A stretch of 64,000 nt of DNA from a virus. Of the stretch, positions 1-64,000 are shown piece after piece (within the stretch, counting starts at the first letter, position 1; each line of letters starts with the position of its first letter). A program made the translations under genes and the position numbers. The notes under the pieces were generated by a model. That model was not told the origin of the DNA and made no database searches. It saw only the letters and a program-made list of their open reading frames with translations. The stretch lies in IMG/VR virus record IMGVR_UViG_3300045988_154892; one strand, written 5' to 3'.

Positions 1-73
1 AATTGGTAATGCAGTGGCGGTACCTATGGGTAGATGGATTGGAGAACAGATTGTAAGATATTTCGAACAATAG
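1..73 (+). CDS. C-terminal end of a DNA (cytosine-5)-methyltransferase, 5'-truncated by window edge
   Basis: Frame 2 reads IGNAVAVPMGRWIGEQIVRYFEQ*, ending at TAG 71-73. GNAV.VP resembles the conserved C-terminal motif X of C5-MTases. Confidence 0.5.
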   Translation, partial: IGNAVAVPMGRWIGEQIVRYFEQ

Positions 74-124
74 GAGATAGGTATGGAAGAAGTTTTGTTT
101 CATTTGGAGGGTAAAAAATAAATA

Positions 125-286
125 ATGACTACAAAAGAAAAAGAACTTAAAGAGGAATACGAAAAATTCATACTAACAAAAGAAGGTAAGGAATGGATAA
201 ATCATTGGCAGAAGATAATTGGTTCTGATACTGGCGGAGACTTTGGAGATTATTTATATGATTTCTATCCTGAAATGATTTCTTAG
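125..286 (+). CDS. small hypothetical protein (53 aa)
   Basis: ATG 125 to TAG 284-286 (MTTKEKELKEEYEKF...). It is below the ORF-track cutoff and fills a same-strand gap. Confidence 0.4.
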   Translation: MTTKEKELKEEYEKFILTKEGKEWINHWQKIIGSDTGGDFGDYLYDFYPEMIS

Positions 287-299
287 GAAGGAGAATATT

Positions 300-807
300 A
301 TGAAGAAAACGAAAATTATTAGTGCATTTCCTGCTTGTGGCAAGACATATGCTTTTAAAAAAATTAAATGAAAAAGGTTATAAGATTCTCGATAGCGATA
401 GCAGTCGGTTCAGTTGGTGTTATGATTATGATCCAACCATTTCAGATCAAATTGAAGAGTATCGTAATCCAGAATTTCCAAGTAATTATATTCAGCACAT
501 TAAAGAGAATATTGAGAAAGCTGATTATATTTTCGTAAGCAGCCACAAAGAAGTAAGAGATGCTTTAATTGAAAATGGAATCTATTTTACATTGGTTTAT
601 CCAGATAGAAGCATGAAAGCTGAATGGGTTGGCAGATGTTTCTTGCGTGGAAGTGGCGAAAAGTTCTGTCAGCTCATTGCAGACAATTGGGATAAATGGA
701 TTAATGAAATGGAAGAAGTTGAGTGCGACAAATGGATTCTTGGAGATAAGGAATCAATTGACAGATATTATTATCTTGATGAATTAGTAGAGAACAAATT
801 GATTTAA
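300..807 (+). CDS. P-loop NTPase/kinase-like protein, frame broken in an A7 run
   Basis: ATG 300 follows AGGAAGGAG and encodes MKKTKIISAFPACGKTYAFKK (Walker A AxxxxGKT), stopping at 369-371. Track ORF 322..807 continues LNEKGYKILDSDSS in the +1 frame. The two frames join if one A of A7 (357-363) is removed. Confidence 0.55.
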
Positions 808-813
808 CATGAG

Positions 814-1170
814 GTGAAAATTATGTATCAAAATTGCTGTAGAAAGTGTGGAAGTACATCTTTGCATACGAAAGAAAAGGGTAACAACACAGGGTTATAT
901 TGTGATGATTGCGGTGCTTGGATAAAATGGCTTGGAAAAGATGAATTGAGAGCATTTGAGCATTCACAGAAATCGCAATTACCAAAAACAAGTTGCGACA
1001 TTCCGATGTCTGAAGTTGTAACAGCTTGCTCACCAAAAACAATTGCAAGAATCAAACTGTGTGGAGTGATGGTTTTTTATGTTACAGATATGATGCCATG
1101 GAAGAAACCGACAGAAGAACAGATTAAGAACCTTCATGATATGTTATGTATCGATGTTGAAATTTTTTGA
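814..1170 (+). CDS. Zn-ribbon protein, function unknown
   Basis: ORF track. GAGGTG lies 6 nt upstream. CxxC pairs CCRKCGS...CDDCG. Confidence 0.6.
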   Translation: MKIMYQNCCRKCGSTSLHTKEKGNNTGLYCDDCGAWIKWLGKDELRAFEHSQKSQLPKTSCDIPMSEVVTACSPKTIARIKLCGVMVFYVTDMMPWKKPTEEQIKNLHDMLCIDVEIF

Positions 1171-1214
1171 AGATGGAGAATAAGTATTATGCATGGAAAG
1201 ATGGTGAAGAATAA

Positions 1215-1637
1215 ATGGAAGTATTAGTAAATACGGAGTATCAAGATGTTTATAGAATTGTAGATGGTGTGCTGCTTATTGTAAATAAATTCTTATACAA
1301 AGATTATTCTAAGAAAACAAATCGTATTGTGGAAGTCAATAATACAGGAAGAGACAATTGTAAAACATACAATAAAGGATGTCAGTCTTGTCTGAAAGAG
1401 TTAAAAAGAGATTATCTTAACACATATGCAACAGTAACAATTCCTAAAGGTACAGTTCTGTATCATGGCTATCCAGTAGAATATACAATTAAACCAGAGA
1501 ATTATATTTACGAGATCAAAACCACAGGTAATGCCTTTGGTGGTGATTATGGTGAAGTGATGGATATGATTAAGAATATCCGTGAAGTCATGGATGGTAA
1601 TAATTTTGCTAACGATTCATGTTTAAAAGGAGAATAA
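1215..1637 (+). CDS. hypothetical protein
   Basis: ORF track. Co-directional tiling with neighbours. No motif recognised. Confidence 0.55.
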   Translation: MEVLVNTEYQDVYRIVDGVLLIVNKFLYKDYSKKTNRIVEVNNTGRDNCKTYNKGCQSCLKELKRDYLNTYATVTIPKGTVLYHGYPVEYTIKPENYIYEIKTTGNAFGGDYGEVMDMIKNIREVMDGNNFANDSCLKGE

Positions 1638-1641
1638 TATA

Positions 1642-2190
1642 ATGTCTGATTTATATGTATATCTAATTCGTTCAAGAAATAAAGACAACAAAGATGTTCC
1701 TAATTTCAAGGAACGTGCAAAGACTATCTTGGAATACAAAGAAAATGAAGATAGAGTAATCAAAGAATTTCATAGATTTGCAGCAGATGGAGTTCCTGGC
1801 GAACAGACAAGATTGTATCGGTCTGTAAATTCAAGAAATGAAGAAAAGATAATGAAAGAACTTATTATTAGATTGCTTAGAGATAAACCAAGTGTGACAA
1901 AGCTGAATCGTACATTAGCTTCTGTTGCGCAGCAAGTAGAGAATCGGGATGAGAGTAAATGGTTGTTTGATTTCGATGTGGACGATGAAGAAAAAGTAAA
2001 TGATTTTATCGATGATATTTACTTTTATTCTGAACTAGAAAATCATGAATTATATAAAACTCCACATGGTTATGCGATTGTGGTTCCTCATAAATTTGAT
2101 ATAAGAGAATTAATGGAGAAGTGGAAAGATTATGATATCACATTAAAAAAAGATAGATTGTTGTTCTTGGATATGATTACAAAGGAGTGA
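1642..2190 (+). CDS. hypothetical protein
   Basis: ORF track. AAGGAGA SD upstream. No motif recognised. Confidence 0.6.
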   Translation: MSDLYVYLIRSRNKDNKDVPNFKERAKTILEYKENEDRVIKEFHRFAADGVPGEQTRLYRSVNSRNEEKIMKELIIRLLRDKPSVTKLNRTLASVAQQVENRDESKWLFDFDVDDEEKVNDFIDDIYFYSELENHELYKTPHGYAIVVPHKFDIRELMEKWKDYDITLKKDRLLFLDMITKE

Positions 2191-2196
2191 AGCGAA

Positions 2197-2580
2197 TTGA
2201 CGTTTGAAGAAAGAATACGTGAATATTGTCTACGATCAGACATAGTGTATGAAAGAATCCTTTCATCTCCATGTGAAAAAGACTTGTATGTTTTGTATCC
2301 ATCAGAATTAGCAAATGAACAGATCCTCCAAGACAATATTCCAAAGATGTTAAAGGTTATAAAGGAATATATCAGTGAGTTGGAATTATGTGCATATTGT
2401 ATGCGTAAAGTTGATAATCTTTATTTTGATTCTCAAAAAACAGTTATAATAAATGAAGCACATAACCGTCAAGAAAAAGCAGATGAGCTGGCAGAAATTA
2501 TGAATGAAGGAATTAGTCCTTATGCTTGGTATTATTATGATACTGCGGAAGGATATGTTGTGTATTTAGACAATATTTAA
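2197..2580 (+). CDS. hypothetical protein
   Basis: ORF track. TTG start after AAGGAG. Confidence 0.55.
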   Translation: MTFEERIREYCLRSDIVYERILSSPCEKDLYVLYPSELANEQILQDNIPKMLKVIKEYISELELCAYCMRKVDNLYFDSQKTVIINEAHNRQEKADELAEIMNEGISPYAWYYYDTAEGYVVYLDNI

Positions 2581-2594
2581 GGAGGGAACTAACA

Positions 2595-2751
2595 ATGGCA
2601 GAAGCAACAAGATTATGTCCTGTTTGTAGGACAATCATGAAATCAGCAGCTTACAAAGTTGGAAAATAATATTTTTACACCTGATGGTGTTGGTATTATT
2701 GGAAAACTTTTAGTATGTCCGAAATGTGGGAATTTAGCAGTGGTGAAATAA
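2595..2751 (+). pseudogene. small Zn-ribbon protein interrupted by an apparent 1-nt indel
   Basis: ATG 2595 after GGAGGG encodes MAEATRLCPVCRTIMKSAAYKVGK*, with TAA at 2667-2669. The +1 frame continues NNIFTPDGVGIIGKLLVCPKCGNLAVVK* to 2751. The two CxxC halves lie in different frames and join at A4 2663-2666. Confidence 0.45.
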
Positions 2752-2754
2752 ATT

Positions 2755-3171
2755 ATGGAGAAAGTAATTAGATATATATGCGATTACTGCGGTGAATTGT
2801 TTAGTTTAGAAGAATGGTGTTTGGAACATGAAGAGTCGCACAGAAAATCAGAAAAAGCTAATGAGATGCTTAGTGGCGGTAAAACATTAAAAGAGATTAA
2901 TAACGAATGTCATCTTTGGTCTGAAGTTCCAGATTATTTAAAGAATGTGACAAAAGATAATTGCTTTGTCGTTAGTTACTGGCAATGTTGTGACAAGCCA
3001 GCTTATAGAATTGTTTCTATTACTCATAAAGGACGATTAGAACTTTGGGGTTGTGGTTCTTGGAATGGTTATTACGGTGGTGAGTTTAAGATTGGCAATG
3101 ATAATCTTAAAGATCCAAGACCTAAAGAAGAATTGTTTATTGATCCGAGATATGAAGAATTATATTGGTAG
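2755..3171 (+). CDS. zinc-finger protein, function unknown
   Basis: ORF track. CDYCGELF...CLEHEESH is a C2H2-like motif. Confidence 0.6.
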   Translation: MEKVIRYICDYCGELFSLEEWCLEHEESHRKSEKANEMLSGGKTLKEINNECHLWSEVPDYLKNVTKDNCFVVSYWQCCDKPAYRIVSITHKGRLELWGCGSWNGYYGGEFKIGNDNLKDPRPKEELFIDPRYEELYW

Positions 3172-3211
3172 GGTAACTTTGTAATAGAGAATAATTAAAG
3201 GAGGAAAACGA

Positions 3212-4336
3212 TTGAGAAGTAGTATTTTTATTCCTAAAACAATTAATGTTGGTTATCAGAATCGTTCAGGAACATATACAGGAAAGCTTGCTTATGTAAT
3301 TTACTATGACGAAAAGGGTAAGTTGCGAAAAGAGACTTCATGGAATGGTTGGCGAGATAAGGATATTCCAAATAACGAATATGATAATATTCCAACCGAA
3401 GGATTTGTGCTTAATAAAAAAGCAGGTGATTATTCTACGGATTGGGATCATAGACATGCATATTGTAGAGTATACGATCCACGAGGATTTGAATTTGAGA
3501 TTACCATTGAGAATTTATTATACATTCTTGAAAATGCAAATTGCATCAGAGGTAAAGGACTTGAAGGAGAATTTGTATATGGATGGGATGGAAAAGATTT
3601 AGTTCTTATGCCAGTAGAATCACCTGATTATAAAGAGATTGGTGAGTTTAATAAGATTATCCATAATAATGAATGTGTTAAGGCAAAAGACCTTATTATA
3701 GGTGCTACATATTTAACTAAAGATAATGAAAATTGGATTTATATGGGTAAATTTGATGTCTATGATAGATATAAAAATTGGAAAAATAAAGGTAAACATT
3801 TTTGGTTTTGGAAAGATAGTTATTTTGAGCATTATAGGTCGATGCCAAAGAATAAATTTATCAAATGTATTGATGATAAGTGCAATGAAAAGTATGCAGA
3901 CATTTTTGATAAATTGGAAGGAGAATCTGAGTATTCTCCATATGATAGTAGCAAAGACGAATATAAATACTTTACACTTGATGAATTTAAAAAAGACGCT
4001 TACTGGGAAAGAATTCGTTTTATAAGCGAATATTATAGTGGGAATAAATATGTATTTGAGACTTATAAACGGGATGATAATTTATATATTATCTATAAAA
4101 TACAAATGGAATATATGCATTACGGTCCATATGAAGAACGTGTTAAAGTAACTGACATATTTCCTACCACATCTAAAATGGTTAAGTCAAACCGATATCC
4201 ATATAATGATAAAGAAGAAAAACATATGAATCCTGTTACTATTGAACAGATTTTTGAAACAATGAAGCCAATGTATATTCAGAAACATTTAGCAAACGGC
4301 AGAGAATATGAAAGGAGTACGAAATCAAATGAGTAA
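3212..4336 (+). CDS. hypothetical protein (374 aa)
   Basis: ORF track. TTG start after AAAGGAGG. Two alternate-frame ORFs lie inside it. Confidence 0.65.
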   Translation: MRSSIFIPKTINVGYQNRSGTYTGKLAYVIYYDEKGKLRKETSWNGWRDKDIPNNEYDNIPTEGFVLNKKAGDYSTDWDHRHAYCRVYDPRGFEFEITIENLLYILENANCIRGKGLEGEFVYGWDGKDLVLMPVESPDYKEIGEFNKIIHNNECVKAKDLIIGATYLTKDNENWIYMGKFDVYDRYKNWKNKGKHFWFWKDSYFEHYRSMPKNKFIKCIDDKCNEKYADIFDKLEGESEYSPYDSSKDEYKYFTLDEFKKDAYWERIRFISEYYSGNKYVFETYKRDDNLYIIYKIQMEYMHYGPYEERVKVTDIFPTTSKMVKSNRYPYNDKEEKHMNPVTIEQIFETMKPMYIQKHLANGREYERSTKSNE

Positions 4337-4736
4337 GAATGATGATAGAATTTTAGAATTAAAGAAACAGATTGAGGATAAGAGAAAAGCTATCTCTGAG
4401 AAGAAGATTAGATTTGTTCCTGAGACAAATTGTGTTCTCAATATGGATGGAATAACTATCAACCTTAATGTATGTTCAGATGATGCATTAGTGTTGTTAC
4501 TTATTAGACTTAATTCATATCTTATGTCAGCAGTTGACCTTGGAATGCCTGATTTTGAGATTTCGGGCTACAGTGTAACGGATTGGATTAAGGACATTAA
4601 GAGTAAATTAGAAGTGTCTAGTCTAAAGAAAGAGGAAACAGATTTGAAGAAGATGGAGAGTAAACTGGACAAACTGCTATCTAATGACAAGAAAACTGAG
4701 ATTGAAATTGATGAGATTGCAAGTCTATTGAGGTAG
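4329..4736 (+). CDS. coiled-coil hypothetical protein
   Basis: Same frame as track ORF 4308..4736. ATG 4329 follows AAAGGAG at plausible spacing (MSKNDDRILELKK...). Confidence 0.55.
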   Translation: MSKNDDRILELKKQIEDKRKAISEKKIRFVPETNCVLNMDGITINLNVCSDDALVLLLIRLNSYLMSAVDLGMPDFEISGYSVTDWIKDIKSKLEVSSLKKEETDLKKMESKLDKLLSNDKKTEIEIDEIASLLR

Positions 4737-4753
4737 TATTGGAGAATAAATCA

Positions 4754-4918
4754 ATGGAAGAATATATTAAGAGAATTGAACAAATTGCAGCAAGATGCAC
4801 AGAAAGTCAGTCAGATGGATATTCACAGATTATGAGAATCTGTGATGCCATGAGAGAAGAACAGAGATATTGCTTAGGATATGTTTCTGAAAAATGGGAT
4901 CAAATCCCCACAATTTGA
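4754..4918 (+). CDS. small hypothetical protein (54 aa)
   Basis: ATG 4754 after GGAGAATAA, TGA at 4916-4918. Below the track cutoff. Confidence 0.4.
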   Translation: MEEYIKRIEQIAARCTESQSDGYSQIMRICDAMREEQRYCLGYVSEKWDQIPTI

Positions 4919-4963
4919 TTAGTAATGAAATTTTTCTTTCAATAGAAGGAGAGAATAAACATT

Positions 4964-5158
4964 ATGACAATTAAATTTATTAAAGATGTTGTCTTCAAAG
5001 ATCAAAAAGAAGACAGTGTAAAGATTAAAAAAGGGAAGATTCTTACAGCAAGAATTGTAACAAATGAAGATGGGAAAGAAGAATACGAAATAAAACAGAA
5101 GAAGAATGTATTTACAATCCCATCAACAATGAAAGATGTAGTGTTTGTAGTTCTGTAG
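4964..5158 (+). CDS. hypothetical protein
   Basis: ORF track. AAGGAGAG SD upstream. Confidence 0.5.
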   Translation: MTIKFIKDVVFKDQKEDSVKIKKGKILTARIVTNEDGKEEYEIKQKKNVFTIPSTMKDVVFVVL

Positions 5159-5218
5159 TTTGGTTGAAAGAAGAAGAGAATATATAGGTGATAATAAAAA
5201 TTTGAAGGAGATGTTGCT

Positions 5219-5905
5219 ATGTTTAAAGCACAACGAGGATTAAAAATTTGTTACAAAGTAGAAGATAAAATATTATCTCAACACTTTAAAACAATTGAAG
5301 ATTTTTTACAAACAGAATTTCCAAAGAGTAATAATCCATTGTCACCTACTCTTGATACAGAGATTACAGGAATTAAATGGAACGGCAGTACTATTTCTAT
5401 TCCCAATAAAATTCACACAGTAAGAGATTTGTCTGACTTATTAAGCAAAGAAAATGTAGAAAATATTTTTATTTCAAATAGAGATGTTAGGCTGCATAAG
5501 ATTAAACCAAAATATGATGATCTTATCAGAAAGTCCACATATTCCATAGAATATGTGGACAGTAAGGTTAAAGATGTTTTGTTTGAAAAAGACAAGCGAA
5601 ATGCAAAAGTTGATTTTGATGGAGATTTGATTAAAGGCAATAGTCAACGATATCAGACATTTTTTACAAAAGGCTGTAAATGCTCAGTTTGTGGAATTGA
5701 AGGACAATATTTTGCGAAAGAAAGACATTTGCAGGATAAAAGTTATCATCTGAATTTGTATGCAGTTGATGATAATGGTGATGAAATATTAATGACAAAA
5801 GATCATATTTTACCACGTTCAAAAGGTGGGATTGATGATATTAGTAACTATCAAACAATGTGTAAGCCTTGTAATGAAGCAAAAGGTAACAAATTAGAAG
5901 ATTAA
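5219..5905 (+). CDS. HNH endonuclease
   Basis: C-terminal DHILPRSKGGIDDISNYQTMCKPCNEAKGN is the HNH motif, preceded by CKCSVCG. Confidence 0.8.
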   Translation: MFKAQRGLKICYKVEDKILSQHFKTIEDFLQTEFPKSNNPLSPTLDTEITGIKWNGSTISIPNKIHTVRDLSDLLSKENVENIFISNRDVRLHKIKPKYDDLIRKSTYSIEYVDSKVKDVLFEKDKRNAKVDFDGDLIKGNSQRYQTFFTKGCKCSVCGIEGQYFAKERHLQDKSYHLNLYAVDDNGDEILMTKDHILPRSKGGIDDISNYQTMCKPCNEAKGNKLED

Positions 5906-5975
5906 ATAAGAAAGGACAAAATAGAAAAGTTCCTATAGGATAAAGTGCGCACTACTTACTAATGGTAAGAGGGAC

Positions 5976-7145
5976 TTGGAGAATAAGGAAAGAGCATTAG
6001 CCCATATTGAAAAAATTGAATGGGTAAAACCAATTGAAGGAGCAAATAATATTGAACTCATTGGAGTGTTAGGATGGGTTTGTGTAGCAAAGAAAGGTGA
6101 GTTTCAGACTGGTGATTTAGCAGTTTATATTGAAATTGATAGCAAGTGTCCTGAAAATGATGAACGTTTCGAGTTTCTGGCAAACAAGAAATACAAAGTC
6201 AAGACGATGAAACTTGGAAAGTTTAAAGTAATTAGTCAAGGATTAGCACTTCCATTATCTCTATTTCCAGAACTAGATGGAAAAAATATTGGTGATGATG
6301 TCAGCAAAGATCTCAAAATTACATATTCTTCTGAAGAAGATGTCAAACGAAAAAGCAATTCTATTGATCCCAATGCAAAATTCAAATCTATGGCAGCTCG
6401 CCATAAAAATCTCGCAAAGAAAAAATGGTTCAGATGGTTAATGAAACGTGAGTGGGGGAAGAAATTATTATTCTTCTTTCTTGGAAAGAAACGTGATAAT
6501 CCAAAGGAGTTTCCAAAATGGATTGTTAAAACCGACGAAACGAGAATTGAAAATGCTCCTTTTTACTTGCAGAATAAAAACCCATGGATTAAGACAGAAA
6601 AATTAGATGGTACTTCCTGTACATTCGCTATAGACCGGCAGAAGAAAGGTAAGGATAAATTCGAATTTATTGTTTGTAGCAGAAATGTCAGACAAGCAGA
6701 TAAAAATCAGGAATGCTATCATGACTCTAATATTTATTGGGAACTTGCTGATAAATACGGTATTGAAAGCGTATTAACAAAATTGGCAATTGAGAATAAT
6801 TATGATCGAGTTGTGCTACAGGGTGAAGGAGTTGGATACGTACAGGGTAATCCATATAAATTTAAAGAGAATAGATTGTATGTATTTAATCTTATTATTG
6901 AAGGTAATCGTGTAGGGACGAAAGAGATGGCAGATTTTTGTGATGGTAATAATCTGTTACATGTGCCGATTATTTCTACAGAATATTATTTACCTAAAAC
7001 AATGGAAGAAATGAAACTCGAAGCTGATGGATATAGTGAGATTAATCCAAAAGTTCGAAGAGAAGGATACGTCTATAGATCTCAGGATGGACAGCAGAGT
7101 TTTAAAAATGTCAGTCGAGAATATTTATTAAAACATAATGGATAG
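5976..7145 (+). CDS. ATP-dependent RNA ligase (DRB0094-like family)
   Basis: Nucleotidyltransferase motif I TEKLDGTS (KxDG). Also VLQGEGVGYVQGNPY and an N-terminal IEKIEWVKPIEGANNIE domain typical of this RNA-ligase family. Confidence 0.7.
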   Translation: MENKERALAHIEKIEWVKPIEGANNIELIGVLGWVCVAKKGEFQTGDLAVYIEIDSKCPENDERFEFLANKKYKVKTMKLGKFKVISQGLALPLSLFPELDGKNIGDDVSKDLKITYSSEEDVKRKSNSIDPNAKFKSMAARHKNLAKKKWFRWLMKREWGKKLLFFFLGKKRDNPKEFPKWIVKTDETRIENAPFYLQNKNPWIKTEKLDGTSCTFAIDRQKKGKDKFEFIVCSRNVRQADKNQECYHDSNIYWELADKYGIESVLTKLAIENNYDRVVLQGEGVGYVQGNPYKFKENRLYVFNLIIEGNRVGTKEMADFCDGNNLLHVPIISTEYYLPKTMEEMKLEADGYSEINPKVRREGYVYRSQDGQQSFKNVSREYLLKHNG

Positions 7146-7154
7146 GAGAATTGG

Positions 7155-8045
7155 ATGAATAGACCTACGCTTTGGGTTATGTGCGGGCTGAGTGGAAGCG
7201 GAAAATCTACCATTGCCAAGCAATTAGCACAGGAACATGAAAATACAGTTATCGTATCGTCAGATTCGGTCAGAGAAGAATTAACTGGCGATTATGAAAA
7301 TCAGGATCATAATGAAGAAGTATTTAAAATATTTCATAAAAAAATTCGTGAGAACTTAGAGAATAATAAAAATGTGATTGCTGATGCAACCAATATTACT
7401 ATGAAATCAAGACGTGCAATTCTTGAGAATGTAAAAGGAATTGATTGCCATAAGGTTGCTTATTTGATTCCAAAACCATTTAGGCAATGTAAGATTGATA
7501 ACCTAGACAGACAACATCCTGTGCCTGAAGAAGTGTTGGATAAGCAGATTAGAAAATTCCAGATTCCGTTCATAAAAGAGGGGTTTGACGAGGGGATTAT
7601 TCATTACATACATAATAAAAATAGATTAGATTCGTTAAAAATGTTTGATAATATGGAAGGCTTCAATCAGCAAAATCCACATCATACTTCGACACTTGCA
7701 GACCATTGTAAGAATACACATGAATTATTCTCAAGATATGGTTATCCGTCAAAATATAATCTGGCAGCGTTATTGCATGATTATGGGAAATTGTACTGTA
7801 AAGAATTAGATAATGATGGAGTTGCGCATTATTACGGGCATGATTCAATTGGTTCATATATGATTTTAGAAAATTTTGCAGAAATATTTTATAAAGACGT
7901 TGCAGATATGTGTTTTCTAATTAATTATCATATGATGCCATTTGCCTGGAATACAGAAAAAATTAAACGACGATGGAAAGAACGTTTTGGAGAATATAAA
8001 TATCAGATGTTATTAGACTTCCATGAATGTGACATTGCTCGATAG
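7155..8045 (+). CDS. polynucleotide 5'-kinase fused to an HD phosphohydrolase (RNA end-healing enzyme)
   Basis: N-terminal P-loop GLSGSGKST with SSDSVREEL and DATNIT...SRR. C-terminal HD signatures NPHHTS...LLHDYGK...YYGHDSIG. Adjacent to the RNA ligase. Confidence 0.7.
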   Translation: MNRPTLWVMCGLSGSGKSTIAKQLAQEHENTVIVSSDSVREELTGDYENQDHNEEVFKIFHKKIRENLENNKNVIADATNITMKSRRAILENVKGIDCHKVAYLIPKPFRQCKIDNLDRQHPVPEEVLDKQIRKFQIPFIKEGFDEGIIHYIHNKNRLDSLKMFDNMEGFNQQNPHHTSTLADHCKNTHELFSRYGYPSKYNLAALLHDYGKLYCKELDNDGVAHYYGHDSIGSYMILENFAEIFYKDVADMCFLINYHMMPFAWNTEKIKRRWKERFGEYKYQMLLDFHECDIAR

Positions 8046-8138
8046 AGAATAAAAATTAAGATGACTGAGATGGTCATTATTATTTTTGGACTATCTTTGT
8101 TATAGATATTCTAAAACAAATAGAAAAGGAGTGTAAAA

Positions 8139-10766
8139 TTGAAAGGACTAACAAACGAACAAGTAAAAATGAGTCGGGAAAAATATGGCTCAAACAAACT
8201 ACCAGAACCAAAGCTTAAGAAATGGTATGAATTTGCGATTGAAAATATCTTTGGTGATAAAACGCTGATGCTGTTATTAGCATTATCTGCATATGAGATT
8301 TTCGCTGCAGTATTTGGATTGGCATCATTTTCAGAACCAATCATGGTGATTTTAGTTATTTCATTATGTACATATATTGGTGTAAAAATGGCGCTTGGTA
8401 TTCAAAAATCAACACAAGAACTAAGAGCAAAGACATCAACTAGGTATTGTGATGTTATCAGAGATGGGCAAGTTCAGACAATCAACAAAGATAATTTAGT
8501 TGTTGGTGATGTGGTTTGTATTGGAACTGGACAGGAAATTTACGCGGATGGATATATTATTGAGGGTAAAATTTCTGTAAGCAATGCTGCTATCAACGGA
8601 GAAAGTAAAGAATGTCAGAAAATTCCAATTAATGGTTATGTATACAAAAAATCAACATCCACCGATGATTTTACGAATCAAAATAGCTTATTTGCTGGAA
8701 CAACGATTCTGTCTGGCGAAGGAAAGATGATCGTAGGCGAAGTTGGCGTAAACACCATAAATGGTGACACACTTGTAAAAATGCAGACACTTGAGCCACC
8801 TAAAACAGCACTTCAGATTGCGATCGATAAACTTTGTGATACAATTTCGAGATATGGAACTATTGCTGCAGTCGTCACGTTTATTGCACTTATGGTAACG
8901 GATATTGCGTATATTGGATTCAGAGAATATATCAATGGTGGTGTGCTAGAAGTTATCCAAAAGATTGCACAGAACATTTCGGTTGCTCTAACAATCATTG
9001 TAGCTGCTGTTCCAGAAGGACTTCCATTAATTATCAAGCTTGTTACAAAACAGAATGTTAAGACAATGGAACAGTTCAACATTCTTGCTAAAAATCCTAA
9101 TAAGATTCCTGAGTTAGCATACGTTGATCTTATTTGTACTGATAAAACAGGGACTCTTACGACTGGTGTTATGACGCCTGTAACTATTATTGATGGACAA
9201 GGTAATGAAGTAGATCATGGTTCTGATCTTTGGAAAAATATTGTAAATAATATTTGCTTAAACAACAGTGCTACATATGATTCAGAGAATAATATCACAG
9301 GTGGAAATTCCATTGACAGAGCGGTTTTAAGTCTTGTTAATCCAAAAGAATGTGAAGATATTTTTGGAAAGTATCCATTAGTTCAGAAGCAAACTTTTAG
9401 TAGTGAAAATAAGTATTCTGCTTTTGAGAGCAAATATAACTGGGGCGAATCGTTTACATATTATAAAGGAGCACCTGAAAAACTGATCGAGCATTGTACG
9501 CATTGGCTAGATTTAGAAGCCATTCCATTTGGTGGGGATGACAAGAAAAAGCTGTATGACAAAATTAAGGCTTTAACTGAAAAGTCTATGCGTTGTATCG
9601 CTCTTACATTTTCTAATTCACCGCTGGTGGAGAATACATTACCAGACAACATGGTACTTCTCGGAATCATCGGTGTCATTGACCCAGTAAGAAAAGAGGT
9701 TCCAAAGGCTGTGCAGGTCGCTCATGAAGCTGGCATTCAGGTTATCGAGATTACCGGTGATTGTCATGAAACTGCAGTAGCCGTTGCTACGGAAGCTGGC
9801 ATTTATAAAGAAGGTGATCTTGCCCTTACAAATGCACAGTTTGAAGCGATGTCTGACGATGAAGTCAAGAAAATTATTCCTGTACTTCGAGTAATTTCCA
9901 GATGCTCACCTAATACAAAACTGAGACTTGTAACATTAGCACAGGAGCTTGGTAGATCAGTAGCTATGACAGGTGACGGGGTTAATGATAGTCCAGCATT
10001 AAAACGAGCTGATGTAGGTTTCGGTATGAATGCTGGATCTGATGTAGCAAAAGAAGCATCCGATATTATTCTAACAGACAATAACTTCGCAAGTATTATT
10101 AGAGGTGTGGAACTTGGCAGAACATTTATGCACGATATCATGATGTTTTTGGAGTTTCAGTTGCCAATTAACTTTTCACTTCTTATTTTAAGTATTCTAT
10201 TTCCTATTTTATCTGGCGGAGTATTACTAGCTTCCGTTCAAATTCTGATTATCAATATTATCATGGACTCACTTAATTCCTTATCATTTGGCGGTGAACC
10301 TCCGAAAGCTGAATATATGACAGAGAATCCAATTAAGAAGGGTTCTGGATTGTTTATTCGAGGTGCAAAGAAACGAATTGCTATTAGCACAGTAACATTT
10401 ATTGTACTATATGGAATTCTTATGTTTTCACCAGTATCAAAATTATTTACAACAGATGTCGAAGCTATGACTGCAAGATTTGCAATGCTTTGCATCATGT
10501 CTGTATGCAATGGATTTGGTATTCGTACAGAACATATTAATTTGCTCAATGGACTGAAAAACAATAAAACATTTGTATATATTGCAGCAGGTATTGTACT
10601 TGGAACTATTGCCTTATGTAATGTACTCGGTGGACTTATCCAGGTAACAGCAATGAATATGAGTCAGTGGATCGCAATCATTGGACTATCACTCACGGTA
10701 ATCGTGGTTGATGTTATTCGAAAATTATTTATCAAAGGAGAGAATAAAAATCATGGGACTATTTGA
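8139..10766 (+). CDS. P-type cation-transporting ATPase (Ca2+-ATPase-like, P2 type)
   Basis: 875 aa. Phosphorylation site ICTDKTGTLT, hinge TGDGVNDSPALKRADVG, PEGLP in TM4, N-terminal LTNEQV..REKYGSNKL. TTG start after AAAGGAG. Confidence 0.9.
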   Translation: MKGLTNEQVKMSREKYGSNKLPEPKLKKWYEFAIENIFGDKTLMLLLALSAYEIFAAVFGLASFSEPIMVILVISLCTYIGVKMALGIQKSTQELRAKTSTRYCDVIRDGQVQTINKDNLVVGDVVCIGTGQEIYADGYIIEGKISVSNAAINGESKECQKIPINGYVYKKSTSTDDFTNQNSLFAGTTILSGEGKMIVGEVGVNTINGDTLVKMQTLEPPKTALQIAIDKLCDTISRYGTIAAVVTFIALMVTDIAYIGFREYINGGVLEVIQKIAQNISVALTIIVAAVPEGLPLIIKLVTKQNVKTMEQFNILAKNPNKIPELAYVDLICTDKTGTLTTGVMTPVTIIDGQGNEVDHGSDLWKNIVNNICLNNSATYDSENNITGGNSIDRAVLSLVNPKECEDIFGKYPLVQKQTFSSENKYSAFESKYNWGESFTYYKGAPEKLIEHCTHWLDLEAIPFGGDDKKKLYDKIKALTEKSMRCIALTFSNSPLVENTLPDNMVLLGIIGVIDPVRKEVPKAVQVAHEAGIQVIEITGDCHETAVAVATEAGIYKEGDLALTNAQFEAMSDDEVKKIIPVLRVISRCSPNTKLRLVTLAQELGRSVAMTGDGVNDSPALKRADVGFGMNAGSDVAKEASDIILTDNNFASIIRGVELGRTFMHDIMMFLEFQLPINFSLLILSILFPILSGGVLLASVQILIINIIMDSLNSLSFGGEPPKAEYMTENPIKKGSGLFIRGAKKRIAISTVTFIVLYGILMFSPVSKLFTTDVEAMTARFAMLCIMSVCNGFGIRTEHINLLNGLKNNKTFVYIAAGIVLGTIALCNVLGGLIQVTAMNMSQWIAIIGLSLTVIVVDVIRKLFIKGENKNHGTI

Positions 10767-11526
10767 CAAACTTTTTGGAAAAAAGACTTCAACAACAAAT
10801 ACTATGGCGGATAATACATCCGCTGTGGTACATGAAGAAAATGCAGCGCAGCCAGTTGTAATTGACATGTCTAAGTCAGCAGAAAATCTAAATAATGTGC
10901 TAATTAATATGTCGAAATCAAGCAAGATTGATATGACCAAGCATCAAGCAAGGGTTGCGCTCGCTATGGACTATTCTGGAAGTATGGGTAATCTTTTTGG
11001 AAACGGATCTGTACAAGATGTAATTACAAGACTTTTGCCAATCGCTCTTAAATTTGATGATGATGGTAAGTTAGAATCTTGGCTATTTTCAAATGATTTT
11101 GATTTTCTGAAACCAGTGACAATTGATAATTATAAGAACTATGTTCGAAAAATTATGATGAATTCTCGTATGAGCATGGGTGGAACTAATTACGCTCCAG
11201 TCTTGAAAGATATTGTTTCCTATTATAAGGACATTGAGCCAAGTACAATTCCAGCATTTATCATTTTTATTACAGATGGTGAAAATTGGGATACAGACGA
11301 AACAAATAAAATTGTGAGAGAGCTTTCTAATTACAATATGTTTGTACAGTTTGTTGGCATTGGAAATGAGAATTTTAGTTATCTGAGATCTCTGGATGAT
11401 ATGAAGGGTAGAAAATGTGACAACACTGGATTTATCGCAGTCAAAAACATGAATAGAATGATTGACGAAGAACTATATACAGAGCTTTTGAGACCATACA
11501 AAGATTGGCTAAATAACAAACAGTAA
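10753..11526 (+). CDS. vWA domain protein (TerF/TerY-like)
   Basis: MIDAS motif AMDYSGSMG, and FITDGEN. ATG 10753 follows AAGGAGAG and overlaps the ATPase stop by 14 nt. Confidence 0.75.
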   Translation: MGLFDKLFGKKTSTTNTMADNTSAVVHEENAAQPVVIDMSKSAENLNNVLINMSKSSKIDMTKHQARVALAMDYSGSMGNLFGNGSVQDVITRLLPIALKFDDDGKLESWLFSNDFDFLKPVTIDNYKNYVRKIMMNSRMSMGGTNYAPVLKDIVSYYKDIEPSTIPAFIIFITDGENWDTDETNKIVRELSNYNMFVQFVGIGNENFSYLRSLDDMKGRKCDNTGFIAVKNMNRMIDEELYTELLRPYKDWLNNKQ

Positions 11527-11545
11527 AAAAGGAGAATATAAAACT

Positions 11546-12184
11546 ATGGCAAACGTAATTAATATGAGTAAAAACCAGAAAATCAGCATGACAAAAGAAG
11601 ATGGAACTGCAATTAAAAACTTTTTCATCGGTGTAAATTGGGATCAGAACCGTTATGCTGGCGAAGCAGATATTGATTTTGATATTAACGGATTTCTTAC
11701 AAACGCTGACCGAAAGGTAACTTATCCAAAAGATATCGTAAACTATAATACATATGGTGATGGTAGCGGATATCCGTGGGTAGAATATTCTGGAGACAAT
11801 CTTACGGGCGATGATTCTCAAGGGATTACTTTTGACGGACATCATTATGATGAATATTTTATTATTCATGCAGATACATTTCCATCAGATAAAACAGACT
11901 TCACAATTTGCCTTACTATTTTCAGAGCTGTACAGAGACTACAGAATTTTGGAATGGTTAATAACGCAACTATGATGATCTGTGATTATGACAATCCGAC
12001 AACAAAATGGGAATATGATCTTTCTGAAAATGAGAATTTTGAAAAACTGAACGCTGTAGAAATGGGAAGATTATATAAATATGGTAACGGATTCAAATTT
12101 CAAGCACTAGGATCTGGTTATATGGGTGGAATGACAGAGCTATTCAAAAATTTTGGACTTGATATTGATGAAGGTAGGGACTAA
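11546..12184 (+). CDS. TerD-family stress protein
   Basis: TerD-like signatures: ISMTKEDG...GVNWD...DIDFDINGF...GDNLTGDD (Ca2+-binding acidic motifs). Confidence 0.7.
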   Translation: MANVINMSKNQKISMTKEDGTAIKNFFIGVNWDQNRYAGEADIDFDINGFLTNADRKVTYPKDIVNYNTYGDGSGYPWVEYSGDNLTGDDSQGITFDGHHYDEYFIIHADTFPSDKTDFTICLTIFRAVQRLQNFGMVNNATMMICDYDNPTTKWEYDLSENENFEKLNAVEMGRLYKYGNGFKFQALGSGYMGGMTELFKNFGLDIDEGRD

Positions 12185-12186
12185 TT

Positions 12187-12921
12187 ATGGCAACGTTCAT
12201 GATCGTAATTCTTGTAATTGCAGCAGTTATATTCTTTACAACAACTAAAACAGGTAAGAGACTAAAAATGAGAGCATCAGGAACTGCTGACGAAATGATT
12301 AGCAATGATGCGTCTACTCCAGATGGAGCTAAAGCGTATTATAATTCTATAATCTCCAAAAAAGGAGATAGTTATATAAAAGCAAATTCTTTATATACTC
12401 AAATTGAAGGTAAAATCCAGAATTATGAAACACAATTAAGACAGTTGCAGAAAGAGAATATGCAGATGGATCTTAGTGTTGCATCCTGTATTGATAGAAA
12501 TGATGACGAAGGTGCAAAAGCATATTTGGCGAAACAACAGGAAGTCGCAGACAAAATCGAAACGATTAAAACAACGCTAAAGGAATTAAAAGAGAATAGA
12601 GATGTACAGAAAGAAAATTTAACAGCTCTACAGGAAGAAATCAAATCTTTAAAAGCAGAAAAGGATAAAGCAGTATTCACACTCGAAGCTGCCGAAACTG
12701 TGAAATCTTTGCAATCTATTCCAAATACATCAACGCAGGAAGAAAATAAGATGCTTGAGAAAGTACGCGAAGGTGTCCAGAAAACAAAAGAGCAAGCTGA
12801 CGGCACAAGAATTGCTTATGAGAATTCCACTGACGTCCAGATGAAACGTTTGGATAAAAAGATGAAAGACGAAGAACTTCAGAAAAAATTAGATGCGCTG
12901 AAAGCAGCTCAGAAAAAATAA
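12187..12921 (+). CDS. PspA/IM30-like coiled-coil protein with N-terminal TM anchor
   Basis: TM helix MATFMIVILVIAAVIFFTTT, then a PspA-like coiled coil (DDEGAKAYLAKQQEVADKIE...). The start lies 2 nt after the TerD stop. Confidence 0.6.
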   Translation: MATFMIVILVIAAVIFFTTTKTGKRLKMRASGTADEMISNDASTPDGAKAYYNSIISKKGDSYIKANSLYTQIEGKIQNYETQLRQLQKENMQMDLSVASCIDRNDDEGAKAYLAKQQEVADKIETIKTTLKELKENRDVQKENLTALQEEIKSLKAEKDKAVFTLEAAETVKSLQSIPNTSTQEENKMLEKVREGVQKTKEQADGTRIAYENSTDVQMKRLDKKMKDEELQKKLDALKAAQKK

Positions 12922-12929
12922 TATATTTT

Positions 12930-12959
12930 ACTTCGTGCGGTGTAATAGCTGCACGGAGT
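12930..12959 (+). terminator. hairpin after the ATPase-PspA operon (terminator candidate, no U-tract)
   Basis: ACTTCGTGC (12930-38) pairs with GCACGGAGT (12951-59): 9 bp including one G:U, 12-nt loop. Confidence 0.3.
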
Positions 12960-13005
12960 ACTAAGTGAAATAACACTATACAGCAAGAGAGAATATGGAG
13001 GTGTA

Positions 13006-13224
13006 ATGATGCGAAATCTAGATATATTGAGAGTTATGCCAGTTGAGGATTTAGCTGAATTTCTGGTTCGTTTAGATATCAAATCAACAGCTAATATTTT
13101 GGATGAAAATTTATGTTTGGCTGGAAATCTCGTTTGGCAATCACCGTCTAGAAAACATTTTGAGCATAGAGATGAGGCAATTGAAGATTGTATTCAGTGG
13201 CTAAATGAAGAGATTGGAGAATAA
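13006..13224 (+). CDS. hypothetical protein
   Basis: ORF track. GGAGGTG SD upstream. Confidence 0.55.
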   Translation: MMRNLDILRVMPVEDLAEFLVRLDIKSTANILDENLCLAGNLVWQSPSRKHFEHRDEAIEDCIQWLNEEIGE

Positions 13225-13228
13225 AACA

Positions 13229-13639
13229 ATGGGTAAAAATATTAATGAGATTCTTGATAAAATCATTAGAAAAGAAGATCAGACACCGTACATTATTAAA
13301 AATGTTGAAGATGGATTAAAAAAGCGTGATGAAGAAATTGCTCGATTGAGAGAAGAGAATAAAAGATTAAGAGATGAAGTTTATAAAGATTCTGAATTAC
13401 AGATGATGAAAAGCAAATGCGAAGCAATGCAGGAAGAATTAAATCGAGGGTTCACAATTTCAGAGGATGAAGAATCAATGATTAATATATGGGTGATGAA
13501 CCATATGAGAAACAAGCATCAGACAGTTGGATATTCTAACGGTCAATTCAAGTATGAATTTCAAGAATTTGCAGAAGTTGAATTTGGAACAATTATTTGT
13601 ACAAAGTGTGGTGAAAGGTTTAATTTTAGACAGTCTTAG
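13229..13639 (+). CDS. coiled-coil protein with C-terminal CxxC
   Basis: Same frame as track ORF 13205..13639. ATG 13229 follows GGAGAATAA. CTKCGERF near the C-terminus. Confidence 0.55.
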   Translation: MGKNINEILDKIIRKEDQTPYIIKNVEDGLKKRDEEIARLREENKRLRDEVYKDSELQMMKSKCEAMQEELNRGFTISEDEESMINIWVMNHMRNKHQTVGYSNGQFKYEFQEFAEVEFGTIICTKCGERFNFRQS

Positions 13640-13652
13640 AAGGAGAGTACAT

Positions 13653-13868
13653 ATGAATGAATATTGGTTAATGTTATTTTTAACGTTAGTATTAGAAATT
13701 GTTGCGATTGCAGTTGTGTCTGTATTTGGAATGACATTTATCGCAAAATCATATGATAAAATTATTGCTTATGTTGAAAAACGATGGGGAGAGGATGTAA
13801 GTTTTGGAGTATCATGCGGAATCATTTTGACTTTCTTGTTTATCACGTTAGCTGTGATTTTTTGTTAG
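13653..13868 (+). CDS. small two-TM membrane protein
   Basis: Same frame as track ORF 13527..13868. ATG 13653 follows AGGAGAG. Hydrophobic segments LMLFLTLVLEIVAIAVVSVF and CGIILTFLFITLAVIF. Confidence 0.5.
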   Translation: MNEYWLMLFLTLVLEIVAIAVVSVFGMTFIAKSYDKIIAYVEKRWGEDVSFGVSCGIILTFLFITLAVIFC

Positions 13869-14024
13869 AGAATAAATAATTGTCCAAGCATGAAAGACAT
13901 AAAACTTATCATGTATCGCAATACAAGCTTCCACTTGTAATAAACTGATCACTTAAGCGATGGGTTTGGATCAGCATCCTTGTTAGGAAACATCCTAAAC
14001 TGATGAAGCAACTATCGCACACAT

Positions 14025-14105
14025 GCTGGCGTGGCGGAATTGGTATACGCACTGGCTTCAAATACCAGGATCACAGATATGTGGGTTCGAGTCCCACCGT
14101 CAGTA
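14025..14105 (+). tRNA. tRNA-Leu (anticodon CAA), class II, no encoded CCA
   Basis: Hand-folded cloverleaf. Acceptor GCTGGCG/CGTCAGT has two G:U pairs. D arm GCG-GAATTGGTATA-CGC. Anticodon loop TTCAAAT (CAA at 14059-61, C31:A39 mismatch). Long variable arm. T arm GTGGG-TTCGAGT-CCCAC. Confidence 0.75.
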
Positions 14106-14109
14106 TTTA

Positions 14110-14256
14110 GCACCATGAAGTATGCAACTTTGTTTAGTTGGAAGTAAAAGAATATCGCAACACAAAAATCGTATGTTTTGTGTAACTAAATGCAGCGAAA
14201 AGGTATTATGAAAGGCTAATTCATTGGAGGTCGTGCATGGCTTCGCTTCATGGTGC
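14110..14256 (+). ncRNA. structured spacer RNA between the two tRNAs (candidate stable RNA)
   Basis: GCACCATGAAG (14110-20) pairs perfectly with CTTCATGGTGC (14246-56). The helix extends through TATGCA (14121-26) / TGCATG (14234-39). Inner helices are TTTAGTT/AACTAAA and ACACAAAA/TTTTGTGT. The closing helix starts 4-5 nt from each tRNA end. Confidence 0.45.
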
Positions 14257-14261
14257 GATCA

Positions 14262-14335
14262 GGATCATTAGTTCAGTAGGTTAGAACGCCCAGCTCATAA
14301 CTGGGAAGTCACTGGTTCAAGTCCAGTATGATCCA
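14262..14335 (+). tRNA. tRNA-Met or Ile2 (anticodon CAT), no encoded CCA
   Basis: Perfect cloverleaf. Acceptor GGATCAT/ATGATCC. D arm GTTC-AGTAGGTTA-GAAC. Anticodon arm CCCAG-CTCATAA-CTGGG. T arm ACTGG-TTCAAGT-CCAGT. A paired 1:72 argues against an initiator. Confidence 0.9.
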
Positions 14336-14425
14336 CTTTACTTTTCTGAAGGAATATAATGGATGATTGTATCATTTGACTTGATGAAAAGTTAATTTCA
14401 TAAGTTTTAAAGAAAGGAAGTAGTT

Positions 14426-14815
14426 ATGAAATTAGTGGATGAAGTTGTTTTGCATGGTGAAGATAATCGACCAGAATGCTGCAAAGTCCATGACAAATAT
14501 TTTTTTACTTGCGATACATGTGAGTATGGAGAATACGATGAAGAGGAAGAAGATTCAGCGGCAATAGACTTTTACACTGGAATTGCGAACAGAGAATGGT
14601 ATGACTTTGATAATATATGGAAGAAAAGTCCGTTAATTAAAAAAATCGTTGTTTGTGCAGAGAATAAGGAAGTAGCAAAAGAAAAACTAATACTTTCTGT
14701 TAATAGTATTAATGAAGAAATGAAAATGGCAGGTGAAAGATATGTATTAGACGAAAACTCAATCAAAAAAGCATATGGATTCATATCTATTACAAATACA
14801 TTTTTAGAGGAATGA
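14426..14815 (+). CDS. hypothetical acidic protein
   Basis: ORF track. AAAGGAAG SD upstream. Confidence 0.55.
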   Translation: MKLVDEVVLHGEDNRPECCKVHDKYFFTCDTCEYGEYDEEEEDSAAIDFYTGIANREWYDFDNIWKKSPLIKKIVVCAENKEVAKEKLILSVNSINEEMKMAGERYVLDENSIKKAYGFISITNTFLEE

Positions 14816-14940
14816 GAAAATAATCTCATGTGGAAGTACAAAAAAACAAAACAAGCCGAATCCTGTGCTGGTACACAAAATCCGACTTGCCACATTATAA
14901 AAAGTTATTGATTAAAAGGAGAAAATAAATAATAAACAGA

Positions 14941-15138
14941 TTATTTTGGTAGCTTTTTCAAGAACGGGATATCCCGATGTTGTTTGGAAATCATGTTGGT
15001 AATACATTCCACTTTCTTATCTGATAATTCAGATGAGTACCTGCAAATCATATCGACTGCATGGTTTTTGGAATGATAATACATACCAACGGCGATTAGT
15101 CCAACAACTGCACATATAATTGTTGCTAATATGTACAA
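14941..15138 (-). CDS. small single-TM membrane protein on the opposite strand
   Basis: TTG start at 15138 preceded by GGAGG on the minus strand. N-terminal TM YILATIICAVVGLIAVGMYY. The only minus-strand gene in the first 51 kb. Confidence 0.5.
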   Translation of the reverse strand: MYILATIICAVVGLIAVGMYYHSKNHAVDMICRYSSELSDKKVECITNMISKQHRDIPFLKKLPK

Positions 15139-15215
15139 TATTTACCTCCAATCTGAGATTTATTTTCTCATGTTTTATACGCACTACATAAGTAGTACTT
15201 CCGCATGAGTTATTT

Positions 15216-15304
15216 TATAAACCCAAGGCATAGCCGTGCAGTTGAGTCAGTATGCGGCGAACCAGGCTGCTATGACCTGTATGGGTATTATAGCAGAAAA
15301 CCCA
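15216..15304 (+). promoter_or_regulatory. GC-rich three-way-junction-like structured element upstream of ORF 15336
   Basis: P1 is TATAAACCCA (15216-25) with TGGGT-A-TTATA (15282-92). Inner helices are GCCG..CGGC and CAGG..CCTG. An alternative helix CTGCTAT (15267-73) / ATAGCAG (15290-96) is possible. A second ACCCA sits at 15300-04. Confidence 0.35.
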
Positions 15305-15335
15305 AATATTTCAAGAGTCAAAGGAGAATAAAAGA

Positions 15336-15557
15336 ATGAAGCCAATTGTATTTTACGATTTCAAACCAGATAAGGATGATCCGAATAATAAGATCGTTAT
15401 TAAGAAAACCGATCTTGAAGAGCTTTTGAATAAAACATATGAAGCTGGATATCAAGATGGACAGAAAGAATTAAGACAGACTCCCGTTTGGACGACAACG
15501 AAAAGAGATTTTGATATTGTTCCAACAATTATGACGACAGGTAATGAAAAATGGTAA
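15336..15557 (+). CDS. hypothetical protein
   Basis: ORF track. AAAGGAGAATAA SD upstream. Confidence 0.55.
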   Translation: MKPIVFYDFKPDKDDPNNKIVIKKTDLEELLNKTYEAGYQDGQKELRQTPVWTTTKRDFDIVPTIMTTGNEKW

Positions 15558-15862
15558 AAATTATCGAAATAAATCTTTCAGTCAATGGAGAGAATAATAT
15601 TAAGGATCATCAAGCAAGATTGGTATTAATTGACGATTGGAAAGATTACTGTCAAGAATATCAAAATTATAGTGGACGTCGTGTTTATTATAGTATTGCG
15701 AGTAGTATGCCTGGTGCAGATATTCCAGCAGATGCAAAAATAACAAATTTGCAGTTCGATGAACGTCATTTGTCATGTGACATTACAAATCGAGATCATT
15801 TTACTACAAAACGTCTTGTGTATAACATAGATGCAGTACCAGCACATCTATTAAATAATTAA
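15551..15862 (+). CDS. hypothetical protein
   Basis: ORF track. Overlaps the upstream stop by 7 nt. Confidence 0.5.
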   Translation: MVKIIEINLSVNGENNIKDHQARLVLIDDWKDYCQEYQNYSGRRVYYSIASSMPGADIPADAKITNLQFDERHLSCDITNRDHFTTKRLVYNIDAVPAHLLNN

Positions 15863-16086
15863 TCTAGGCTATTCAGCCGATAAATTCCAAATTTTCAAAT
15901 ATTTTCGAAAACAGAATAGATAAATTTTGAGGTGGCTAACAGCATACCTTGGGTTTGTGCGCCCTGAATCACTGTTTACATAGTTAAACATAGATTTAAT
16001 TCTGTGTTCCGTCCATGTATTGGGCGTTAAAATAGATTGTTTTATTTAACAATAATATAAATTTTAATTTTAGGAGGACAAAAATT

Positions 16087-17280
16087 TTGGCTAAAACTAA
16101 AGAACCAAAAGCACTAAAAAAAGGAAAAGCATCTTTCAATTTAATCGGTAGAGTAAAACGTACCGATAAATCATTCAACCTCAATAATACATATGATTCT
16201 GGTTGGACAGATAACAGCATGTATATCGGCGTTGATTGCGGTAATGGCAATGTAATCTATTCAGAGATGAGAAGCGGATTTTTCCCTGACAATGAATCTA
16301 CCATTAGAGCATACAGCAAAGATGATAAAGATGAAAATGGAAAGAGTAAATCTGTAGAGATTGCATGGGAAGATCGTCTTGATGAATCAATTCTCGATAC
16401 TGTGGCGGACACATCTCTAATTACTGTTGGAGTTGAAAAAGATGTGCATGGTAAAACCGTTTATAAAAAATTTCTACAGGCGTATGACGCGGTAGAATAC
16501 CTCGATGAATATCTAGAAGATAATGTTGTAGTAAATGTAAAAGGGAATATTGGATACAGCGAATATGATGGAAATGTTTCTGTAAAAAAAGATATCACTT
16601 CTATCGTTCTTTCTAAAGTAGAAGATGAAAACGATTTTAAAGCAACGTTTTCTCAGACAATTCTTATTGAGCCAAAATGTATTGGTAAAACACTGGAAGA
16701 AAAAGGAACAATTGAGCTAGATGCTTATGTTGTTGACTATGTTGGAAAACCAAAAGTTGACGGCAAAAAAGTGGAAGTTAAAAAGAATGTTGTATTTCCA
16801 AAAACATTCGAAATTGAAGTCAATGAAAATCCGGAAATCACTGCAAAAATGATTAAAAGATTTTTTGATCCTAAGAAAAAAGGACAAGTTAACGAAATCA
16901 CTGTAGCAGGAAAACTTGTAGAAGGTGGAACTACAGTAACTATTACCAAGGATGATATTCCAGATGATATTAAAGAGTTGATCGAAATGGGTATCTATTC
17001 TGAGGACGAAGCAGTAAAGAAAATTGCCGTTGGTGGTGGTAATCGTGAAAGAAGAATGATTGTCGTTAAACCAGATATTGTTTATGTCGGACAAGATGAT
17101 GATAGAAAGCCATCTGTAGCATTTGAAGAAGGAAAATATGAGGAAGATGATCTTATCTTCTATGAACAAGCACTTTTAGCTGCAGGAGATGGTAGTGAAG
17201 ATACTGACTCTGACGCGGATTCGTCTGAAATGACAGATGAAGACGATGAACTGGTAAAAATGTTAGCAGATATGGCCTAA
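16087..17280 (+). CDS. putative ssDNA-binding protein
   Basis: First gene of the replication block. TTG start after AGGAGG. Strongly acidic C-terminal tail DSDADSSEMTDEDDELVKMLADMA, as in SSBs. No motif-level proof. Confidence 0.4.
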   Translation: MAKTKEPKALKKGKASFNLIGRVKRTDKSFNLNNTYDSGWTDNSMYIGVDCGNGNVIYSEMRSGFFPDNESTIRAYSKDDKDENGKSKSVEIAWEDRLDESILDTVADTSLITVGVEKDVHGKTVYKKFLQAYDAVEYLDEYLEDNVVVNVKGNIGYSEYDGNVSVKKDITSIVLSKVEDENDFKATFSQTILIEPKCIGKTLEEKGTIELDAYVVDYVGKPKVDGKKVEVKKNVVFPKTFEIEVNENPEITAKMIKRFFDPKKKGQVNEITVAGKLVEGGTTVTITKDDIPDDIKELIEMGIYSEDEAVKKIAVGGGNRERRMIVVKPDIVYVGQDDDRKPSVAFEEGKYEEDDLIFYEQALLAAGDGSEDTDSDADSSEMTDEDDELVKMLADMA

Positions 17281-17291
17281 GTAAATAAAAT

Positions 17292-17319
17292 GTCTTGCCA
17301 ACTATAATGCTGGCAAGAC
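17292..17319 (+). terminator. perfect 9-bp hairpin after the SSB-like gene (terminator candidate)
   Basis: GTCTTGCCA (17292-300) pairs with TGGCAAGAC (17311-19). No clear U-tract on the + strand. Confidence 0.35.
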
Positions 17320-17353
17320 ACATAAAAATAAATATATATTTGGAGGATATTGA

Positions 17354-18334
17354 ATGTTTAGAAAAGCAAAAGCAGCAAAAATCGGAGGAAAATTTCTAAG
17401 TTATGGAGAATCTGGATCTGGAAAATCAACATTCCAGCTTACATTCCCAAAAGTAGCATGTATTGATTCAGAGACAGGTATCGCTCATTATGAGGGTAAA
17501 GATATTGAACTGAATAATGGCAAAACATATAATAATCTGGTTATGGTAGATAATACATCAGATCTTGATGAGTTAGAGAGCGATCTTGATGATTTTATCA
17601 ACGGAGAATACGATGGACAGATTGAGACATTATCCATTGACTCCGAAACAAAATTTTATAACACCATGCAGATTGGTGCAACAGAAGTTGAGGAAAGAAG
17701 AGCACGAAAAAAAGGTGGCGATGTTGATGATGCCGGTATCAGTGTAAAACAGTGGGGCCGTATCAAGATTATCAACATGAAGCTACAGCAGGCTAAAATC
17801 GACCTTTCTTCCAAAGGTACTCATGTTGTATCTGTGGCTCAGGAAATTGAACTCAAAGATGATGATGGAAAAAAAGTAATTGGATATAAACCAGATATGC
17901 ATAAATCTGTAAAATTCGATTACGATACAATTCTTAGACATTATACTAAGAAAGAAAAAGATGGCAGCGTGTCATTCTGGGCAGAAGTTATTAAAGACAG
18001 AACTAACGTGACAAAAGTAGGTCAGCAGATCGAAAACCCATGCTTCGATATTTGGAAAGACTATTATGATTCTATGAATGGTCTGGAGACAAATACCACA
18101 TCTTATAAGAATGATCTTAAAACTTCTACAGAATCTATGATTGATCAGGCAGACAAATCTGAAGCTCTCGCAGCGGAATTCAAAGATATTCTCAAAACAT
18201 TCAAAGACAAAGATACACTACTCAAAGTAAATAAGCTCATGAAAGATAAAGGTGTATCTATTAAAGAGCTAGAAATGCAGACTCCTGAAGTACTTACTGA
18301 GCTAATTGACTTTGCAAAACTTCAGTTAGCGTAA
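17354..18334 (+). CDS. AAA/RecA-like ATPase (Sak4-like recombination ATPase candidate)
   Basis: Walker A GESGSGKST near the N-terminus, Walker B-like LSIDSE. Sits in the replication block. Confidence 0.5.
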   Translation: MFRKAKAAKIGGKFLSYGESGSGKSTFQLTFPKVACIDSETGIAHYEGKDIELNNGKTYNNLVMVDNTSDLDELESDLDDFINGEYDGQIETLSIDSETKFYNTMQIGATEVEERRARKKGGDVDDAGISVKQWGRIKIINMKLQQAKIDLSSKGTHVVSVAQEIELKDDDGKKVIGYKPDMHKSVKFDYDTILRHYTKKEKDGSVSFWAEVIKDRTNVTKVGQQIENPCFDIWKDYYDSMNGLETNTTSYKNDLKTSTESMIDQADKSEALAAEFKDILKTFKDKDTLLKVNKLMKDKGVSIKELEMQTPEVLTELIDFAKLQLA

Positions 18335-18341
18335 TACATAA

Positions 18342-18372
18342 TTTCTCCGGTGGATTATCTCTGCCGGAGAAA
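18342..18372 (+). terminator. rho-independent terminator candidate
   Basis: TTTCTCCGG (18342-50) pairs with CCGGAGAAA (18364-72), followed by ATTTAT. Confidence 0.4.
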
Positions 18373-18389
18373 ATTTATAGGAGATCTAT

Positions 18390-18845
18390 ATGGCAAAGAA
18401 AAAAGAAGAAAAAAGTTCCTGGAACGAGTTATGCGATTATGTAAAAAGAGAAATCTTAGAGTATGACGAAAATATGAAATTTCCAAAATATCTTGCACTT
18501 AAATTGCAAGGCCTTAAAAAAGGTGAACATATTGCAAATAAAAACATTAGGGCATCTGCATCATATGATGATTTTACAATTTTGTGTGCGTTTAAATTAA
18601 ACAAGAATAAGATTGTAAAATATTTACATGATAACGAAACAAAAATCAATGGGGAAGATCATAGGATTAATCTTATTATAAAAATGATCGAACCGGAAAT
18701 TAACGATGTTTATCTGAGACTTCAAAATACTAAAAAAGTACAAGAGCGTGTAGCGGATAAGGACTTTGAAAATCAAGTATATGAAGGTGCAATGTATACG
18801 CCCAAAACAACAGAAGTATCAGAAAAGATGAAGAGTTTGTTTTAG
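18390..18845 (+). CDS. hypothetical protein (helicase-loader position)
   Basis: ORF track. TAGGAGA SD upstream. Immediately upstream of the DnaB-like helicase. Confidence 0.55.
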   Translation: MAKKKEEKSSWNELCDYVKREILEYDENMKFPKYLALKLQGLKKGEHIANKNIRASASYDDFTILCAFKLNKNKIVKYLHDNETKINGEDHRINLIIKMIEPEINDVYLRLQNTKKVQERVADKDFENQVYEGAMYTPKTTEVSEKMKSLF

Positions 18846-18857
18846 GAGAATTAAATA

Positions 18858-20351
18858 TTGGCAGAAAAGAAAAAACTAACTCCATACCAAGAAGAAAAAC
18901 TAAAATGCGCCAAACAGGTTAAAGAATATAAAGTTGCTTGTGAAGCAAATATCGTTAGCATTTTTTATAAGAAACCTGAGTTAATGTATGATTACCAACT
19001 AAAATTGGAAGATTTTTCTGAAAATACTTGGAGAGTATATTGGCAAATCGCATACGATATCATTGTTAAAGAAAAGAAATCGGTTCTAGATGATATTACA
19101 GTTGGGTTATATCTAGAAAAGCATTCAAAATTAAAGCAAAAATATGATGAATATGGTGGATATGACACGATTGACAAAGCAACTGAGTATATCAAGACAA
19201 GCAATATTTCAGGATATGTAAATGAACTAAAAAAATGGGAAACTGTCATCAGAATGATTGCATCAGGGTTTCCTGTAACTGATCGTATCAAAGAATTTGT
19301 TGATATGTCATTGGATGAAATATATAAAGAATACGATGCACTTCTCAATCATATCTTTATTAACGCTGAAGAAGATGTTATGTCTTATTCTTTATCAGAT
19401 GGTATTTATGATCTCATTGAACAATTGAATGAAGGTATTGCAGTAGGATTACCATACGATAACATGCCAACACTAACAAAAGAGACGGGTGGACAGCTTC
19501 CAGGCAATATCACTTTAGTTGGTGGATTATCCAATATGGGTAAAACCACATTGACAAGAACAATGCTAATTCCAAGTGCTGTTAAATACGGTGAACGACT
19601 TGTTATTTTAGTTAACGAGGAAGGAAAAGCTAAGTGGCAGCGAGAACTTATTGTTTGGGTTGCAAATAATATTTACAAGACAGATCTGCAAAAATTTGTT
19701 GTTAGGGATGGAAAATTCTCTGACGAAGTTAAAGAACTTTTGTATAAGTGTGCAGATTGGATTGCCGAAAAATCAGAGAATAATATGTTAACTATTATTC
19801 CATTCTCGAGATATGAAACACAGAAAGCGATTAGAGTAATAAAAAAATATGCTAGTCTTGGTGTAAAGTATTTTATTCTTGATACATATAAAGCTGATGC
19901 CGGTAGTCGGTCTGATCGTATGTGGTTAGATATGCAACAGAACATGGTTGATATCTATGACACTGTAAAAGCAGAAGGTGGTAAAAACGTGCATATTACC
20001 ATCACATTTCAGTTGGCAAAATCATCTGCAAGACAAAGATTTTATAGTCAGGATAACATTGGTATGGCAAAATCAATCATTGATCCAGCAAGTACATGTC
20101 TAATGTTGCGCGATGTGTTTGAGGATGAATATACTGGTGAAAGGAATGAATTAAAAGTGTATAGGCTTGATGGTAAAAATAATAAATCTAAGATTCCAGT
20201 TAAATTGGATCATGATAAACATTATCAACTTATTTTCATTGTAAAAAATAGAGAAGGAGCTGCTAATAACATCCAAATTGTGTGCGAACATGATATGAGC
20301 AGAAATCTATTGAAAGAGGTTGGATTTACATCTGTTCCAGTTGATTTTTAA
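18858..20351 (+). CDS. dnaB: DnaB-like replicative DNA helicase
   Basis: Walker A GGLSNMGKTTL, Walker B-like FILDTYK, RecA-fold C-terminal half. Confidence 0.75.
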   Translation: MAEKKKLTPYQEEKLKCAKQVKEYKVACEANIVSIFYKKPELMYDYQLKLEDFSENTWRVYWQIAYDIIVKEKKSVLDDITVGLYLEKHSKLKQKYDEYGGYDTIDKATEYIKTSNISGYVNELKKWETVIRMIASGFPVTDRIKEFVDMSLDEIYKEYDALLNHIFINAEEDVMSYSLSDGIYDLIEQLNEGIAVGLPYDNMPTLTKETGGQLPGNITLVGGLSNMGKTTLTRTMLIPSAVKYGERLVILVNEEGKAKWQRELIVWVANNIYKTDLQKFVVRDGKFSDEVKELLYKCADWIAEKSENNMLTIIPFSRYETQKAIRVIKKYASLGVKYFILDTYKADAGSRSDRMWLDMQQNMVDIYDTVKAEGGKNVHITITFQLAKSSARQRFYSQDNIGMAKSIIDPASTCLMLRDVFEDEYTGERNELKVYRLDGKNNKSKIPVKLDHDKHYQLIFIVKNREGAANNIQIVCEHDMSRNLLKEVGFTSVPVDF

Positions 20352-20365
20352 TATTAAGTAAGGCG

Positions 20366-21448
20366 GTGAGTACAATTAATGCGGATAAATTAAAAGAATA
20401 CATTATTGAAAATAATTGTGTAGAACAAATTTTAGAATCCTTAGATTGTCATTCAATAAAAGAATATCCAAAAGAATGGCGAGCCGCTTTACCAAATGGA
20501 ACAAACAAAACAGCGGTATCTGTAAAGAAGGATACATTATCTATTGCAATTCGAAGTTCAGATCAAAATGCACATGGAGATATCTTTACGCTTGTTATGA
20601 CGTTAAAAAATATGTCTTTTGGTCAAGCGAATAAATACATACATAGTATTTTAGGGTTAAAGTATTCTTTCAAAAGAAATGAGAAAGAGAATGTTACAAA
20701 AGGCCCATTAGCTATTTTCAAAAAAGTAAAAAGAACAAAAAGAATAATCAATAAAGACGTTCCTCTATATGATGATTCATGTTTAAAAGAATATGTAAAT
20801 TTGCCATATATTGGATGGGTACGAGAAGGTATTATGCCTGATACGTGCAAGCGTTTTAATATAGGTTATTCTTATGATAAACGTAGAATTATTATTCCTT
20901 GGAGAAAATGGGATGGTGATGAAAATGAGTATTTGGGGATTGTTGGAAGAACTACAGTCCCTAAATATGAATTATTGGATATCCCAAAATATTTTGGAAT
21001 CATTCCATTTTCTAAAGGAATTAATATATATGGATTAAATGAAAATTATAAATATATTCAAGAAGCAGGTTATATTGTAGTATTTGAAGCTGAGAAATCA
21101 ACATTGAAAAGAGCGTCAAGACTTGACAATACAGGATCTTCATTAGGGAATTGTGAAATTACAGATGAACAAGTTAGAATTCTAATCAGTCTAGATGTGG
21201 AAATAGTGATTGCTTTAGATGAAGGTATTGATATAAACCATATTCGAAAAGAATGCGAAAAATTTTATCCGATCCGGAAAGTAAGTTATATCTATGATAA
21301 ATGGGATTTAATACCTAAAGGTAGTAAAAATTCGCCAGCAGATATGCCGAATAAAATTTATAATTTTTTATTTAAACACAGAACAGTATATGACGAAAAA
21401 GAAAGGAAATTATATAAAGATTGGCTAGAAAAACAAAGCAAGAATTAA
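20366..21448 (+). CDS. DNA primase (Toprim domain)
   Basis: Toprim glutamate VVFEAEKS and acidic IALDEGID. Follows the helicase. Confidence 0.65.
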   Translation: MSTINADKLKEYIIENNCVEQILESLDCHSIKEYPKEWRAALPNGTNKTAVSVKKDTLSIAIRSSDQNAHGDIFTLVMTLKNMSFGQANKYIHSILGLKYSFKRNEKENVTKGPLAIFKKVKRTKRIINKDVPLYDDSCLKEYVNLPYIGWVREGIMPDTCKRFNIGYSYDKRRIIIPWRKWDGDENEYLGIVGRTTVPKYELLDIPKYFGIIPFSKGINIYGLNENYKYIQEAGYIVVFEAEKSTLKRASRLDNTGSSLGNCEITDEQVRILISLDVEIVIALDEGIDINHIRKECEKFYPIRKVSYIYDKWDLIPKGSKNSPADMPNKIYNFLFKHRTVYDEKERKLYKDWLEKQSKN

Positions 21449-22581
21449 ATGAGTTATGCAAGACGCTCCATGTGGATACATTATGGTCTTGGTCTAGATA
21501 TCATTGCTATAAGCAAGATACATATGAATATTTTCTAAAATATGTACTTCATGAGCCAGAAGATCGTACCAATAGTATTTACTGTGTTTCTGGCGGAAAT
21601 GTACATGAAATTATTGAACAGCTATATACCGATCAGATCAAATATGAAGATATGGCAGAACTATATGAAGATAGTCTATTCACAATGAATTGTGCAGAGT
21701 TAAAGTATAATCGTAGCGATTCTGAGAAGAATGAAGCGATTGCTGATAAATATGAAAATTGTATTCGACATTTCTTTAAACATCATAATATGATCACGTC
21801 TCCTCATTTCGTAGAAAAATTCATTACAATTAAAATTTCTGACGATATTTACATGCAAGGATATATTGATATGCTTGTTGTTGAAAAATATTTTGATGAG
21901 AATAAAAAAGAAAAAGCAAAAGTACGAGTGTTAGATTGGAAAACTTCTACATTATATCGTGGAGAAAAAATCAATAAAGAATGTGGTCAGCTCGTTTTAT
22001 ATGCAGAGGGTATTCGCCAATTACTCAATATTCCACTTGAAAATATTGAGTGTGAATGGAATTTTCTCAAATATGTAACAGTTACAATTGAACAGAAGAA
22101 TGGAAAGAAAAAAGATCGTTACATTGAGAGAAATTCAATTGGAGAAAGTCTGATCAATACCGCAAAGATGTGGTTAAAATATTTTGGTTATGAAGAAAAT
22201 TTGGATGAATATGTTGATAAAATGGTTTTAGATAATGATGTGGAATGTCTGCCAGACGAAGTTAGAGAGAAGATCCAAATTCATGATTGTTATGTGCAGG
22301 TTCCATTGTCAGAAGAAAAGATTACAGATTTAAAAAATGACATCATTTCAACGATTCATGATATCCATAAAAAAGAGGAAGAGTATCGTGACACACATGA
22401 TGAAAAAACTTTTTGGCAGGAGGTAACTGCTGCAGATGAGTTTAGGTTGGCAACTCTTTCAGGATATTCCAGGCAAAAACATAAACCATATGATTCGTAT
22501 TTAAAACAGAAAGAATTGTTTCTAAATAAAGAAAATAATACAGAAGATGATGAACTGATAGATTTCATTAATAGCTTATAA
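21421..22581 (+). CDS. PD-(D/E)xK (RecB/Cas4-like) exonuclease
   Basis: GYIDMLVV ... VLDWKTS ... QLVLYA matches the D...(D/E)xK...QxxxY arrangement. Confidence 0.65.
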   Translation: MARKTKQELNELCKTLHVDTLWSWSRYHCYKQDTYEYFLKYVLHEPEDRTNSIYCVSGGNVHEIIEQLYTDQIKYEDMAELYEDSLFTMNCAELKYNRSDSEKNEAIADKYENCIRHFFKHHNMITSPHFVEKFITIKISDDIYMQGYIDMLVVEKYFDENKKEKAKVRVLDWKTSTLYRGEKINKECGQLVLYAEGIRQLLNIPLENIECEWNFLKYVTVTIEQKNGKKKDRYIERNSIGESLINTAKMWLKYFGYEENLDEYVDKMVLDNDVECLPDEVREKIQIHDCYVQVPLSEEKITDLKNDIISTIHDIHKKEEEYRDTHDEKTFWQEVTAADEFRLATLSGYSRQKHKPYDSYLKQKELFLNKENNTEDDELIDFINSL

Positions 22582-22592
22582 GAGGTGGCTTA

Positions 22593-25500
22593 GTGGTAGC
22601 ATTTAATCATATACATTTACATAGCATGGATTCTAATCCATATAGCGGATTGGAAGTAGATTCTGTTGTGCCATTTCAAAAATATATTGATCAAGCCGTA
22701 AAAGATGGGATGACTGCAATTGCTTTCACGGAACATGGTGCGGTGTTACACAATATTGCTAAACGTCAAGCTTGTGAAAAGGCTGGAATTAAATACATTA
22801 ATGCAGAGGAGTTCTATGTAACTGAAACAATTGATGAAAATAATTTAGTGAGAGACAATTATCATTGTTGTTTATTTGCTAAAAATTATCAAGGTGTGCT
22901 AGAGTTGAATTATTTGTCTTCAATATCGTTTAATCGTAAAGACGGACATTTCTATTACAATCCACGAATTACATTAGATGAGCTTATTAATACTTCGGAT
23001 AATATTTTAGTTAGCACTGCTTGTGTCGGTGGTATTTTGTGTAAAGGTACAAAAGATGCACAAGAAAAATTTTTAAAGTTTATTATTGAAAATAAACATA
23101 GATGCTGGTTGGAGATCCAGCCACACAATTTTGACTTACAAATTCGATATAACCAATATTTATATAGAATAGCAAATGAATATGGATTGAAACTTATTGC
23201 AACAAATGACGTTCATGCTCTAAATCAAGATTATGCTGATGGTCGTGCAATTATGCAGCAATCTAAAAAAGTTATTTTTCATGATGAGGATCAATGTGAT
23301 CTTAATTGGAAAAATGGAGATGAAATGGTAGAAGCATTCAAAAAACAATGCTCATTACCAGATTTTGTATATATGGCTGCGATCCAAGAGACAGTGGATT
23401 TTGTCGATCAGATAGAATCATATGAACTTGATTATAGTAATAAATATCCACGATTATATAAAGACGCGAAAGGCGAATTTGTAAAACGTATTGTAGAAGG
23501 TGTAGAAAAAAGAGGCATAAACAAGCTTCCTAATTATAAGACGGAATACATTCCAAGAATTCAAGAGGAACTAAAAACATATGAACATAACGATGCAATT
23601 GATTTTATGTTGTTAGATTCTGATTATAAAAATTGGCTTTTAAAAAATAATATGCATTATGGCCCATCTCGTGGATCTGTTTCAGGTAGTGAAATAGCAT
23701 ATCTAATTAATTGTACAGATGTAGATTCTGTAAAGTACAATCTTAATTTTTCTCGATTTATGAATCCAGAGAGAATGTCACTTGCTGATGTTGATACAGA
23801 TATTTATGCAGAGGACAGATATCGAGTAAGAGAATATCTTTTTAACCGCGAAGGATTATATTGTTGCAATATTCTTACATTCAATACGATTCAGTTAAAA
23901 GGGGCTATTAAGGATGTAGGTCGTGCGCTAGGTATGACACCAGAAGAAACTCAAACATTATCTGATTTGACACAAGTTGATGAAAAAGGGCATGATTTTA
24001 TGCCAAAGGATATTAGAGAAAAATATCCGGAACTTTTCAAATATGTAGATATTGTTATCGGCACAACGACATCTTTGGGAAGACATGCTGCAGGTATTGT
24101 TTGTAGTCCAACAGATATTCGTTATGATTTTGGAACCTTATCAATTACTTCTGATCCGCGTCCCGTAAGTCAAATTGACATGCACGAAATAGACTCACTA
24201 AATTTTGTCAAGCTAGATTTGTTAGGGCTAAATGCTATTGGCTTAATTGATGGTGCTTGTAAGCTTGCAGGAATTGATTTTTTGACACCGGATAAGATTA
24301 ATTTCTCAGATGAGAATGTTATTAGTTCAATCGCTCAAGATACAACGTTAATTTTTCAGTTTGAAAGTGGGTTTGCAAGCGATTCGTTAAAAAGAACACT
24401 TAGTAAAGAAACGTTGGCGAATATTAAAGCACAGAATGATAATATTTCATATCTTGACATTATGGCTATGGTTAGTGGAGCAATTAGACCTGCCGGTGAA
24501 TCTTATAGGGAACAGTTATTTGCTGGTGTTTACAACGATAACGGAAATGCTGCGTTGAATGAATTCTTAAAACCTACATTGGGATATTTAGTATATCAGG
24601 AACAAATCATTGATTTCTTACATGAATTCTGTGGATTTACGATGGGACAAGCAGATATTGTTCGAAGACACTTCGCAAAGAAGACTGGTACAGAAGCAGA
24701 CATCCCTATTATCGAAAATGGCGGTTATATGCTTGATATTCATGGAGATAAAGATTCACGATATATAAAAGGTTTCATCGCTGTAGCACAAGAAAAATAT
24801 GGGATGACAGAAGAAGAAGCAAGAAGCGCTATTAAATCATTCCTTGTTGTTATTGCTGATGCATCGAACTATCTCTTCTCTCGAAATCACTCGATTCCAT
24901 ACAGTATGATTGGTTTATTTATTGGTTGGTTGCGTTATTATCATAAAATTGAATTATTGACAGCAGCTCTAAATGTATATGTTGACAATAATGAAAAAAT
25001 GTCAAACATCAAGGAGTATATTAAGTCACAAGGGATTAATATTGCTGGTATTAAATTTGGAAAATCAAAAGCACAATATTTTATGGATAAAAATGAGAAT
25101 ACGATTTATCAAGGAATTGGTTCAATTAAATATTGCAATAATCAAATTGCTGATGAACTTTATGAATTATCCAAAAATCAATACGATAGTTTTATCGACT
25201 TGCTTATAGATATTATTAACAAAACTTCCGTGGATGATCGACAGTTACATATTCTTACCACTCTTAATTTCTTTTCTGAATTTGGTAAAAATAAATATTT
25301 GCTTGAAATTATTGATCTGTATAATTCACTAGGTACTTGTAAAACATTTAAAAAAGATAAAATTGCAGCAATGGGAATTGATGAAAATATTGTACGAGAA
25401 TGTGCAGAGAAGGAAACACCAAAACAATATAGTACGGTTAACAAAAGAAAACTTGTTAAAATGCTTATTGGAATGTTTGAAAACAAATCTTTGTCAGTTA

Positions 25501-25826
25501 AAGAGCAAATATTAAAAGAACAAGAATATCTCGGGAATATCACATACAAAAATCCAAGTGCTCCAGAGAATATGTTTTATGTAATAGAGTGTAAGTTCTA
25601 CAAAGATAAAACAAAACCATATCTTCAACTTTATGATCTTAAAAACGGCGAATATTTAAAAACTAAAATCACATCTGGAAAATCTTTTATTGAAAATCCA
25701 TTTGATACAAATAATGTAATTCATGTAAAAGAATTTGGAGAAAAAAATAAAATGAAAAAAATAAATGGATCATGGGTAAAAACGGATGAAACTGAAAAAA
25801 TCGTAAAAAAATGGACGGTTTACTAA
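22593..25826 (+). CDS. dnaE: DNA polymerase III alpha subunit (PHP + polymerase core)
   Basis: PHP motif HLHSMDS. GPSRGSVSGSEIAYLINCTDVDSV and SLADVDTDI are PolIIIalpha catalytic signatures. 1077 aa. Confidence 0.9.
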   Translation: MVAFNHIHLHSMDSNPYSGLEVDSVVPFQKYIDQAVKDGMTAIAFTEHGAVLHNIAKRQACEKAGIKYINAEEFYVTETIDENNLVRDNYHCCLFAKNYQGVLELNYLSSISFNRKDGHFYYNPRITLDELINTSDNILVSTACVGGILCKGTKDAQEKFLKFIIENKHRCWLEIQPHNFDLQIRYNQYLYRIANEYGLKLIATNDVHALNQDYADGRAIMQQSKKVIFHDEDQCDLNWKNGDEMVEAFKKQCSLPDFVYMAAIQETVDFVDQIESYELDYSNKYPRLYKDAKGEFVKRIVEGVEKRGINKLPNYKTEYIPRIQEELKTYEHNDAIDFMLLDSDYKNWLLKNNMHYGPSRGSVSGSEIAYLINCTDVDSVKYNLNFSRFMNPERMSLADVDTDIYAEDRYRVREYLFNREGLYCCNILTFNTIQLKGAIKDVGRALGMTPEETQTLSDLTQVDEKGHDFMPKDIREKYPELFKYVDIVIGTTTSLGRHAAGIVCSPTDIRYDFGTLSITSDPRPVSQIDMHEIDSLNFVKLDLLGLNAIGLIDGACKLAGIDFLTPDKINFSDENVISSIAQDTTLIFQFESGFASDSLKRTLSKETLANIKAQNDNISYLDIMAMVSGAIRPAGESYREQLFAGVYNDNGNAALNEFLKPTLGYLVYQEQIIDFLHEFCGFTMGQADIVRRHFAKKTGTEADIPIIENGGYMLDIHGDKDSRYIKGFIAVAQEKYGMTEEEARSAIKSFLVVIADASNYLFSRNHSIPYSMIGLFIGWLRYYHKIELLTAALNVYVDNNEKMSNIKEYIKSQGINIAGIKFGKSKAQYFMDKNENTIYQGIGSIKYCNNQIADELYELSKNQYDSFIDLLIDIINKTSVDDRQLHILTTLNFFSEFGKNKYLLEIIDLYNSLGTCKTFKKDKIAAMGIDENIVRECAEKETPKQYSTVNKRKLVKMLIGMFENKSLSVKEQILKEQEYLGNITYKNPSAPENMFYVIECKFYKDKTKPYLQLYDLKNGEYLKTKITSGKSFIENPFDTNNVIHVKEFGEKNKMKKINGSWVKTDETEKIVKKWTVY

Positions 25827-25836
25827 GGAGGATAAT

Positions 25837-28086
25837 TTGAGTAATATTGTAGAATTTAAATGCGTCCCAGAACGATGTGTTTACAACTCTGAAAACTTTA
25901 AAATCTATGGCGTATCAATTAACCCATTTGATTATCCAGATATTAAAGTAAATAAATATAATAATGTCACTATTAAAGGAAACATTTCCGAATTAAATCT
26001 TGGTGTAGATTATTCTGTTAAGGCAAAGGAGGTATCCGATTCCTATGGAGTCGGATACGAAGTTTTAAATGTGAAACGAGAGAAGCCTACAACATTAGAT
26101 GCGACAAAGAATTTCTTATACGAGATTTTAACACCAAATCAAACAGATACATTATTGGCGGTATATCCAGATATTGTTGACAGAGTTATTCATAATCGTT
26201 TGGATGATATTGATTTATCCAAAACAAAGGGTATTAAAGAATATACATTCAATGTCATTAAAAGAAAAATTATTGAAAATTTTAAGTTGGCAGATATTGT
26301 AGAAGAGTTTAAAGGATTATTTAACATGTCTGTTGTAAAAAAACTTTATGAAAAATATACATCTGTAGATAAAATCAAAGAAAAGCTTCGAGAAGAACCA
26401 TATCAATGCTTGTGCAGGTTAGGTGGAATTGGATTCAAAACGGCTGATTCACTGCTTTTGACATTAGATAAAGAAGCAAAAAAATGTGCCGAAACAGGCG
26501 AAAAACCAATCTTGTATTTTGGATTCGATTTAGTAACATCTTACCAAAGGGCGAAAGCATGTGTTGATTTCATCTTAGATGAGAATGAAATATCTGGAAA
26601 TACATATATGGACGTTGGGGAATTAAAAAGAAAGTTTGATGTCCTAGTTCCAGAAGCAAAAAATAATTTAGGAGTAATTCTAAAAGGCGATAATGATGTA
26701 ATTTTTAATCGTGATCTCATGTGCGTATGTAGGGAAGAAACTTATGACACTGAGCAATATGTTGCGGATAGGATTAAAGAGGCTGTCCAAATTAATATAA
26801 AATGGGATTATGACCTGGAGCAATTTAAAGAACTGGATGGATTTACATTAACAGAGGAACAATGTAAAACATCAAAATATATGTGTGATCATAATATTGT
26901 GTTATTAGTCGGTTATGCTGGATCGGGAAAGAGCAGTTCTACACAAGCATTTGTAAATTTGCTTGATACATACCATAAATCATATATGTTATTAGCACCT
27001 ACAGGAAGAGCTGCCAAAGTGCTAACTGGATATACAGGAAAAGAAGCTCAAACAATTCATAGAGGATTATGTTATATGCCACCAGGGAGATGGGAATATA
27101 ATTCAGAAAATAAATTACCGCATGATGTAATTATTGTAGATGAATTTTCTATGGTTGATATTTTTCTGTTTAAGCATTTGGTTGAAGCAATTGATTTTTC
27201 ACGCACAAAATTATTATTGATTGGAGACGATGCGCAGATCCCATCTGTAGGAGCAGGAAACGTACTTTACGATTTACTCAAATGGGAACATGTGCCAACA
27301 GTAACGTTGAATAAAATCTTCAGATACGGAGCAGGTGGTTTGTCAAGCGTGGCTACGGATATTCGTCAAGGCAAGGAATACTTAGATAAAACTAAAACAG
27401 GAATTCAAATTTTTGGAGATGATCAAGCATATGTATTTGTACCGTTAGATCAAACAAAGATAATTGATTATACAGTTAAACTGTACCAAACACTTTTGAC
27501 CAAAGGATATTCATTAGAAGACATTGGTGTATTATCTTGTTACAACGTTGGCGATTATGGAACTATCGTTTTAAATCAGAAGCTTCAAGAAGTGATAAAT
27601 GATACAACGGAATATATTAAGTTCGGAGAGAATGAATATCGCCTTAATGATATTGTTATGAATTATTCAAATGACTACAAGGCTGTACTATATTCAGAAG
27701 AGAATATTAGCAAGGATGATAAAGGACAAGAAAAAACATTTATTGCAAATGGTGAAGCAGGTATTGTAAAGCATGTAAACAAAGATAATATTGTTGTGGA
27801 TTATGATGGTACCTTGATTTACTATGAAAAAGGACAGTTGAAAAATATTAAACTTGCCTATGCAATTAGTACGCATAAATCACAGGGAGGATCTTTTAAA
27901 GTTGTAATTATGCTTACACCTAAGAGCCATACATTTATGCTTAATTCGAATCTTCTATATGTTGGAGTAAGTAGAGCAAAAGAACGTTGCTATCACCTTG
28001 GAGAAATTCGAACAGTTAATATGGCTTTAAAGAAAAAAGAAAATTTTGATAGAAAAACTTTATTATTAACTCTATTAAATCAATAA
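25837..28086 (+). CDS. RecD-like SF1 DNA helicase
   Basis: Motif I GYAGSGKSS, motif II IIVDEFSMVD, motif V/VI AISTHKSQGGSF and LYVGVSRAKE. Confidence 0.85.
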   Translation: MSNIVEFKCVPERCVYNSENFKIYGVSINPFDYPDIKVNKYNNVTIKGNISELNLGVDYSVKAKEVSDSYGVGYEVLNVKREKPTTLDATKNFLYEILTPNQTDTLLAVYPDIVDRVIHNRLDDIDLSKTKGIKEYTFNVIKRKIIENFKLADIVEEFKGLFNMSVVKKLYEKYTSVDKIKEKLREEPYQCLCRLGGIGFKTADSLLLTLDKEAKKCAETGEKPILYFGFDLVTSYQRAKACVDFILDENEISGNTYMDVGELKRKFDVLVPEAKNNLGVILKGDNDVIFNRDLMCVCREETYDTEQYVADRIKEAVQINIKWDYDLEQFKELDGFTLTEEQCKTSKYMCDHNIVLLVGYAGSGKSSSTQAFVNLLDTYHKSYMLLAPTGRAAKVLTGYTGKEAQTIHRGLCYMPPGRWEYNSENKLPHDVIIVDEFSMVDIFLFKHLVEAIDFSRTKLLLIGDDAQIPSVGAGNVLYDLLKWEHVPTVTLNKIFRYGAGGLSSVATDIRQGKEYLDKTKTGIQIFGDDQAYVFVPLDQTKIIDYTVKLYQTLLTKGYSLEDIGVLSCYNVGDYGTIVLNQKLQEVINDTTEYIKFGENEYRLNDIVMNYSNDYKAVLYSEENISKDDKGQEKTFIANGEAGIVKHVNKDNIVVDYDGTLIYYEKGQLKNIKLAYAISTHKSQGGSFKVVIMLTPKSHTFMLNSNLLYVGVSRAKERCYHLGEIRTVNMALKKKENFDRKTLLLTLLNQ

Positions 28087-28103
28087 GCATAGGAGGAGAA
28101 TAT

Positions 28104-28340
28104 ATGTTTACAGCACAAGAAGCAAGAAATATATCGAACAAAGCATACAAAGAGCAAATAGATGCCGAATTAGCGTCTATTGTGCCTGAAATCGAGGCAG
28201 CAATGCGTAAGGGTGAGTACAGTTGTTGGATTTATGAAACTAACATTTCATCAGCCACAATTGCTTATCTGAAAGAACTAGGATACAAAATTACATCTTC
28301 AACACAGTATAATGAAACAGAATACAAGATTACGTGGTAG
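28104..28340 (+). CDS. hypothetical protein
   Basis: ORF track. AGGAGGAG SD upstream. Confidence 0.55.
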   Translation: MFTAQEARNISNKAYKEQIDAELASIVPEIEAAMRKGEYSCWIYETNISSATIAYLKELGYKITSSTQYNETEYKITW

Positions 28341-28352
28341 GAGAATGAAAAT

Positions 28353-28811
28353 ATGAAGTTAAGTGAAATAACGGAATACATTGCAGACAATTATCCAGAA
28401 TCTAATATCGCATATAACAACGATGTCATAAAGGGATGCAGAGAAGAATGGTACGAAGAAAGTCTTATCGATCCACTGCTAGATTTTTACATGCACGAAG
28501 AATTAGGTCTATGCGGATGTGGAAATCCAGAATTTACATATGAGACGATAAGAAGATATCTAAATATACGAAACGAATTTGTAATATCAAAAATTGATTA
28601 TCAGGAGGTTATTGATAGATACAAAAATGATCTTTTGCTTGATTATTATAACGACATTCAATATGGTCTATTACAATTCATGATGTATATTCTTGATGAC
28701 AAAGATTTTACAACACATGGGAGTAGTATTGATGGATGCTGGTTAACTAAAAAAGGACAAAGATTATTGACAGTTCTGGAAGCATGGAGAACAAGAGAAG
28801 ATAAAGAATAA
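28353..28811 (+). CDS. hypothetical protein
   Basis: ORF track. TAGGAGAA SD upstream. Confidence 0.55.
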   Translation: MKLSEITEYIADNYPESNIAYNNDVIKGCREEWYEESLIDPLLDFYMHEELGLCGCGNPEFTYETIRRYLNIRNEFVISKIDYQEVIDRYKNDLLLDYYNDIQYGLLQFMMYILDDKDFTTHGSSIDGCWLTKKGQRLLTVLEAWRTREDKE

Positions 28812-28848
28812 TTTGTCAGGATGATAAAAGATGGAAGGCTGATGAGCT

Positions 28849-29622
28849 ATGGCAGTATATGTGACTGGTGATATACATGGAGATCCTACCAGGTTAAGTA
28901 AAAATAGTTTCTACGAACAAAAGGATTTTTCTAATAACAAAGATGAAAATGTAGTTATTATTCTTGGAGATTTCGGTCTTGTTTGGAATAGAAATAAGGA
29001 AAGTAAACAAGAAAAGTACTGGTTAGATTGGCTTAACAAAAAACCGTTTACAACAGTATTTGTAGATGGGAATCATGAAAATCACAAAAGACTTTCAACT
29101 TATCCTATAAAAGAATGGCATGGTGGCAAAGTACATGAGATAAGAACCCATGTATTACATCTTATACGAGGAGAAGTATTTACAATTGATGAAACAAAGT
29201 TCTTCGCTTTTGGTGGAGCAAGCAGCCATGATATTCAAGATGGCATTCTTGATTGCGATGATTCTAATTGGCAGGAAAAAGCAAAGAAACTTGATAAACA
29301 AGGTAAATATATGTATCGTGTTAAGGATTTATCTTGGTGGGAAGAGGAATTGCCAACTGATGAGGAAATGCGGCATGGAATTAATGTATTAAAAGAGAAT
29401 AACAATATGGTCGATTTTATTATTACCCACAGTCCTTCGACGTCAGAATTATATCTTATGAGTGGTAATAATTTATATGAACCAGATGTCCTTACAAATT
29501 ATCTAGAAGATATAAAAGTTACGACAAAATATAAAAGGCATTTATTTGGACATATGCATATTAATAAAGCTATTAATGACAAAGATATTTGCTTATATGA
29601 ACAAATTATTAGACTATTATAA
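28849..29622 (+). CDS. calcineurin-like metallophosphoesterase
   Basis: GDIHGD, ILGDFG, VDGNHEN and GHMH motifs in canonical order. Confidence 0.8.
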   Translation: MAVYVTGDIHGDPTRLSKNSFYEQKDFSNNKDENVVIILGDFGLVWNRNKESKQEKYWLDWLNKKPFTTVFVDGNHENHKRLSTYPIKEWHGGKVHEIRTHVLHLIRGEVFTIDETKFFAFGGASSHDIQDGILDCDDSNWQEKAKKLDKQGKYMYRVKDLSWWEEELPTDEEMRHGINVLKENNNMVDFIITHSPSTSELYLMSGNNLYEPDVLTNYLEDIKVTTKYKRHLFGHMHINKAINDKDICLYEQIIRLL

Positions 29623-29637
29623 GGAAGTGATTATGTA

Positions 29638-29816
29638 ATGTGCAGATATTGTAACTATGAATCTGATGACAATCGAATTTTTATTGATCCACTGATTAAT
29701 GAATATTATTTGGATATCGAAACGATGGTATGTGATAGTTATGATGATGGTTTTTTCATGATAAAGAATATATCAATTATTGTCCATGGTGCGGAAGAAA
29801 ATTGACGAAAGAATGA
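29638..29816 (+). pseudogene. small Zn-ribbon protein (paralog of 31946..32137) broken at a T6 run
   Basis: ATG 29638 encodes MCRYCNYESDD...DDGFF. The frame after T6 (29751-56) that encodes HDKEYINYCPWCGRKLTKE* is reached only if one T is added. The paralog ends ...YCPVCGRKL. Confidence 0.45.
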
Positions 29817-29825
29817 GATATCGTT

Positions 29826-30017
29826 ATGGAAAAGAAAATTGTTGACTATAGAAAAAGACATAGACGATGTAAATACTGTAAATATAATGTGCTTGTAATG
29901 CCAAAGGACATGTATACACCAGACTACTATGTATGCAAAGTGAAAGATAAAATTATAGAAGATTGGTTTGTCGAGTATTTACCAAGAATATTTTGTTCAT
30001 GTTATGAATTAAAATAA
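29826..30017 (+). CDS. Cys-rich hypothetical protein
   Basis: ORF track. CKYCKY...CKV...CSC. Confidence 0.45.
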   Translation: MEKKIVDYRKRHRRCKYCKYNVLVMPKDMYTPDYYVCKVKDKIIEDWFVEYLPRIFCSCYELK

Positions 30018-30021
30018 ATAA

Positions 30022-30178
30022 TGTGTGGTGGCGGAATATGTAGACGCTAATGACAGATAGGTTGCTCTAACGGTTCAATTCCGTCGGTATCTGAAACAGT
30101 GAAATAGCTGATGATACTGGGTCTGATTAGGCAGAAGGGTGTGAGTAGCTATGTATGGTGAAAATCCATACCCACATA
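30022..30178 (+). ncRNA. tRNA-like structured RNA candidate (non-canonical)
   Basis: TGTGTGG (30022-28) pairs with CCACATA (30172-78), stacked on hairpin GTATGG-TGAAAAT-CCATAC (30153-71). The 5' side is TG + GCGGAATATGTAGACGC, nearly identical to the D arm of the tRNA-Leu at 14025. An internal T-arm-like ACGG-TTCAATT-CCGT lies at 30070-84. No cloverleaf could be completed. Confidence 0.3.
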
Positions 30179-30210
30179 TTATAGAAAAATTGAAAGGAAG
30201 AAACTAAAAG

Positions 30211-30672
30211 ATGAATAAAGAATTAGAAAATAAAGCATTAGAGATTATTCAGAAATTGCAAACATATAATCCAGCAGCGGGAGATGATTCTAGATGGTTT
30301 AAACAATGTTTATTAGATTTAGAAGATATAATTATTGATGATGAAATTTCGCCAAAAGAGCGCGAAAGATTGAAACGCATTGAAAATCGTAAAAAGCTTG
30401 GCACAAATATGGATAATACACTTTATGTTAATATGAATAAAAATAATATTCAAATTGCAGTGTCTGCACCGCAAGCTGAAATCGCATATTCAAAATGGTG
30501 TTCTAAAACAGACGCTGCAGCAGATATTATTATAGAAATGTGTTCCAGATATGGTGTAAAACAGATTTTCATTCAAGATGATCATTTTGGAACTAATCTT
30601 CTCGATCTGCTTAGTCAAAAAGGGATGGATGATTCTATGGATATTGTCAAATTTAATTATATGGAAGCATAA
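30211..30672 (+). CDS. hypothetical protein
   Basis: ORF track. AAAGGAAG SD upstream. Confidence 0.55.
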   Translation: MNKELENKALEIIQKLQTYNPAAGDDSRWFKQCLLDLEDIIIDDEISPKERERLKRIENRKKLGTNMDNTLYVNMNKNNIQIAVSAPQAEIAYSKWCSKTDAAADIIIEMCSRYGVKQIFIQDDHFGTNLLDLLSQKGMDDSMDIVKFNYMEA

Positions 30673-30780
30673 AGTATCTTAATTAAGTGTATGTGTTTAA
30701 ATCTAGAGAAATTCATGAAAGATAATTAATGAATCTTGATTTATTGAGGATCTGAAAAAAAATGGAGACAGTAGAAGATT

Positions 30781-31224
30781 ATGAATAGAGAAATACTTTT
30801 TAGAGGGAAACGTGTCGATAATGGTGAATGGGTAGATGGATATTTGTTTGACGATGGTTATCAAAAACCTAGGCACGTTTTTGTCGGTGATTTGGTGATT
30901 GCCGAGTATAATGGAATGGCTTGTGACGAATGGGACATTGAAGGCATTGGTTTTTATGATGTTGACCCGAATACAGTTTGCCAGTACACAGGGCTGACCG
31001 ACAAGATCGGAAAGAAAATCTTTGAGGGAGATATTGTTCAGGTTGGATGGTATAAGGGAACAGTTGTGTATGAAAACGGATGCTTCGCAATTAAGTGGAA
31101 CAATATTAAGTTTCTCGGAAAAGACTTGGGATATTGGGCGGATTTAGATGGTTTCCATACTGTAGGCAACATATTTGACAATCCTGAACTGTTGGAAGAT
31201 GAAAATGAAAAAACGCAAAGATAA
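30781..31224 (+). CDS. YopX-family protein
   Basis: REILFRGKRVDNGEWVDGYL ... GNIFDNPELLE matches YopX-type phage proteins. Confidence 0.65.
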   Translation: MNREILFRGKRVDNGEWVDGYLFDDGYQKPRHVFVGDLVIAEYNGMACDEWDIEGIGFYDVDPNTVCQYTGLTDKIGKKIFEGDIVQVGWYKGTVVYENGCFAIKWNNIKFLGKDLGYWADLDGFHTVGNIFDNPELLEDENEKTQR

Positions 31225-31241
31225 TAAAGGAAGGAAAAAGA

Positions 31242-31826
31242 ATGATGAAATATAAAGTTGGAGATAAAATTAAAATTGTCAGAGCAACTACTGGTTGTTA
31301 TGGCGCAGAAGGAAAAATTGGTATTATTACTAATAGACCTTCTACAGATGGTCTTACTTGTTACCAAGACGGTTTTAACGTAGATTGTGGCGATGAACAT
31401 GTTTGGAGAATTGGTTTTGAATCAGAATTCGAACTATTAGACGAATTGACAGCAGCGGAAGCAACTAAGATTTTAGGCGAAATTTGTTGCGAACATAAAT
31501 GCCTTAATGGATGTCCTATTGGTAAAGTAAAAGGGAAGATAACGTGTCAAGATTTCCGAAAAGATAAACCTGAACAAGTTATTGAAATCCTTAAACAGTG
31601 GAAGAAAGACCATGAGAAAAAAGAAATAGAGACTGAAATCGTAGACCTTATTCGAGTTATGAAAGAAGTATATGATGACGAAACATGTATATATGCTTAT
31701 GAAATTGACGTAAATAAGGAAGACATTAACGAGAAAATGAAAGAGTTGGTAAAAAAGTATTCTAACGAACAAAACGGAAAAATTTACGCCAAATATGAGC
31801 GTATTTGTAGAGTAATACGAGCATGA
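31242..31826 (+). CDS. hypothetical protein
   Basis: ORF track. AAGGAAGG SD upstream. Confidence 0.55.
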   Translation: MMKYKVGDKIKIVRATTGCYGAEGKIGIITNRPSTDGLTCYQDGFNVDCGDEHVWRIGFESEFELLDELTAAEATKILGEICCEHKCLNGCPIGKVKGKITCQDFRKDKPEQVIEILKQWKKDHEKKEIETEIVDLIRVMKEVYDDETCIYAYEIDVNKEDINEKMKELVKKYSNEQNGKIYAKYERICRVIRA

Positions 31827-31945
31827 AATGTCGATTTCAATTGAGTGATGATATAACAGTGTAGTTTAAATAGTTATCTACCATGTGAGCCTAATAGCAG
31901 CATCTCAAGGATAGAACAGCCATCAACAGAAAGGATTAAAAATAA

Positions 31946-32137
31946 ATGTGTGATTTTTGCAATAAAATATACAATGAAGATGAATTGAACAGTCAATATT
32001 GCCGTGAAGTATGTGATTGTATTACATATGATGAAAATAACAATCATTATAACTTTTGGCACGAGTGTTATGATGATTATTACACTGGCAATATTATGGA
32101 AATTAAGTATTGTCCTGTATGTGGAAGGAAATTATGA
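31946..32137 (+). CDS. small Zn-ribbon protein
   Basis: MCDFCNK...YCPVCGRKL. Paralog of the broken ORF at 29638. Confidence 0.55.
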   Translation: MCDFCNKIYNEDELNSQYCREVCDCITYDENNNHYNFWHECYDDYYTGNIMEIKYCPVCGRKL

Positions 32138-32352
32138 AAATTATTGTAGATGAGATGCCAAGATGTGCAAGTGAATGTCCTTTATCAAGAATGGAATGTG
32201 GTAGCGATTGGTTTTGTAGTAAATATAGATCTGAGTGTAATGTAGACATGTGTGACCTGCTTAAACCAATTACAGATTATGTTTTTGAGGAACGTATTGC
32301 AGAGAATATTACTAAGAGAATTCCGTTGGTAGATATTAAAAATGAGAGGTAA
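32134..32352 (+). CDS. Cys-rich hypothetical protein
   Basis: Same frame as track ORF 32110..32352. ATG 32134 follows GGAAGG and overlaps the upstream stop (ATGA). Confidence 0.5.
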   Translation: MKIIVDEMPRCASECPLSRMECGSDWFCSKYRSECNVDMCDLLKPITDYVFEERIAENITKRIPLVDIKNER

Positions 32353-32360
32353 AGTAAGTT

Positions 32361-32591
32361 ATGAGTGGTTTTGATTTTTCCAACAAAATATTAATTGATT
32401 CTACAGAATTTCAACAGAAAGTTTTAGATTATATTTATTCTGGTGAAATTGATAAGATGATTGATACGACAGTGTTCAAAGACAATCAAGAATGCAAACA
32501 AGCTATAATTCATGGGATGGTAATAGCTTCGATGCTGACAAGTAGATGCACATTTTATGAATTAACGGGAGAACAGATAAATGAAAATTAA
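32361..32591 (+). CDS. hypothetical protein
   Basis: ORF track. GAGAGG SD upstream. Confidence 0.5.
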   Translation: MSGFDFSNKILIDSTEFQQKVLDYIYSGEIDKMIDTTVFKDNQECKQAIIHGMVIASMLTSRCTFYELTGEQINEN

Positions 32592-32868
32592 TTTAGAAAA
32601 CATATATATCCCATGTATGAATTGTATAATGCGAAGACATTCATACTCACCTGATGATAAGTTGTGTCAAAGTTGCGAATATAATATTTCTATCCAGATG
32701 TTAAAAGAAGTATTAAAACAGAATGATTACTGTAATCTATGCAAATATGTAGAGCGTATTAAAGGTGGATATACAGATTGTAGTGTAGGTCGTGAAGGAT
32801 GGAGAGATTGTCAAAATTATACAATTGACTGGAATGCAGTAGCGAAAGAATATTTAGAGAAAGAATAA
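32581..32868 (+). CDS. Cys-rich hypothetical protein
   Basis: ORF track. CMNC...CQSC...CNLC. Confidence 0.5.
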   Translation: MKINLENIYIPCMNCIMRRHSYSPDDKLCQSCEYNISIQMLKEVLKQNDYCNLCKYVERIKGGYTDCSVGREGWRDCQNYTIDWNAVAKEYLEKE

Positions 32869-32910
32869 CGAAATCACTCTTTCATTTGGAAAATTTAAGG
32901 AGATAATAAT

Positions 32911-33174
32911 ATGATTGGTATGCACGAAGATTATAATTATCACAATATTTTCAAAGAATATGCAGAAAATATTTCGGGAAAATGGTTTAAAGAAAACTAT
33001 CTTCAGATTGTTGGAACTAAAACTGTAGATGATTATATGTATGTAAAAGGATTTGATGGTGGATTTCCACATACAAGTGCTTATGTAAAAATTGACATGA
33101 AAGAGAATAAGATTGTTGATTATTATAACGCACATAGCTGCCCTGTTGAAGTAAAGGATGGAATATATGAATAA
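32911..33174 (+). CDS. hypothetical protein
   Basis: ORF track. TAAGGAGA SD upstream. Confidence 0.55.
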   Translation: MIGMHEDYNYHNIFKEYAENISGKWFKENYLQIVGTKTVDDYMYVKGFDGGFPHTSAYVKIDMKENKIVDYYNAHSCPVEVKDGIYE

Positions 33175-33448
33175 GGCAATTTTATTAGTATTTTGTCACT
33201 TGGTTGGTGATTATGTTTTACAAAATGATTTTATTGCAAAGACCAAGGGAAGTAATTGGTATCATTTGTTCGTACATTGTGCGTTGTATTGTTTACCATT
33301 TTATCTTGCCTTTGGATTAACTTGGCAGCTTGGAGTTGTTTTTTTGACACACTGTATTATTGATCCGCTAAAGGCGAGATATCAAAAAATATCATATGTA
33401 ACAGATCAAGTTTTGCATTATTTGGTATCATTCGTTTATTTTTTGTAA
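33158..33448 (+). CDS. DUF3307-like membrane protein
   Basis: HLVGDYVLQNDFIA followed by hydrophobic helices and a second H...IDP motif. Confidence 0.5.
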   Translation: MEYMNKAILLVFCHLVGDYVLQNDFIAKTKGSNWYHLFVHCALYCLPFYLAFGLTWQLGVVFLTHCIIDPLKARYQKISYVTDQVLHYLVSFVYFL

Positions 33449-33461
33449 AAACAGAAACGAA

Positions 33462-33737
33462 GTGAGTAAAACTATGAAACATGATAAATTTACAATTACA
33501 ACAAAAGAATTAGATTTTATGAAACTGAATAAAAAGATCCACACTTATGAATTTGAGAATGGATATAAACCATATTTGTTTATGAATGAAGATACAATTG
33601 ACGAATTAGTAAACATAATTGGACTTTCTTGTAACGGATTAACAGGCGTTCAGTCAAATGGTTTGTGCGGAACATATTGTGGAATGAAAACTTTTTGTGA
33701 TAATACAATGCAATTTGGTGATGTAGAAATGAGGTGA
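33462..33737 (+). CDS. hypothetical protein
   Basis: ORF track. The start is uncertain: GTG 33462 or ATG 33474. Confidence 0.45.
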   Translation: MSKTMKHDKFTITTKELDFMKLNKKIHTYEFENGYKPYLFMNEDTIDELVNIIGLSCNGLTGVQSNGLCGTYCGMKTFCDNTMQFGDVEMR

Positions 33738-34153
33738 GAATTATGCATTATAAAATACCGTATATAACAGGTTTTATTGATAAGTATACAGTTCCAATCA
33801 ATCATGATATCGATTTAGACAGTATAAAAATTTACAAAAGAAACAAAGATAGAACATTAGGTGAAATGGTTTATAACTTTAAAGTAGATTGTAATTCTAC
33901 GCCAGCAACAATTTTTGTTGAAGATTCTTTTGGACAAGAATATTTTTTAAAATATAGTTATTTAACAAAATACACATCGTTCAACAAAATTAAACTTATA
34001 ACAGCAGATGGTTATGCAGTTCTTCGTTATAAAGATTTCATTAGAGAAGGACATAGAATTGACAATGATGATTGGATGGATCTTTTTAAATATCTCGGAT
34101 ATGAAGTAGAATATAAAGAGATTTCTGATGAAGAGGTGGAGGAAATGTTATAA
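33734..34153 (+). CDS. hypothetical protein
   Basis: ORF track. Overlaps the upstream stop by 4 nt. Confidence 0.5.
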   Translation: MRIMHYKIPYITGFIDKYTVPINHDIDLDSIKIYKRNKDRTLGEMVYNFKVDCNSTPATIFVEDSFGQEYFLKYSYLTKYTSFNKIKLITADGYAVLRYKDFIREGHRIDNDDWMDLFKYLGYEVEYKEISDEEVEEML

Positions 34154-34369
34154 ATGATAGATAGCAATGAAACAATGTCTTACATGAACGGGAAAGACAT
34201 TGGATACGTAGAAGGATTTGATGATTGTAAAACCGAGCTTATGGAAGTCATCCGTTCTCTTGCTTGGCGTATTGCGCAATACCAATATCCGAATGTATAT
34301 GATTTTGATGACAAAACGTTAGAGAATATCATGGTAGATGCGGGATTGAATAGAGAATATTTGGAGTGA
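34154..34369 (+). CDS. hypothetical protein
   Basis: ORF track. GGAGGAAA SD upstream. Confidence 0.5.
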   Translation: MIDSNETMSYMNGKDIGYVEGFDDCKTELMEVIRSLAWRIAQYQYPNVYDFDDKTLENIMVDAGLNREYLE

Positions 34370-34375
34370 TGAAAT

Positions 34376-34771
34376 ATGGACGAAAATTATATGAAAGAAT
34401 TTAATAAGCTTAGAATCTTGCCGCGTGATAATCTATCAAAACATGATTATATCAAACGATACTTTTATCAAAATGAAATGATGAGAAAATTATATGACAG
34501 CGAAGAGTTTTCGGATGATCAGCTCTTATATATTTTTAACAATAATACATTAAAAAGACTTGGTTTTCCTCTTAAGCGATGTGGTAAGAAAAGAAGAAAA
34601 CAGAGAAAAGAACGTATTATTTGCAATCCGGTATTTTTCGATATTGTATACAAAACTATGGAAAAGGTTTGGGATCAGTACACACTGGCAGAGTTTATTG
34701 ATCCTTCTAAAAATTTTGTTGATTGTAAAGATCTTCATTTGGGAGATAAAAATATAGAGGTATTATTATGA
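34376..34771 (+). CDS. hypothetical protein with basic KKRRKQRKER patch
   Basis: ORF track. TTGGAG SD upstream. Confidence 0.5.
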   Translation: MDENYMKEFNKLRILPRDNLSKHDYIKRYFYQNEMMRKLYDSEEFSDDQLLYIFNNNTLKRLGFPLKRCGKKRRKQRKERIICNPVFFDIVYKTMEKVWDQYTLAEFIDPSKNFVDCKDLHLGDKNIEVLL

Positions 34772-34983
34772 GTTGGATTATTACATATTTAAAGTGTGAT
34801 CACTGTGGCAAAGAATATAAAGATGTTTATGTCAGCTTTGGACATCCAGAGAAAGATCTTGTATGGAAATGGAAATGTGATGGCTGCAAACATGTTAATG
34901 AAAAACTAATTAAAGCTTGGCCACATAAAGAGATTGATTTTATAGCATTAAAAAACTTGGATTTAAATAAAGAGGAAATATAG
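34768..34983 (+). CDS. small Zn-ribbon protein
   Basis: CDHCGKEY...CDGCKH. Overlaps the upstream stop by 4 nt. Confidence 0.5.
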   Translation: MSWIITYLKCDHCGKEYKDVYVSFGHPEKDLVWKWKCDGCKHVNEKLIKAWPHKEIDFIALKNLDLNKEEI

Positions 34984-34988
34984 CACGA

Positions 34989-35216
34989 ATGAAATTTCAA
35001 AAATATAATTACTTCTCAAACGCCTTAAACAAAAAGTATAAAGTTACTTTCGAAGTTTATAAAGGATACGAGGAAAATATTGTTGGGATATTGTTAAATT
35101 ATAATTCTGGCAATCTTGACTTATATAATGAAGAAAAAGGTGAATTATATCATATTCCATTTTCGGGATTAAAATGGCTTTTGCCTGTAAAAGATAAAAA
35201 CAAAATAAATTCTTAG
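34989..35216 (+). CDS. hypothetical protein
   Basis: ORF track. AGAGGAAA SD upstream. Confidence 0.5.
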   Translation: MKFQKYNYFSNALNKKYKVTFEVYKGYEENIVGILLNYNSGNLDLYNEEKGELYHIPFSGLKWLLPVKDKNKINS

Positions 35217-35374
35217 AGCGTTTCAGCTCAAAAATTTCCAATTGGACAAGAGAATAATATATTAGATGGTTGCAAACATCTAGTTATGAAATTGAATTTT
35301 CATTATATTAAATAAAGAAAGGAGTATGAGATTTGTGCGCACATTAAAGAATTCTTTACTCTTAGTAGTTACTA

Positions 35375-36109
35375 TTGAAATACATGGGATCAAAATCTCG
35401 AATATCGAAATATATAATTCCGATTATTCAAAAGAGGATAAAAGATTATAATATAAAAACGTACATAGAGCCGTTCTGTGGTGGATGTAATATTGTTGAT
35501 AAGATTCAATGTGATACGAAGATTGCATCCGATAATCATAAGTATCTTATAGAAATGTTCAAGAATCTAAATCAGATTCAAAGACTTCCAGAGTTTATTA
35601 CAAAAGAACACTATTCAAATGTAAGAGAATGTTTTAATAAAGGTTTAACTACATATCCAGATTGGTATATTGGAGCTATTGGTTTTCTTGCAAGTTACAA
35701 TGGACGCTTTTTCGATGGCGGATACTCAGGTATTGTACATACAAAAGCTGGAACTGAGAGAAATTATTATGATGAAGCAAGAAGAAATTTATTAATGCAG
35801 ATTTCACAGTTAAAAGACATACAGTTCCAATATGGAGATTATGAAGAATTGTATTCAGATAAAATTGATTGTTTACTTTACTGTGATATTCCATATTACG
35901 GGGTAAAACAATATGGTACAAGCAAAAACTTTGATTATGATAGATTTTGGAATTGGGCTGAAAAAATGAGCGAAAAGAATATTATTCTGGTTAGTGAACA
36001 TAAAGCACCTTCAGGATGGGATTGTATTTGGGAACAGGAAGTAAAAAGAACAATTGATAATAACAAGCGTGTAAAAGCAGTAGAAAAATTATTTGAGATA
36101 AGAGAATAA
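35375..36109 (+). CDS. dam: N6-adenine DNA methyltransferase (Dam/D12 class)
   Basis: YMGSKSRISKYI, motif I EPFCGGCNI, motif IV LLYCDIPYYG (DPPY variant). The start is TTG 35375 or ATG 35384. Confidence 0.8.
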   Translation: MKYMGSKSRISKYIIPIIQKRIKDYNIKTYIEPFCGGCNIVDKIQCDTKIASDNHKYLIEMFKNLNQIQRLPEFITKEHYSNVRECFNKGLTTYPDWYIGAIGFLASYNGRFFDGGYSGIVHTKAGTERNYYDEARRNLLMQISQLKDIQFQYGDYEELYSDKIDCLLYCDIPYYGVKQYGTSKNFDYDRFWNWAEKMSEKNIILVSEHKAPSGWDCIWEQEVKRTIDNNKRVKAVEKLFEIRE

Positions 36110-36131
36110 ATAACCAGGAGATGAAGTTGTA

Positions 36132-36455
36132 ATGAAGATATCAGAATTACAAGCAGTTTGTAAGTACGATGACAGTGAAATGGAAGAAGTTAAAAACTGC
36201 CATCCAAAACAGATTGCAAGTGAAGTAATTCCTATTCCAACTTGGAAGATTAAATATAAGTATACAACTGCTCGTGGAAATCCAAAAGAAGCAGTAAAGT
36301 ATATGTTCTTAGATAAGAATGCCTGGGATTCTGTCGATCAGGAATTCATGAATTATATAAAAGAACTTAATGAAAAACATCCGGAAAGAATAGCATCAAA
36401 CGTAGAAATTCTTGACGCAGTTTATTTCGGAAAACTTTATTTAGAACTTGAATAA
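36132..36455 (+). CDS. small protein, paralog of 37961..38317
   Basis: Shares NCHPK/NVHPK, P.WK/P.YK, Y.T..GN.K and N..P motifs with the 118-aa ORF 1.8 kb downstream. Confidence 0.6.
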   Translation: MKISELQAVCKYDDSEMEEVKNCHPKQIASEVIPIPTWKIKYKYTTARGNPKEAVKYMFLDKNAWDSVDQEFMNYIKELNEKHPERIASNVEILDAVYFGKLYLELE

Positions 36456-36650
36456 TAAATATTTTTCAATTGTAATCAAATCCCTGTAATCAGGGTTGTA
36501 TAGCGAGATGGCTTGTATTACCCATGCAGCATAGTGACATGAGGTTAAAACGTAAAATCTTACACCATGACCTAAAATAATTGGTTTCTAAGCATAAGAT
36601 AGACTCCTTTAACTAATTGGTAAAATCCAAAAGTTAAAGGAAGATTACAA
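36456..36650 (+). promoter_or_regulatory. conserved structured leader with RBS-sequestering hairpin (copy 1)
   Basis: Hairpin CCCTG-TAAT-CAGGG followed by GGTTGT (36482-99). AGTGAC (36533-38), CGTAAAA (36551-57), ACACC (36562-66). CCTTTAAC (36606-13) pairs with GTTAAAGG (36633-40), which covers the SD AAAGGAAG. TTG start at 36651. Confidence 0.5.
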
Positions 36651-37697
36651 TTGAATCCGATATTCAATGAATATATCAAATTTTTAAGAGACACTTTTGG
36701 AGAAGAATTACCTTATTTAAAAGAAGGATTCTTTTGGCTTGATAAACAGATTATAAAAGGCTTTGATAGTCAACTTGTAGAACATAAATTTTACAGAGTT
36801 AAAGTATCAGATAACCTAAAAAAAGTAGAAATTCTAAAATTAAAATCTTATGAAGATCCATCTGAAGTTGACATAATAAATTGGAATACGATGGTTAGCA
36901 TCAAAGAGAATCAATTGATAGAACTTGAGCATGAATCCTTATATCTGATACGTGAGAAAATCAAAGACTATAATGCATATACTCCAATAATACCTGTTTC
37001 TATGGGTAAAGATTCTATGGTTACATGTCATTTAGTTCGAAAACTATATCCAAACACAAAAGCAATATTCAATAATACATCACTTGACTGTGCTGATACA
37101 TATAAGATGGTTAAACGATTTCCGAATTGCGAAATTATGAATCCAGACAAAGGATTTTATCAATATGTAAAATCTGATTCTATGATTCCGTCAAGATTTT
37201 CAAGATTCTGTTGTAGGATTTTTAAAGTTGGAGTTATGGTTTCTCAGCTTGATAATAAGCATCCGTATTTAATTTTTATGGGAATGAGAAATGAAGAATC
37301 AAACACAAGAAGCAATTATCAAGATGAATGGGTTAATACTTCCGAATGGGGAGACACATGTTGGCAAGGAATACTTCCTATTAGAAAGTGGACAGAGTTA
37401 GATGTTTGGCTTTATACATTTTGGAGAGATATTGAAGTCAATTCAAAATATAAAAAAGGATATTCAAGAGTTGGATGCCATTGTGCTTGTCCGTATTATG
37501 CGAAGTCAACATGGATTCTTGATAAATATTGGTATCCAAAAGCATATAAAAGATGGAGAGATATTCTAAGAGAAGATTTTATTAACAATCAGAAATGGCT
37601 GATTATGAATTGCACTATCAAAGAGTATCTTACTCAAGCATGGAATGGTGGTGTGTTTAGAAGTGAGCCACACAAGAAGTTATTGATGAATTTGTAG
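36651..37697 (+). CDS. PAPS-reductase-like PP-loop ATPase (IbrA/DUF3440-type), C-terminus in another frame to 37930
   Basis: PP-loop VSMGKDS, plus CCRIFK, GMRNEESNTR and GYSRVGCHCACPY. The frame stops at 37697. An 87-codon Zn-ribbon tail (EVIDEFVEHTGIDKQIALQYF..CCECN..CKKC) is open in the -1 frame over 37667..37930. Confidence 0.7.
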   Translation: MNPIFNEYIKFLRDTFGEELPYLKEGFFWLDKQIIKGFDSQLVEHKFYRVKVSDNLKKVEILKLKSYEDPSEVDIINWNTMVSIKENQLIELEHESLYLIREKIKDYNAYTPIIPVSMGKDSMVTCHLVRKLYPNTKAIFNNTSLDCADTYKMVKRFPNCEIMNPDKGFYQYVKSDSMIPSRFSRFCCRIFKVGVMVSQLDNKHPYLIFMGMRNEESNTRSNYQDEWVNTSEWGDTCWQGILPIRKWTELDVWLYTFWRDIEVNSKYKKGYSRVGCHCACPYYAKSTWILDKYWYPKAYKRWRDILREDFINNQKWLIMNCTIKEYLTQAWNGGVFRSEPHKKLLMNL

Positions 37698-37960
37698 AAC
37701 ATACAGGAATTGATAAACAGATTGCGCTGCAATATTTTAATAAGAAATGTTGTGAGTGCAATAAGAGAATAAAACATAAGGAAGTTCTTTCAATGAACTT
37801 AAAAATACATGGAAGACAAGTTAATAAATTCTATTGTAAGAAATGTTTGATGAAAGAATTCGATTGGACAAAAGAAGATTGGGACAAACAGGTGGAAGCG
37901 TTTAAGGCTCAAGGTTGTGCGTTGTTCTAGGTTTTATTGGTAGAAAGGTGGTGAAAAGTA

Positions 37961-38317
37961 GTGCATCCGAGTGAGTTTTTTAAGAATTGTTCTCTAAGGA
38001 CAGGAATTGATATATTTGAAATCTACGATACAGATTTAAAAGAAAAATTAAAAAATGTGCATCCAAAGAATTTCCTGAAAACAAAAATTACATTGCCAGT
38101 ATATAAAGTCAATTTATCTTATCTTACAGAAAAAGGTAATTACAAAACAGTTGACAGATATGCGGTAATGGATTCAAGTGCAGATGATGAGTATTTTGAT
38201 TTCTGGCTCGATATGTTTATGAGAGATTATAATAATGATAATCCAAATCACAAGATGATAAATTGTGAAATAAACAACATAGAAAGACTTTGCGAAGCTG
38301 TACTACCAATTGGTTAG
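37961..38317 (+). CDS. small protein, paralog of 36132..36455
   Basis: GTG start after AAAGGTGGTG. Shares motifs with the 107-aa paralog. Confidence 0.6.
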   Translation: MHPSEFFKNCSLRTGIDIFEIYDTDLKEKLKNVHPKNFLKTKITLPVYKVNLSYLTEKGNYKTVDRYAVMDSSADDEYFDFWLDMFMRDYNNDNPNHKMINCEINNIERLCEAVLPIG

Positions 38318-38524
38318 CTTTTCACCATATGTATTTAATACCTTTGTGCAGCAAAGGTTGTCACGATGATTTATAGAAGACGGATCATTGGTTAATATAA
38401 ATCGAAAAAGCAATGTGGTAGTGACGTAAAAAGACACCCACGATAAAAATGAATAAGTCTCATTTTTAAAGAGTATGGCTTTACCTCATTGAAATGAAAT
38501 AATTTTCAGTGAGGAAAGTACATA
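38318..38524 (+). promoter_or_regulatory. conserved structured leader with RBS-sequestering hairpin (copy 2)
   Basis: Hairpin CCTTTG-TGCAG-CAAAGG followed by GGTTGT (38341-60). AGTGACGTAAAA (38420-31), ACACC (38434-38). CCTCATTGAAA (38484-94) pairs with TTTCAGTGAGG (38504-14), which covers the SD GAGGAAAG. TTG start at 38525. Confidence 0.5.
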
Positions 38525-39538
38525 TTGGTACAGAAAGCTAATACAATTGAGGAACTATTAAATGATTGTCCTGTAAATCAAACGATTTGTGACAACTTAA
38601 TTCGTGCATGGGTAATTATTAATAATACAAAATATAAGAAAATCATTTGTTCAATCTCAGGCGGTTCTGACAGTGATGTAATGTTAGATATCGTTTGGAG
38701 ATGTGACAAAGATAATAAAGTAGATTATGTGTGGTTTGATACTGGACTGGAATATCAAGCAACAAAAGATCATTTGAAATTTCTTGAAGGAAAATACGAT
38801 ATTGCATTTCATTCTTACAAGGCTATAAAACCTATTCCTACATCTTGCAAGGAATATGGACAACCATTCTTATCAAAACAAGTCAGTGAATTTATCCAAA
38901 GATTACAAAAGTATAACTTTCAATGGGAAGATGAAGATTTTGACACATTATATAAGAAATATCTAAAATGTAAGTCTGCCTTGGAATGGTGGTGTTGCAG
39001 CAAAGGTAACGACAGTTGTTTCAATATTACAAGAAACAAATGGTTGAAAGAATTTATGATTGCAAATCCTCCAACGTTTAATATTTCAAACAAGTGTTGT
39101 AAATATGCAAAGAAAAATGTTGCGCATAACATTGTAAAGTATGGAATAGATGGCAAATTATTTGACTTACAGATTATAGGTATCAGGAAAGCTGAAGGTG
39201 GTGCTAGATCAACAGCATACAAATCATGCTTTGATGATAATAACGACATTGACAATTATAGACCTTTGTTCTGGTATAAAAATTCAGATAAAGAAGATTA
39301 TGAGAAAGCATATGGAATTATTCATAGTGATTGTTACTTGGAATATGGTTTAAAACGTACAGGATGTTGTGGTTGTCCTTATGGAAGAGATTTTGAGAAT
39401 GAATTAGATGTAATTGAGAAGTATGAACCTAAACTATATAAAGCAGTAACGAATATTTTCAAAGATTCTTATGAATATACAAGAAAGTACGTGGAGTTTA
39501 GAAAAATGATGGATGAGAAGGAGAGAATCAAACAATGA
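38525..39538 (+). CDS. PAPS-reductase-like PP-loop ATPase (second, divergent copy)
   Basis: PP-loop SISGGSDS, plus CCKYAKK, GIRKAEGGARS and GLKRTGCCGCPYG. Confidence 0.7.
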   Translation: MVQKANTIEELLNDCPVNQTICDNLIRAWVIINNTKYKKIICSISGGSDSDVMLDIVWRCDKDNKVDYVWFDTGLEYQATKDHLKFLEGKYDIAFHSYKAIKPIPTSCKEYGQPFLSKQVSEFIQRLQKYNFQWEDEDFDTLYKKYLKCKSALEWWCCSKGNDSCFNITRNKWLKEFMIANPPTFNISNKCCKYAKKNVAHNIVKYGIDGKLFDLQIIGIRKAEGGARSTAYKSCFDDNNDIDNYRPLFWYKNSDKEDYEKAYGIIHSDCYLEYGLKRTGCCGCPYGRDFENELDVIEKYEPKLYKAVTNIFKDSYEYTRKYVEFRKMMDEKERIKQ

Positions 39539-39804
39539 GAATATTAGCAGTACATAATGACCATATAAAGAAACCAGATCCAGAAAGAAAGTATGGTTGT
39601 GTTTGTAACAAATGTGGTACAGTATTTATTTTTGCAAGGTCTGAAGCTTGTATTCCAAGATGTATTAACCCAAAACCTAGTCAATGCACAGTTAGATGTC
39701 CAAATTCTAGTTGTCAGAACGTTATGACATTTGATTTGTGTAAGGAATTAAAAACTCTTACAGATGAGAATGATTTTTGCGATTTCTATGCAGATGATAA
39801 ATAA
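39535..39804 (+). CDS. Cys-rich small protein
   Basis: CVCNKCG...CPNSSC. Overlaps the upstream stop by 4 nt. Confidence 0.5.
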   Translation: MRILAVHNDHIKKPDPERKYGCVCNKCGTVFIFARSEACIPRCINPKPSQCTVRCPNSSCQNVMTFDLCKELKTLTDENDFCDFYADDK

Positions 39805-39876
39805 ATATATGAATTTTGGGTTTCATTTATCTTTGCTATTATAACCAAAATAAGGTAATACACTGAGGAATCGACT

Positions 39877-40092
39877 ATGGAAGAAATGATTGAAAAATTA
39901 AAAGAATGGGTTAATAAAAACTATGATCCATATGCATGTGGATTTACACCACAGCGTTCAGAAGGAAATTATTATGATTGTTTCTTTGATGGAGAATCTT
40001 GTGGTACATCGTATGCTGCATATGAAGTAGGACAAATCTTAGGTTTAGAGCTTGCTCCACCAGAAGATGACGGAGAGAATAATGAATATTAA
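39877..40092 (+). CDS. hypothetical acidic protein
   Basis: ORF track. TGAGGAA SD upstream. Confidence 0.5.
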   Translation: MEEMIEKLKEWVNKNYDPYACGFTPQRSEGNYYDCFFDGESCGTSYAAYEVGQILGLELAPPEDDGENNEY

Positions 40093-40113
40093 TTATTGAA
40101 TGAATGAGCGTGT

Positions 40114-40446
40114 ATGTGGTGGGATTACCATGGTAGACCCAAAATCAAAGAAAAAATATGTTTCTTTAATGACATACAAGAGATTAATATGACACGAAAT
40201 ACAGTCGAACAATGTCATGATTATATAAGGTATAAACCAATCATTACAAAAGATGAAAGAACTCTTTCGTTTTCAGCAAATATATCAAAGATCAATCCAG
40301 CAATTCTTAGCGCTGATCTTTCTAAGACGCCAGATCAAGTTAATATTTTGTATGTCAAGAAAATCCAAGCAAGAAAACATCATAAGAAGAGAATTAATAA
40401 AAAATGGCTTAAACGTTATGGGTACAAAGAGCAGTTGTTTAATTAG
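40114..40446 (+). CDS. hypothetical basic protein
   Basis: ORF track. C-terminal KKIQARKHHKKRINKKWLKRYG. Confidence 0.45.
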   Translation: MWWDYHGRPKIKEKICFFNDIQEINMTRNTVEQCHDYIRYKPIITKDERTLSFSANISKINPAILSADLSKTPDQVNILYVKKIQARKHHKKRINKKWLKRYGYKEQLFN

Positions 40447-40512
40447 GACGATGGAATTGTAAATCAACTGATCAATTTGGTGAAGAATATAAATTTACAA
40501 GAAAGGTAATAG

Positions 40513-40797
40513 ATGATGCTAATTCCGACAGTACCAGCAAAAGAATTTGAAAAATTCGGATTTAAAAAATGTAAAGGAATGCCAAAAGATACAGAGTGTT
40601 ATTATCTTTGTGTAGCACGAGGGTCTAAGATGTTATTTGTTAGTAATATATATTTTGGAGTAAATGATTGGATAAAGGACGATCAAAGAATTCATAAAAA
40701 TGCCAATTGCAGATATAGCGATAAAAGAGATTATCTTGATATTGTTTATGAATTAATTAAAGAAGGTATGTTAAAAAGCAGTTTTTATAAGAGGTAA
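40513..40797 (+). CDS. hypothetical protein
   Basis: ORF track. AAAGGTAA SD upstream. Confidence 0.5.
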   Translation: MMLIPTVPAKEFEKFGFKKCKGMPKDTECYYLCVARGSKMLFVSNIYFGVNDWIKDDQRIHKNANCRYSDKRDYLDIVYELIKEGMLKSSFYKR

Positions 40798-40801
40798 AAC
40801 C

Positions 40802-41110
40802 ATGAAAAACAAATTACTAATATTTTTGTGTGTCAGTATTTTACTATCATTTTCAGGATGTAGAGTAGAATCAGCACAAGCAAATGTAAAAACGAACGAT
40901 ACTGTAACAGTAAAATCTCTTGGAACCGATAATTTAATTAACATTGGTGGATATTTATATTATGATAGTACAACAAAAATCGTGTATTTTTGGAACGGAT
41001 CAATTGGATATGGTCGAGCTTCAACAACACCATCACCATATTTTGCGCCAAATGGTCTTCCATATAAGTATGAACCAGAAACAAATACATTTGTAGAAAT
41101 CACAGAATAG
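40802..41110 (+). CDS. putative lipoprotein
   Basis: Signal peptide MKNKLLIFLCVSILLSFSGC with lipobox LSFSGC. Confidence 0.6.
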   Translation: MKNKLLIFLCVSILLSFSGCRVESAQANVKTNDTVTVKSLGTDNLINIGGYLYYDSTTKIVYFWNGSIGYGRASTTPSPYFAPNGLPYKYEPETNTFVEITE

Positions 41111-41127
41111 TCGAGAGGAAAGAAAAT

Positions 41128-41337
41128 ATGAGAGATCCAAATAGATTATATAATTTTTATAATGAAGTAACAAGATTACACATGACATATAGACCAGATT
41201 GGAGAATTGGTCAATTTTGGGATGGTTTTAAAAAATGGCTGGATGGATGTAAACATATTGATATTTATTATCTGGAAGACAATGAATTGCTTGAATATTT
41301 AAAAGAAATGTGTGGGGAGAAATCGGTAAATGGATAA
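41128..41337 (+). CDS. hypothetical protein
   Basis: ORF track. GAGAGGAAAG SD upstream. Confidence 0.5.
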   Translation: MRDPNRLYNFYNEVTRLHMTYRPDWRIGQFWDGFKKWLDGCKHIDIYYLEDNELLEYLKEMCGEKSVNG

Positions 41338-43294
41338 GATCAAACGAATGAAAGAACTGATTCATGATCTGAATAAGGCATCAAAATCATATTATACTGG
41401 AGAACCTATTATGTCAGATTATGATTGGGATCGAAAATATGAAGAACTATCTCGGTTAGAAAAAGAGTTAGGTATTACTTTGAATGATAGTCCTACCCTG
41501 CATGTTGGATATAAAGTGTCCAAAGAATTAAAAGAAGTACGGCATAATCATTCTATGCTTTCTCTTGATAAAACAAAAAACGTAAATGAACTAAAACAAT
41601 TTGCGGGAAATAAAAATTGTTTTCTGTCTGTCAAATGTGATGGCTTAACTTTATCATTATACTATAAAAACGGTAAATTAATTGCAGCAGAAACCAGAGG
41701 TGACGGTGAAAATGGTATCTCTGTATTAGAGAATGCACTAACAATTCGAAACATTCCACAAACGATCCCATACAAAGATGAATTGATTATTGATGGTGAA
41801 ACTATCATTGGATGGGAAACATTTCGACAAATTAATGAAGATCTTCCTGCAGATAAAAGATATAAACATCCAAGGAATTTAGTTTCTGGATCATTACAGT
41901 TACTAGATAGTTATGAAGCGTCTAAACGTAATATGAGATTTATTGCATGGCGTGTTATTAAAGGATTTTATCATAAATCAGTATCTTTGGACTTAAAAGA
42001 AGCTGAACGAAATGGTTTTGAAGTGGTTCCGATGATTACATATTCAAATAATACCGAAAATAATCTATCAAAACAGCTCGAACAACTTCGTACAATGGCA
42101 GATGAACACAATATTCCATATGATGGAGCAGTTATGGCAGTCGATGATTATAACACTGCAGAGGAAATGGGAAGAACAGACAAATTCTTTCGACATTCTA
42201 TGGCCTATAAGTACGAAGACGAGCTATTTGAAACAGTATTAAGAGGTATTGAATGGAATACTTCCAAAACAGGCCTGATTAATCCTGTAGCAATTTTTGA
42301 TCCTGTAGATATGAATGGAGCAATTACAACCAGGGCAACACTTCATAATATTACATATATTAAAGATATGATGCTTGGAATCGGAGATCGTATTAGAGTA
42401 TATCGTTCTAATATGGTTATTCCAAAAGTACACGACAGTATTGATAAGAGTGGTAAATTTGATATTCCTGATAAATGTCCAGTATGCGGCGAACCAACTA
42501 AAATAATTAAAGAAAACGATTCAGAAGTTCTATGGTGTACAAACCCTGAATGTAAGGGCAAATTACTTGGCAAACTAACTCATGCAGTTAGTAGAAATGC
42601 TCTAAACATTGATGGTTTATCTGAAGCAACAATTCAAAAATTCATTTCTTTAGGATGGTTAAAATCTATCCAAGACATCTATTATCTCACTAAGTACGAA
42701 AAACAAATGAAAACGCTTGATGGTTTCGGTTCGAAATCAGTTTCCAAACTATTTAATTCAATTGAAAAAAGTAGAAATACAACGTTTGATCGTTTTATTT
42801 ATGCGCTTTCTATTCCTCTTGTTGGTAAAACAGCAAGCAAAGCTATTGCAAAAGCTGAAGCTTATCAGTTCGAAAATTTTATGCGTGATATGACACGTAC
42901 AGGCGCGAAATTCTTTTCATCTATTCCTGGAATTGGAGATTCTATTACTGATTCACTTGATGAATATTTCAATAAAGAATGTAGTAACGTGTGGGAACTT
43001 GGTAAAGAATTTACATTCGAAACGCCAAAGAAAGTATCTCTCAAAACAAGTAGCGGAAAAGATTTGACGGGACAAACATTTGTTGTTACCGGTAGTTTGA
43101 AACATTTCGAAAATCGAGATGCGCTTAAAGAGAATATTGAATCATTGGGTGGGAAAGTATCTGGTTCAATATCGAAGAAGGTTACTGCATTGATCAATAA
43201 TGATGTTAATTCTACGTCAAGTAAAAATACGAAAGCAAAGAGCCTTGGTGTAAAAATCATGAGCGAAGATGAATTCCTAGAATACATCAACTAA
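41330..43294 (+). CDS. ligA: NAD-dependent DNA ligase
   Basis: Adenylation motif VKCDGLT (KxDG). Zn finger CPVCGEPT...CTNPEC. HhH region. C-terminal BRCT-like GQTFVVTGSL... Confidence 0.9.
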   Translation: MDKIKRMKELIHDLNKASKSYYTGEPIMSDYDWDRKYEELSRLEKELGITLNDSPTLHVGYKVSKELKEVRHNHSMLSLDKTKNVNELKQFAGNKNCFLSVKCDGLTLSLYYKNGKLIAAETRGDGENGISVLENALTIRNIPQTIPYKDELIIDGETIIGWETFRQINEDLPADKRYKHPRNLVSGSLQLLDSYEASKRNMRFIAWRVIKGFYHKSVSLDLKEAERNGFEVVPMITYSNNTENNLSKQLEQLRTMADEHNIPYDGAVMAVDDYNTAEEMGRTDKFFRHSMAYKYEDELFETVLRGIEWNTSKTGLINPVAIFDPVDMNGAITTRATLHNITYIKDMMLGIGDRIRVYRSNMVIPKVHDSIDKSGKFDIPDKCPVCGEPTKIIKENDSEVLWCTNPECKGKLLGKLTHAVSRNALNIDGLSEATIQKFISLGWLKSIQDIYYLTKYEKQMKTLDGFGSKSVSKLFNSIEKSRNTTFDRFIYALSIPLVGKTASKAIAKAEAYQFENFMRDMTRTGAKFFSSIPGIGDSITDSLDEYFNKECSNVWELGKEFTFETPKKVSLKTSSGKDLTGQTFVVTGSLKHFENRDALKENIESLGGKVSGSISKKVTALINNDVNSTSSKNTKAKSLGVKIMSEDEFLEYIN

Positions 43295-43311
43295 GAAAGA
43301 AGGTGAAAAAT

Positions 43312-43557
43312 ATGAATGATCATAAAATTAGAATCTGTCTTAGAACAGTAAACAACGCTAGTCTATTCGTTGCCAAGTGTGGAGAATATAAAGATTGGGA
43401 TATCAATTATATTCACGGAAGACTTGTTCTTGATGCTAAATCTCTGATGGGCGTACTAAGCGTTGCCATTGACGCACCTGCGTATGTAGAGATTTTAACA
43501 TATGATGAAAAAGTTCTTGAAAATTTTAAAAATGATATGACATTATGGGAGGTATAA
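43312..43557 (+). CDS. HPr/Crh-like small protein lacking His15
   Basis: LDAKSLMGVLSVAI matches the HPr Ser46 region (KSIMGVMSLG). The His15 region reads RTVNNASLFV with no His. ATG 43312 lies 6 nt after AGGTG; the track gives GTG 43303. Confidence 0.55.
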   Translation: MNDHKIRICLRTVNNASLFVAKCGEYKDWDINYIHGRLVLDAKSLMGVLSVAIDAPAYVEILTYDEKVLENFKNDMTLWEV

Positions 43558-43559
43558 AA

Positions 43560-44237
43560 ATGGGAACAATTACAATTTTACCAGAAACACCAAAAGATCC
43601 ACTTGCATTAATTGGCAGAAGAGCTGGCATTTGTTGGAATGCTGATATTACAAACGAAGAAAAAAATATCAAACGAGGTATTGATTGTATTAAATCAGGA
43701 CATGGAAGAACACTTGAATTTGTAGATGTTCATATGATTATTGATGGATTTTCTGCGAGGGTTATGCGCGAATATTATCGTCATGTCGGCGGTATGACAC
43801 CATATTTACAGGCATCTACTAGATATATCAATTATAAAGACTTTGATATTATTGTACCAAAATCAGTCAAAAAAGATACAGATGCTTTGGTTGAATTTAA
43901 CGCAACTACTCGTCAGCTTAGAGATTCACTCGTCAAGCTTCAAAATATGGGTGTCCCAAATGAGGATGCAGCGAATCTTCTTCCACTTGGTATGACGACA
44001 AAATGTGTAGAAAAACGTAATCTTAGAAATCTGATGGATATGAGCCATGTAAGAAAATGTAGTCGTGCATATTGGGAATTTAGACAAGAACTATTTCCTA
44101 CCATTGAGAATGCATTAAAAGATTATTCTGAACAGTGGGTATGGATTGTTGATGAACTATTTAAACCAAAATGTGAGGTAATGGGATATTGCGATGAAAC
44201 AAAATCATGTGGAAGAAAACCAAAACGAGAGGAGTGA
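43560..44237 (+). CDS. thyX: FAD-dependent thymidylate synthase
   Basis: GHGRTLEFVDVHMIIDGFSARVMREYYRHV...QASTRY is the ThyX signature. ATG 43560 follows GGGAGG. Confidence 0.8.
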   Translation: MGTITILPETPKDPLALIGRRAGICWNADITNEEKNIKRGIDCIKSGHGRTLEFVDVHMIIDGFSARVMREYYRHVGGMTPYLQASTRYINYKDFDIIVPKSVKKDTDALVEFNATTRQLRDSLVKLQNMGVPNEDAANLLPLGMTTKCVEKRNLRNLMDMSHVRKCSRAYWEFRQELFPTIENALKDYSEQWVWIVDELFKPKCEVMGYCDETKSCGRKPKREE

Positions 44238-44243
44238 TTCCTT

Positions 44244-44801
44244 TTGCACACACTATATTGTATCCTTGGTAGAACTTCTTCTGGCAAGTCCTCTATTACC
44301 AAAGAAGCTGCTAAGAAATTAAATATGACGGTTCTTAAGTCTTATACAACCAGATCGATGCGACCAGGCGAAACAGTTGATAATTCAGATCATATTTTTA
44401 TTTCACCTAATGACGTTGAAAAATATAAACCAAACATGGTGGCATATACAGATCGAGTTGGATATTGCAGTTTTGCAACAAAAGAGCAAATCTTAAATTC
44501 TAATTTCTATATCATTGATCCAGTCGGATTATATACTCTTAAACTCAAAACAAGAGATATAGATGTCCGTCTAGTATCTATCTATGTTACAACCCCATAT
44601 ACAACTGCAGAAGAACGTGCAAAGAAACGTGGTGACTATGATTCATGGAAACAGAACTATGCTGCAGAAAATGATTCGTTCAGCAATTTTGAAAAATCTA
44701 ATCTAATTGATTATCGTATTCTCAATGACAGGTCATTGGAAACTTCTGTAGAAAAAATGATAAACATTATTCGAAAGGATTGGAATAAAAGCAATGTATA
44801 G
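44244..44801 (+). CDS. guanylate-kinase-like (d)NMP kinase
   Basis: P-loop GRTSSGKSS and SYTTRSMRPGE..D...F motif. Confidence 0.65.
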   Translation: MHTLYCILGRTSSGKSSITKEAAKKLNMTVLKSYTTRSMRPGETVDNSDHIFISPNDVEKYKPNMVAYTDRVGYCSFATKEQILNSNFYIIDPVGLYTLKLKTRDIDVRLVSIYVTTPYTTAEERAKKRGDYDSWKQNYAAENDSFSNFEKSNLIDYRILNDRSLETSVEKMINIIRKDWNKSNV

Positions 44802-45357
44802 ACCAGATATTAAAACGATCTATATTGACTTCGATAATACGCTAGTGGACACGATCAAAACGATTGTGTCCCTATACAACGAAGACTTTGAATATTATAA
44901 GAAATTCCATCATGTTAATTGGTGGGAGATTGATTCATATGATTTTAAGGAATTAACCTGTACATCTAAGGAATACATTAATACATACTTTAACACACCA
45001 CGATTCTTTTATGAACTGGAATTTATGCCAGATGCACATGAAATTATTGATGAACTTGGAAAAGTATATCAGGTAAAAATTGTTAGCATGGGTTATTCTC
45101 CAAACTTAAAACAAAAAGAACAGTGGATTAATCAGTATCTTTTCTATCCAGAATTTATTGGTGTAAATATGAAAAAATACAAAGATAAATCACATATAGA
45201 TATGAGCGATGGCATTCTTATTGATGATTCGGTACATATGTTAGAAACAAGTAATGCTCAAGAAAAATATTGTTTTGGGGATATTTATAGTTGGAATAAA
45301 GATTGGGCTGGAAAGAGGTTAATGAATTGGACGGATATTGCACATTTACTATTATGA
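44794..45357 (+). CDS. HAD-family 5'(3')-deoxyribonucleotidase
   Basis: HAD motif I IYIDFDNTLVD, late LIDD motif. Lies in the nucleotide-metabolism block. Confidence 0.6.
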   Translation: MYRPDIKTIYIDFDNTLVDTIKTIVSLYNEDFEYYKKFHHVNWWEIDSYDFKELTCTSKEYINTYFNTPRFFYELEFMPDAHEIIDELGKVYQVKIVSMGYSPNLKQKEQWINQYLFYPEFIGVNMKKYKDKSHIDMSDGILIDDSVHMLETSNAQEKYCFGDIYSWNKDWAGKRLMNWTDIAHLLL

Positions 45358-45375
45358 AAGGAAGAAAATTAGACA

Positions 45376-45573
45376 TTGTATATTGGAACAAGCGGCGAGC
45401 TATGCCGTACACTAAAACAAATGGGAGATGATTTTATTACTGTAGAAATCGAAGGACAAGACAGAGAATATATCATTGAAGCTGTAACAAGACAATCAAA
45501 TTACAGTGAATCGCCTTGTAGCCATATCTGTATTAAATGCAGAGATGGTGGTCAAGGATATATCAAAAGGTAG
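45376..45573 (+). CDS. hypothetical protein
   Basis: ORF track. TTG start. Confidence 0.45.
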   Translation: MYIGTSGELCRTLKQMGDDFITVEIEGQDREYIIEAVTRQSNYSESPCSHICIKCRDGGQGYIKR

Positions 45574-45586
45574 GAGGTAACTAATA

Positions 45587-45757
45587 ATGAGTGTACTTTA
45601 TGTGGTACTTGGAGCAGTTCTTGGGATTGGGTTTTGCACAACTGTAATGTCGTTGTGTAAAATTTCCAAGAGTGCTGATGAAGAATTGGAGCAAATGAAT
45701 AACTGCTGCAATTACACTTGGAAGAAAGAAGAAATTCATGAGGAGGTGGAGAAATGA
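45587..45757 (+). CDS. small TM protein (56 aa)
   Basis: ATG 45587 lies 9 nt after AGGAGG (MSVLYVVLGAVLGIGFCTTVMSL...). The stop overlaps the nrdD ATG (ATGA). Below the track cutoff. Confidence 0.5.
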   Translation: MSVLYVVLGAVLGIGFCTTVMSLCKISKSADEELEQMNNCCNYTWKKEEIHEEVEK

Positions 45758-47916
45758 GAGTAGTAAAGAAAGATGGAACAATTGAAGAATATCAAGAGCA
45801 AAAAATCATTGATGCTTGCAATAAAGCTGCAAGAAGAGCAATGGTTGAACTAAGTAATCAAGACTATGAAAAAATCCTGAATGATGTTTGGGAAGAAATC
45901 GAAGAAAACTACGATGATGATACAAGCATCGAAATTTATGATATGCATAATATCGTCGAAGCTGTATTGGAAGAAGACTACCCAAAAGTAGCCAAAATGT
46001 ATAAAGAATATCGGAATTACAAAAAAGATTTTGTACATATGATGGATAAAGTATATGAGCGTAGCCAGTCCATCCGCTACATCGGAGACAAGAGCAATGC
46101 CAACACAGACAGCGCCCTTGTTGCAACGAAGCGAAGCCTGATTTTCAACGAGCTGAATAGTGAATTATATAAAAAATTCTTTTTAACATATGCAGAAAAA
46201 CAAGCAGCAAAAGATGGATATATTTATATCCATGATAGGTCTGCTCGACTCGATACGATTAATTGTTGCCTTTTTAACGTAGGGGATGTTATGAAAAACG
46301 GTTTTGAAATGGGTAACATTTGGTATAATGAGCCAAACTATTTGGATACGGCTTTTGATGTTATGGGAGATATTATTTTATCAACAGCAGCGCAACAATA
46401 TGGTGGTTTTACCGTTCCAGAAGCAGATAAGATTCTTGAACCATATGCAGAAAAATCATATAGAAAATATTTTGATGAATTTAAAGACATATCTTTTTGT
46501 GTAGATTCAGAATTCGATAATGATTTACTCAATGATATAGCAGATAAATATGCAACCAATAAAGTACATCGTGACTTTGAACAAGGTTGGCAAGGAATTG
46601 AATATAAATTGAACTCGGTTTCTTCGAGTCGAGGGGATTATCCATTCGTTACGATAACTATTGGTCTTGCTACGTCTAAATTCGGCAAAATGGCTGCAAT
46701 TACGCTTCTTAATGTACATAAGGACGGACAGGGTAAAAAAGGATTTAAACGTCCTGTATTGTTCCCTAAAATCGTATTTCTATATGACAAAGAATTGCAT
46801 GGTGATGGATCGGATAAATATCCGAGTGCAGATGTGTTTAATGCAGGAATTGATTGCAGCGCAAAAACTATGTATCCGGATTGGTTATCTTTAACTGGCG
46901 ATGGATATGTAGCAGAAATGTATAAAAAATATAAAAAAGTGGTTAGTCCTATGGGGTGTAGGGCTTTTCTTAGTCCATGGTATGAACGTGGTGGTATGCA
47001 TCCAGCAGATGAAAATGATACACCAATTTTTAAAGGAAGATTTAATCTTGGGGTTGTTTCCTTGCATCTTCCAATGATTCTTGCAAAAGCTCGTAGAGAG
47101 TCAAAAGATTTTTATGAAGTATTAGATTACTATCTTGAACTTGTTCGTGGATTACATAAAAGAACCTATGATTACATTGGAGAGCTTCATGCCAGTGTTA
47201 ATCCGGTTGCTTTCTGTGAAGGTGGTTTTTTAGGTGGACATCTAAATCCAGATGATAAAATTAAATCTATTCTTCCTCCAATGACAATGAGTTATGGTAT
47301 CACTGCACTGAATGAACTTCAGAGGCTTTATAATGGAAAATCTATTAGAGAAGATGGGCAATTTGCCTTAGAGGTCATGCAGTATATCAATGATTACACA
47401 AACAGAATCAAGGAAGAAGACCATATTTTATATGCAATTTACGGTACGCCCGCAGAGTCACTTTGTGGTTTGCAGGTAGAGCAATTCCGTAAAATTTATG
47501 GGATTATTGAAAACGTATCCGACAAAGAATATGTAAGCAATAGTTTCCATTGCCATGTATCAGAAGATATGAATCCGATTGAAAAACAAGATAAGGAAGG
47601 AAGATTCTGGAATCTGTTTAACGGTGGGAAAATTCAATACTGTAGATATAATCTTGGCTATAACAAACAGGCAATTAAAACACTTGTACTTAGAGCAATG
47701 GATAAAGGGTTCTATGAAGGTGTAAATCTTGCAATGTGTTATTGTGAAGATTGTGGATACCAGCAAGTAGAAATGGATACTTGTCCAAAATGTGGAAGTA
47801 AAATGATTACAAAGATCGACAGAATGAACGGGTACTTAGGATTTACAAGAGTTCACGGTCAAACTCGCTATAACGAAGCAAAGAATGCAGAAATCAAGGA
47901 CAGGGTAAGCATGTAA
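45754..47916 (+). CDS. nrdD: anaerobic ribonucleoside-triphosphate reductase
   Basis: N-terminal ATP-cone VVKKDGTIEEY. C-terminal Zn site CEDCGY...CPKCGS and glycyl-radical motif RMNGYLG. Confidence 0.9.
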   Translation: MRVVKKDGTIEEYQEQKIIDACNKAARRAMVELSNQDYEKILNDVWEEIEENYDDDTSIEIYDMHNIVEAVLEEDYPKVAKMYKEYRNYKKDFVHMMDKVYERSQSIRYIGDKSNANTDSALVATKRSLIFNELNSELYKKFFLTYAEKQAAKDGYIYIHDRSARLDTINCCLFNVGDVMKNGFEMGNIWYNEPNYLDTAFDVMGDIILSTAAQQYGGFTVPEADKILEPYAEKSYRKYFDEFKDISFCVDSEFDNDLLNDIADKYATNKVHRDFEQGWQGIEYKLNSVSSSRGDYPFVTITIGLATSKFGKMAAITLLNVHKDGQGKKGFKRPVLFPKIVFLYDKELHGDGSDKYPSADVFNAGIDCSAKTMYPDWLSLTGDGYVAEMYKKYKKVVSPMGCRAFLSPWYERGGMHPADENDTPIFKGRFNLGVVSLHLPMILAKARRESKDFYEVLDYYLELVRGLHKRTYDYIGELHASVNPVAFCEGGFLGGHLNPDDKIKSILPPMTMSYGITALNELQRLYNGKSIREDGQFALEVMQYINDYTNRIKEEDHILYAIYGTPAESLCGLQVEQFRKIYGIIENVSDKEYVSNSFHCHVSEDMNPIEKQDKEGRFWNLFNGGKIQYCRYNLGYNKQAIKTLVLRAMDKGFYEGVNLAMCYCEDCGYQQVEMDTCPKCGSKMITKIDRMNGYLGFTRVHGQTRYNEAKNAEIKDRVSM

Positions 47917-47932
47917 TCATTAAATATTATAT

Positions 47933-47957
47933 GGGCTGGATGTATTATTTCCAGCCC
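47933..47957 (+). terminator. hairpin after nrdD (terminator candidate)
   Basis: GGGCTGGA pairs with TCCAGCCC across a 9-nt loop. Weak T-tail. Confidence 0.35.
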
Positions 47958-47970
47958 TGTTAGGAGAAAT

Positions 47971-48522
47971 ATGAATTATCACAATATTACATATCCAGAC
48001 CAAAATAATGGAGACGGACTAAGAGTTGTTGTGTGGGTGTCTGGATGTAGCCATCATTGTTCAGAATGCCAAAATCCTCAAACCTGGAATCCACACGGTG
48101 GCATTGAATTTAATAATGATGCAGAACAAGAAGTTATGGATCAAATATCAAAAGACTATATTAGTGGCATTACTTGGAGTGGTGGAGATCCAATGTTTGA
48201 ATCTAATATTGAAACTGTATTAGATATTACACAAAAAATCAAAAAACAATATCCGAATAAAACGATATGGTTATACACAGGCTACAAATTTGAACAATTA
48301 ATCTGGCCTGTTATAACTGGTGATTTTAATCCAGAAAGAGATAAACGTCTGAAACAAACAAGAAAACTAATCTCTTTATGTGATGTCATTGTTGACGGTC
48401 GGTATAAAAAAGAACTACGTGATGTCTCTTTACATTGGTGTGGGTCATCCAATCAACGAGTAATTGATGTGCAAAAAACTCTTGCTCAAAATAAAATTAT
48501 TTTATACGAGGATAACAAATGA
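47971..48522 (+). CDS. nrdG: anaerobic RNR activating enzyme (radical SAM)
   Basis: CSHHCSECQN is the CxxxCxxC cluster. GGDP motif. Confidence 0.85.
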   Translation: MNYHNITYPDQNNGDGLRVVVWVSGCSHHCSECQNPQTWNPHGGIEFNNDAEQEVMDQISKDYISGITWSGGDPMFESNIETVLDITQKIKKQYPNKTIWLYTGYKFEQLIWPVITGDFNPERDKRLKQTRKLISLCDVIVDGRYKKELRDVSLHWCGSSNQRVIDVQKTLAQNKIILYEDNK

Positions 48523-48797
48523 CACAACAACTACATAAAAATGACATTTTATACTACGCCAGAATTATGCCAACATTGGGCTTATACGATGTATACGAGC
48601 TTAAAATTCGTACTATTAATGAAGAAAACAGATGGTTCTGTGGCATGGAAAAACGTACTAAAATAGCATATCTTTTCAGCTATGATAATATTGGCAAGAC
48701 GATTTTCTTTGATCGAAAAGAAGCTCTTAAAGCAGTTAAACAAGCTGAAAAGAATAAAATCCCAGTTAGCAGCGAAACACTATACGAAGAATACTAG
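48519..48797 (+). CDS. hypothetical protein
   Basis: ORF track. 4-nt overlap with nrdG. Confidence 0.5.
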   Translation: MTQQLHKNDILYYARIMPTLGLYDVYELKIRTINEENRWFCGMEKRTKIAYLFSYDNIGKTIFFDRKEALKAVKQAEKNKIPVSSETLYEEY

Positions 48798-48823
48798 GAG
48801 GTGATATTACGCCAAGTCCACTA

Positions 48824-49507
48824 ATGAAATATAAAGGAACATATCGTCTAATGGCTAATCTGGATCATGATACAAATGATTTTCCACGAGACGATAAAGG
48901 AAATCTTGATACAGATGATATCTATATCAAGTGTCAATATGGCAATCAAATATATTACTATGGCAGAAATGATCTTGTAGCTTACGTTCCATCAATTGGA
49001 AGAGGTCATAACATTCTCAGAACAATTGCGTTAGATAAACTTCAAATTGAAGATAAAATCCCATACGAAGAACTTTATCCTCAACTATTGTTCGAAGGAA
49101 CAGTAAAACATATCATGGAAAATGATGCAGAAATTGAATTTCATTTTCATCCAAAAGACCTTTCTTATATTGCAACACTTCTTAAAGCATCTACACATGG
49201 AGCAGATATTTCACCATTCTCAACCCGAAATCTTCCAAAGCAAAAATATGAAATACCAGAATCTGATCTTAATCAGTACAAACAGGTTGTAAAGGATGTG
49301 CCAAAAGATAAATTTCTTATCATATCTCGTGCTACATCTAATTATATCTTTGAGCGTATGCAGAAAATGAAACAATACAAATCTGAACCAATTAAAAAAC
49401 TGATGCGTAAAAAGATGCTCAAAGGTAAGGAATTTATCCATTCTGAGAAACAATTTGATGATTTTCTCAAATATCTAAGCAAGGAGGTATCTGTATGCTT
49501 GACTTAA
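48824..49507 (+). CDS. hypothetical protein
   Basis: ORF track. AGGAGGTG lies 20 nt upstream, so the true start is uncertain. Confidence 0.5.
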   Translation: MKYKGTYRLMANLDHDTNDFPRDDKGNLDTDDIYIKCQYGNQIYYYGRNDLVAYVPSIGRGHNILRTIALDKLQIEDKIPYEELYPQLLFEGTVKHIMENDAEIEFHFHPKDLSYIATLLKASTHGADISPFSTRNLPKQKYEIPESDLNQYKQVVKDVPKDKFLIISRATSNYIFERMQKMKQYKSEPIKKLMRKKMLKGKEFIHSEKQFDDFLKYLSKEVSVCLT

Positions 49508-50250
49508 ACAATTATGAACTAGTAACAGATCTCTCAAATAATAAGCTCAGAAAGAATGGATTCACCTTTGGTTGTTATCGAATGAGTGTATATAAAGATA
49601 CGATTGAGTTTCGTCTATATATTGATATTGAGGAACAGGACGTATTCTATCAAGTGTTCGACTCAGATCATAATCAGCTCTATATTCCTTATTACAACAG
49701 AAAATATGGTAATAACAAGATTGTAAAAGAGATTGATAGAAAAATTAATCGTATCATAAAAACTATGATGAACCAAAAAATCCTAAAGAAAACAAAAGAA
49801 GAGGAGAAAAATACTATGGATACAGAAACAATTAAAATTAAATACTTTGCAGATATCGAACCAATCGCACCTATTCAAAATGGTGATTGGATTGACCTAA
49901 GAGCTGCAGAAGACGTACATCTCAAAAAAGGTGAATTTAGACTTATTTCTCTTGGCGTTGGAATGAAACTTCCTGATGGATATGAAGCGCACATTGCACC
50001 TAGAAGCAGTACATATAAGAATTTTAAGATTATGCAATGTAACTCGATTGGGATCGTTGATAACTCTTACAGTGGGCCACAGGACTGTTGGAAATATCCA
50101 GCAATTGCTATGGAAGATACAGTTATCCATAAAAACGATCGTATCTGTCAGTTCCGTATCATGAAGAAACAGCCAGAAATTCATTTCGAAACTGTTAAAG
50201 AGCTAAGTGGCAAAAGTCGTGGTGGTTTTGGAAGTACAGGTAAAAACTAA
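49495..50250 (+). CDS. dut: dUTPase with ~105-aa N-terminal extension (internal start possible at 49816)
   Basis: The C-terminal 145 aa carry trimeric dUTPase motifs (DLRA, PRSS, GIVDNSYSG, RGGFGSTG). An in-frame ATG at 49816 is preceded by GAGGAG. Confidence 0.8.
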   Translation: MLDLNNYELVTDLSNNKLRKNGFTFGCYRMSVYKDTIEFRLYIDIEEQDVFYQVFDSDHNQLYIPYYNRKYGNNKIVKEIDRKINRIIKTMMNQKILKKTKEEEKNTMDTETIKIKYFADIEPIAPIQNGDWIDLRAAEDVHLKKGEFRLISLGVGMKLPDGYEAHIAPRSSTYKNFKIMQCNSIGIVDNSYSGPQDCWKYPAIAMEDTVIHKNDRICQFRIMKKQPEIHFETVKELSGKSRGGFGSTGKN

Positions 50251-50251
50251 T

Positions 50252-50452
50252 ATGGACGACGATCTGCAATACAGAGAAGAAAATTGGGCATGGGATGCTC
50301 AATGTGCAGCGGTGGATGAGAGAATATTAACTTGTCCACGCTGCGGATCAATTATGCTTCCTCAGTTCCAAAGATATGAATATATGGGAGCTGGATGGGA
50401 AGAATGGTATGAATGTACCAATGGCACATGTGGCTATTGTTGCAAAATATAA
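50252..50452 (+). CDS. small Zn-ribbon protein
   Basis: Same frame as track ORF 50207..50452, using ATG 50252. CPRCGS...CTNGTCGYCC. Confidence 0.5.
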   Translation: MDDDLQYREENWAWDAQCAAVDERILTCPRCGSIMLPQFQRYEYMGAGWEEWYECTNGTCGYCCKI

Positions 50453-50475
50453 ATTATGCAAAGGAGAACAAAACA

Positions 50476-50715
50476 ATGAAACTACAAAAACAAATCATTC
50501 TTGACAACGTTGATAAAGTAAAAGCGTTTGTTATGACAGTCAGCAAATATCCTGGGGATGCAACACTTACATCTGGAAGATATGTTGTTGATGCAAAATC
50601 CATTATGGGTATCTTCAGCCTTGCTCTAAATCAGCCAATTGATTTTACCTATGAAGGTGAACTAGCAGCAGAGCTTGCGAAAGAAGTCCAAGTATACGAA
50701 AGTCAGGAGGTATAA
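50476..50715 (+). CDS. HPr/Crh-like small protein lacking His15 (second copy)
   Basis: VDAKSIMGIFSLAL matches the HPr Ser46 region. No His at the phosphocarrier position. ATG 50476 follows AAGGAGAA. Confidence 0.55.
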   Translation: MKLQKQIILDNVDKVKAFVMTVSKYPGDATLTSGRYVVDAKSIMGIFSLALNQPIDFTYEGELAAELAKEVQVYESQEV

Positions 50716-50719
50716 ACCA

Positions 50720-51340
50720 TTGAATAATTTTAAGAAAAAACTAACAACTACTGTAACTCTACTAACCGTATTACTCACTCCAACACTGGCTAATGCAGAG
50801 ACTAAATATGTCGAACCTAGCATCGGTCTTAATTATCGAACAGGTGATTCTGTTAAGTCTCAGAAGATTGGTGCTCTTCCATATGGAGCATCAGTAGAGG
50901 TGCTTGACATCACAGAGAGCAACTGGGCAAAAGTACAGATTGGCGATAATGTATTCTATATGTCAAATGAATATCTTTCTGATACCCCACTTATCGCAGA
51001 GCCTATTCAACAGGCTGAACCAATTGAGACGGAATCCGTAGAGACAACTTCTTATTCCTGCTACAGTCTTGGTACATATCGAATCACTCATTACTGCGGA
51101 TGTGCAAACTGCAATGGTTCCTGGGCTGGCAGTCCAACGGCATCTGGTGCATATCCTGTAGCTGGCAGAACAGTTGCCATGGCTGATTTACCGTTTGGAA
51201 CTGAAGTAGAAATTAACGGTCAGATCTACACTGTAGAAGATCGTGGAGTGCCGAGTGGATGCGTTGATATTTATGTCGACAACCATTCTGAAGCTCTTAA
51301 TGCAGGTATGTATTATGCAGAAGTTAGAGTAGTGGGATAG
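50720..51340 (+). CDS. secreted SH3 + 3D-domain cell-wall protein
   Basis: TTG 50720 lies 9 nt after AGGAGG. Signal peptide ...TVLLTPTLANA. 3D-domain signature YRITHYCGC..CNG...TASG...VA.......G..V...G..YTVEDRG...DIY. Confidence 0.7.
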   Translation: MNNFKKKLTTTVTLLTVLLTPTLANAETKYVEPSIGLNYRTGDSVKSQKIGALPYGASVEVLDITESNWAKVQIGDNVFYMSNEYLSDTPLIAEPIQQAEPIETESVETTSYSCYSLGTYRITHYCGCANCNGSWAGSPTASGAYPVAGRTVAMADLPFGTEVEINGQIYTVEDRGVPSGCVDIYVDNHSEALNAGMYYAEVRVVG

Positions 51341-51369
51341 TTGACATGGAGAAAATCTGAGGTTATAAT
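51341..51369 (+). promoter_or_regulatory. perfect sigma70/sigmaA consensus promoter
   Basis: TTGACA (51341-46), 17-nt spacer, TATAAT (51364-69). Begins directly after the stop codon at 51338-40. Confidence 0.7.
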
Positions 51370-51385
51370 ATCCCCAACAAGGTTT
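51355..51385 (-). repeat. copy 1 (inverted) of the TTGGGGAT-core repeat
   Basis: The minus strand reads TTGTTGGGGATATTATAACCTCAGAT. Core ATCCCCAA at 51370-77. Overlaps the -10 box. Confidence 0.55.
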
Positions 51386-51571
51386 TCTCTATGTCCCAGG
51401 GCAATCCAGTTGATCCTCAAAAGGGCAAAGTCACTGATCCCCTAGCCGTTCGCTAACAGATCACCAACCGCCCCTTTTCCGGATCATCAGCCCGGACACA
51501 AGCCCAACCATCTATAAAATCAAAATGAAGACCTTGTAACCATGAAAAATGTGGTTATGAGGTCTTTTTTT
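51376..51571 (+). ncRNA. orphan ~195-nt transcription unit (sRNA or leader; contains a 21-codon sORF 51391..51456)
   Basis: Bounded by the consensus promoter and a strong terminator. The interior is visibly GC-richer than its flanks. No SD precedes ATG 51391. Confidence 0.5.
51529..51571. terminator. strong, probably bidirectional, rho-independent terminator
   Basis: AGACCTTGTAACCA (51529-42) pairs with TGGTTATGAGGTCT (51552-65): 14 bp including 2 G:U, 9-nt loop, then T7. The reverse complement is followed by CATTTTGATTTT. Confidence 0.75.
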
Positions 51572-51614
51572 ATATTAATAGCAAATTATGCACAGATAAA
51601 AAGGCTTAAATACT

Positions 51615-51645
51615 GGGTTTTGGGGATGTGCAATTTTGAAATTTC
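51615..51645 (+). repeat. copy 2 of the TTGGGGAT-core repeat
   Basis: TTTTGGGGATGTGCAATT at 51618-35, which is 17/18 identical to copy 3. Core at 51620-27. Confidence 0.65.
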
Positions 51646-51707
51646 CCGATGAAACTGGGATTTCATCTGCTTTTATCTATCCCATATCCATTTCTCACCT
51701 GCCCTCT

Positions 51708-51848
51708 TCAAACATAGACTAAACCTTCCAGTCGGAAAAGTTTATACGAAATATATGTCAAAATATCTATTAAATATTCTATAGTCATATCAGCGGCAGA
51801 ACCAACAGTTTTGCCCTTTTTAGGCTCAAGGAGGTTGCCTTGAAACAT
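51708..51848 (-). CDS. 46-codon sORF whose 5' end is homologous to sORF 51391
   Basis: Minus-strand ATG at 51848: MFQGNLLEPKKGKTVGSAADMTIEYLIDILTYISYKLFRLEGLVYV*. The first ~16 codons align with MSQGNPVDPQKGKVTD, with synonymous differences. Confidence 0.3.
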   Translation of the reverse strand: MFQGNLLEPKKGKTVGSAADMTIEYLIDILTYISYKLFRLEGLVYV

Positions 51849-51864
51849 AGTATATTTTTTACTC

Positions 51865-51895
51865 TATTTTTGGGGATGTGTAATTATAGATATTA
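51865..51895 (+). repeat. copy 3 of the TTGGGGAT-core repeat (candidate tnsA-proximal transposon terminus)
   Basis: TTTTGGGGATGTGTAATT at 51868-85, core at 51870-77. The reverse complement contains TATAAT. Confidence 0.6.
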
Positions 51896-51945
51896 AAAAG
51901 TCTGGGAACCCGCATAAACACTGGATTCTTGATTTCCCAGATTTT

Positions 51946-52044
51946 CCCAAAAACAACAGGATTTGGGTACTTATTCTTACACACGCCCAAAAACAAGCAT
52001 TTTTGGGTACTTTTCGAAACACACATAATTCATTTTTGGGTAAC
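51946..52044 (+). repeat. three direct TnsB-binding-site-like repeats upstream of tnsA
   Basis: CCCAAAAACAACAGGATTTGGGTAC (51946-70), CCCAAAAACAAGCATTTTTGGGTAC (51986-52010), CATAATTCATTTTTGGGTAAC (52024-44). TTTGGGTA starts at 51962, 52002 and 52035. Confidence 0.55.
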
Positions 52045-52077
52045 TTTTTCGACACATAAAATCAAAGGAGGTACACT

Positions 52078-52422
52078 ATGTACAAGAAAAACTACAAAGG
52101 ACGCTGTGAGAAAAAGTCTCTTTCTAAATGTGACACGATCTGCCGATGCTATAGCACCATCCAATCTGTTTATGCAGACAAACTGGAAACCGATCCATCT
52201 GTTCAATCCTTTCAATGTAACACGCCACTCGAAGATGAAGACTACACAACAGACTTCCTTATTACACGACAGGACGGCACGCAATATGTCCGAGAGTGTG
52301 TAGAACGAAGTCATCTGACCAGGCCCAAGCCACTTACAATCAAACTTCTGGACACATCACGTTCCTACTGGCTTGCCCATAACGTTCAAGATTGGGGGAT
52401 TGTAACAGATGCAGAAAGCTGA
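52078..52422 (+). CDS. tnsA: short TnsA-like protein (N-terminal nuclease fold only, catalytic residues apparently substituted)
   Basis: AAGGAGG SD upstream. STIQSVYADKLETDPSVQSF..TPL, YTTDFLI and SYW....WGIVTDAE align with Tn7 TnsA SDLE...FPL, STDFLV and RYW...WFIFTDKE (alignment from memory). 114 aa. Confidence 0.6.
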   Translation: MYKKNYKGRCEKKSLSKCDTICRCYSTIQSVYADKLETDPSVQSFQCNTPLEDEDYTTDFLITRQDGTQYVRECVERSHLTRPKPLTIKLLDTSRSYWLAHNVQDWGIVTDAES

Positions 52423-54142
52423 TATAGCCTATATCAATAACACGTTCTACAGAATTTTAAAGACATCAGATAACCAGACCCTTGTAATTGACTGTCTCCA
52501 TCCGAAAATGCCATTCTGGACGATCAGAACGCAATATACCCCATTGCCAGAGAAGCAATTATATGATGTTCTAAACATCACACCACCAGATGTGAAAGAC
52601 CTTACATCTGATCAGATGCGCATTGCACATGAGCGGTACACACTGATTGCACCAATTTTATACCACTTAGGAGAAAGCACAGCAACTGCAAACATCATCT
52701 CTTCCATCTCAGAAGAGCATAACATTAGTAAGCAGACCATCCGCCGCTATCTATATCAATATCTAATCTTTCAGACCATCACTGTACTTGCACCAAAAGT
52801 TCATACGAAAGAAAAGGTGCTGACTAAAGATGAGAAGAACATGAGATGGGCATTGAATAAGTTCTTCTATACACGCAGACAAAACAGTCTTGTGACAGCA
52901 TATGAGATGATGTTAAAAGAAAAGTATTGTGACAGCATGGGACAGCTACTATCCGATCATCCATCCTTTTATCAGTTCCGATACTTTTACCGGAAAACTA
53001 AGAAGCTCCAAACTTATTATATTTCCAGAGATGGACTGTCAAATTACCAGAGGAACAATCGTCCCTTGCTAGGAGATGGTATCCGTGAGTTCGCAACCAA
53101 TATCGGTACTGGTATGTTTGATTCCACCGTATGTGACATTTACCTTATTGACGAAACCGGTACCTTAAAAGGTCGTCCGATCCTAACCACTTGCATTGAT
53201 GCTTACAGCAGTATGTGTTATGGCTATGTTCTCTCATGGAATAACGATACAAAGAGTTTATGCCATCTGCTCCAAAATATACTTACCGACAAAACAGAAT
53301 GGTGTAGAAAGTTTGGTATCCCATTAGACAAATCCCAGTGGAACGTGCAAGAGTTACCGGGCATCTTTATCACTGATATGGGACGGGAATACACATCAGA
53401 ATCCTTTGCACAGATCACAGAAACAGGCGTGACTATGGTAAATCTTCCACCATACAGACCAGAGTTGAAAGGTGCTGTAGAGAAATTCTTTGACATCATT
53501 CAATCCATGTATAAACCACTTCTCAAGGGTAAAGGTGTGATTGATCCGGACTTCCAGGAACGAGGTGCAAGAGATTACAGATTAGATGCTTGCTTGACAA
53601 TGTTTGATTTTGAGAAGATCATCTTACGCTGTATCATTTACTATAACAGTCAACGGCTCATAGAACGATTCCCTTACACACAATCTATGATTCATGATGG
53701 AGTAAAGCCATATGCAGCCAGTTTATGGGAATGGGGAAGACGGCAACCAGGCGCAAATTTAATTTCATTCCCGCATGATACCGCGAAAATAATCCTATAT
53801 CTGCTCCCACGTACCATTGGGACATTCACTAGGCGTGGTCTAGTGGTAAAAGGGATGCGGTATAAACGGGATGATTGCGCCGAAAGATTCCTGCAAGGTG
53901 GAGATGTTAAGGTTGCTTACGATCCAGATGATGTATCTGTAGTATGGACAGTAGAGAAGGGCGAGTTTATTCCTTTTGAATTGGTTGAAAGCAGATATAA
54001 GAATAGAAAATTGGATGAAGTAGAGCAGATCAAAGAACAGAGCAAAACAACACTACGTTCTGAACAAATCAATGCAAGACAGGCGAAAATTAATTTGATG
54101 AATGAGATCGAGTTGATTGCTAGGGGAGGAGTTAAAAGATGA
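52409..54142 (+). CDS. tnsB: TnsB-like DDE transposase
   Basis: HTH ISKQTIRRYLYQY. DDE candidates CDIYLID, ITDMGREYTS and YRPELKGAVEKFF. Mu-transposase-type C-terminal barrel GLVVKGMRYKRD. Confidence 0.85.
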   Translation: MQKADIAYINNTFYRILKTSDNQTLVIDCLHPKMPFWTIRTQYTPLPEKQLYDVLNITPPDVKDLTSDQMRIAHERYTLIAPILYHLGESTATANIISSISEEHNISKQTIRRYLYQYLIFQTITVLAPKVHTKEKVLTKDEKNMRWALNKFFYTRRQNSLVTAYEMMLKEKYCDSMGQLLSDHPSFYQFRYFYRKTKKLQTYYISRDGLSNYQRNNRPLLGDGIREFATNIGTGMFDSTVCDIYLIDETGTLKGRPILTTCIDAYSSMCYGYVLSWNNDTKSLCHLLQNILTDKTEWCRKFGIPLDKSQWNVQELPGIFITDMGREYTSESFAQITETGVTMVNLPPYRPELKGAVEKFFDIIQSMYKPLLKGKGVIDPDFQERGARDYRLDACLTMFDFEKIILRCIIYYNSQRLIERFPYTQSMIHDGVKPYAASLWEWGRRQPGANLISFPHDTAKIILYLLPRTIGTFTRRGLVVKGMRYKRDDCAERFLQGGDVKVAYDPDDVSVVWTVEKGEFIPFELVESRYKNRKLDEVEQIKEQSKTTLRSEQINARQAKINLMNEIELIARGGVKR

Positions 54143-55347
54143 ACGGTAAATTACTTTCACAATTGCCTGATTTTTTATGTGAAAACGAATTAGTAGAACG
54201 ACTGAAGATATTACCAAACTATAATATAAACATTGCCAATGAAACAATACCAACTCGTCTTCTTGCGTTATCAGAATTATATGATATTTATATTCCATCA
54301 CAATTATCTGTTGATGTATATAATAAATTGTATATGGCATTACTCAGATCGATTAAGAAAAAAGAAAATGATATGATGGTAAAACAGCAAAGAATCGAAA
54401 ATACAACAAACACCATACAAACGTATAATGGTATTATAGGTGGTGCTGATTCGTTTACAATCATTGGAGTTTCTGGCATAGGGAAGAGTAGTGCTATTAC
54501 CAGAGCGATCTCATTGATTTTCGGAAATCATTTTATCGAAACAACAGACCCATATCAACGAATTGCTCCTTTTATACTTGTGCAATGCCCATTTGACTCT
54601 TCTGTAAAAAGTCTATTGTTAGAAATCGTTCGTATTCTTGATGCTACATTGGATGGAGATTATTTACAGATAGCACAACGGTATACGACGGATAGACTAA
54701 TCGGTTTTGTTAGCCAAATATGTTTAAATCATGTTGGGGTACTTATTGTTGATGAGATTCAAAATGTAGTTAATAATAAAAACGGTGATAAACTTATTGG
54801 GGCATTAACACAGATTATAAATAGTAGTGGAATTAGTGTAGGCATGGTTGGAACACCAGAATGTCTACATTGGTTTGAAAGCGCACCACATCTGGAACGA
54901 AGGACAATAGGCTTGCGATATTTACGGACTGATTATGATGATGATTTTATACATTTTTGCAAAAATCTATTAAAATTTCAATATGTGCAACAATACACAG
55001 AACCATCAGAAAAATTTATAAATTGGTTGTATGCTCATTCAAACGGAGTGACATCAACTGTTGTATCATTATTTTATAGAGCACAAGAATTAGCCATTAT
55101 GAGTAACACAGAGAAATTAAGTATTGATATTTTTAATGCGTCATACAATGGGCTGATGTCTATGCAAGTAGAAAAAGTGCAAAAGAAAAATAGTCAAACA
55201 GTCAATAAATCACATAAAGAAATAACAATTCATCATTCGAATGGTGTTAATATTGCTGACTTATACAATTATTCACAATCTAATAACTATGATCTCTTAA
55301 CTCTTATCAAAAATACTTTTACTGTTGAAGAGGTGGAAATATGTTAA
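54139..55347 (+). CDS. tnsC: TnsC/TniB-like AAA+ ATPase
   Basis: Walker A GVSGIGKSS, Walker B LIVDEIQN. 4-nt overlap with tnsB. Confidence 0.85.
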   Translation: MNGKLLSQLPDFLCENELVERLKILPNYNINIANETIPTRLLALSELYDIYIPSQLSVDVYNKLYMALLRSIKKKENDMMVKQQRIENTTNTIQTYNGIIGGADSFTIIGVSGIGKSSAITRAISLIFGNHFIETTDPYQRIAPFILVQCPFDSSVKSLLLEIVRILDATLDGDYLQIAQRYTTDRLIGFVSQICLNHVGVLIVDEIQNVVNNKNGDKLIGALTQIINSSGISVGMVGTPECLHWFESAPHLERRTIGLRYLRTDYDDDFIHFCKNLLKFQYVQQYTEPSEKFINWLYAHSNGVTSTVVSLFYRAQELAIMSNTEKLSIDIFNASYNGLMSMQVEKVQKKNSQTVNKSHKEITIHHSNGVNIADLYNYSQSNNYDLLTLIKNTFTVEEVEIC

Positions 55348-56825
55348 ATTATTTTCCTAAAATATATGACTATGAATTGTTCTATAGCATATATTCAAGA
55401 TTGAAACAAGATATAAATGTACAGAGCAATCAATCTTTTAAAGAAATCGTGTTTAAACGACCGAATGAATACATCGAAATATTTTATATAAACGAACCAA
55501 GTGACATACTACATTCTTTTATGTCAAAAAATTATATTATTAATGACTTATACTATAACCATACTATGTTTTTTTACTGGTCTGTATTTCTAAACGAATC
55601 GGATAAAGAAAATGCGTTGAGAAAGCTCATATCAAATGACAAAAGTTTTTTAGAATACCTTTCCCCAAGACCAAAACATAAACATCAAAAAATATTTCTA
55701 AAATATTGTCCATTATGTGCAAAAGAAAATCGAGAGCAATATCATGAAACATATTGGAATGCTTTCCATCAAATTCCAGAAATTAATGTTTGTGTAATTC
55801 ATGGATGTAAACTCAAAGATTCATCGGTTCATGTTAACAATTCAAGAATAATAAATTTTCTAACGGCTGAAAATTGCATTAATGATGATTATTCATATGA
55901 TATGGGAACCATCGGTGAAATCAAGGCTGCAAAATACCTATATCAATTGGTAGTAAGAAAACAGAGTCTTAAGAACGGTATTACGATGTTTGACGTATTT
56001 TACAGGAAGTTAATTCAAAAGAAATATATCAATCAGCTTTCATGGCTCCAACACAAGTCGGTATTTTTAAATAATTTTAAACAATATTTATCTGACAATA
56101 ACATAAAGGAAGCTTGTCAAATAAAAGCAATGAGTAATATATTCTTAAATAAAGCGAATCCACTTAGAACAATTCATATATTATTATTTTTAGATATACA
56201 AATATCTGATATTTTTGTATGCAAAACGGCGAAACAAATTGATTTGGAATTAATTGAAAGAATTCGATCAGAGTATACAAAAGATAACGGTATAAACAAA
56301 CTTGCGAAGCAATATCATATTTTACCTTGTAATGTAAGTAAAATAATTAACGGTCAATATGAAGTTGAAAAACAAAAATTAATAAGCCAAAATTATGCAC
56401 ATAGCAGCAGTAGGAATATACCGCCTAAAGGAAAGAGGCATTCTGAATTAGATAAAAAGTATTATCCTAAAATTGAATATTATATTGACTTATATTTTAA
56501 GAATTCTGACAAAGTTAGAAGATTAACTGTAGGAGGATTTAATGTTTTCATGCAACAAATTTGTCAGGACATCAGAAGAAATGATTTTTATTATATGCCA
56601 CAATGCTATAAGTATATTAAAACAAAAGAAAAACCAATAGAGGATTATTGGGTCGATAAAATAAAATATATTGTCGATCAAATTGACAGCGATTATATTT
56701 CATATAACGAATTAAAGGGTATGGTACACATAATAGAAAAAAATATGATAAAAGCTATGGATATACTACAATACAGATATCCTGAAACGTACCTAAAAAT
56801 ACAGAAAAATAATAAAAAAGCGTAA
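55341..56825 (+). CDS. tniQ: TniQ/TnsD-like target selector
   Basis: N-terminal TniQ motif YELFYSIYSRL. Zn module CPLCAKE..(19 aa)..CVIHGC. HTH-like INKLAKQYHILPCNVSKI. 494 aa, which is TnsD-size. Confidence 0.8.
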   Translation: MLNYFPKIYDYELFYSIYSRLKQDINVQSNQSFKEIVFKRPNEYIEIFYINEPSDILHSFMSKNYIINDLYYNHTMFFYWSVFLNESDKENALRKLISNDKSFLEYLSPRPKHKHQKIFLKYCPLCAKENREQYHETYWNAFHQIPEINVCVIHGCKLKDSSVHVNNSRIINFLTAENCINDDYSYDMGTIGEIKAAKYLYQLVVRKQSLKNGITMFDVFYRKLIQKKYINQLSWLQHKSVFLNNFKQYLSDNNIKEACQIKAMSNIFLNKANPLRTIHILLFLDIQISDIFVCKTAKQIDLELIERIRSEYTKDNGINKLAKQYHILPCNVSKIINGQYEVEKQKLISQNYAHSSSRNIPPKGKRHSELDKKYYPKIEYYIDLYFKNSDKVRRLTVGGFNVFMQQICQDIRRNDFYYMPQCYKYIKTKEKPIEDYWVDKIKYIVDQIDSDYISYNELKGMVHIIEKNMIKAMDILQYRYPETYLKIQKNNKKA

Positions 56826-56828
56826 AAA

Positions 56829-56877
56829 ATGGGGAATACCAAAATTAATTGATATTCCCCATAAAATTATTGCATCA
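56829..56877. repeat. inverted repeat / candidate distal transposon end
   Basis: ATGGGGAATA (56829-38) and TATTCCCCAT (56853-62) form a perfect 10-bp IR with a 14-nt spacer. The reverse complement reads TGCAATAATTTTATGGGGAATATCAATTAATTTTGGTATTCC, resembling the tnsA-side repeats. Confidence 0.45.
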
Positions 56878-57004
56878 TTTTATCTTATATGATATACTAT
56901 TTTTGCACTGATGAAACGGTTGTTTCATATGATGGTGAAAAAAGAATATTTTCTTTTCTGGCTGTCTGATGAAGGCGGCTTTTCTTATTTCACGCGTATA
57001 TTTA

Positions 57005-58762
57005 TTATAGTTTAACGCAGCATTCAATTGCTATCCATCCTGCACCAGATTTCAATTTACCCCATGTATATCCATCAGCAGTTTTTGTTTCTGTGATAGT
57101 ATATGTTCCAATAGGACAAGAACCAATGGCAATTCTAGCACTTAGACCAGCAGAAGCACGAACTCTGATACCATTTTCCTTAACTGCAATTTGAAATTCT
57201 TTATTTACAACAGTGCTATGCTTATCCAAGGCACCGACATAAGTACAGAAATCTTTGTCAATGCAAATCCAACCTGCACCAGATTTTAGCTTACCCCAGT
57301 ATGTATTTTTAATTTCAGTGATATTATAAGTTCCTTTATCACGAATGCTTCCAGTTGCACTTGCCTTGCTGGATGCATCGCTTCTAATTGTTAAAGCATC
57401 GCAATTAACTTTATATTTTCCTGCTTTGTATACGGGCGTAGCTGGCTTTGCGGTTGGTTTAGACACTGGTTTACTTGCAGTGGCTACTACACCAACATAC
57501 GTACAATATTCATCCGAAACATTGATCCAGCCAGCTCCAGATTTTAGTTTACCCCAACAATTATTCTTAATCTCTGTTATAGTATACTCTCCACGATCTC
57601 GAATAGTATTGACAACTTTTGAATTAACAGTTGCATCCGATCTGATATGAAGATCACAATTTACCTTATACATACCAACTTTATATGTTTTTGTTTGTGC
57701 TGGTGTGGACGGTGTAACAGTAGGAATGGAAGTAGAACCTAGCTTTGCTTTAAATTCGCTCCATGTCCAAGAAGTTTTATATTTATTGTTAGTAACATAT
57801 GGAGCAGGACAATATTTGTTAACAACATCATAATGTCTAAGTACATGATCCGTACCTACGCCAAGTTGTCCCATCAAATATTTTACTAATTGCACACAAG
57901 CATTTTGTGTTGCTTCTGTAAAGTACCATGTTGGATCTTCTGCATATTTTCCAGATCCATCACACTTAGGACACATCTCGATTCCGATACAGTTACTATT
58001 TCTTGCATATGGATGTTTTTGAGTATAGTATCCTGCAGTGCCTACTTGCCAAAGGATAGCATTATGATCTGCTGCTTTATAAATCGTACCATCCCAATAA
58101 ATATAGTAATGCGCACCACATCCATCTGAATTAATTTTATTATTTTGTCCTGCCACTCCAAGATAATGAACTACAATATATTGTTTTTGATTTCCCCATT
58201 GTGGGACATAAGGTCTGCTTGCATTTGTAACGTCAATAATATTCATATTCGAATTCTCCCTTCCGAGTTTATCAAAACGAGTTAAATCCCATCGTTCGAT
58301 CAAACTACAAATTTTATCTACATATTTAACATCTGTTGCATATCCGCCATTTTTGATGATCTGCGTTGCTGTTTTGTAGTCTTTGCAACCAGATAAACCC
58401 GCATATCTTTTTACTTTTCCATTCATCGCTCCATTGAGATAACAGGAATGGTCTTTGATGCTAGTCAGGATATCTGCATACTTTCGAAAATCAGCAGTTA
58501 CAACATAAACTTTCCCATCTTTGGTTTGCTCATTTGTTTTCTTCGTATATTTACTCTTTCCATCCCAAACAGAAGTCCATGTGTTACCAGAAAGACTTGT
58601 TTTCATTCCGAATAAATTATTTGCATTTTTTGCCAATTCGGTTGTTCCGTATCCAGATTCCAAGCAAGCCTGGGCAGTAGTAACTGATGCTAAAATTCTA
58701 TTTGTCTTCATATCTTCAGCGGCAAGCTTACCTATTTTTTCAACGAATTCTTTTTCTGTCAT
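57005..58762 (-). CDS. modular endolysin: glucosaminidase + amidase_2 + repeated SH3b domains
   Basis: N-terminal LASVTTAQACLESGYGTTELA..NNLFG is GH73-like. The central region has IVVHYLG and CIGIEMC (amidase_2). The WGKLKSGAGWI motif repeats 4 times in SH3b-like modules. Confidence 0.85.
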   Translation of the reverse strand: MTEKEFVEKIGKLAAEDMKTNRILASVTTAQACLESGYGTTELAKNANNLFGMKTSLSGNTWTSVWDGKSKYTKKTNEQTKDGKVYVVTADFRKYADILTSIKDHSCYLNGAMNGKVKRYAGLSGCKDYKTATQIIKNGGYATDVKYVDKICSLIERWDLTRFDKLGRENSNMNIIDVTNASRPYVPQWGNQKQYIVVHYLGVAGQNNKINSDGCGAHYYIYWDGTIYKAADHNAILWQVGTAGYYTQKHPYARNSNCIGIEMCPKCDGSGKYAEDPTWYFTEATQNACVQLVKYLMGQLGVGTDHVLRHYDVVNKYCPAPYVTNNKYKTSWTWSEFKAKLGSTSIPTVTPSTPAQTKTYKVGMYKVNCDLHIRSDATVNSKVVNTIRDRGEYTITEIKNNCWGKLKSGAGWINVSDEYCTYVGVVATASKPVSKPTAKPATPVYKAGKYKVNCDALTIRSDASSKASATGSIRDKGTYNITEIKNTYWGKLKSGAGWICIDKDFCTYVGALDKHSTVVNKEFQIAVKENGIRVRASAGLSARIAIGSCPIGTYTITETKTADGYTWGKLKSGAGWIAIECCVKL

Positions 58763-58818
58763 CTAATCGCCTTCTTTCACAAAAAATGAGAGATATCATA
58801 TAGATACCTCTCATCAAA

Positions 58819-59304
58819 TTATTTAAATCTAAAAATGGTTTTTCCAAAAATCTTATAATATGGTTTTTCTGATTTCTTTTGATTAAATATTGCCCATTCA
58901 ACCCAATCTAAAAATGGAATAAAAATAGCAGATAGAAATATCCAAATGAAACAAAACGGCAAGCAAATTTGCCCTTTGATATTGAATGGCATATTGCGAT
59001 AATCCCATATGGTATAGTCTCGATTTAGCGTAATGCCAACAATATATTCACCTACAGTAATGGCAATACTACAAATTAGAATCTGTGGTAAATAATCCAT
59101 ATCATATGAAAACATGTCATTTAAACCATCAATAAAAAATAAACCAGCAAAGCCTGCGAGTAAGAACATAGACCAATGTGATGTATGAGATTTTTTAAAC
59201 AGAACTTCCATTTCATAATAGACAATACCGGAGAATATAAAGATGAAAAGATGACATAAAAGAATTGTGTTCTCCCATGACGAATGTACCAATGTTTGAT
59301 ACAT
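58819..59304 (-). CDS. multi-pass membrane protein next to the endolysin (holin candidate)
   Basis: 161 aa with at least 4 hydrophobic helices. Position is consistent with a lysis cassette. The start is uncertain. Confidence 0.4.
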   Translation of the reverse strand: MYQTLVHSSWENTILLCHLFIFIFSGIVYYEMEVLFKKSHTSHWSMFLLAGFAGLFFIDGLNDMFSYDMDYLPQILICSIAITVGEYIVGITLNRDYTIWDYRNMPFNIKGQICLPFCFIWIFLSAIFIPFLDWVEWAIFNQKKSEKPYYKIFGKTIFRFK

Positions 59305-59445
59305 CTACAACTTTCTCTGAAATTGTAGCTGTTGAATGTTGGTCGCTCATTGGAGTCACTATGTAGTTTTCGTTTGAAATAAAGCTTTCATCCATTTAAT
59401 TAGTTCACCTCGTTTCTGAGTTTTGAAAATACAACAATATTTTTC

Positions 59446-62223
59446 TTATTTGTTGATTAATTCGTATAATTTAGCTCCAAATTCGCTCGGATTTCCATTA
59501 TAACCTGCTTCTACGGCTCCAGCGTATATACTTCCGGCAATGTCTACTTTGTTTCCTTTAAGGTCGTATGAATATATTCTACCTTTTTCCGTAACATAAA
59601 GAGAGTTTTTAATCTTTGATGGAGTTAAATTTTCTTGTTCTTCTTTAACTCTACACAAACGTAATGACACGTTTGTACTATCTTTTCCTCGAATAGACAC
59701 TTCTTCTTGCAAATCATACATATATACATTCTTTAAAGATACAATTGTTTTAGCCGGATAACCATAACTCCTAAAACCAATACATATACTTGTTGCATCT
59801 TCTGGAATAGTACAAGTAAGACAAACAAGTTTTTCATCCCATACACTCGATTTCATTATTGTATCTGAATATAATCTATACGAATTTGGAGTATCGGTAT
59901 TAACCCCTATTCCAAATGCATAATTTGAGTAATCGGAAAGTTGATGTCCGGTATAACCATTTGAAAAAATCATCGTAGAACATCCTAATTCAATCGTATG
60001 CCCTCTTAATTGTATAATTTCATCACCAGATAATTTATAACAAGCCCATCCCCATGGATCAGTAGATGTTGCAGTTATATCTACAACAGGCCATCCATTT
60101 TTTGAACTTCTCTTTTGTACCACGTTCAAAGCAGAAACATAATTAAATGATGCTGGAAAAATATTCGTATACCATCGTTTTGAAATTTCATCAGTATGTT
60201 CACCAGTATCTATCAAATACAGATTTTTTAGAGTTACAGTACCATTTATTAAACTTGATTCTCCTGGTGAACGAATCCAGACATAAACTTTTGCAGCGGT
60301 GATTTCTCCGCGTTGTGTTCTCTCGTAATGCCCATTAGTTTCTCCTACATCACTTGATACACCTTTTATATATTCTATATCTTTATATGTCCCATTTACG
60401 GTATATGCAAGATGAGGTCTAAAAGATGGGATTGCCCAAAGACTTGACCCATAATATGCTGTTCCATTTGGTAATGTCCAACTACCTTCCTCCATATCAA
60501 AAATAACATCAGAAAATCCAAACTCTAATGATTCTCCTGTAAGTTTAAAATTTTCATAATTCGACGAGGTAATAACGTCAAAAGAGACATGCATACTATT
60601 ACAATTAGTATATTTTATTATTAGATCAACAGTCCCATCATTATTTTTAATAATTTTTGCCAACGCTTGCTCTGGATAATTATAAACAAAATTCGATGCA
60701 TTTTGTAAAATTAAATTGTTATAATCTAAATAGCTTAAACTTTCTTGCCAATCGTCAATAGCCATTCTCCAATATGACGAAGCGTTTTTACGTGTATCTT
60801 CAGTTAGACCTCCTATTGTCTTTGTTACCTTGTTCATCTGCTCAGATAACTCATAATTTGAAGTAGAAGCTAGTTTGAAACCATTATTAAAAGTCTCTCC
60901 ATCATAAATATAATAATTTTTTGATATATTACTCTGGCTTACTATACCTGAAAGCCCAGACCATCTATGTACTTCTAACTGATGCCTTCCAACACTTAAT
61001 GAATATGTATTGTCGTCAATTTTAACTATTTTTTTCTGAGTACCACATGTGAAAATTTCAACAAAAAATGGTTTTTCAATACGACCTGCTACACCCATCG
61101 ATATATAATTCACCCCACAGGCTAATCCCATTGCACATAAATATGTAAGAACTTGGTTTTTAAATTCCTTAGATCCACTTGGAACATAATCTAAAGACCA
61201 CAGTTTTGCTTTGCATTTTCCAGTACTATACCAATTTGTATAATAATTATATATTGATTTATGACCGTTATTCCATATATTTCCTGCTGATGAAATCATA
61301 CATGATTCCAAAGCAATAATATCGTTTTCATCAAGATGTGTGTACCAATCACCTATTGCAAAAGGTGTGCCTCCATTAGTAATTACAGCTAATCCTCTTT
61401 CATGACATGCATCAATTAGCTTTTTCCATTTTTCGTTTTTTGCTGCATTTAAATTTTCATAATTATCCGGATTCCATCCGAACTGATAACAAATATCTTC
61501 TTTTGCAAAGTCATATCCCCAATCATCAAAAAAGATACCATCTGCGCCTTGTTTTTTAAACCAATCAAACCAGTCACAAAACTGAGTAAATGTATAAATC
61601 CTCGAACTTCCAGATAGATCAGCAGTTGATCCTTCCCATGAACCATCTGGATTTAAATGTGCATGATCCCCATTATAAGAGAAATCTATTCTACCACTAT
61701 CTGATTGTATATATTCAAAATGTCTTAATTTTGAATTTAATTCTTTTGCTCGTTTTAAAATGATAACGCTATCCGAAGTCAAAGTTGGTTTAGACGATGC
61801 CAATTTATCCAAATGTAAACATTGTGTAGCAATAATATCATGTTTAGAATAGGTAATAGCATCATTTTCAAGCCCATCTCCAGTCACAAGATTGTTTGTC
61901 CAATAAATCCAAGCAAGTCCAAATTCTTGAGAATTAACGGAATTTGTTTTATGGATGATTTGTTTTTCATTGTTTCCTTTTGTGACAGTTATAATATTTT
62001 TATCAACAGATATATTTTTAATATAAGTACTGTTAATCTGTTGTCCACTTGAATCAAATGTAGTAGTAGCAGCATACTTTACGGATTTTTCTGCATCTGA
62101 CGTGTTATCTACTTTTGAAAGACCGACTTCTGATTTTGTATGAGAATGTTGTTTTGTAGCAAATATTGACTTCAATTTTAACAATAAATGAGATAAACCT
62201 TGTTCATTTAACTTTTTGCTCAT
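59446..62223 (-). CDS. tail fibre/spike with central TIM-barrel glycoside-hydrolase-like domain (depolymerase candidate)
   Basis: N-terminal HSHTKSEVGLSKVDNTSDAEKSV is a phage tail-fibre motif. GADGIFFDDWGYDF resembles GH114/GHL-type hydrolases. 925 aa. Confidence 0.55.
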   Translation of the reverse strand: MSKKLNEQGLSHLLLKLKSIFATKQHSHTKSEVGLSKVDNTSDAEKSVKYAATTTFDSSGQQINSTYIKNISVDKNIITVTKGNNEKQIIHKTNSVNSQEFGLAWIYWTNNLVTGDGLENDAITYSKHDIIATQCLHLDKLASSKPTLTSDSVIILKRAKELNSKLRHFEYIQSDSGRIDFSYNGDHAHLNPDGSWEGSTADLSGSSRIYTFTQFCDWFDWFKKQGADGIFFDDWGYDFAKEDICYQFGWNPDNYENLNAAKNEKWKKLIDACHERGLAVITNGGTPFAIGDWYTHLDENDIIALESCMISSAGNIWNNGHKSIYNYYTNWYSTGKCKAKLWSLDYVPSGSKEFKNQVLTYLCAMGLACGVNYISMGVAGRIEKPFFVEIFTCGTQKKIVKIDDNTYSLSVGRHQLEVHRWSGLSGIVSQSNISKNYYIYDGETFNNGFKLASTSNYELSEQMNKVTKTIGGLTEDTRKNASSYWRMAIDDWQESLSYLDYNNLILQNASNFVYNYPEQALAKIIKNNDGTVDLIIKYTNCNSMHVSFDVITSSNYENFKLTGESLEFGFSDVIFDMEEGSWTLPNGTAYYGSSLWAIPSFRPHLAYTVNGTYKDIEYIKGVSSDVGETNGHYERTQRGEITAAKVYVWIRSPGESSLINGTVTLKNLYLIDTGEHTDEISKRWYTNIFPASFNYVSALNVVQKRSSKNGWPVVDITATSTDPWGWACYKLSGDEIIQLRGHTIELGCSTMIFSNGYTGHQLSDYSNYAFGIGVNTDTPNSYRLYSDTIMKSSVWDEKLVCLTCTIPEDATSICIGFRSYGYPAKTIVSLKNVYMYDLQEEVSIRGKDSTNVSLRLCRVKEEQENLTPSKIKNSLYVTEKGRIYSYDLKGNKVDIAGSIYAGAVEAGYNGNPSEFGAKLYELINK

Positions 62224-62253
62224 TACTCCCTCCTTTCTATTTTATATCCCCCC

Positions 62254-62281
62254 TTGACAATAATTGATAACATGTTAAATT
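62254..62281 (+). promoter_or_regulatory. promoter for the + strand moron
   Basis: TTGACA (62254-59), 16-nt spacer, TGtTAAATT extended -10 (62273-81). AAAGGAG SD at 62288-94. Confidence 0.55.
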
Positions 62282-62302
62282 AACAGTAAAGGAGATGATT
62301 GT

Positions 62303-62548
62303 ATGCATAACAAACAAAACATAATACCAGTGCCAGTAATTGCGTCTTTCGATACAGAAGGAAGAGTCATGCCTTTGTATTTTAGGTATAAAGAACATGG
62401 CTCTATTCCTGTAACAATGAAGACACAAGTAAAGTATATAACATATATTCAATTTACTTGCGAATGTGAAATAAATGATCAAACACACCAAATATATTTA
62501 ATATATGAATGGCTTGACCGAAAATGGTATGTAAAGAATATGTACTAA
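62303..62548 (+). CDS. moron-like hypothetical protein (81 aa) embedded in the - strand tail module
   Basis: Has its own promoter and SD. Opposite orientation to all neighbours. No motif recognised. Confidence 0.55.
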   Translation: MHNKQNIIPVPVIASFDTEGRVMPLYFRYKEHGSIPVTMKTQVKYITYIQFTCECEINDQTHQIYLIYEWLDRKWYVKNMY

Positions 62549-62549
62549 A

Positions 62550-62825
62550 TTATTTTGATACAGTTTTTGTGTTTTCTACTTCTAACTTTGCAATATATTC
62601 ATCATATTCAGTCCAGATATCATTTTCAAATTTATCAACAATATCATCAATAGCAGACTTATTTGCTCTATATTTTCTGCCATTATTGATGTATCGGTTA
62701 ATGATCGGTACATCTGGATGTTTTGCGTCCATGTTTGCGTCCATAGATATTACTGTTTCACCATCTACAGTAATAATACCCGAATAATGAATATCCTTTG
62801 TGTAAGTTGCTTTTACTTCTGCCAT
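62550..62825 (-). CDS. hypothetical protein (91 aa)
   Basis: ORF track. Lies between the tail-fibre genes on the same strand. Confidence 0.5.
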   Translation of the reverse strand: MAEVKATYTKDIHYSGIITVDGETVISMDANMDAKHPDVPIINRYINNGRKYRANKSAIDDIVDKFENDIWTEYDEYIAKLEVENTKTVSK

Positions 62826-62843
62826 AGTTCTGTCCTCCTAAAA

Positions 62844-64000
62844 TTAATTTGTATTCCCAGAGAGATTATCCCTCATGGTTTCAAGTTCACTTCTTAGATC
62901 CGCAACCTCTATTTCAAGGTTCGATCTTCTTTGCTTTTCGAGTTGAAGCTCATGCGTTATTATCGCAATCAAATTGGTATATACCATACTATAAGTATCA
63001 ATATAGCTATCCTCAGTGTTCTTCCTGTCGTGGTGTACCAGATCCAGCTCGTCTTCTCGGATTCCGAGTTCTCGCATGGCTTCTACGACATCCTGTGCGA
63101 CGAATCCATAACAAATGCGCCCATCACCGTCAATCATCCGATACTGAACTGGTTTTAAGCGATCGAACAGCTCTGAATGAATATCCGTCTTATTGATCTT
63201 ACTCTCACCGAGTGGAAATATGTTTGTTTTGGCGCGGCGATCGGATGTGACCTGTGGGGAGTTTTTAACAATCAAACGCTCCCATACTCTTCCACTATCT
63301 CCTAACATAATCTTTTCGGAGTACGCCTTGGTCGGTGCGAACGCTCCAGTATACACTCCTCCAGACCAGCCACAGCCATAAAATTCGACCTCTGCCTGAT
63401 AACCTTTCTTCTTTGATTCAAGAATAATGCTACCGTTACCAATATCGAAGTTTGCTTTGTTGTTGGCATCCGAGTAAGTATTTACAACAAAAGAATCGTC
63501 AACAGCTCCGGCTATACAGCTTCCAGAAGAACTTGATGTCTCCAATACAGATTCGTGGACACCTTTAATATCTACATATTCGCTCTGGATTGACAGAGCC
63601 GCATTGCCGGATTTTGTTTCAACCAAAATCTTACCGACACCACCACATAACTCAATAACTGCATCTTTTGCGTTCTTTCCAAGCTGGATCAACTTATCAC
63701 CATAATATGCGAGTGTCGTTCCTGCCTGGTTAAGAATCTCAAATGCTGATGCTGAAATTTTGGTTCGATAACCAGACCAAGAACCATCAGTTTTGTTTCC
63801 GATTTGCAAACCATTTCCAGAAGTAAACGCCATAAAGTTGGTTGCTGTTTTGGCAGCATTAAAACTATCAACTTGATCTGCTTTCTTACTAAGTTGTACT
63901 TGAAAACCATTCGCTGTTTGTTGTAGAGTCGATATATCTCCTTCAGCATTAGAAATCCGTGTTTTCATTGTTGTAGCATCTGATTTCATAGTATTAATAT
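62844..64000 (-). CDS. tail fibre with C-terminal peptidase-S74 intramolecular chaperone domain (5' end probably beyond the window)
   Basis: SDRRAKTNIFPL...LKPVQYRMIDGDGRICYGFVAQDV...YTNLIAIITHELQ is the endosialidase-chaperone signature. The frame stays open upstream of ATG 63989 to the window edge. Confidence 0.75.
   Translation of the reverse strand, partial: INTMKSDATTMKTRISNAEGDISTLQQTANGFQVQLSKKADQVDSFNAAKTATNFMAFTSGNGLQIGNKTDGSWSGYRTKISASAFEILNQAGTTLAYYGDKLIQLGKNAKDAVIELCGGVGKILVETKSGNAALSIQSEYVDIKGVHESVLETSSSSGSCIAGAVDDSFVVNTYSDANNKANFDIGNGSIILESKKKGYQAEVEFYGCGWSGGVYTGAFAPTKAYSEKIMLGDSGRVWERLIVKNSPQVTSDRRAKTNIFPLGESKINKTDIHSELFDRLKPVQYRMIDGDGRICYGFVAQDVVEAMRELGIREDELDLVHHDRKNTEDSYIDTYSMVYTNLIAIITHELQLEKQRRSNLEIEVADLRSELETMRDNLSGNTN

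Follow-up and report, generated by a model that had tools for sequence, protein, structure and literature searches.

A conserved four-gene module in a gut phage combines a Ca2+-type P-type ATPase with TerF-type vWA, TerD-family and PspA-like proteins

What use might a phage have for a P-type ATPase of the Ca2+ type encoded immediately next to a vWA protein, a TerD-family protein and a PspA-like protein? The question arises from a stretch of 64,000 nucleotides (IMG/VR record IMGVR_UViG_3300045988_154892), referred to here as the window. The DnaE, NrdD, NAD-ligase, endolysin and tail-fibre genes which it carries, and its matches to IMG/VR contigs of about 145-215 kb, agree with the phage setting assumed in the first-pass annotation. 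The source is a gut phage, roughly 200 kb in size, of anaerobic Gram-positive bacteria. The hosts of the phages bearing the module are apparently Clostridia (gut Bacillota), and the assembly of a Blautia isolate contains a near-identical phage on a contig of about 210 kb.

Gene order, upstream signals and conservation

Four co-oriented, tightly spaced genes were confirmed from the translated ORFs between 8139 and 12921 on the + strand. The spacing described previously was correct: an overlap of 14 nt is followed by gaps of 19 and 2 nt. The features are as follows.

8061..8087, + strand: terminator-like hairpin, ATGAC-TGAGATG-GTCAT plus a T-rich run, read directly from the sequence
8097..8117, + strand: promoter-like element TTGTTATAGATATTCTAAAAC, holding an extended -10-like TGnTATAGA/TATAAA
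8139..10766, + strand: predicted P2-type (PMCA/LMCA1-like) Ca2+ P-type ATPase, 875 aa, TTG start
10753..11526, + strand: stand-alone vWA-TerF-like (copine-like) protein, PF10138, 257 aa from the ATG, overlapping the ATPase stop by 14 nt
11546..12184, + strand: TerD-domain protein, PF02342, 212 aa, after a 19-nt gap
12187..12921, + strand: probable membrane-anchored PspA/IM30-like (ESCRT-III superfamily) protein, 244 aa, after a 2-nt gap

The TTG start of the ATPase gene is preceded by AAGGAG at 8126-8131. The hairpin lies between an upstream kinase gene and the four genes, and an equivalent hairpin and T-run are present in related loci, even where the upstream gene differs. The promoter-like element occurs once in the window, compared with 0.04 occurrences expected by chance, and is kept 5' of the ATPase gene across loci with 67-100% ATPase identity while its flanks diverge; it probably acts as a promoter. 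Because of the tight or overlapping spacing, together with the conserved upstream terminator and promoter-like element, the four genes are read as a single operon.

The first-pass annotation had suggested checking how often the gene set occurs in other phages. With the ATPase, vWA, TerD and PspA-like genes denoted A, V, T and P, respectively, the 80 best IMG/VR loci recovered via the PspA-like protein include 74 with the order A-V-T-P, and a sister form with three TerD genes (A-T-T-T-P) was found in 61 of 65 further loci. Recovery via the ATPase gave 28 loci, 22 of them A-V-T-P and the other six of the sister form. More than 130 independent viral contigs share the arrangement, and a divergent phage-like contig retains A-V-T-P at identities of 40%, 59%, 52% and 39%, respectively. 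The flanking genes vary between loci and the module stays together, but it can be lost: the ATPase is split at locus L105, and only an ATPase fragment and the PspA-like gene are left at L113. The dN/dS ratio is 0.02-0.2 over all four genes, indicating purifying selection. TerD is the most constrained (0.02-0.04); the ratio is 0.10-0.21 for the ATPase (unsaturated distances), about 0.10 for the vWA gene and 0.07-0.10 for the PspA-like gene. No pseudogenes were found among the homologues checked, which retain the catalytic and MIDAS motifs.

These data bear on the explanation that the module is passenger DNA, a host fragment captured recently and with no role in the phage. The G+C content over the ATPase is slightly raised, at 0.36 compared with about 0.30-0.35 for most of the remaining window, as such a capture might leave it. 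However, the module persists in all those viral contigs down to 40% ATPase identity, each of its genes is under purifying selection, and the nearest cellular pump, which lacks Ter neighbours, shares only about 42% identity. Moreover, the PspA-like protein occurs at only 7 loci in 185,579 species genomes, five of which hold the phage-type module, one a 1.2-kb fragment and one no module. Conservation, selection, the distance of the cellular pump and this rarity effectively refute the passenger explanation, which we consider extremely improbable; rather than a recent, non-conserved capture with disrupted motifs, the outcome that would have counted against the original proposal, the cluster is old, conserved and intact.

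The four proteins

The ATPase translation contains the motifs ICTDKTGTLTTG and MTGDGVNDSPALK on which its original assignment as a P2-type Ca2+ ATPase was based, and that assignment holds. Its catalytic motifs are TDKTGTLT, TGDGVNDSPALK and NGES, the E1-E2_ATPase, Cation_ATPase_N and Cation_ATPase_C domains of Pfam are all matched, and the motif set comprises NGES, PEGL (M4), DKTGT, TGDGVND and NIIMD (M6). The A-domain motif is NGES rather than TGES, ie the glutamate is retained and T is replaced by N. Among 72 unique homologues, DKTGT and PEGL are present in all, TGDGxND in 70 (one more has the variant GGDGSND) and the M6 motif, by a strict pattern, in 65. The ligands of Ca2+ site II (Glu of PEGL in M4, Asn and Asp in M6) are present, and the segments AVPEGLP and I(I/V)NI(I/V)MDSL align with the same motifs in ACA8 and LMCA1; there is no equivalent of the SERCA site-I glutamate. 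The top NCBIfam model is the PMCA-type TIGR01517, whose score of 455 bits is under the cut-off of 507 but far above those of the Mg, K and heavy-metal P-type models, and the closest solved relatives are the Ca2+ pumps ACA8, LMCA1, SPCA1 and SERCA. The protein thus groups with Ca2+ pumps, and not with heavy-metal or K+ pumps. On these motifs and scores it is classed as a Ca-type P2 pump without equivalog-level membership in any named subfamily, and a single-site Ca2+ pump of the PMCA/LMCA1-like kind is strongly supported; Ca2+ is the probable transported ion. With PMCA, ACA8 and LMCA1 it has in common the full domain set, DKTGT, TGDGVND, PEGL, the M6 Asn/Asp ligands and the absence of the SERCA site-I glutamate. 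It differs from them in being minimal (875 aa, without an autoinhibitory or calmodulin-binding tail), in reading NGES for TGES and in scoring below the TIGR01517 cut-off.

The pump might instead export Mn2+ or another metal as an analogue of TerC, either metalating extracytoplasmic enzymes or detoxifying. TerC-family proteins export Mn2+, PMR1/SPCA-type pumps transport both Mn2+ and Ca2+, the PMR1 type is the runner-up NCBIfam model, and a pump stands in the TerC position within a cellular Ter cluster (described below). The best matches, however, are PMCA-type pumps and LMCA1, NIIMD in M6 resembles the NLIMD of the PMCA-type ACA8, and TerD, the partner in the module, is known as a Ca2+ binder. 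Export of a metal other than Ca2+ is regarded as improbable.

The second protein matches vWA-TerF-like PF10138 at 200 bits (E=4e-59) and Copine at 2.5e-10. Its MIDAS site (DYSGS...GGT...TDG) is intact and is retained, as MDYSGSM, GGT and TDG, in 58 of 59 unique homologues; the N-terminus, MGLFDKLFGKK, is also conserved. The vWA domain begins at residue 65, and no fused TerD domain was matched by Pfam in residues 1-64. The previous description as of the TerF/TerY kind is therefore right as to the MIDAS motif and the PF10138 match, but the protein corresponds only to the vWA part of TerF and is neither TerF nor TerY. By its domain content it is a stand-alone TerF-type vWA protein, and a cytoplasmic location with an intact metal-ion site is strongly supported.

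The TerD-family assignment of the third protein was borne out, with a PF02342 match of 123 bits (1e-35) against a gathering score of 25.3 and full-length alignment with the structures 2KXT (Klebsiella TerD) and 3IBZ. The family is known to bind Ca2+, and a cytoplasmic location is again strongly supported. The canonical criterion for Ca2+ binding is the loop GDN(R/L)TGEGDGDDE plus a DxDxD strand. The phage protein contains DIDFDI and GDNLTG...YDE, and its GDNxTG...DDE loop carries an 8-residue insertion (GDNLTGDDSQGITFDGHHYDE), which makes its putative Ca2+ binding uncertain; the canonical loop is present in the TerD copies of the A-T-T-T-P form.

The fourth protein scores 23.1 bits on PspA_IM30 (PF04012), under the cut-off of 33.9. 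That is nevertheless the family matched by most members of its homologue set (15 of 18), and a distant homologue reaches 42.4 bits. The AlphaFold model, with pLDDT above 90 over residues 50-170, has a long helical hairpin (45-103 and 107-176) and then a C-terminal helix (183-243), the layout of the ESCRT-III type. In a Foldseek search of the PDB every one of its top 13 matches was to Vipp1 or PspA (probability 1.0, TM-scores of about 0.5); since the E-values are only about 1e-3, this support for the fold is moderate. A profile search of PDB sequences gave coiled-coil noise only. The N-terminus is a conserved hydrophobic transmembrane (TM) helix (about residues 2-19) followed by a K/R-rich basic patch; this TM segment stands in place of the PspA-type amphipathic helix alpha0, which is absent from both sequence and model. 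We thus have moderate confidence in a distant PspA/IM30-like protein, the similarity being weak by sequence and supplemented by the fold and the homologues. A PspA/ESCRT-III-like coiled-coil protein which the TM helix tethers to the inner membrane face is strongly supported. The earlier label of PspA/IM30 stands as PspA-like, on the homologues and Foldseek, but the protein is distant, TM-anchored and below the Pfam threshold.

Relation to cellular Ter operons and published phage systems

A Ter system has been defined as TerD plus TerC, TelA, TerB and/or PRTase/HAD signal-synthesis genes (Anantharaman et al. 2012). The Ter repertoire of the phage module is TerD and the TerF-type vWA only. By Pfam, no other Ter family was found in the larger flanking ORFs, to which the scan was confined, or in any called gene of the related loci. 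The Bacillus yceCDEFGH kind of Ter operon resembles the phage module in that TerD, present as one to three paralogues, adjoins a membrane transporter and a wholly helical protein under the membrane, and the cellular repertoire likewise includes a TerF-type vWA domain. In contrast to the cellular operons, the module has no adjacent TerC, TelA, TerB, YceG, StiP or PRTase gene, its vWA protein lacks the TerD domain of TerF, and its helical protein is PspA-like with no detectable homology to TelA.

A closer cellular parallel is found in chromosomal operons of gut bacteria in which a Ca-type P-type ATPase is combined with three TerD genes. One adjoins the S10 ribosomal operon (Ca-ATPase-TerDx3-AIM24), and one pump, on a bacterial fragment, is within a full Ter cluster (MarR-PRTase-StiP-YceG-TelA-TerDx3-P-type ATPase). 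Because of these operons the phage module is read as an abbreviated Ter system, although its pump, about 34% identical to the Ter-linked bacterial pumps, is no closer to them than to other Ca2+ pumps. By analogy the pump would stand in for TerC and the anchored PspA-like protein for TelA. The module is Ter-like in layout and not a canonical Ter member.

Ter operons are also carried by jumbo phages, where TelA and the TerF vWA protein were proposed to form sub-membrane structures (Iyer et al. 2021, PMC7824862). Ter clusters do occur in cells, but they are not the exclusively host stress systems of the first-pass annotation. The jumbo-phage operons resemble the module in being abbreviated sets with TerD and a TerF-type vWA; they differ in using TerC and TelA, as opposed to the P-type ATPase and TM-anchored PspA-like protein of the window, and in their Caulobacter and Acinetobacter hosts, as against gut Bacillota here (PMC7824862). 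Jug phages (2025-26) have a Ca2+-type P-type ATPase, very highly transcribed, and terD adjoining a pspA-like gene in an operon which is highly transcribed, and manipulation of host Ca2+ was proposed; the same paper notes such pumps in a further 85 gut phages, some of them closest to those of Bacillota (PMC12880540). The Jug-phage pump, however, is in a separate operon with a protein of 77-91 aa, no vWA gene is mentioned, and the hosts are Bacteroides (PMC12880540), whereas here there is one four-gene unit and the hosts are apparently Clostridia. Finally, TM-anchored PspA/Snf7 homologues have been linked to transporters (Ravi et al. 2024, PMC11237479). Such operons, also seen in MT835556 and in Bacillus phage G (gp243-250), resemble the module in that a PspA-like protein carrying a TM segment at its N-terminus adjoins a transporter, and homology to the window protein can be detected for both gp247 and the MT835556 protein. 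Their transporter consists of an ABC permease and ATPase and is accompanied by a solute-binding OmpA-domain protein; TerD, vWA and a P-type pump are absent. Ca-ATPases in huge gut phages, the TerD/pspA-like pair in Jug phages and jumbo-phage Ter operons are already published; the conserved four-gene unit as one operon was not described in the papers found.

Possible roles of the module

The reading we favour, at a probability of about 50%, is that the four genes form one transcription unit encoding a phage-adapted, abbreviated Ter-type envelope module which protects the membrane and Ca2+ balance. Protection of the infected cell's membrane would fit the anatomy and the families, and the anatomy would equally suit the role suggested in the first-pass annotation, in Ca2+ and envelope homeostasis and against abortive infection or premature lysis. 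The pump would export Ca2+ from the host cytoplasm during infection or a carrier state, and TerD and the vWA protein would act as sensors or binders of divalent cations and join the anchored PspA-like scaffold in an assembly beneath the membrane. This assembly could maintain a tight membrane and a low level of cytosolic Ca2+ when superinfecting phages, bacteriocins that form pores, abortive-infection pores or early leakage through holins threaten the envelope. A more speculative suggestion, which we think doubtful, is that the module is the prokaryotic/viral counterpart of eukaryotic Ca2+-triggered ESCRT-III membrane repair. TerD and the copine-like vWA protein would bind Ca2+ that leaks in through a lesion and would recruit or activate the anchored PspA/ESCRT-III-like polymer to seal it, and the PMCA-like pump would afterwards clear the Ca2+ and so reset the machinery. 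Were this true, the Ter genes, which have long lacked an explanation, would encode membrane-repair factors that sense Ca2+, and phages would carry a portable version that keeps the host alive until lysis.

The module might on the other hand serve superinfection exclusion, the complex mainly blocking DNA entry or establishment of competing phages and plasmids, with Ca2+ export as a means. Plasmid ter operons give phage-inhibition and colicin-resistance phenotypes. The module has neighbours of accessory or counter-defence function, namely an RNA ligase, a PNK-like kinase and, in relatives, restriction-alleviation genes; the ATPase alleles are mosaic with residues 51-100 the least conserved 50-aa stretch, and the Blautia contig fits a carrier state, in which exclusion would pay. 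The same role, action against superinfecting phages, was proposed for jumbo-phage Ter operons (Iyer et al. 2021, PMC7824862). Against this, PADLOC models matched no known defence family, and the explanation overlaps heavily with the envelope module, differing mainly in the selective benefit; we judge it unlikely, if worth keeping in view.

Rather unlikely too is an auxiliary metabolic or physiological set, in which the export itself resets host Ca2+ and thereby alters metabolism, sporulation or stress signalling, and the TerD, vWA and PspA-like proteins only regulate the pump or help to insert it. The very high transcription of the Jug-phage pump and the Ca2+ manipulation proposed there (PMC12880540) are in its favour, and in the bacterial operons the pump is accompanied by TerD but by no PspA-like gene, which suggests that TerD is a pump partner. 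Yet the Jug-phage pump lies apart from the TerD/pspA-like pair (PMC12880540) and therefore does not need it. Moreover, all complete viral loci recovered via the PspA-like protein, in the clades studied, carry both ATPase and TerD; this constancy points to a joint membrane function, not to pump accessories.

Layout and conservation of the operon

The four genes lie on the + strand (8139-12921) with the spacing claimed in the first-pass annotation, ie an overlap of 14 nt followed by gaps of 19 nt and 2 nt. The reading frames, and two elements that are conserved upstream of them, are as follows.

8061-8087, upstream of the ATPase gene: hairpin and T-run, conserved in locus comparison even with a different upstream gene
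8097-8117, upstream of the ATPase gene: element TTGTTATAGATATTCTAAAAC, conserved in locus comparison even with a different upstream gene
8139-10766, + strand: ATPase, 875 aa, TTG start
10753-11526, + strand: vWA protein, 257 aa counted from the ATG; the mechanical ORF begins earlier, at a TTG at 10708
11546-12184, + strand: TerD protein, 212 aa
12187-12921, + strand: PspA-like protein, 244 aa

The TTG start of the ATPase gene is preceded at a distance of 7 bases by AAGGAG, as read from the sequence. The element TTGTTATAGATATTCTAAAAC occurs once in the window. Together, the two conserved segments would constitute a dedicated terminator and promoter in a moron-like layout. The upstream element was detected by locus comparison and not by a simple promoter/terminator scan, which gave nothing above the shuffled expectation.

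The proposal of a phage operon of four packed genes had been accompanied by the suggestion that its frequency in other phages be determined, and the set does recur as a unit. When IMG/VR was searched with the ATPase, 28 loci were recovered, with identities of 64-100%. The order ATPase-vWA-TerD-PspA-like was present in 22 of these, and in the other six three canonical TerD genes replace the vWA and TerD genes. With an alignment of the PspA-like protein 233 relatives were obtained, and 74 of the best 80 loci had the ATPase-vWA-TerD-PspA-like order; the rest of the 80 were cut by contig ends (four), had a split ATPase (one) or retained an ATPase fragment and the PspA-like gene (one). A second scan, weighted to the other lineage, gave ATPase-TerDx3-PspA-like in 61 of 65 loci. 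The vWA-containing order was also found on a divergent phage-like contig, at 40%, 59%, 52% and 39% identity for the four proteins, together with a ribonucleotide reductase and a RecD-type helicase. The flanks change by insertion of HNH, GIY-YIG, IS605 and small ORFs while the four-gene block stays intact.

Values of dN/dS were 0.10-0.21 for the ATPase, about 0.10 for the vWA protein, 0.02-0.04 for TerD and 0.07-0.10 for the PspA-like protein. The DKTGT, PEGL and TGDGxND motifs, the M6 ligands and the MIDAS are kept in essentially all unique sequences. The operon is therefore real, conserved and intact in phages, its identified genes being tightly linked, under purifying selection and with their active sites preserved. 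Internal stops in 20 ATPase homologues, considered as pseudogenes or recoding, proved to be natural stop codons at the alignment ends. The module does occasionally decay. In one locus (L105) the ATPase is interrupted by an insertion of ~1.6 kb, and in another (L113) the vWA and TerD genes are deleted, so that an N-terminal ATPase fragment adjoins the PspA-like gene.

The pump and its three partners

The early assignment of the ATPase to the Ca2+ pumps was borne out by profile search. The NCBIfam PMCA-type Ca2+ model ranked first (455 bits), followed by the PMR1 type (376) and the SERCA type (309), and the Mg, K and heavy-metal models scored far lower. The 455 bits fall below the 507-bit equivalog cut-off of the PMCA-type model. 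The nearest solved structures are all Ca2+-type relatives: Arabidopsis ACA8 (2.6e-89), Listeria LMCA1 (2e-85), SPCA1 and SERCA. Alignment to these shows that the M4 PEGL glutamate and the M6 Asn/Asp are retained (NIIMD, compared to NLIMD in ACA8). In P2 pumps a non-acidic residue at the M5 site-I position goes with a single Ca2+ site. As in PMCA and LMCA1, the pump is non-acidic at the position of the SERCA site-I glutamate, and so one Ca2+ site is predicted.

The ATPase alleles are mosaic (8139-10766, compared with related loci L010, L015 and L022). The ATPase of one relative is ~100% identical beyond residue 300 and just 42-86% before it, and that of another differs at residues 350-500 as well. 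The vWA and TerD proteins are still 95-97% identical in both, which indicates recombination within the operon, as judged from these alleles. The least conserved stretches of the ATPase are residues 51-100 and 401-500.

The second protein has a vWA-TerF-like domain (PF10138, 4e-59) with an intact MIDAS site, and Copine as a secondary match. No TerD domain was found in it by Pfam scan, and it is therefore not TerF itself. Its initial description as a vWA protein of the TerF/TerY kind thus stands as regards the MIDAS-bearing, TerF-like domain and falls as regards TerF proper. The N-terminus (10753-10785) reads MGLFDKLFGKK, and MGLFDFLKKK in a homologue of 59% identity. We take it to resemble the beginning of alpha0, the amphipathic helix of Vipp1/PspA; the resemblance may be chance or may reflect a stub for membrane binding. 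The third protein is a TerD domain (1e-35) which aligns end-to-end with the Klebsiella TerD structure 2KXT, its Ca2+ loop being interrupted by an 8-residue insertion in that alignment.

The PspA-like identity of the fourth protein is a weak call. Its score on PspA_IM30 is 23 bits, under threshold, and a profile of its family against PDB sequences returned only coiled-coil noise, eg haemagglutinin HA2, so that sequence alone does not reach PspA. PspA_IM30 is, on the other side, the family matched most often among the homologues, by 15 of 18, and a distant homologue in MT835556 scores 42 bits on it. The AlphaFold model (mean pLDDT 78, >90 over the hairpin) consists of an N-terminal helix, a long hairpin and another helix, and the top 13 matches in a Foldseek search of the PDB were all Vipp1 or PspA. 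The original PspA/IM30 label is thus supported by fold and homologues and unsupported by the protein's own score. Whereas canonical PspA begins with an amphipathic helix, this protein has a conserved hydrophobic segment followed by K/R residues; ie alpha0 is the element swapped for a TM helix. The positive-inside rule would place the coiled coil in the cytoplasm, tethered to the membrane. Kinship with TelA was rejected (hhalign probability 0.1), as was the idea of phage G gp246 as a hidden TerD, for which no similarity was found.

Phage setting and origin

The window is a phage. Its genes include an HNH endonuclease, RNA ligase, PNK-like kinase, DnaB-like helicase, PD-(D/E)XK nuclease, DnaE-type polymerase, RecD-like helicase, NAD-dependent ligase, anaerobic ribonucleotide reductase (NrdD), amidase endolysin and tail-fibre protein. 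An identical ATPase protein is present on a 144-kb IMG/VR contig, and relatives of up to 99% on IMG/VR contigs of up to ~215 kb. The presence of NrdD and of an endolysin of the Gram-positive type suggests that the host is an anaerobic Gram-positive bacterium. Near-identical contigs are labelled at NCBI as Blautia sp. AF17-9LB, Ruminococcus sp. AM36-2AA, and Oscillospiraceae and Lachnoclostridium MAGs, host names that rest on assembly labels only. Among GenBank phages, megablast of the operon gave no match and tblastn of the ATPase nothing above 34% identity and no cultured relative. Most of the tblastn matches were unannotated phage-named records or whole bacterial contigs, and so probably host DNA; many of the matched 'Listeria phage' and 'Enterococcus phage' records, which are unannotated contigs, may be of this kind.

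Immediately before the operon (5976-8045) come two RNA-repair genes, one for an RNA ligase carrying a PHA02142 OB domain and one for a PNK-like kinase (AAA_33/KTI12, HD-type C-terminus). Related phages have a GIY-YIG homing endonuclease or small ORFs inserted in the kinase gene or standing in its place, and the HNH gene (5219-5905) is found in some loci but not in others. Bacillus phage G likewise has the order RNA ligase, kinase, transporter, PspA-like gene. Downstream of the operon, 13656-13868 encodes a small protein with two predicted TM helices, 93-100% identical in close relatives and absent from divergent lineages that keep the module, and tRNA genes for Leu(CAA) and Met(CAT) follow at 14024-14106 and 14262-14336. 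The region ~50000-57000 has a G+C content of 0.40 compared to ~0.32, and is probably a transposon inserted into the phage genome. It encodes a 494-aa protein and the following.

52409-54142: transposase
54139-55347: AAA+-type DNA transposition protein

A recent capture of host DNA with disrupted motifs, raised at first pass as a contrary possibility, does not fit the preserved motifs or the distance to other pumps. Outside these phage lineages no protein above ~42% identity to the pump was found among 1.84 billion representative proteins. The ~42% relatives occupy ordinary chromosomal contexts in gut Alphaproteobacteria MAGs with no Ter genes nearby, and thus do not point to a donor. A search of 185,579 species genomes turned up the PspA-like protein at just 7 loci, of which five were the phage-type module, one a 1.2-kb fragment and one the PspA-like gene alone. 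Taken together, these searches argue that the module is old in phages and not recent host DNA.

Linkage of a pump to TerD is present in cells. Locus L045 (MT836648.1), labelled 'Bacteriophage sp.', is bacterial chromosomal DNA because it has MetRS-like, MoaC and TatD genes; it carries a full Ter cluster in the order MarR-PRTase_2/TRSP-StiP-YceG-TelA-TerDx3-P-type ATPase. The position of the pump is taken in Bacillus by the TerC-family YceF. In the phage ATPase-TerDx3-PspA-like form the PspA-like gene stands at the place of TelA, although there is no homology between the two. In an abundant high-G+C gut bacterium a Ca-ATPase-TerDx3-AIM24 operon adjoins the S10 ribosomal operon. In this bacterial operon (L131/L132, 15154-17048) genes for an AIM24-family protein and a 370-aa protein follow Ca-ATPase-TerDx3, and these may be further TerD partners in cells; the PspA-like protein has no similarity to the 370-aa protein. 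Another 'Bacteriophage sp.' record (L044, MT840059.1) is a 4.5-kb fragment of 59% G+C, and a 2.3-Mb bacterial contig encodes a pump near-identical to that of the fragment.

Possible role and relation to known systems

What TerD and the Ter genes do has, to our knowledge, resisted explanation for decades. The present unit is compact and links TerD genetically to a pump of the Ca2+ type, to a vWA protein with a MIDAS and to a membrane protein resembling ESCRT-III, and its phages are frequent in the human-gut-derived sequence collections searched. The pump would export Ca2+ from the cytoplasm, TerD and the vWA protein would bind divalent cations, and these two, acting with the membrane-tethered PspA-like scaffold, would protect the membrane and Ca2+ balance of the host during infection or a carrier state. 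An attractive reading is a putative Ca2+-triggered repair circuit of the ESCRT-III type, in which TerD and the copine-like vWA protein would act as sensors and the pump would reset the circuit. A role purely in Ca2+ physiology is possible, as is transport of a different metal. The benefit could lie in a general resistance to membrane damage or, more narrowly, in keeping out competing phages. The latter recalls the proposal that sub-membrane structures formed by TelA and the TerF vWA protein serve against superinfecting phages, made for the abbreviated Ter operons (TerD, TerC, TerF, TelA) of jumbo phages (Iyer et al. 2021, PMC7824862); PADLOC defence models gave no meaningful match.

Ca2+-translocating P-type ATPases were presented as new to phages in the Jug-phage study (bioRxiv 2025, Sci Adv 2026, PMC12880540), which found pumps in 85 further gut phages, some nearest Bacillota pumps. 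In Jug phages terD adjoins a pspA-like gene and is transcribed with it as an operon, whereas the pump gene shares another operon with the gene of a small protein; the study does not mention a vWA gene. The present operon takes that finding further, in that the pump gene is no longer isolated but belongs to a defined module in which it has partners. It combines elements published separately in 2021-2026, and is best filed among phage-borne Ter-type envelope systems, as a new variant. No publication combining PspA, ESCRT-III and TerD was found, and the four-gene unit, its two architectures and the reading as a Ter variant are not described in the literature found, the coverage of which was incomplete. 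Its main interest is that it connects TerD with Ca2+ export and with an ESCRT-III-like protein in a compact, testable form; it offers a small clonable system for asking whether Ter proteins are Ca2+-linked membrane-protection factors, and it suggests how large Clostridia phages may stabilise or guard the host cell.

TM-bearing PspA/Snf7 homologues have been described in ABC-transporter operons, in a paper from which TerD, vWA and Ca2+ are absent (Ravi et al. 2024, PMC11237479). That arrangement surrounds homologues of the fourth protein in Bacillus phage G (gp243-250) and MT835556. In these two phage loci (L001 and L002) and a third (L037), distant PspA-like homologues occur beside the permease and ATPase of an ABC system and NMT1/OmpA-domain proteins, so that phages carry a second combination of transporter and TM-anchored PspA-like protein.

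Follow-up and report, generated by a model that had tools for sequence, protein, structure and literature searches.

The question raised by positions 36132-39538 of this viral DNA (IMG/VR record IMGVR_UViG_3300045988_154892; the whole stretch of 64,000 nucleotides that was analysed is called the window) is what purpose is served by a long RNA segment that separates two paired genes, in two modules standing side by side. Each module consists of a small protein, a non-coding RNA of ~200 nt and a PF01507 enzyme, a three-part layout proposed by a sequence-only reading and confirmed here by the ORF positions and the folding of the gaps (Table 1). Each is a bicistronic unit with an RNA of roughly 180-210 nt between its two genes.

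Table 1. Features of the two modules and of their immediate surroundings in the window.
Feature	Position	Strand	Remarks
D12-class N6-adenine DNA methyltransferase (Dam-like)	35375..36109	+	PF02086 1e-12, phrog_56 4.8e-30; directly 5' of module A
smallA, 107 aa	36132..36455	+	acidic, pI 5.3; paralog of smallB by sequence comparison
leader RNA, A type	36456..36664	+	fold z, covariance-model match, RNAalifold
leader A P1	36467-36477 / 36643-36653	+	includes UUG start 36651-36653
leader A P2	36482-36486 / 36491-36495	+	then UUGU
leader A motifs AUAGUGAC and ACGUAAAA	within 36456..36664	+	
leader A SD hairpin	36606-36614 / 36632-36640	+	
enzA, PF01507 PP-loop enzyme, frameshifted	36651..37930	+	ORF 36651-37697 (348 aa) and -1-frame continuation 37667-37930
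45-aa ORF, enzA tail	37793-37930	+	part of a single enzA ORF in relatives
smallB, 118 aa	37961..38317	+	acidic, pI 5.3
leader RNA, B type	38318..38538	+	fold z, covariation, covariance model 179 bits
leader B P1	38324-38336 / 38516-38529	+	includes UUG start 38525-38527
leader B P1 extension	38307-38322 / 38533-38549	+	the end of smallB, stop codon included (38307-38322), pairs with enzB codons 3-9
leader B P2	38341-38346 / 38352-38357	+	
leader B P3	38360-38364 / 38421-38425	+	
leader B P4	38367-38375 / 38396-38404	+	
leader B pseudoknot	38415-38418 / 38438-38441	+	
leader B hairpin insert, 28 nt	38444-38471	+	lineage-specific
leader B invariant AGUAUGGCUUU	38472-38482	+	
leader B P6	38484-38494 / 38504-38514	+	SD GAGG 38511-38514 in 3' arm
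enzB, 337-aa PF01507 PP-loop enzyme, UUG start	38525..39538	+	profile matches, AF2 model, Foldseek
89-aa Cys-rich ORF	39535..39804	+	overlaps enzB stop codon by 4 nt

The two small proteins had been described as paralogs, and their alignment (BLASTP E=2e-12, 30% identity across 83 aa) argues for the same relationship. SmallA belongs to no family in Pfam, PHROG, NCBIfam or PADLOC. The smallB family (246 homologs in one search, 160 cluster representatives in another) comprises standalone and tandem two-domain proteins, and a fusion with the enzyme was found in none of them. The AF2 model of smallB has a pLDDT of 82.5, and the fold search for the small protein gave no significant match.

Both enzymes match PF01507 (9.1e-27 for enzA, 3.7e-10 for enzB), phrog_424 (9e-28 and 4e-29) and PADLOC BrxP (2e-34 and 4e-8), the top match in the defence library, with a further SspD match for enzB (1e-4); their assignment to the PP-loop/PAPS-reductase family is thus upheld. 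Aligned to each other they show 22% identity over 154 aa (E=6e-4), from which they are judged very distant relatives. EnzA carries the motifs SMGKDS, CC187 and GCHCACP and a Cys-rich C-terminal tail, and enzB the motifs SGGSDS (45-50), CC191-192 and GCCGCP (280-285). The enzB start codon is confirmed by an ATG (L077) or GTG (L189) at the position of the UUG in these related loci. The sequence-only reading missed that the enzA reading frame is broken in the window, where one A is missing at ~37670 (gagccAacac in every relative), while enzB is intact; in all relatives, L002, L011 and L068 among them, enzA is a single ORF of ~426-432 aa.

Since their NCBIfam CysH/APS-reductase scores (47-57 bits) fall far under the cut-offs (154-235) and they lack the catalytic ECG[LIV]H tail, the enzymes are not the CysH of sulfate assimilation. 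Nor does the label "IbrA-type" find support. Like IbrA, a PAPS reductase with a DUF3440 domain and a ParB-like partner (IbrB), enzA has PF01507 and an extra C-terminal region, but a Pfam scan of the full-length protein found PF01507 as the only domain and no DUF3440. No ParB-like partner was seen beside enzA, the neighbouring small ORFs not having been systematically scanned. APS reductase holds its cluster by a CC...CxxC motif, and enzB displays the same pattern (CC191-192 ... C281/C284). The enzB model (pLDDT 74) has as top Foldseek matches the [4Fe-4S] tRNA thiolases NcsA/TtuA, APS/PAPS reductases and LarE (E 4e-5 to 1e-3; 4e-5 to 9e-4 for TtuA, NcsA and APS reductase), but with TM-scores of ~0.35 and 10-14% identity for TtuA, NcsA and APS reductase.

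The producers of DNA phosphorothioate, DndC, SspD and BrxP, act in systems where the P-loop NTPase DndD/SspC/BrxC is treated as essential to phosphorothioation (PMC12914056). The phage enzymes resemble these proteins of the Dnd, Ssp and BREX type 4 systems in their PF01507 PP-loop domain, their CC...GCxxC Cys-rich motif and a DNA-modification-type gene neighbourhood. They differ in that they lack a DUF4007/SspB domain, are much shorter than BrxP (779-position model), have no DndD/SspC/BrxC partner visible near the module and carry a structured leader RNA upstream of their genes; the NCBIfam DndC model gave no match. A phage PAPS reductase has been reported to help Vibrio phages evade host Dnd (Piel et al. 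2022, as cited in PMC13551039). EnzA and enzB share phrog_424 with such proteins, a likeness at the family level, and lie in a variable region by DNA methylases, as has been described for anti-defence hotspots (PMC13551039). Neither a leader RNA nor a small partner protein is described for phage PAPS reductases in the literature that we found.

As noted before, the modules directly follow the Dam-like methyltransferase. In related loci, a D12 or C5 (PF00145) methylase is encoded close upstream, DNA methylases stand beside the module in several lineages, and in one locus (L307) a cysteine desulfurase gene (PF00266, 3.8e-65) lies 15 nt upstream. Together with the BrxP match, these neighbours make the proposed nucleic-acid-modification or anti-restriction context plausible.

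Both non-coding gaps (36456-36650 in A, 38318-38524 in B) fold better than their shuffles (z=-6.0 and -4.7, respectively; 0/200 shuffles as good), and with the covariation described below this establishes that a structured leader of its own precedes each enzyme gene, as had been suggested. Across 60 unique B-type loci, the leader is conserved more strongly than any other part of the module, with a nucleotide identity above that of both flanking genes: 91% for the gap versus 75-81% in one example, and still 78% versus 53-62% in another where the enzyme is down to 28% protein identity. The search of Rfam 15 with the leader found no family match at E<=1.

The leader folds into six covarying helices, one of which is an H-type pseudoknot. 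In an alignment drawn by hand, paired cells make up 89.6% versus 34-46% in slid controls, with double changes in 20 pairs (0/500 shuffles match). A model-made alignment including distant members gave 91.9% versus 35-47%, with compensatory change in 31 of the 50 pairs (again 0/500). The pseudoknot helix was left out of the covariance model, and its pairing is nonetheless kept (GUGA/UCAC, GUGG/CCAC, GCGG/CCGC, GCGA/UCGC, GCGG/CUGU, GAGG/CUCC); it was also recognized by eye in L230 (GGUG/CACC) and L231 (GGGC/GCCC). P1 covaries as well (ACC/GGU, GUC/GAC, GGC/GCU). When the B-type covariance model was run against the 64-kb window, leader A was the second-best match after leader B, over its full length (15.2 bits, E=0.16), and RNAalifold on 11 A-type sequences revealed compensatory changes in P1, in a P4-like hairpin and in a UCUUA/UAAGA helix. 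Across subtypes with diverged or swapped proteins, an invariant core is retained: UU after P2, CGAAAAAG, UA between pseudoknot and P3, GUAAAA, CAC and AUGG.

The position of this RNA relative to the two genes suggests its function. In both leaders of the window, the enzyme start codon lies within P1 and the SD within the terminal hairpin (P6 in B); this most conserved, pseudoknotted element sequestering both signals had escaped the sequence-only reading. In many lineages, P1 is extended so that the final codons of the upstream ORF, including its stop, pair with the opening codons of the enzyme gene, and this pairing into both ORFs is kept by differing sequences. The small ORF stops 0-11 nt 5' of P1 in A and B types, the distance being 11 nt for smallA. 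Without exception, an upstream ORF terminates at the 5' edge of the leader or within it; this holds in six independent contexts. Where the small protein is missing, another ORF ends at the equivalent place: a 13-aa uORF with its stop inside P2 (L068:4524-4565), a 14-aa uORF behind AGGAGG (L232:4976-5020), an 83-aa ORF ending at 1817 before a leader from 1819 (L232) and a 30-aa ORF ending at 2062 before a leader from 2070 (L231). The leader goes with the enzyme: it always stands directly 5' of a PF01507 gene (60/60 loci, and 58/80 enzB-like loci) and accompanies three enzyme subtypes.

Translational coupling by long-range mRNA pairing is exemplified by the MS2 coat-replicase "Min Jou" interaction and by E. 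coli rpmI-rplT, and leader-peptide attenuation by ermC. The phage leaders share with these cases a downstream start held in a helix whose partner strand is formed by the end or the interior of an upstream ORF, so that translation of this ORF should open the start site. They differ in that the strands are 170 nt apart and enclose a pseudoknotted domain with invariant junctions, which is conserved though phages have swapped either protein; to our knowledge, the classical cases have nothing comparable. Such a domain of ~180 nt exceeds a simple coupling device, and coupling therefore leaves part of the RNA function unaccounted for. Blocking the first 13-16 nt past the stop codon in silico partly freed the start codon while the SD remained paired in P6, so upstream translation alone is perhaps insufficient.

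On balance, we favor the leader being a cis-acting translational gate for a putative sulfur-transfer PP-loop enzyme, opened by translation of the upstream ORF and possibly tuned by a ligand. The gate would be OFF by default, and a ribosome completing the upstream ORF would have to melt the 5' strand of P1 and free the start region; enzyme synthesis would consequently be coupled to upstream translation and stay far below it. How readily the gate opens is probably set, much as in a riboswitch, by a ligand or factor that binds the invariant nucleotides of the junctions and the pseudoknot. The enzyme behind the gate would be an ATP-pyrophosphatase of the PP-loop class and the DndC/SspD/BrxP/TtuA type, bearing the iron-sulfur motif CC...GCxxC and most likely adenylating and then thiolating a nucleic acid, whether DNA backbone or base, or tRNA. 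Its role would most likely be phage counter-defence.

The invariance of the core over subtypes with diverged or swapped proteins could also mean that the leader's main function is that of a riboswitch for a metabolite: a pathway-linked small molecule would bind the pseudoknotted core, stabilize P1 and stop translation, the upstream stop being incidental. The pseudoknot riboswitches SAM-II and preQ1-II sequester the SD or start codon, and the leader resembles them in that its core is an H-type pseudoknot, unpaired nucleotides are conserved, and the initiation region is covered by P1 or a terminal helix, but it is larger (six helices). Its peripheral helices are variable, down to the 28-nt insert, its P1 covers the start codon, an arrangement found in many translational OFF switches, and it always stands 5' of one enzyme family. 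The same restriction to one gene family counts against this explanation, and an incidental upstream stop would be hard to maintain in six independent contexts. As the primary function it thus appears rather unlikely; it is compatible with the translational gate and may form one layer of it.

RNA type follows small-protein type, leader A going with smallA and leader B with smallB even beside a 28%-identical enzyme subtype, which would suit a protein-binding operator through which the small protein or the enzyme itself would turn enzyme translation down or up, comparable to phage translational repressors and Aca-type regulators. The tandem two-domain forms suggest a dimeric small protein, for which Foldseek indicated a weak likeness to rRNA-binding eL20/LX (E 0.04-0.1). 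These fold matches are not significant, however, the small proteins are acidic (family pI 4.7-6.1), which is atypical of RNA binders, and leaders with the same core are found without a small-protein homolog upstream. We therefore consider an operator improbable.

Slightly less probable still is that the leader RNA also serves as substrate, cofactor or guide of the enzyme, in a ribonucleoprotein or an RNA-dependent modification. Conservation of the RNA exceeds that of either protein, the nearest solved folds, NcsA and TtuA, adenylate and thiolate structured RNAs, and the phage enzyme Mom offers a precedent of RNA-dependent DNA hypermodification (cited as reference 50 in PMC13551039). But enzyme homologs of 55-77% identity exist without the RNA, its ends are organized about the SD and start codon, which fits a cis regulator, and the covariance-model search found no further copy elsewhere in the 64-kb window. 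Leaderless close homologs occur, for example, in Clostridium phage CS266P1-4, whose enzyme gene overlaps the ORF before it, and further homologs have a short leader or a putative invertible switch instead; these cases also weigh against the translational gate.

The sequence-only reading had viewed the pair as a tandem duplication that suggests a two-step or dual-specificity modification (or anti-restriction) system. The modules are adjacent in the window and ~ten related contigs, and the enzymes are divergent enough for different specificities. However, modules A and B occur independently of each other in related phages, B alone in most and A alone in some, with one to three such enzymes in further combinations elsewhere, and enzA is frameshifted in the window beside an intact enzB. 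An obligatory two-step pathway or dual modification is thus not supported and seems very unlikely; the two modules would act independently, on different targets. The independent occurrence also argues against a recent duplication, and A and B are old paralogs; of the duplication, the paired module layout stands. This layout recurs in other phages, but A and B are not obligatorily paired there and the leader also occurs without a small protein.

That the two ORFs belong as exons to a single gene, brought together by self-splicing of an intron or by translational bypassing, as the group I P3/P7-like order P3 5', pseudoknot 5', P3 3', pseudoknot 3' and a size (180-207 nt) close to the lower limit of group I introns might recall, has a negligible probability: there is no Rfam intron match at E<=1, an SD stands 6-7 nt 5' of a codon that is in every case a valid start (UUG, AUG or GUG), no fusion occurs among the 246 and 160 homologs, leaders also follow unrelated upstream ORFs, and landing on the start-region GGU would be out of frame.

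Downstream of module B, the membership of the 89-aa Cys-rich ORF is uncertain. No similarity to the enzA tail was found, and it lies directly 3' of enzB in locus sets L004, L007-L010 and L015-L019, but is absent or displaced in others. In the window it may be co-translated with enzB.

The ORF map of the region resolves two consecutive modules, A and B, each made of a small-protein gene (smallA, smallB), a non-coding gap and a PP-loop enzyme gene (enzA, enzB), directly downstream of a D12 adenine methyltransferase gene. This bears out both the layout and the Dam methyltransferase neighbour described in the sequence-only reading, as well as the structured leaders that it had placed before the two enzymes: the gaps fold better than shuffled sequence, with z = -6.0 for leader A and -4.7 for leader B. 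The small proteins are paralogs, as claimed, and not unrelated sequences (30% identity over 83 aa, E = 2e-12). The enzymes are divergent relatives of each other (22% identity, E = 6e-4), and both match PF01507 above its cut-off of 22.5 bits (enzA, 94.6 bits, 9.1e-27; enzB, 40.5 bits, 3.7e-10). A D12 or C5 methylase is found near the module in several lineages.

Features of the two modules in window coordinates, and elements of leader B as read from alignments by inspection
Feature	Position	Length	Description
smallA	36132-36455	107 aa	ORF map
Gap with leader A		195 nt	between smallA and enzA
enzA	36651-37697	348 aa	ORF map
45-aa ORF	37793-37930	45 aa	3' of enzA
smallB	37961-38317	118 aa	ORF map
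Gap with leader B		207 nt	between smallB and enzB
enzB	38525-39538	337 aa	ORF map
P1 (leader B)			ACCAUAUGUAUUU / AAGUACAUAUUGGU
P2 (leader B)			hairpin, then UU
P3 (leader B)			GUCAC / GUGAC, encloses P4 and P4b
Pseudoknot (leader B)		4 bp	helix GUGR / YCAC, crossing P3
Invariant single-stranded stretches (leader B)			CGAAAAAG, UA, GUAAAARGACAC, AGUAUGGCUUU
P6 (leader B)			CCUCAUUGAAA / UUUCAGUGAGG

Relatives were collected by scanning IMG/VR with both small proteins, which gave 80 loci on phage contigs of up to 216 kb. Module B stands alone in most of these contigs and module A alone in some. Because of this mosaic occurrence, the modules are best seen as old, independently mobile paralogs, so that of the tandem duplication proposed earlier the adjacency of paralogous modules is retained and a recent duplication is not; an obligatory two-step pathway, also proposed, is unlikely for the same reason. 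The co-occurrence of small gene, gap and PF01507 gene holds across phages, this order being kept in distant members with gaps of 175-235 nt, whereas the A+B pair is limited to about 10 contigs. In L231 and L232, two of the related phage loci, two or three PF01507 genes stand in a row, each after a non-coding gap of 220-310 nt, so that module arrays are a recurrent feature. Lachnospiraceae/Clostridia are the probable hosts, the clues being close homologs in a Clostridium sp. contig and in Coprococcus genomes, and an anaerobic ribonucleotide reductase in the window. Megablast of the module region against 50,697 phage records gave no match.

Comparison with the relatives also revealed that enzA and the 45-aa ORF form, in every one of them, a single intact ORF of ~426-432 aa, the C-terminal tail of which is rich in Cys. 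One A is missing from the window at ~37670 (within 37660-37700), where every related contig reads gagccAacac, and this 1-nt deletion splits the gene into the 348-aa ORF and an 87-aa tail in the -1 frame. The deletion may be genuine, and would then inactivate the gene, or it may stem from a sequencing error. For annotation, the enzA of the window is a frameshifted gene, and the gaps in these loci are not empty. Downstream of enzB, and sharing 4 nt with its stop codon, is an 89-aa Cys-rich ORF with several CxxC pairs (39535-39804). Some relatives, not all, keep it directly 3' of enzB, and it neither matched a family above threshold nor resembled the C-terminal tail of enzA.

We are highly confident that the leader is a real, conserved and pseudoknotted RNA element. 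Across 60 unique B-type loci, the nucleotide identity of the gap to the window is above that of both flanking genes, with typical values of 91% versus 75-81%. In the L097-type loci, the enzyme belongs to another subtype (28% protein identity), and the gap retains 78% versus 62% and 53% for the flanking genes. An 18-nt stretch, AAGTATGGCTTTRCCTCA, is found exactly in 114 viral contigs; in 60/60 unique cores it is flanked by a smallB homolog on one side and a PF01507 gene on the other.

Covariation defines the structure of this element. In an alignment of 21 sequences, 89.6% of cells are paired, versus 34-46% when the partners are slid, with changes on both sides in 20 pairs, and 0 of 500 shuffles were as good. 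A covariance model built without the pseudoknot aligned 25 matches, distant ones included, with 91.9% of cells paired (35-47% in slid controls) and compensatory change in 31 of 50 pairs. In the model alignment the pseudoknot appears as GUGA/UCAC, GUGG/CCAC, GCGG/CCGC, GCGA/UCGC, GCGG/CUGU and GAGG/CUCC, and by eye as GGUG/CACC in L230 and GGGC/GCCC in L231. Since all changes fit G-U wobble on the + strand, the structure is that of the sense-strand RNA. Two helices drawn by RNAalifold were set aside. Its P3 (UGUCACA/UGUGAUA) was replaced because compensatory changes, such as GCCGC/GCGGC in L077 and GCUAC/GUAGC in L189, favour GUCAC/GUGAC together with the GUGR/YCAC pseudoknot, and its pairing of AGUAUGGCUUU with the P1 3' strand was rejected as a conserved helix, being broken in L077 while P1 covaries. 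Between the pseudoknot and AGUAUGGCUUU, leader B of the window harbors an extra 28-nt hairpin (UAAAAAUGAAUAAGUCUCAUUUUUAAAG, 38444-38471), which is seen only in the window and in L023-type relatives and therefore marks a variable-length site of the RNA.

Leader A is homologous to leader B, though diverged. In the 64-kb window, only one hit of the B model outscores its full-length match to leader A (15.2 bits, E = 0.16). Both leaders contain a P1 that includes the start codon, a P2 with GGUUGU after it, ACGUAAAA, a terminal hairpin bearing the Shine-Dalgarno sequence (SD), and a AUAGUGAC strand that folds around an internal hairpin to pair with the UUGU region. Among eleven A-type sequences from three clades, P1 exchanges U-A for C-G, the internal hairpin reads GCUUG/CAAGC, UCGUG/CACGA or UCAUG/CAUGA, and a further helix reads UCUUA/UAAGA or UCUUU/AAAGA, all of them compensatory changes. 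The core recurs in leader variants in front of other PF01507 genes: in L068-L075, in L230, L231 and L232 (model E-values of 7.5e-5 to 0.03), and in two further leaders of L232 seen by eye.

The reading of the gap as a group I intron was dismissed, because Rfam gave no match at E<=1 and the enzyme ORF is itself equipped with an SD and a start codon; an intron or translational bypass joining the two genes was likewise rejected, since none of the small-protein homologs is fused to the enzyme. Rfam 15 gave no match at E<=1 over 35000-41000 and, at gathering score, only two tRNAs over the whole window. We found no paper linking an RNA motif to phage PAPS reductase, and nothing for the leader in the supplements of the human-microbiome structured-RNA catalogue. 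With its conserved, covarying structure upstream of a consistent gene set, the leader is a candidate riboswitch. We rate it as an undescribed structured RNA family dedicated to phage DndC/BrxP-like enzymes; phages of gut Clostridia would thereby contribute a new family of structured RNAs.

In 58 of the 80 viral loci that come closest in their enzB-like gene (62-94% identity), leader B is present and ends ~14 nt inside the ORF. The remaining 22 carry a short leader, an inverted-repeat segment or, in L307, a directly juxtaposed cysteine desulfurase gene. In the isolated Clostridium phages CS266P1-4, a 55%-identical homolog overlaps the upstream ORF, without leader and without small protein. As enzyme homologs occur without it, the leader is an accessory regulator rather than an obligatory cofactor. 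In L283-L300 (~1420-1500 in each), an enzB-like subgroup follows unrelated upstream genes and a conserved ~70-nt leader (GUUCACAUGUGAGUAAAGCUGCGCAGCUACUAUGGUGAAC...), which may be a second, smaller regulatory RNA. Positions 1344-1495 of L250 and of L263 hold a 122-bp segment in opposite orientations, with 15-nt inverted repeats (AAATAATTTTTTCAT / ATGAAAAAATTAATT); it looks like an invertible, phase-variable switch, still putative, in place of the leader RNA.

The arrangement of the initiation signals argues, with moderate confidence, for a leader that gates translation of the enzyme in cis. First, the UUG start codon of the enzyme lies inside P1 in both window leaders, and its position is confirmed as the initiation site by the same codon being AUG in L077 and GUG in L189. 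Secondly, the SD (GAGG or AAGG) is located in the 3' arm of the last hairpin in both. Thirdly, P1 of module B extends by 16 more pairs when the flanks are folded too: the 3' end of smallB, stop codon included (38307-38322), is base-paired with codons 3-9 of enzB (38533-38549), a long-range duplex kept with different sequences elsewhere, such as AUUGGCU/AGCCAAU in L100. Promoter and terminator scans were no better than shuffles.

Every context examined has an ORF terminating at the leader's 5' edge. The stop lies 0-9 nt before P1 for smallB and 11 nt before it for smallA, an 83-aa ORF ends 1 nt before the leader in L232, and a 30-aa ORF ends 7 nt before the second leader in L231. These ends support a coupling to upstream translation, whereby the ribosomes translating the upstream ORF would melt the 5' strand of P1 and expose the start region; confidence in this step is lower than in the gate itself. 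Short ORFs were also observed at loci with no small-protein gene upstream: a 13-aa mini-ORF with an SD at L068:4524-4565, with its stop in P2 (MKILRTRKESTLS, then stop), and a 14-aa mini-ORF after AGGAGG at L232:4976-5020, with its stop in the P2 loop (LVQLYRQILYSRSL, then stop). Blocking the 13-16 nt after the stop in silico freed the start codon partly and left the SD paired, so that a further input to the gate is likely; a ligand or a factor might provide it through the conserved core.

Long-range translational coupling is known from MS2 and rpmI-rplT, and SAM-II and preQ1-II are pseudoknotted aptamer riboswitches; the proposed leader mechanism would join the coupling principle of the former with a pseudoknotted, aptamer-like core resembling the latter. 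It is rather unlikely, though conceivable, that the leader represents a riboswitch or ribonucleoprotein class of a new kind, dedicated to phage DndC/BrxP-like enzymes. Its invariant core would then bind either a specific small molecule or the enzyme, whose substrate or cofactor the RNA would be, in connection with a sulfur-dependent nucleic-acid modification. If true, the leader RNA would report the chemistry of the large phage 'PAPS reductase' family.

Phage 'PAPS reductase' genes are very common and are usually annotated as auxiliary sulfur metabolism. The enzyme family is already known by annotation as PHROG 424, 'phosphoadenosine phosphosulfate reductase' (enzA, 9e-28; enzB, 4e-29), and for this enzyme alone homologs number >5,400 at cluster level. 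The PADLOC BrxP model matched enzA at 2e-34 (model positions 85-360 of 779) and enzB at 4e-8, and the SspD model matched enzB at 1e-4, all these matches covering only the PAPS-reductase part of the models. The PP-loop motif is SGGSDS in enzB (45-50) and a degenerate SMGKDS in enzA (117-122), and both enzymes display the CC...GC-x2-3-CP cysteine pattern through which APS reductase binds a [4Fe-4S] cluster. The AF2 model of enzB (pLDDT 74) matched the [4Fe-4S] tRNA thiolases NcsA and TtuA as well as APS/PAPS reductases and LarE, with E-values of 4e-5 to 1e-3 and low TM-scores. A PDB sequence search gave no match for enzB and, for enzA, only CysD/CysH at 3e-6 or worse.

The IbrA type assigned to the enzymes in the sequence-only reading was rejected for enzA, as Pfam on the full-length protein (from L002) gives PF01507 only, without DUF3440; no ParB-like ORF was seen beside enzA on the ORF map, the neighbouring small ORFs not having been systematically scanned. 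An identity with the assimilatory CysH, which would have spoken against that reading, was also rejected: the best scores, 56.9, 50.6 and 47.1 bits, are far under the curated NCBIfam/TIGRFAM cut-offs for CysH/APS reductase (154, 165 and 235, respectively), and a regular-expression search found no C-terminal ECG[LIV]H motif in enzA or enzB. BrxP, SspD and DndC insert sulfur into the DNA backbone and need a P-loop NTPase partner (PMC12914056, PMC12839542). These are the closest characterised relatives of the enzymes, but no DndD/SspC/BrxC-type P-loop NTPase was seen here within ~8 kb on either side, with the small flanking ORFs partly scanned; the neighbours within ~8 kb are small ORFs, a methylase and an NAD ligase. 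A phage PAPS reductase has been reported to promote Dnd evasion (Piel 2022, as cited in PMC13551039). In L307, a class-V aminotransferase/cysteine desulfurase gene (2-1078; PF00266, 3.8e-65) is separated by 15 nt from the enzB homolog (65% identity) that follows it, an adjacency that points to sulfur-transfer chemistry; no cysteine desulfurase gene is present in the window. We conclude that enzA and enzB are predicted sulfur-transferring PP-loop enzymes with a nucleic-acid target and a counter-defence role. The earlier interpretation is thus kept for regulation and for the nucleic-acid-modification context, and abandoned for the two-step model and the IbrA type.

Many phage PAPS-reductase genes stand behind a conserved RNA gate and others behind a putative invertible switch, which implies tight expression control and probably a costly product. 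Such control is as expected for a nucleic-acid-modifying counter-defence enzyme, and the ligand or opening signal of the leader should point to the pathway of the enzyme.

The family of the small proteins is limited in size, with 246 members when clustered at 90% and 160 representatives at 50%, and nearly all small-protein homologs are standalone proteins of 100-140 aa. About a dozen, of 200-240 aa, contain two tandem core domains (P0263, P0269, P0276 and others; L230:3501-4157), which suggests that the single-domain proteins act as dimers. The AF2 model of smallB (pLDDT 82.5) shows a beta-hairpin, helix and long-strand fold after two short N-terminal helices. Foldseek against PDB and BFVD returned only family members or non-significant eL20-like matches, and tblastn of smallB against phage records gave no match. 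The conserved C-terminal ...LPIG of smallB led us to consider a ubiquitin-like sulfur carrier, which is not supported given the single Gly instead of GG, the LELE end of smallA and the absence of a beta-grasp match. The 115-aa protein upstream in L068 was rejected as a remote homolog (hhalign probability 0.2%). The acidic pI of the small proteins, about 5.1-5.3, weakly argues against RNA binding. A role as partner of the enzyme or as a separate anti-defence protein is conceivable; at the least, their gene supplies the upstream ORF ending at P1.

Elsewhere in the window, a phage tRNA-Leu(CAA), which reads UUG codons, is encoded at 14024-14106 and a phage tRNA-Met/Ile2-like(CAT) at 14262-14336; in cells, tRNAs with a CAT anticodon can serve as substrate for a PP-loop enzyme, TilS. 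Among the phage replication genes, 8139-10766 encodes an unusual phage cargo, an 875-aa P-type cation-transporting ATPase (E1-E2 ATPase, Cation_ATPase_C/N). Finally, the segment 50000-56800 has a raised GC content, 0.40-0.41 versus ~0.32. It encodes a 577-aa protein (52409-54142) that combines an rve integrase core with a Mu-transposase C-terminal domain, two large ORFs come next, and the segment may be an inserted transposable element.

Follow-up and report, generated by a model that had tools for sequence, protein, structure and literature searches.

Structured RNAs in the Two Intercistronic Spacers

The two spacers at 36456-36650 and 38318-38524 are conserved, structured, cis-located intercistronic RNAs of about 190 nt on the + strand. 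They form two gaps of ~200 bases in a large Clostridia phage genome, of which a stretch of 64,000 nucleotides (hereafter, the window) was analyzed, and both gaps are structured RNA. The structure was far beyond chance in both leaders, as indicated by the fold z-scores and the strong covariation among homologs. The anatomy of the leaders is that of a translational control element, and their conserved state, as predicted from the sequences, is OFF, because the sequestering helices are part of the conserved native fold. According to the reading that we favor, to which we give about an even chance, the leader is a default-OFF cis gate that controls how the downstream gene (P) is translated. Ribosomes completing the upstream gene (A) would open the gate, and the folded core of the leader may bind an effector.

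Genes Flanking the Leaders

Each leader RNA sits between an orphan small gene (A1 or A2) and a PAPS-reductase-like gene (P1 or P2), all on the + strand. A1 (36132-36455) and A2 (37961-38317) are open reading frames for orphan small proteins of 107 and 118 aa, and are the upstream partners of leader 1 and leader 2, respectively. The two proteins are paralogs (30% identity, E = 2e-12). P1 (36651-37930) and P2 (38525-39538, 337 aa) both have a TTG start and encode PAPS-reductase-like PP-loop ATPases (Pfam PF01507, E = 9e-27 and 3.7e-10, respectively; P2 also phrog_424), with about 22% identity between them. P1 is frameshifted in the window: its ORF stops at 37697, and the C-terminal Zn-ribbon part runs to 37930 in another frame. 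Comparison with four relatives showed a 1-nt deletion near 37669/37670, and the relatives of P1 have 426 aa. As for the genomic context, a Dam-like N6-adenine DNA methyltransferase (35375-36109, + strand, Pfam PF02086) lies directly upstream of the cassette. DNA methylases (C5, N4/N6, D12) adjoin the cassette in related loci too.

Structure of the Leader 1 RNA

The leader 1 RNA (family F1; 36456-36665, + strand) was delineated from its fold and from homolog covariation. Its closing helix P0 pairs 36467-36477 with 36643-36653, and the TTG start (36651-36653) lies inside the 3' arm. The P1 hairpin CCCTG/CAGGG (36482-36486 with 36491-36495) is followed by GGTTGT (36494-36499), and a junction helix is formed by GU..GC (36498-36504) and GUGAC (36534-36538), the latter within the AGTGAC block (36533-36538). 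P2 (36511-36515 with 36523-36527) carries the loop UAUUACC (36516-36522). The conserved CGUAAAA (36551-36557) and the ACACC block (36562-36566) overlap P4, which consists of 36557-36562 with 36595-36600 and 36569-36572 with 36583-36586. The P5 terminal hairpin, CCTTTAAC (36606-36613) with GTTAAAGG (36633-36640), covers the SD (36636-36643), and its loop GGUAA (36619-36623) makes a kissing contact with UUACC of the P2 loop. A P3 equivalent (CAU/AUG) was dropped, being inconsistent across lineages.

The single-sequence fold of F1 had a z-score of -6.4. Across 21 distinct homologs, 96.1% of the proposed pair cells were paired, and compensatory change was observed at 12 pairs, compared with 4.6 ± 1.1 in shuffles (0/500 reached it) and 1-6 in slid controls. 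Moreover, the kissing pair covaried from UUACC/GGUAA to UCACC/GGUGA, with two states and a wobble intermediate. The nucleotide identity among F1 loci was 80-85% in the spacer, compared with 62-72% in the A gene and 71-75% in the P gene. No alternative fold of F1 was found except a local apical stem competing with the kissing pairs.

Structure of the Leader 2 RNA

The leader 2 RNA (family F2; 38310-38546, + strand), likewise delineated from fold and covariation, has an extended P0. The outer part pairs the last codons and the stop of A2 with codons 3-8 of P2 (38310-38322 with 38533-38546), the middle part pairs ACCA (38324-38327) with UGGU (38526-38529), and the inner part pairs 38328-38336 with 38516-38524; the TTG start (38525-38527) is inside the 3' arm. 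The P1 hairpin CCTTTG/CAAAGG (38341-38346 with 38352-38357) is followed by GGTTGT (38356-38361), and a pseudoknot helix joins GUCAC (38360-38364) to GUGAC (38421-38425). The P2 helix is made of 38367-38375 with 38396-38404 and 38379-38381 with 38391-38393, and its loop holds the 5-mer UCAUU (38385-38389). P3 pairs 38415-38418 with 38438-38441, and the AGTGAC, CGTAAAA and ACACC blocks are contiguous at 38420-38438. An optional P4 hairpin (38445-38467) and the invariant AGUAUGGCUUUA (38472-38483) precede the P5 terminal hairpin, CCTCATTGA (38484-38492) with TCAGTGAGG (38506-38514), which covers the SD (38511-38518). The P5 loop AAUGA (38493-38497) makes the kissing contact with UCAUU.

The z-score of the single-sequence fold was -5.0, and 96.7% of the proposed pairs were formed in 35 distinct homologs. 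Compensatory pairs numbered 22, compared with 9.4 ± 1.7 in shuffles (0/500 reached it) and 5-8 in slid controls, and a plain MAFFT alignment gave the same covariation picture as the model-made alignment. The model behind the 35-sequence alignment contained no kissing helix and no pseudoknot helix. Each of these helices was 99.4% paired: the pseudoknot changed from GUCAC/GUGAC to GCCGC/GCGGC, and the kissing helix, with two covarying positions and three pair states, was kept in 35/35 sequences. A GUG/CAC hairpin inside P3, suggested by the single-sequence fold, was replaced by the GUCAC/GUGAC pseudoknot; locus L378 breaks the hairpin and keeps GCCGC/GCGGC.

Architecture Common to Both Leaders

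In both families, the long closing helix P0 links the stop region of A with the start codon of P. Every representative had its SD within the 3' arm of P5 and its start codon within that of P0. The P0 duplex holding the start codon had a stability of -11 to -27.5 kcal/mol in 19/19 representatives, and its 5' arm began within the stop of A or at most about 10 nt past it in these 19. The P0 sequence varied among lineages with the pairing maintained. One-sided pair changes yielded G-U, not A-C, on the + strand, indicating a + strand RNA. Furthermore, the GU of GGUUGU after the P1 hairpin pairs with the AC of AGYGAC in both families, and a kissing contact, covarying in both, joins the loop of the P2 hairpin to that of P5, the SD-sequestering hairpin. 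Near-invariant unpaired residues (GGUUGU, AUAGYGAC and GUAAAA) occupy equivalent places in the two families.

The earlier note had described in both spacers a hairpin followed by GGTTGT, the AGTGAC, CGTAAAA and ACACC blocks (contiguous in copy 2), a terminal hairpin with its 3' arm over the SD, and a TTG start. All of these were located: the hairpin with GGTTGT at 36482-36499 and 38341-38361, the blocks and the SDs at the positions given above, and the starts at 36651 and 38525. The description was true yet incomplete, as it lacked the closing helix of the start codon, the loop-loop contact, the linkage with gene A, and the pairing between its first two blocks, the hairpin with GGTTGT and the AGTGAC series, which are the two strands of one helix (a pseudoknot in F2). 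Covariation and conservation in homologs, whose absence had been named beforehand as refuting a cis-acting translational switch, were both clear in F1 and F2. The proposal of such a switch was borne out in part, as to a conserved, structured, + strand cis RNA over the SD and the start; the term riboswitch-like implies an effector and a switch, and no conserved alternative fold could be demonstrated in the leaders.

Relation Between the Leaders and to Known RNA Families

The two spacers had 24 six-mers in common, compared with 23.5 expected, and 8 seven-mers, compared with 6.6 expected. The collinear chain of common blocks was marginal, being reached by 20/500 shuffles. Taken alone, the short common blocks are at chance level. 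With nhmmer profiles, one family found no significant match in the other, and the F2 covariance models (core R1 and full R2) did not detect F1 significantly; at the correct F1 place in the window, the F2 model gave 9.6 bits (E = 8.7, rank 18/20). The leaders can still be called paralogous with regard to their paralogous flanking genes and common architecture, and it is on these that their homology rests, since no RNA sequence homology was detectable.

No third copy of the RNA was found in the window or in loci without A, and a loose DNA pattern scan of genome contigs gave chance-level matches only. The search of the whole window against Rfam 15 (4227 models) at the gathering score returned two tRNAs only, and that of 36000-38700 at E ≤ 10 returned three chance-level eukaryotic matches only; identity with a known RNA family was ruled out by this search. 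No paper was found in the literature that connects a riboswitch or other RNA motif with phage genes of the PAPS-reductase-like kind. The leaders represent a structured RNA of ~190 nt that is well supported yet uncatalogued. It exists as two diverged families and features a pseudoknot as well as a loop-loop contact that covaries. It is the putative controller of an abundant phage gene class, the PAPS-reductase-like PP-loop ATPases found among DNA methylases.

Distribution and Linkage with Gene A

Among 129 P-homolog starts, which are phylogenetically non-independent loci, gene A and the RNA co-occurred strictly: both were present in 81 loci, neither in 48, and no locus was discordant. P homologs without the RNA thus accounted for 48 loci. 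In two loci (L132/L133), an F1-type leader stood ahead of a PAPS_reduct-like ORF that is far shorter (188-252 aa), has a weak Pfam match and showed 5.5% identity to the P1 of the window across the first 200 aa. The RNA occurred in metagenomic phage contigs of large size (100-216 kb) as well as in contig SULJ01000031.1 of a Clostridium sp. HBUAS56010 assembly, which may offer experimental access if the strain is obtainable.

Possible Coupling to the Translation of Gene A

In the favored reading, the leader would be transcribed from the + strand within an A-to-P transcript. A consensus scan, at the level of patterns, found no + strand sigma-70-like promoter or terminator inside either spacer. 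In the native conserved fold, the SD is buried in P5 and the start codon in P0, with P5 tied to the remaining fold through the kissing contact with P2 and the core held together by the GGUUGU-AGYGAC helix. Ribosomes ending A translation would unwind P0 and free the start codon of P; they would have to do so because the 5' arm of P0 starts at the stop of A or within about 12 nt of it. Such a mechanism would amount to translational coupling by RNA unfolding, over an unusually long folded spacer. In addition, the highly conserved core probably gives a second control on the SD hairpin via effector binding. Given the co-occurrence with A and the start of P0 at or just after A's stop, coupling is at least as favored as ligand sensing.

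The ribosome-removal simulation was consistent with a part of this reading. When the nucleotides covered by a ribosome at the stop of A were removed, the unpaired probability of the start codon rose from 0.001 to 0.38 in F1 and from 0.33 to 0.63 in F2. The SD stayed paired (0.14 to 0.14-0.21), so that unwinding of P0 alone may not license initiation. The pairing partner of the start was within the reach of A ribosomes: the F2 helix takes in the last codons and the stop of A, and the partner nucleotides of the F1 start codon are 12-14 nt past the stop. For several F1 members, the 5' arm of the core was 10-12 nt past the stop, which is marginal, at the edge of the reach of a terminating ribosome. 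The closeness of P0 to A's stop is also partly trivial, because the RNA occupies the entire gap.

The RNA-unfolding model of coupling is established, and rpmI-rplT, with a spacing of +52 nt, is a long-spacing example (PMC12548453). If A translation is indeed the trigger, the model would come to cover a spacing roughly four times as long as any known. Two further points count against such a gate. For simple coupling, one hairpin would do, and a fold of 190 nt with its pseudoknot, kissing loop and near-invariant junction residues would be superfluous. Furthermore, according to the part of PMC12548453 that cites it, a library screen found a negative correlation between coupling and structure just past the stop codon of the upstream gene.

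Alternative Explanations

It is possible, albeit rather unlikely, that the leader is a metabolite-sensing translational OFF riboswitch, in which the core is the aptamer, a ligand stabilizes P0 and P5 and shuts off P, and A is merely a neighbor. The near-invariant unpaired residues at equivalent places of both families would fit an aptamer, as would the covariation-supported complex tertiary architecture and the fact that the conserved fold takes in both the SD and the start codon, as it does in riboswitches with the SD in the aptamer. F2 also has a candidate alternative pairing, in which AAAGUACAUAU has two possible partners, the 5' end and AGUAUGGCUUU; the latter, an alternative partner of the P0 3' arm, is invariant, which leaves covariation uninformative. 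However, a riboswitch leaves the strict co-occurrence with gene A unexplained, and the RNA lies between cistrons and lacks its own promoter. No Rfam 15 family was matched even at E ≤ 10, a common pocket is not demonstrated as F1 and F2 are not alignable, and the genomic context suggests no ligand. If the trigger were a metabolite, the leaders would form a novel class of riboswitch, whose ligand would give a clue to the role of the PAPS-reductase-like enzymes.

The linkage with A would be accounted for by a protein-binding translational operator, where the translation of P is repressed or activated through binding of the folded leader by a protein (A, P or one from the host); we consider this improbable. 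A and the RNA were gained or lost jointly and diverged jointly (A1 with F1, A2 with F2), and the families are highly conserved internally yet mutually unalignable, as co-evolution with a macromolecular partner predicts. Basic residues form a conserved cluster in A (K26, K39, R48, K52 and K56), and the fold search with the A protein gave weak matches to small ribosomal proteins. However, A is acidic overall in both families (pI about 5.3, net charge -4 to -8) and lacks a family annotation, A1 having no match in Pfam, PHROG or NCBIfam. The AF2 model of A1 (pLDDT 92.8) had no significant fold match in the PDB, RNA-binding folds included (best E-value 0.04), and the search of gene A against PDB and BFVD gave no informative match to suggest a function.

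Somewhat less probable still is a gated hand-over, in which P0 would juxtapose the stop of A and the start of P across the ~190-nt knotted RNA. Ribosomes would be passed from A to P, by a bacterial analogue of the ribosome shunt or by very long-range reinitiation, and an effector bound to the core would decide whether the SD hairpin permits the transfer. Programmed bypass or an A-P fusion of the T4 gene 60 type was rejected: the window has A and P in one frame (519 and 564 nt), but L128 (529 nt), L134 (521 nt) and L015 (521 nt) do not, so the reading frame is not maintained across loci.

That the leader is a stand-alone functional RNA, serving as substrate, cofactor or scaffold of the PP-loop enzyme and overlapping the start of P incidentally, is very improbable. 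The size and complexity of the fold are above the needs of most leaders, and numerous RNA-modifying enzymes belong to the PP-loop ATPases. However, the SD and start codon are within covarying helices in both families despite the sequence difference, the 48 P-homolog loci without the RNA speak against it, and the leader in L132/L133 precedes an ORF only 5.5% identical to P1.

A DNA-level element, with the P0 arms as inverted repeats of an invertible segment or recombination site, is hardly credible: the arms in the window form an 11-bp perfect inverted repeat and a true inverton surrounds the leader in other lineages of the P1 homolog, readily seen there in both orientations, whereas a flipped spacer was found in 0/81 A-upstream-of-P cassettes (129 P-homolog starts examined), the arm changes are strand-specific and G-U tolerant, covariation is seen in the internal helices as well as in the loop-loop contact, and the spacers contain no promoter.

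Comparison with Known Systems

The proposed gate resembles E. coli rpmI-rplT (IF3-L35-L20 operon) and the MS2 coat-lysis and coat-replicase pairs, in which pairing silences the downstream start region. MS2 replicase control relies on long-distance pairing. As in these systems, the pairing partner lies where ribosomes of the upstream ORF unwind it and both genes are on one transcript (PMC12548453), which is predicted for the phage leader. Unlike rpmI-rplT (+52 nt), the phage leader has a spacing of +178 to +207 nt, and unlike both systems, its spacer is a conserved pseudoknotted fold with a kissing loop and the SD is locked separately in P5.

SAM-II, the SMK box and preQ1-II are riboswitches whose SD belongs to the aptamer. 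The phage leader shares with them a conserved pseudoknotted fold incorporating the ribosome-binding site and near-invariant junction residues, but at about 190 nt it is far larger, it lies between two cistrons in association with an upstream ORF, and it has no Rfam match. Ribosomal-protein leaders, the T4 gp32 pseudoknot and the MS2 coat operator are similar in the structured start region, the phage or operon context and the possible regulator encoded in cis; in contrast to these autogenous operators, the candidate regulator here, protein A, is acidic and lacks a recognizable RNA-binding fold. In the 35S RNA shunt of cauliflower mosaic virus, an ORF ends just before the base of a large fold and initiation takes place at its 3' base, as would be the case here. 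We know of no bacterial example of ribosome shunt. The 35S shunt is eukaryotic and scanning-dependent, whereas the phage start codon is inside a helix and has its own SD. Purine riboswitches have an L2-L3 loop-loop tertiary contact, and here too, two hairpin loops are joined by covarying Watson-Crick pairs. The sequence, size and junction of the phage RNA are different, and one of its two hairpins is the SD-sequestering helix.

Gene Layout and the Tandem Cassette

The + strand carried, in order, a Dam-like methyltransferase gene (35375-36109), the orphan small gene A1 (36132-36455, 107 aa), spacer 1 (36456-36650) and the PAPS-reductase-like PP-loop ATPase gene P1 (PAPS_reduct, PF01507), with a TTG start at 36651. 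The arrangement recurred with A2 (37961-38317, 118 aa), spacer 2 (38318-38524) and P2 (PF01507, TTG start at 38525), and an NAD-dependent DNA ligase gene lay downstream of the cassette region. A1 and A2 were paralogs (30% identity, E = 2e-12), and P1 and P2 were distant paralogs (about 22% identity). The three-part cassette of small gene, ~200-nt gap and PP-loop enzyme was duplicated in tandem long ago. The P1 ORF had a 1-nt deletion within 37661-37680 (GAGCC-ACAC, compared with GAGCCAAC[G/A]C in four relatives) and ended at 37697, with the Cys-rich C-terminal part (to 37930) out of frame; its relatives encoded 426 aa. Either P1 is a pseudogene here or the deletion is an artefact of assembly. 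Two tRNA genes were also present on the + strand, at 14025-14105 and 14262-14335.

Homologous Loci

Homologs were searched with P1, P2, A1 and A2 as queries. Related places were found in viral contigs of 100-216 kb, in Logan and ENA metagenome contigs, and in one contig from an assembly of Clostridium sp. HBUAS56010. Wherever gene A occurred in the retrieved loci, a gap of 178-207 nt and a PAPS_reduct gene came after it. DNA methylases flanked the cassette in related loci. Among cultured relatives of P2, the closest were Clostridium phages CS266P1-4, which had neither A nor the gap. The leader sets comprised 21 distinct sequences of family F1 (A1-type leader, as in spacer 1) and 35 of F2 (as in spacer 2). 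The F1 spacers were 80-85% identical in nucleotides, compared with 62-72% for the flanking A gene and 71-75% for the P gene.

At 2948-4575, the Clostridium contig (SULJ01000031.1) possessed an A2-like gene and a PAPS_reduct-like gene together with an F2 leader that scored 180.7 bits; a Thg1-family gene lay nearby (653-1510). As part of a named assembly, this contig hints at Clostridia as hosts and may offer material for experiments. In locus L380, a PTS_2-RNA gene (Tpt1/KptA-type RNA 2'-phosphotransferase, 239-781) had an A1 homolog about 700 nt downstream. Two close relatives (L004:2570-2800 and L056:2565-2795; P1 91% and P2 90% identity) were devoid of A and the leader; instead, P1 and P2, respectively, were preceded by a shared non-coding sequence of ~230 nt. 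This sequence had no match in Rfam and could be a mobile-element end or another RNA.

Several P1 homologs were associated with mobile or invertible DNA. In two of them, from another lineage (L016:2872-3181 and L028:2704-3013, about 72% amino acid identity), the leader and the first ~57 codons lay between inverted repeats of 13-14 nt (AATCCAATCTTTCA / TGAAAGATTGGATT). This segment occurred in both orientations in different contigs, flipped in about 11 loci, indicating an invertible segment that turns the P1 homolog on and off. A TnpB-like ORF (OrfB_IS605 and Cas12f1-like TNB domain, L016:1814-2848) ended about 25 nt before the inverton, at the usual place of gene A. In addition, a ~1.1-kb insertion after residue ~282 (L038:3847-4969, also L042 and L043) encoded a GIY-YIG/HTH protein and resembles an intron that carries a homing-endonuclease gene.

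Conserved Fold of the Leaders

An earlier note had described the two spacers as paralogous leaders with common sequence blocks and hairpins sequestering the ribosome-binding site before the TTG starts. All the listed features were located in both spacers. Taken alone, the short words common to both were not significant (six-mers, 24 versus 23.5 expected; seven-mers, 8 versus 6.6), and the collinear chain of shared words was marginal, being reached in 20 of 500 shuffles. The predicted folding of spacers 1 and 2 was much stronger than that of shuffled sequences (z = -6.4 and -5.0, respectively). In both predicted folds, a long closing helix, unseen in the earlier note, joined the 5' end of the spacer to its 3' end and contained the TTG start codon. 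Moreover, the GU(..) after GGUU pairs with the (..)AC of AUAGYGAC, so the first two blocks of that note are the two strands of one helix.

The folds were supported by covariation. In F1 (plain MAFFT alignment A7), 96.1% of cells were paired, and both-sided changes occurred in 12 pairs, compared with 4.6±1.1 in shuffles (0/500) and 1-6 with partners slid. In F2, the plain MAFFT alignment gave 93.3% pairing and 18 such pairs versus 9.0±1.6, and the alignment fitted to nested helices only gave 96.7% and 22 pairs (9.4±1.7 in shuffles, 5-8 in slid controls). One-sided changes yielded G-U on the + strand, which indicates an RNA structure read from that strand.

The element order common to both families was helix P0, hairpin P1, GGUUGU, a GU/AC helix, P2, GUAAAA, P4 and P5. 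The closing helix P0 varied in sequence among lineages and kept its pairing, with CAAUUGUAAUC/GAUUACAAUUG, AACCGUAAUC/GAUUACGGUU and UCAUAGUC/GAUUAUGA in F1, and ACCA/UGGU, GCAA/UUGC, CACCCAA/UUGGGUG, AUGUCAAU/AUUGACAU and AUGUACAC/GUGUACAU in F2. The GU/AC helix of F2 was GUCAC/GUGAC (GCCGC/GCGGC in L378) and crossed the covarying helix P3 (GYGR/YCRC), forming a pseudoknot. Helix P2 covaried throughout its stem and had a conserved loop, GUAAAA was conserved between P2 and P4, and the 3' arm of P5 was the SD. P4 was a variable or optional hairpin: the extra hairpin of the window F2 leader (38445-38467, AAAAAUGA...UCAUUUUU) was a 28-nt insertion there, absent from most relatives; in others, the hairpin at this position differed in sequence.

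The loop of P2 paired with the loop of P5 in both families. In F2, all five pairs were kept in 35 of 35 sequences (UCAUU/AAUGA, n = 21; UCGUU/AACGA, n = 10; ACGUU/AACGU, n = 3; UCGUU/AGCGA with one G-U, n = 1), and under an alignment model without this helix it reached 99.4% pairing and covaried at two positions. F1 showed UUACC/GGUAA (n = 17), UCACC/GGUGA in two lineages and one wobble intermediate (UUACC/GGUGA). A local apical stem in F1 (UUGG/CCAA) competes for two G residues and also fits the data, so this contact is less secure than that of F2. F1 was not detected by sequence profiles or two covariance models of F2. Common descent of the two, as distinct from a demonstrated alignment, is suggested by the paralogy of the flanking genes and by a size, position, helix order and tertiary contact common to both leaders.

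Association of the Leader with Gene A

Among loci retrieved via P1 or P2 only, which are not phylogenetically independent, 81 P starts had both A and the RNA, 48 had neither, and none was discordant. The 48 indicate that P enzymes work without either, and A and the RNA are one accessory unit. An F1-type leader also preceded a much shorter PAPS_reduct-like ORF of 188-252 aa (L132:3029-3595 and L133:1725-2483), with 5.5% identity to the first 200 aa of window P1; the leader thus tracks gene A and not any particular P sequence. No family match was found for A. Its AF2 model was confident (pLDDT 92.8) and had no significant match to a solved fold, the only match being an orphan viral protein.

A Probable Translational Gate and Its Possible Inputs

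The conserved native fold held the SD (in P5) and the start codon (in P0), and would therefore be an OFF state for initiation. Neither spacer contained a site resembling a promoter or a terminator on the + strand; the simplest reading is therefore a single transcript for A and P. The leader is very probably a cis-acting translational gate on P. The riboswitch-like reading of the earlier note is supported in part, for the structured cis-acting gate; its ligand and switch are hypothetical.

The 5'-3' duplex took in the start codon in 19/19 representatives (-11 to -27.5 kcal/mol) and began within the last codons of A or at most about 10 nt past its stop. In the window F2 leader, 38310-38322 (end of A2) paired with 38533-38546 (P2 codons 3-8); in F1, the CAA pairing with the UUG start was 12-14 nt after the A1 stop. 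A ribosome completing A would unwind the 5' arm and free the start codon. When the nucleotides covered by such a ribosome were removed from the fold, the unpaired probability of the start codon rose from 0.001 to 0.38 (F1) and from 0.33 to 0.63 (F2), and the SD was still paired. With the SD still locked, and with a core whose elaboration and conservation go far beyond the needs of coupling, a second input to the core, a small molecule or a protein, is proposed. The fuller statement, that translation of A is the main trigger of the gate, seems to us evenly balanced between right and wrong.

A metabolite riboswitch would account for the conservation of junction residues and for the placing of the SD inside the fold but leaves the tie to A unexplained, and is rather doubtful. 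The parallel divergence of A1/F1 and A2/F2 fits a protein operator. The case is weakened by the fold and charge of A, which is acidic (pI about 5.3) and hence unpromising as a classical RNA-binding protein, and we regard this reading as unlikely. A stand-alone RNA partner of the P enzyme fits poorly and is very improbable, and a DNA-level element, also a poor fit, is scarcely credible. A-P fusion by bypassing was excluded, because the A-P frame relation varies among loci.

No Rfam family matched the leaders, and no paper describing such an element was found in the literature. The leader represents a new RNA family; as a structured translational control element it belongs to a known general type, and its arrangement is unusual. 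Release of the start codon by ribosomes on A would follow the RNA-unfolding model of translational coupling, of which rpmI-rplT is a known long-spacing example (+52 nt; PMC12548453). Compared with rpmI-rplT, the spacing here was about four times longer and was bridged by a helix.
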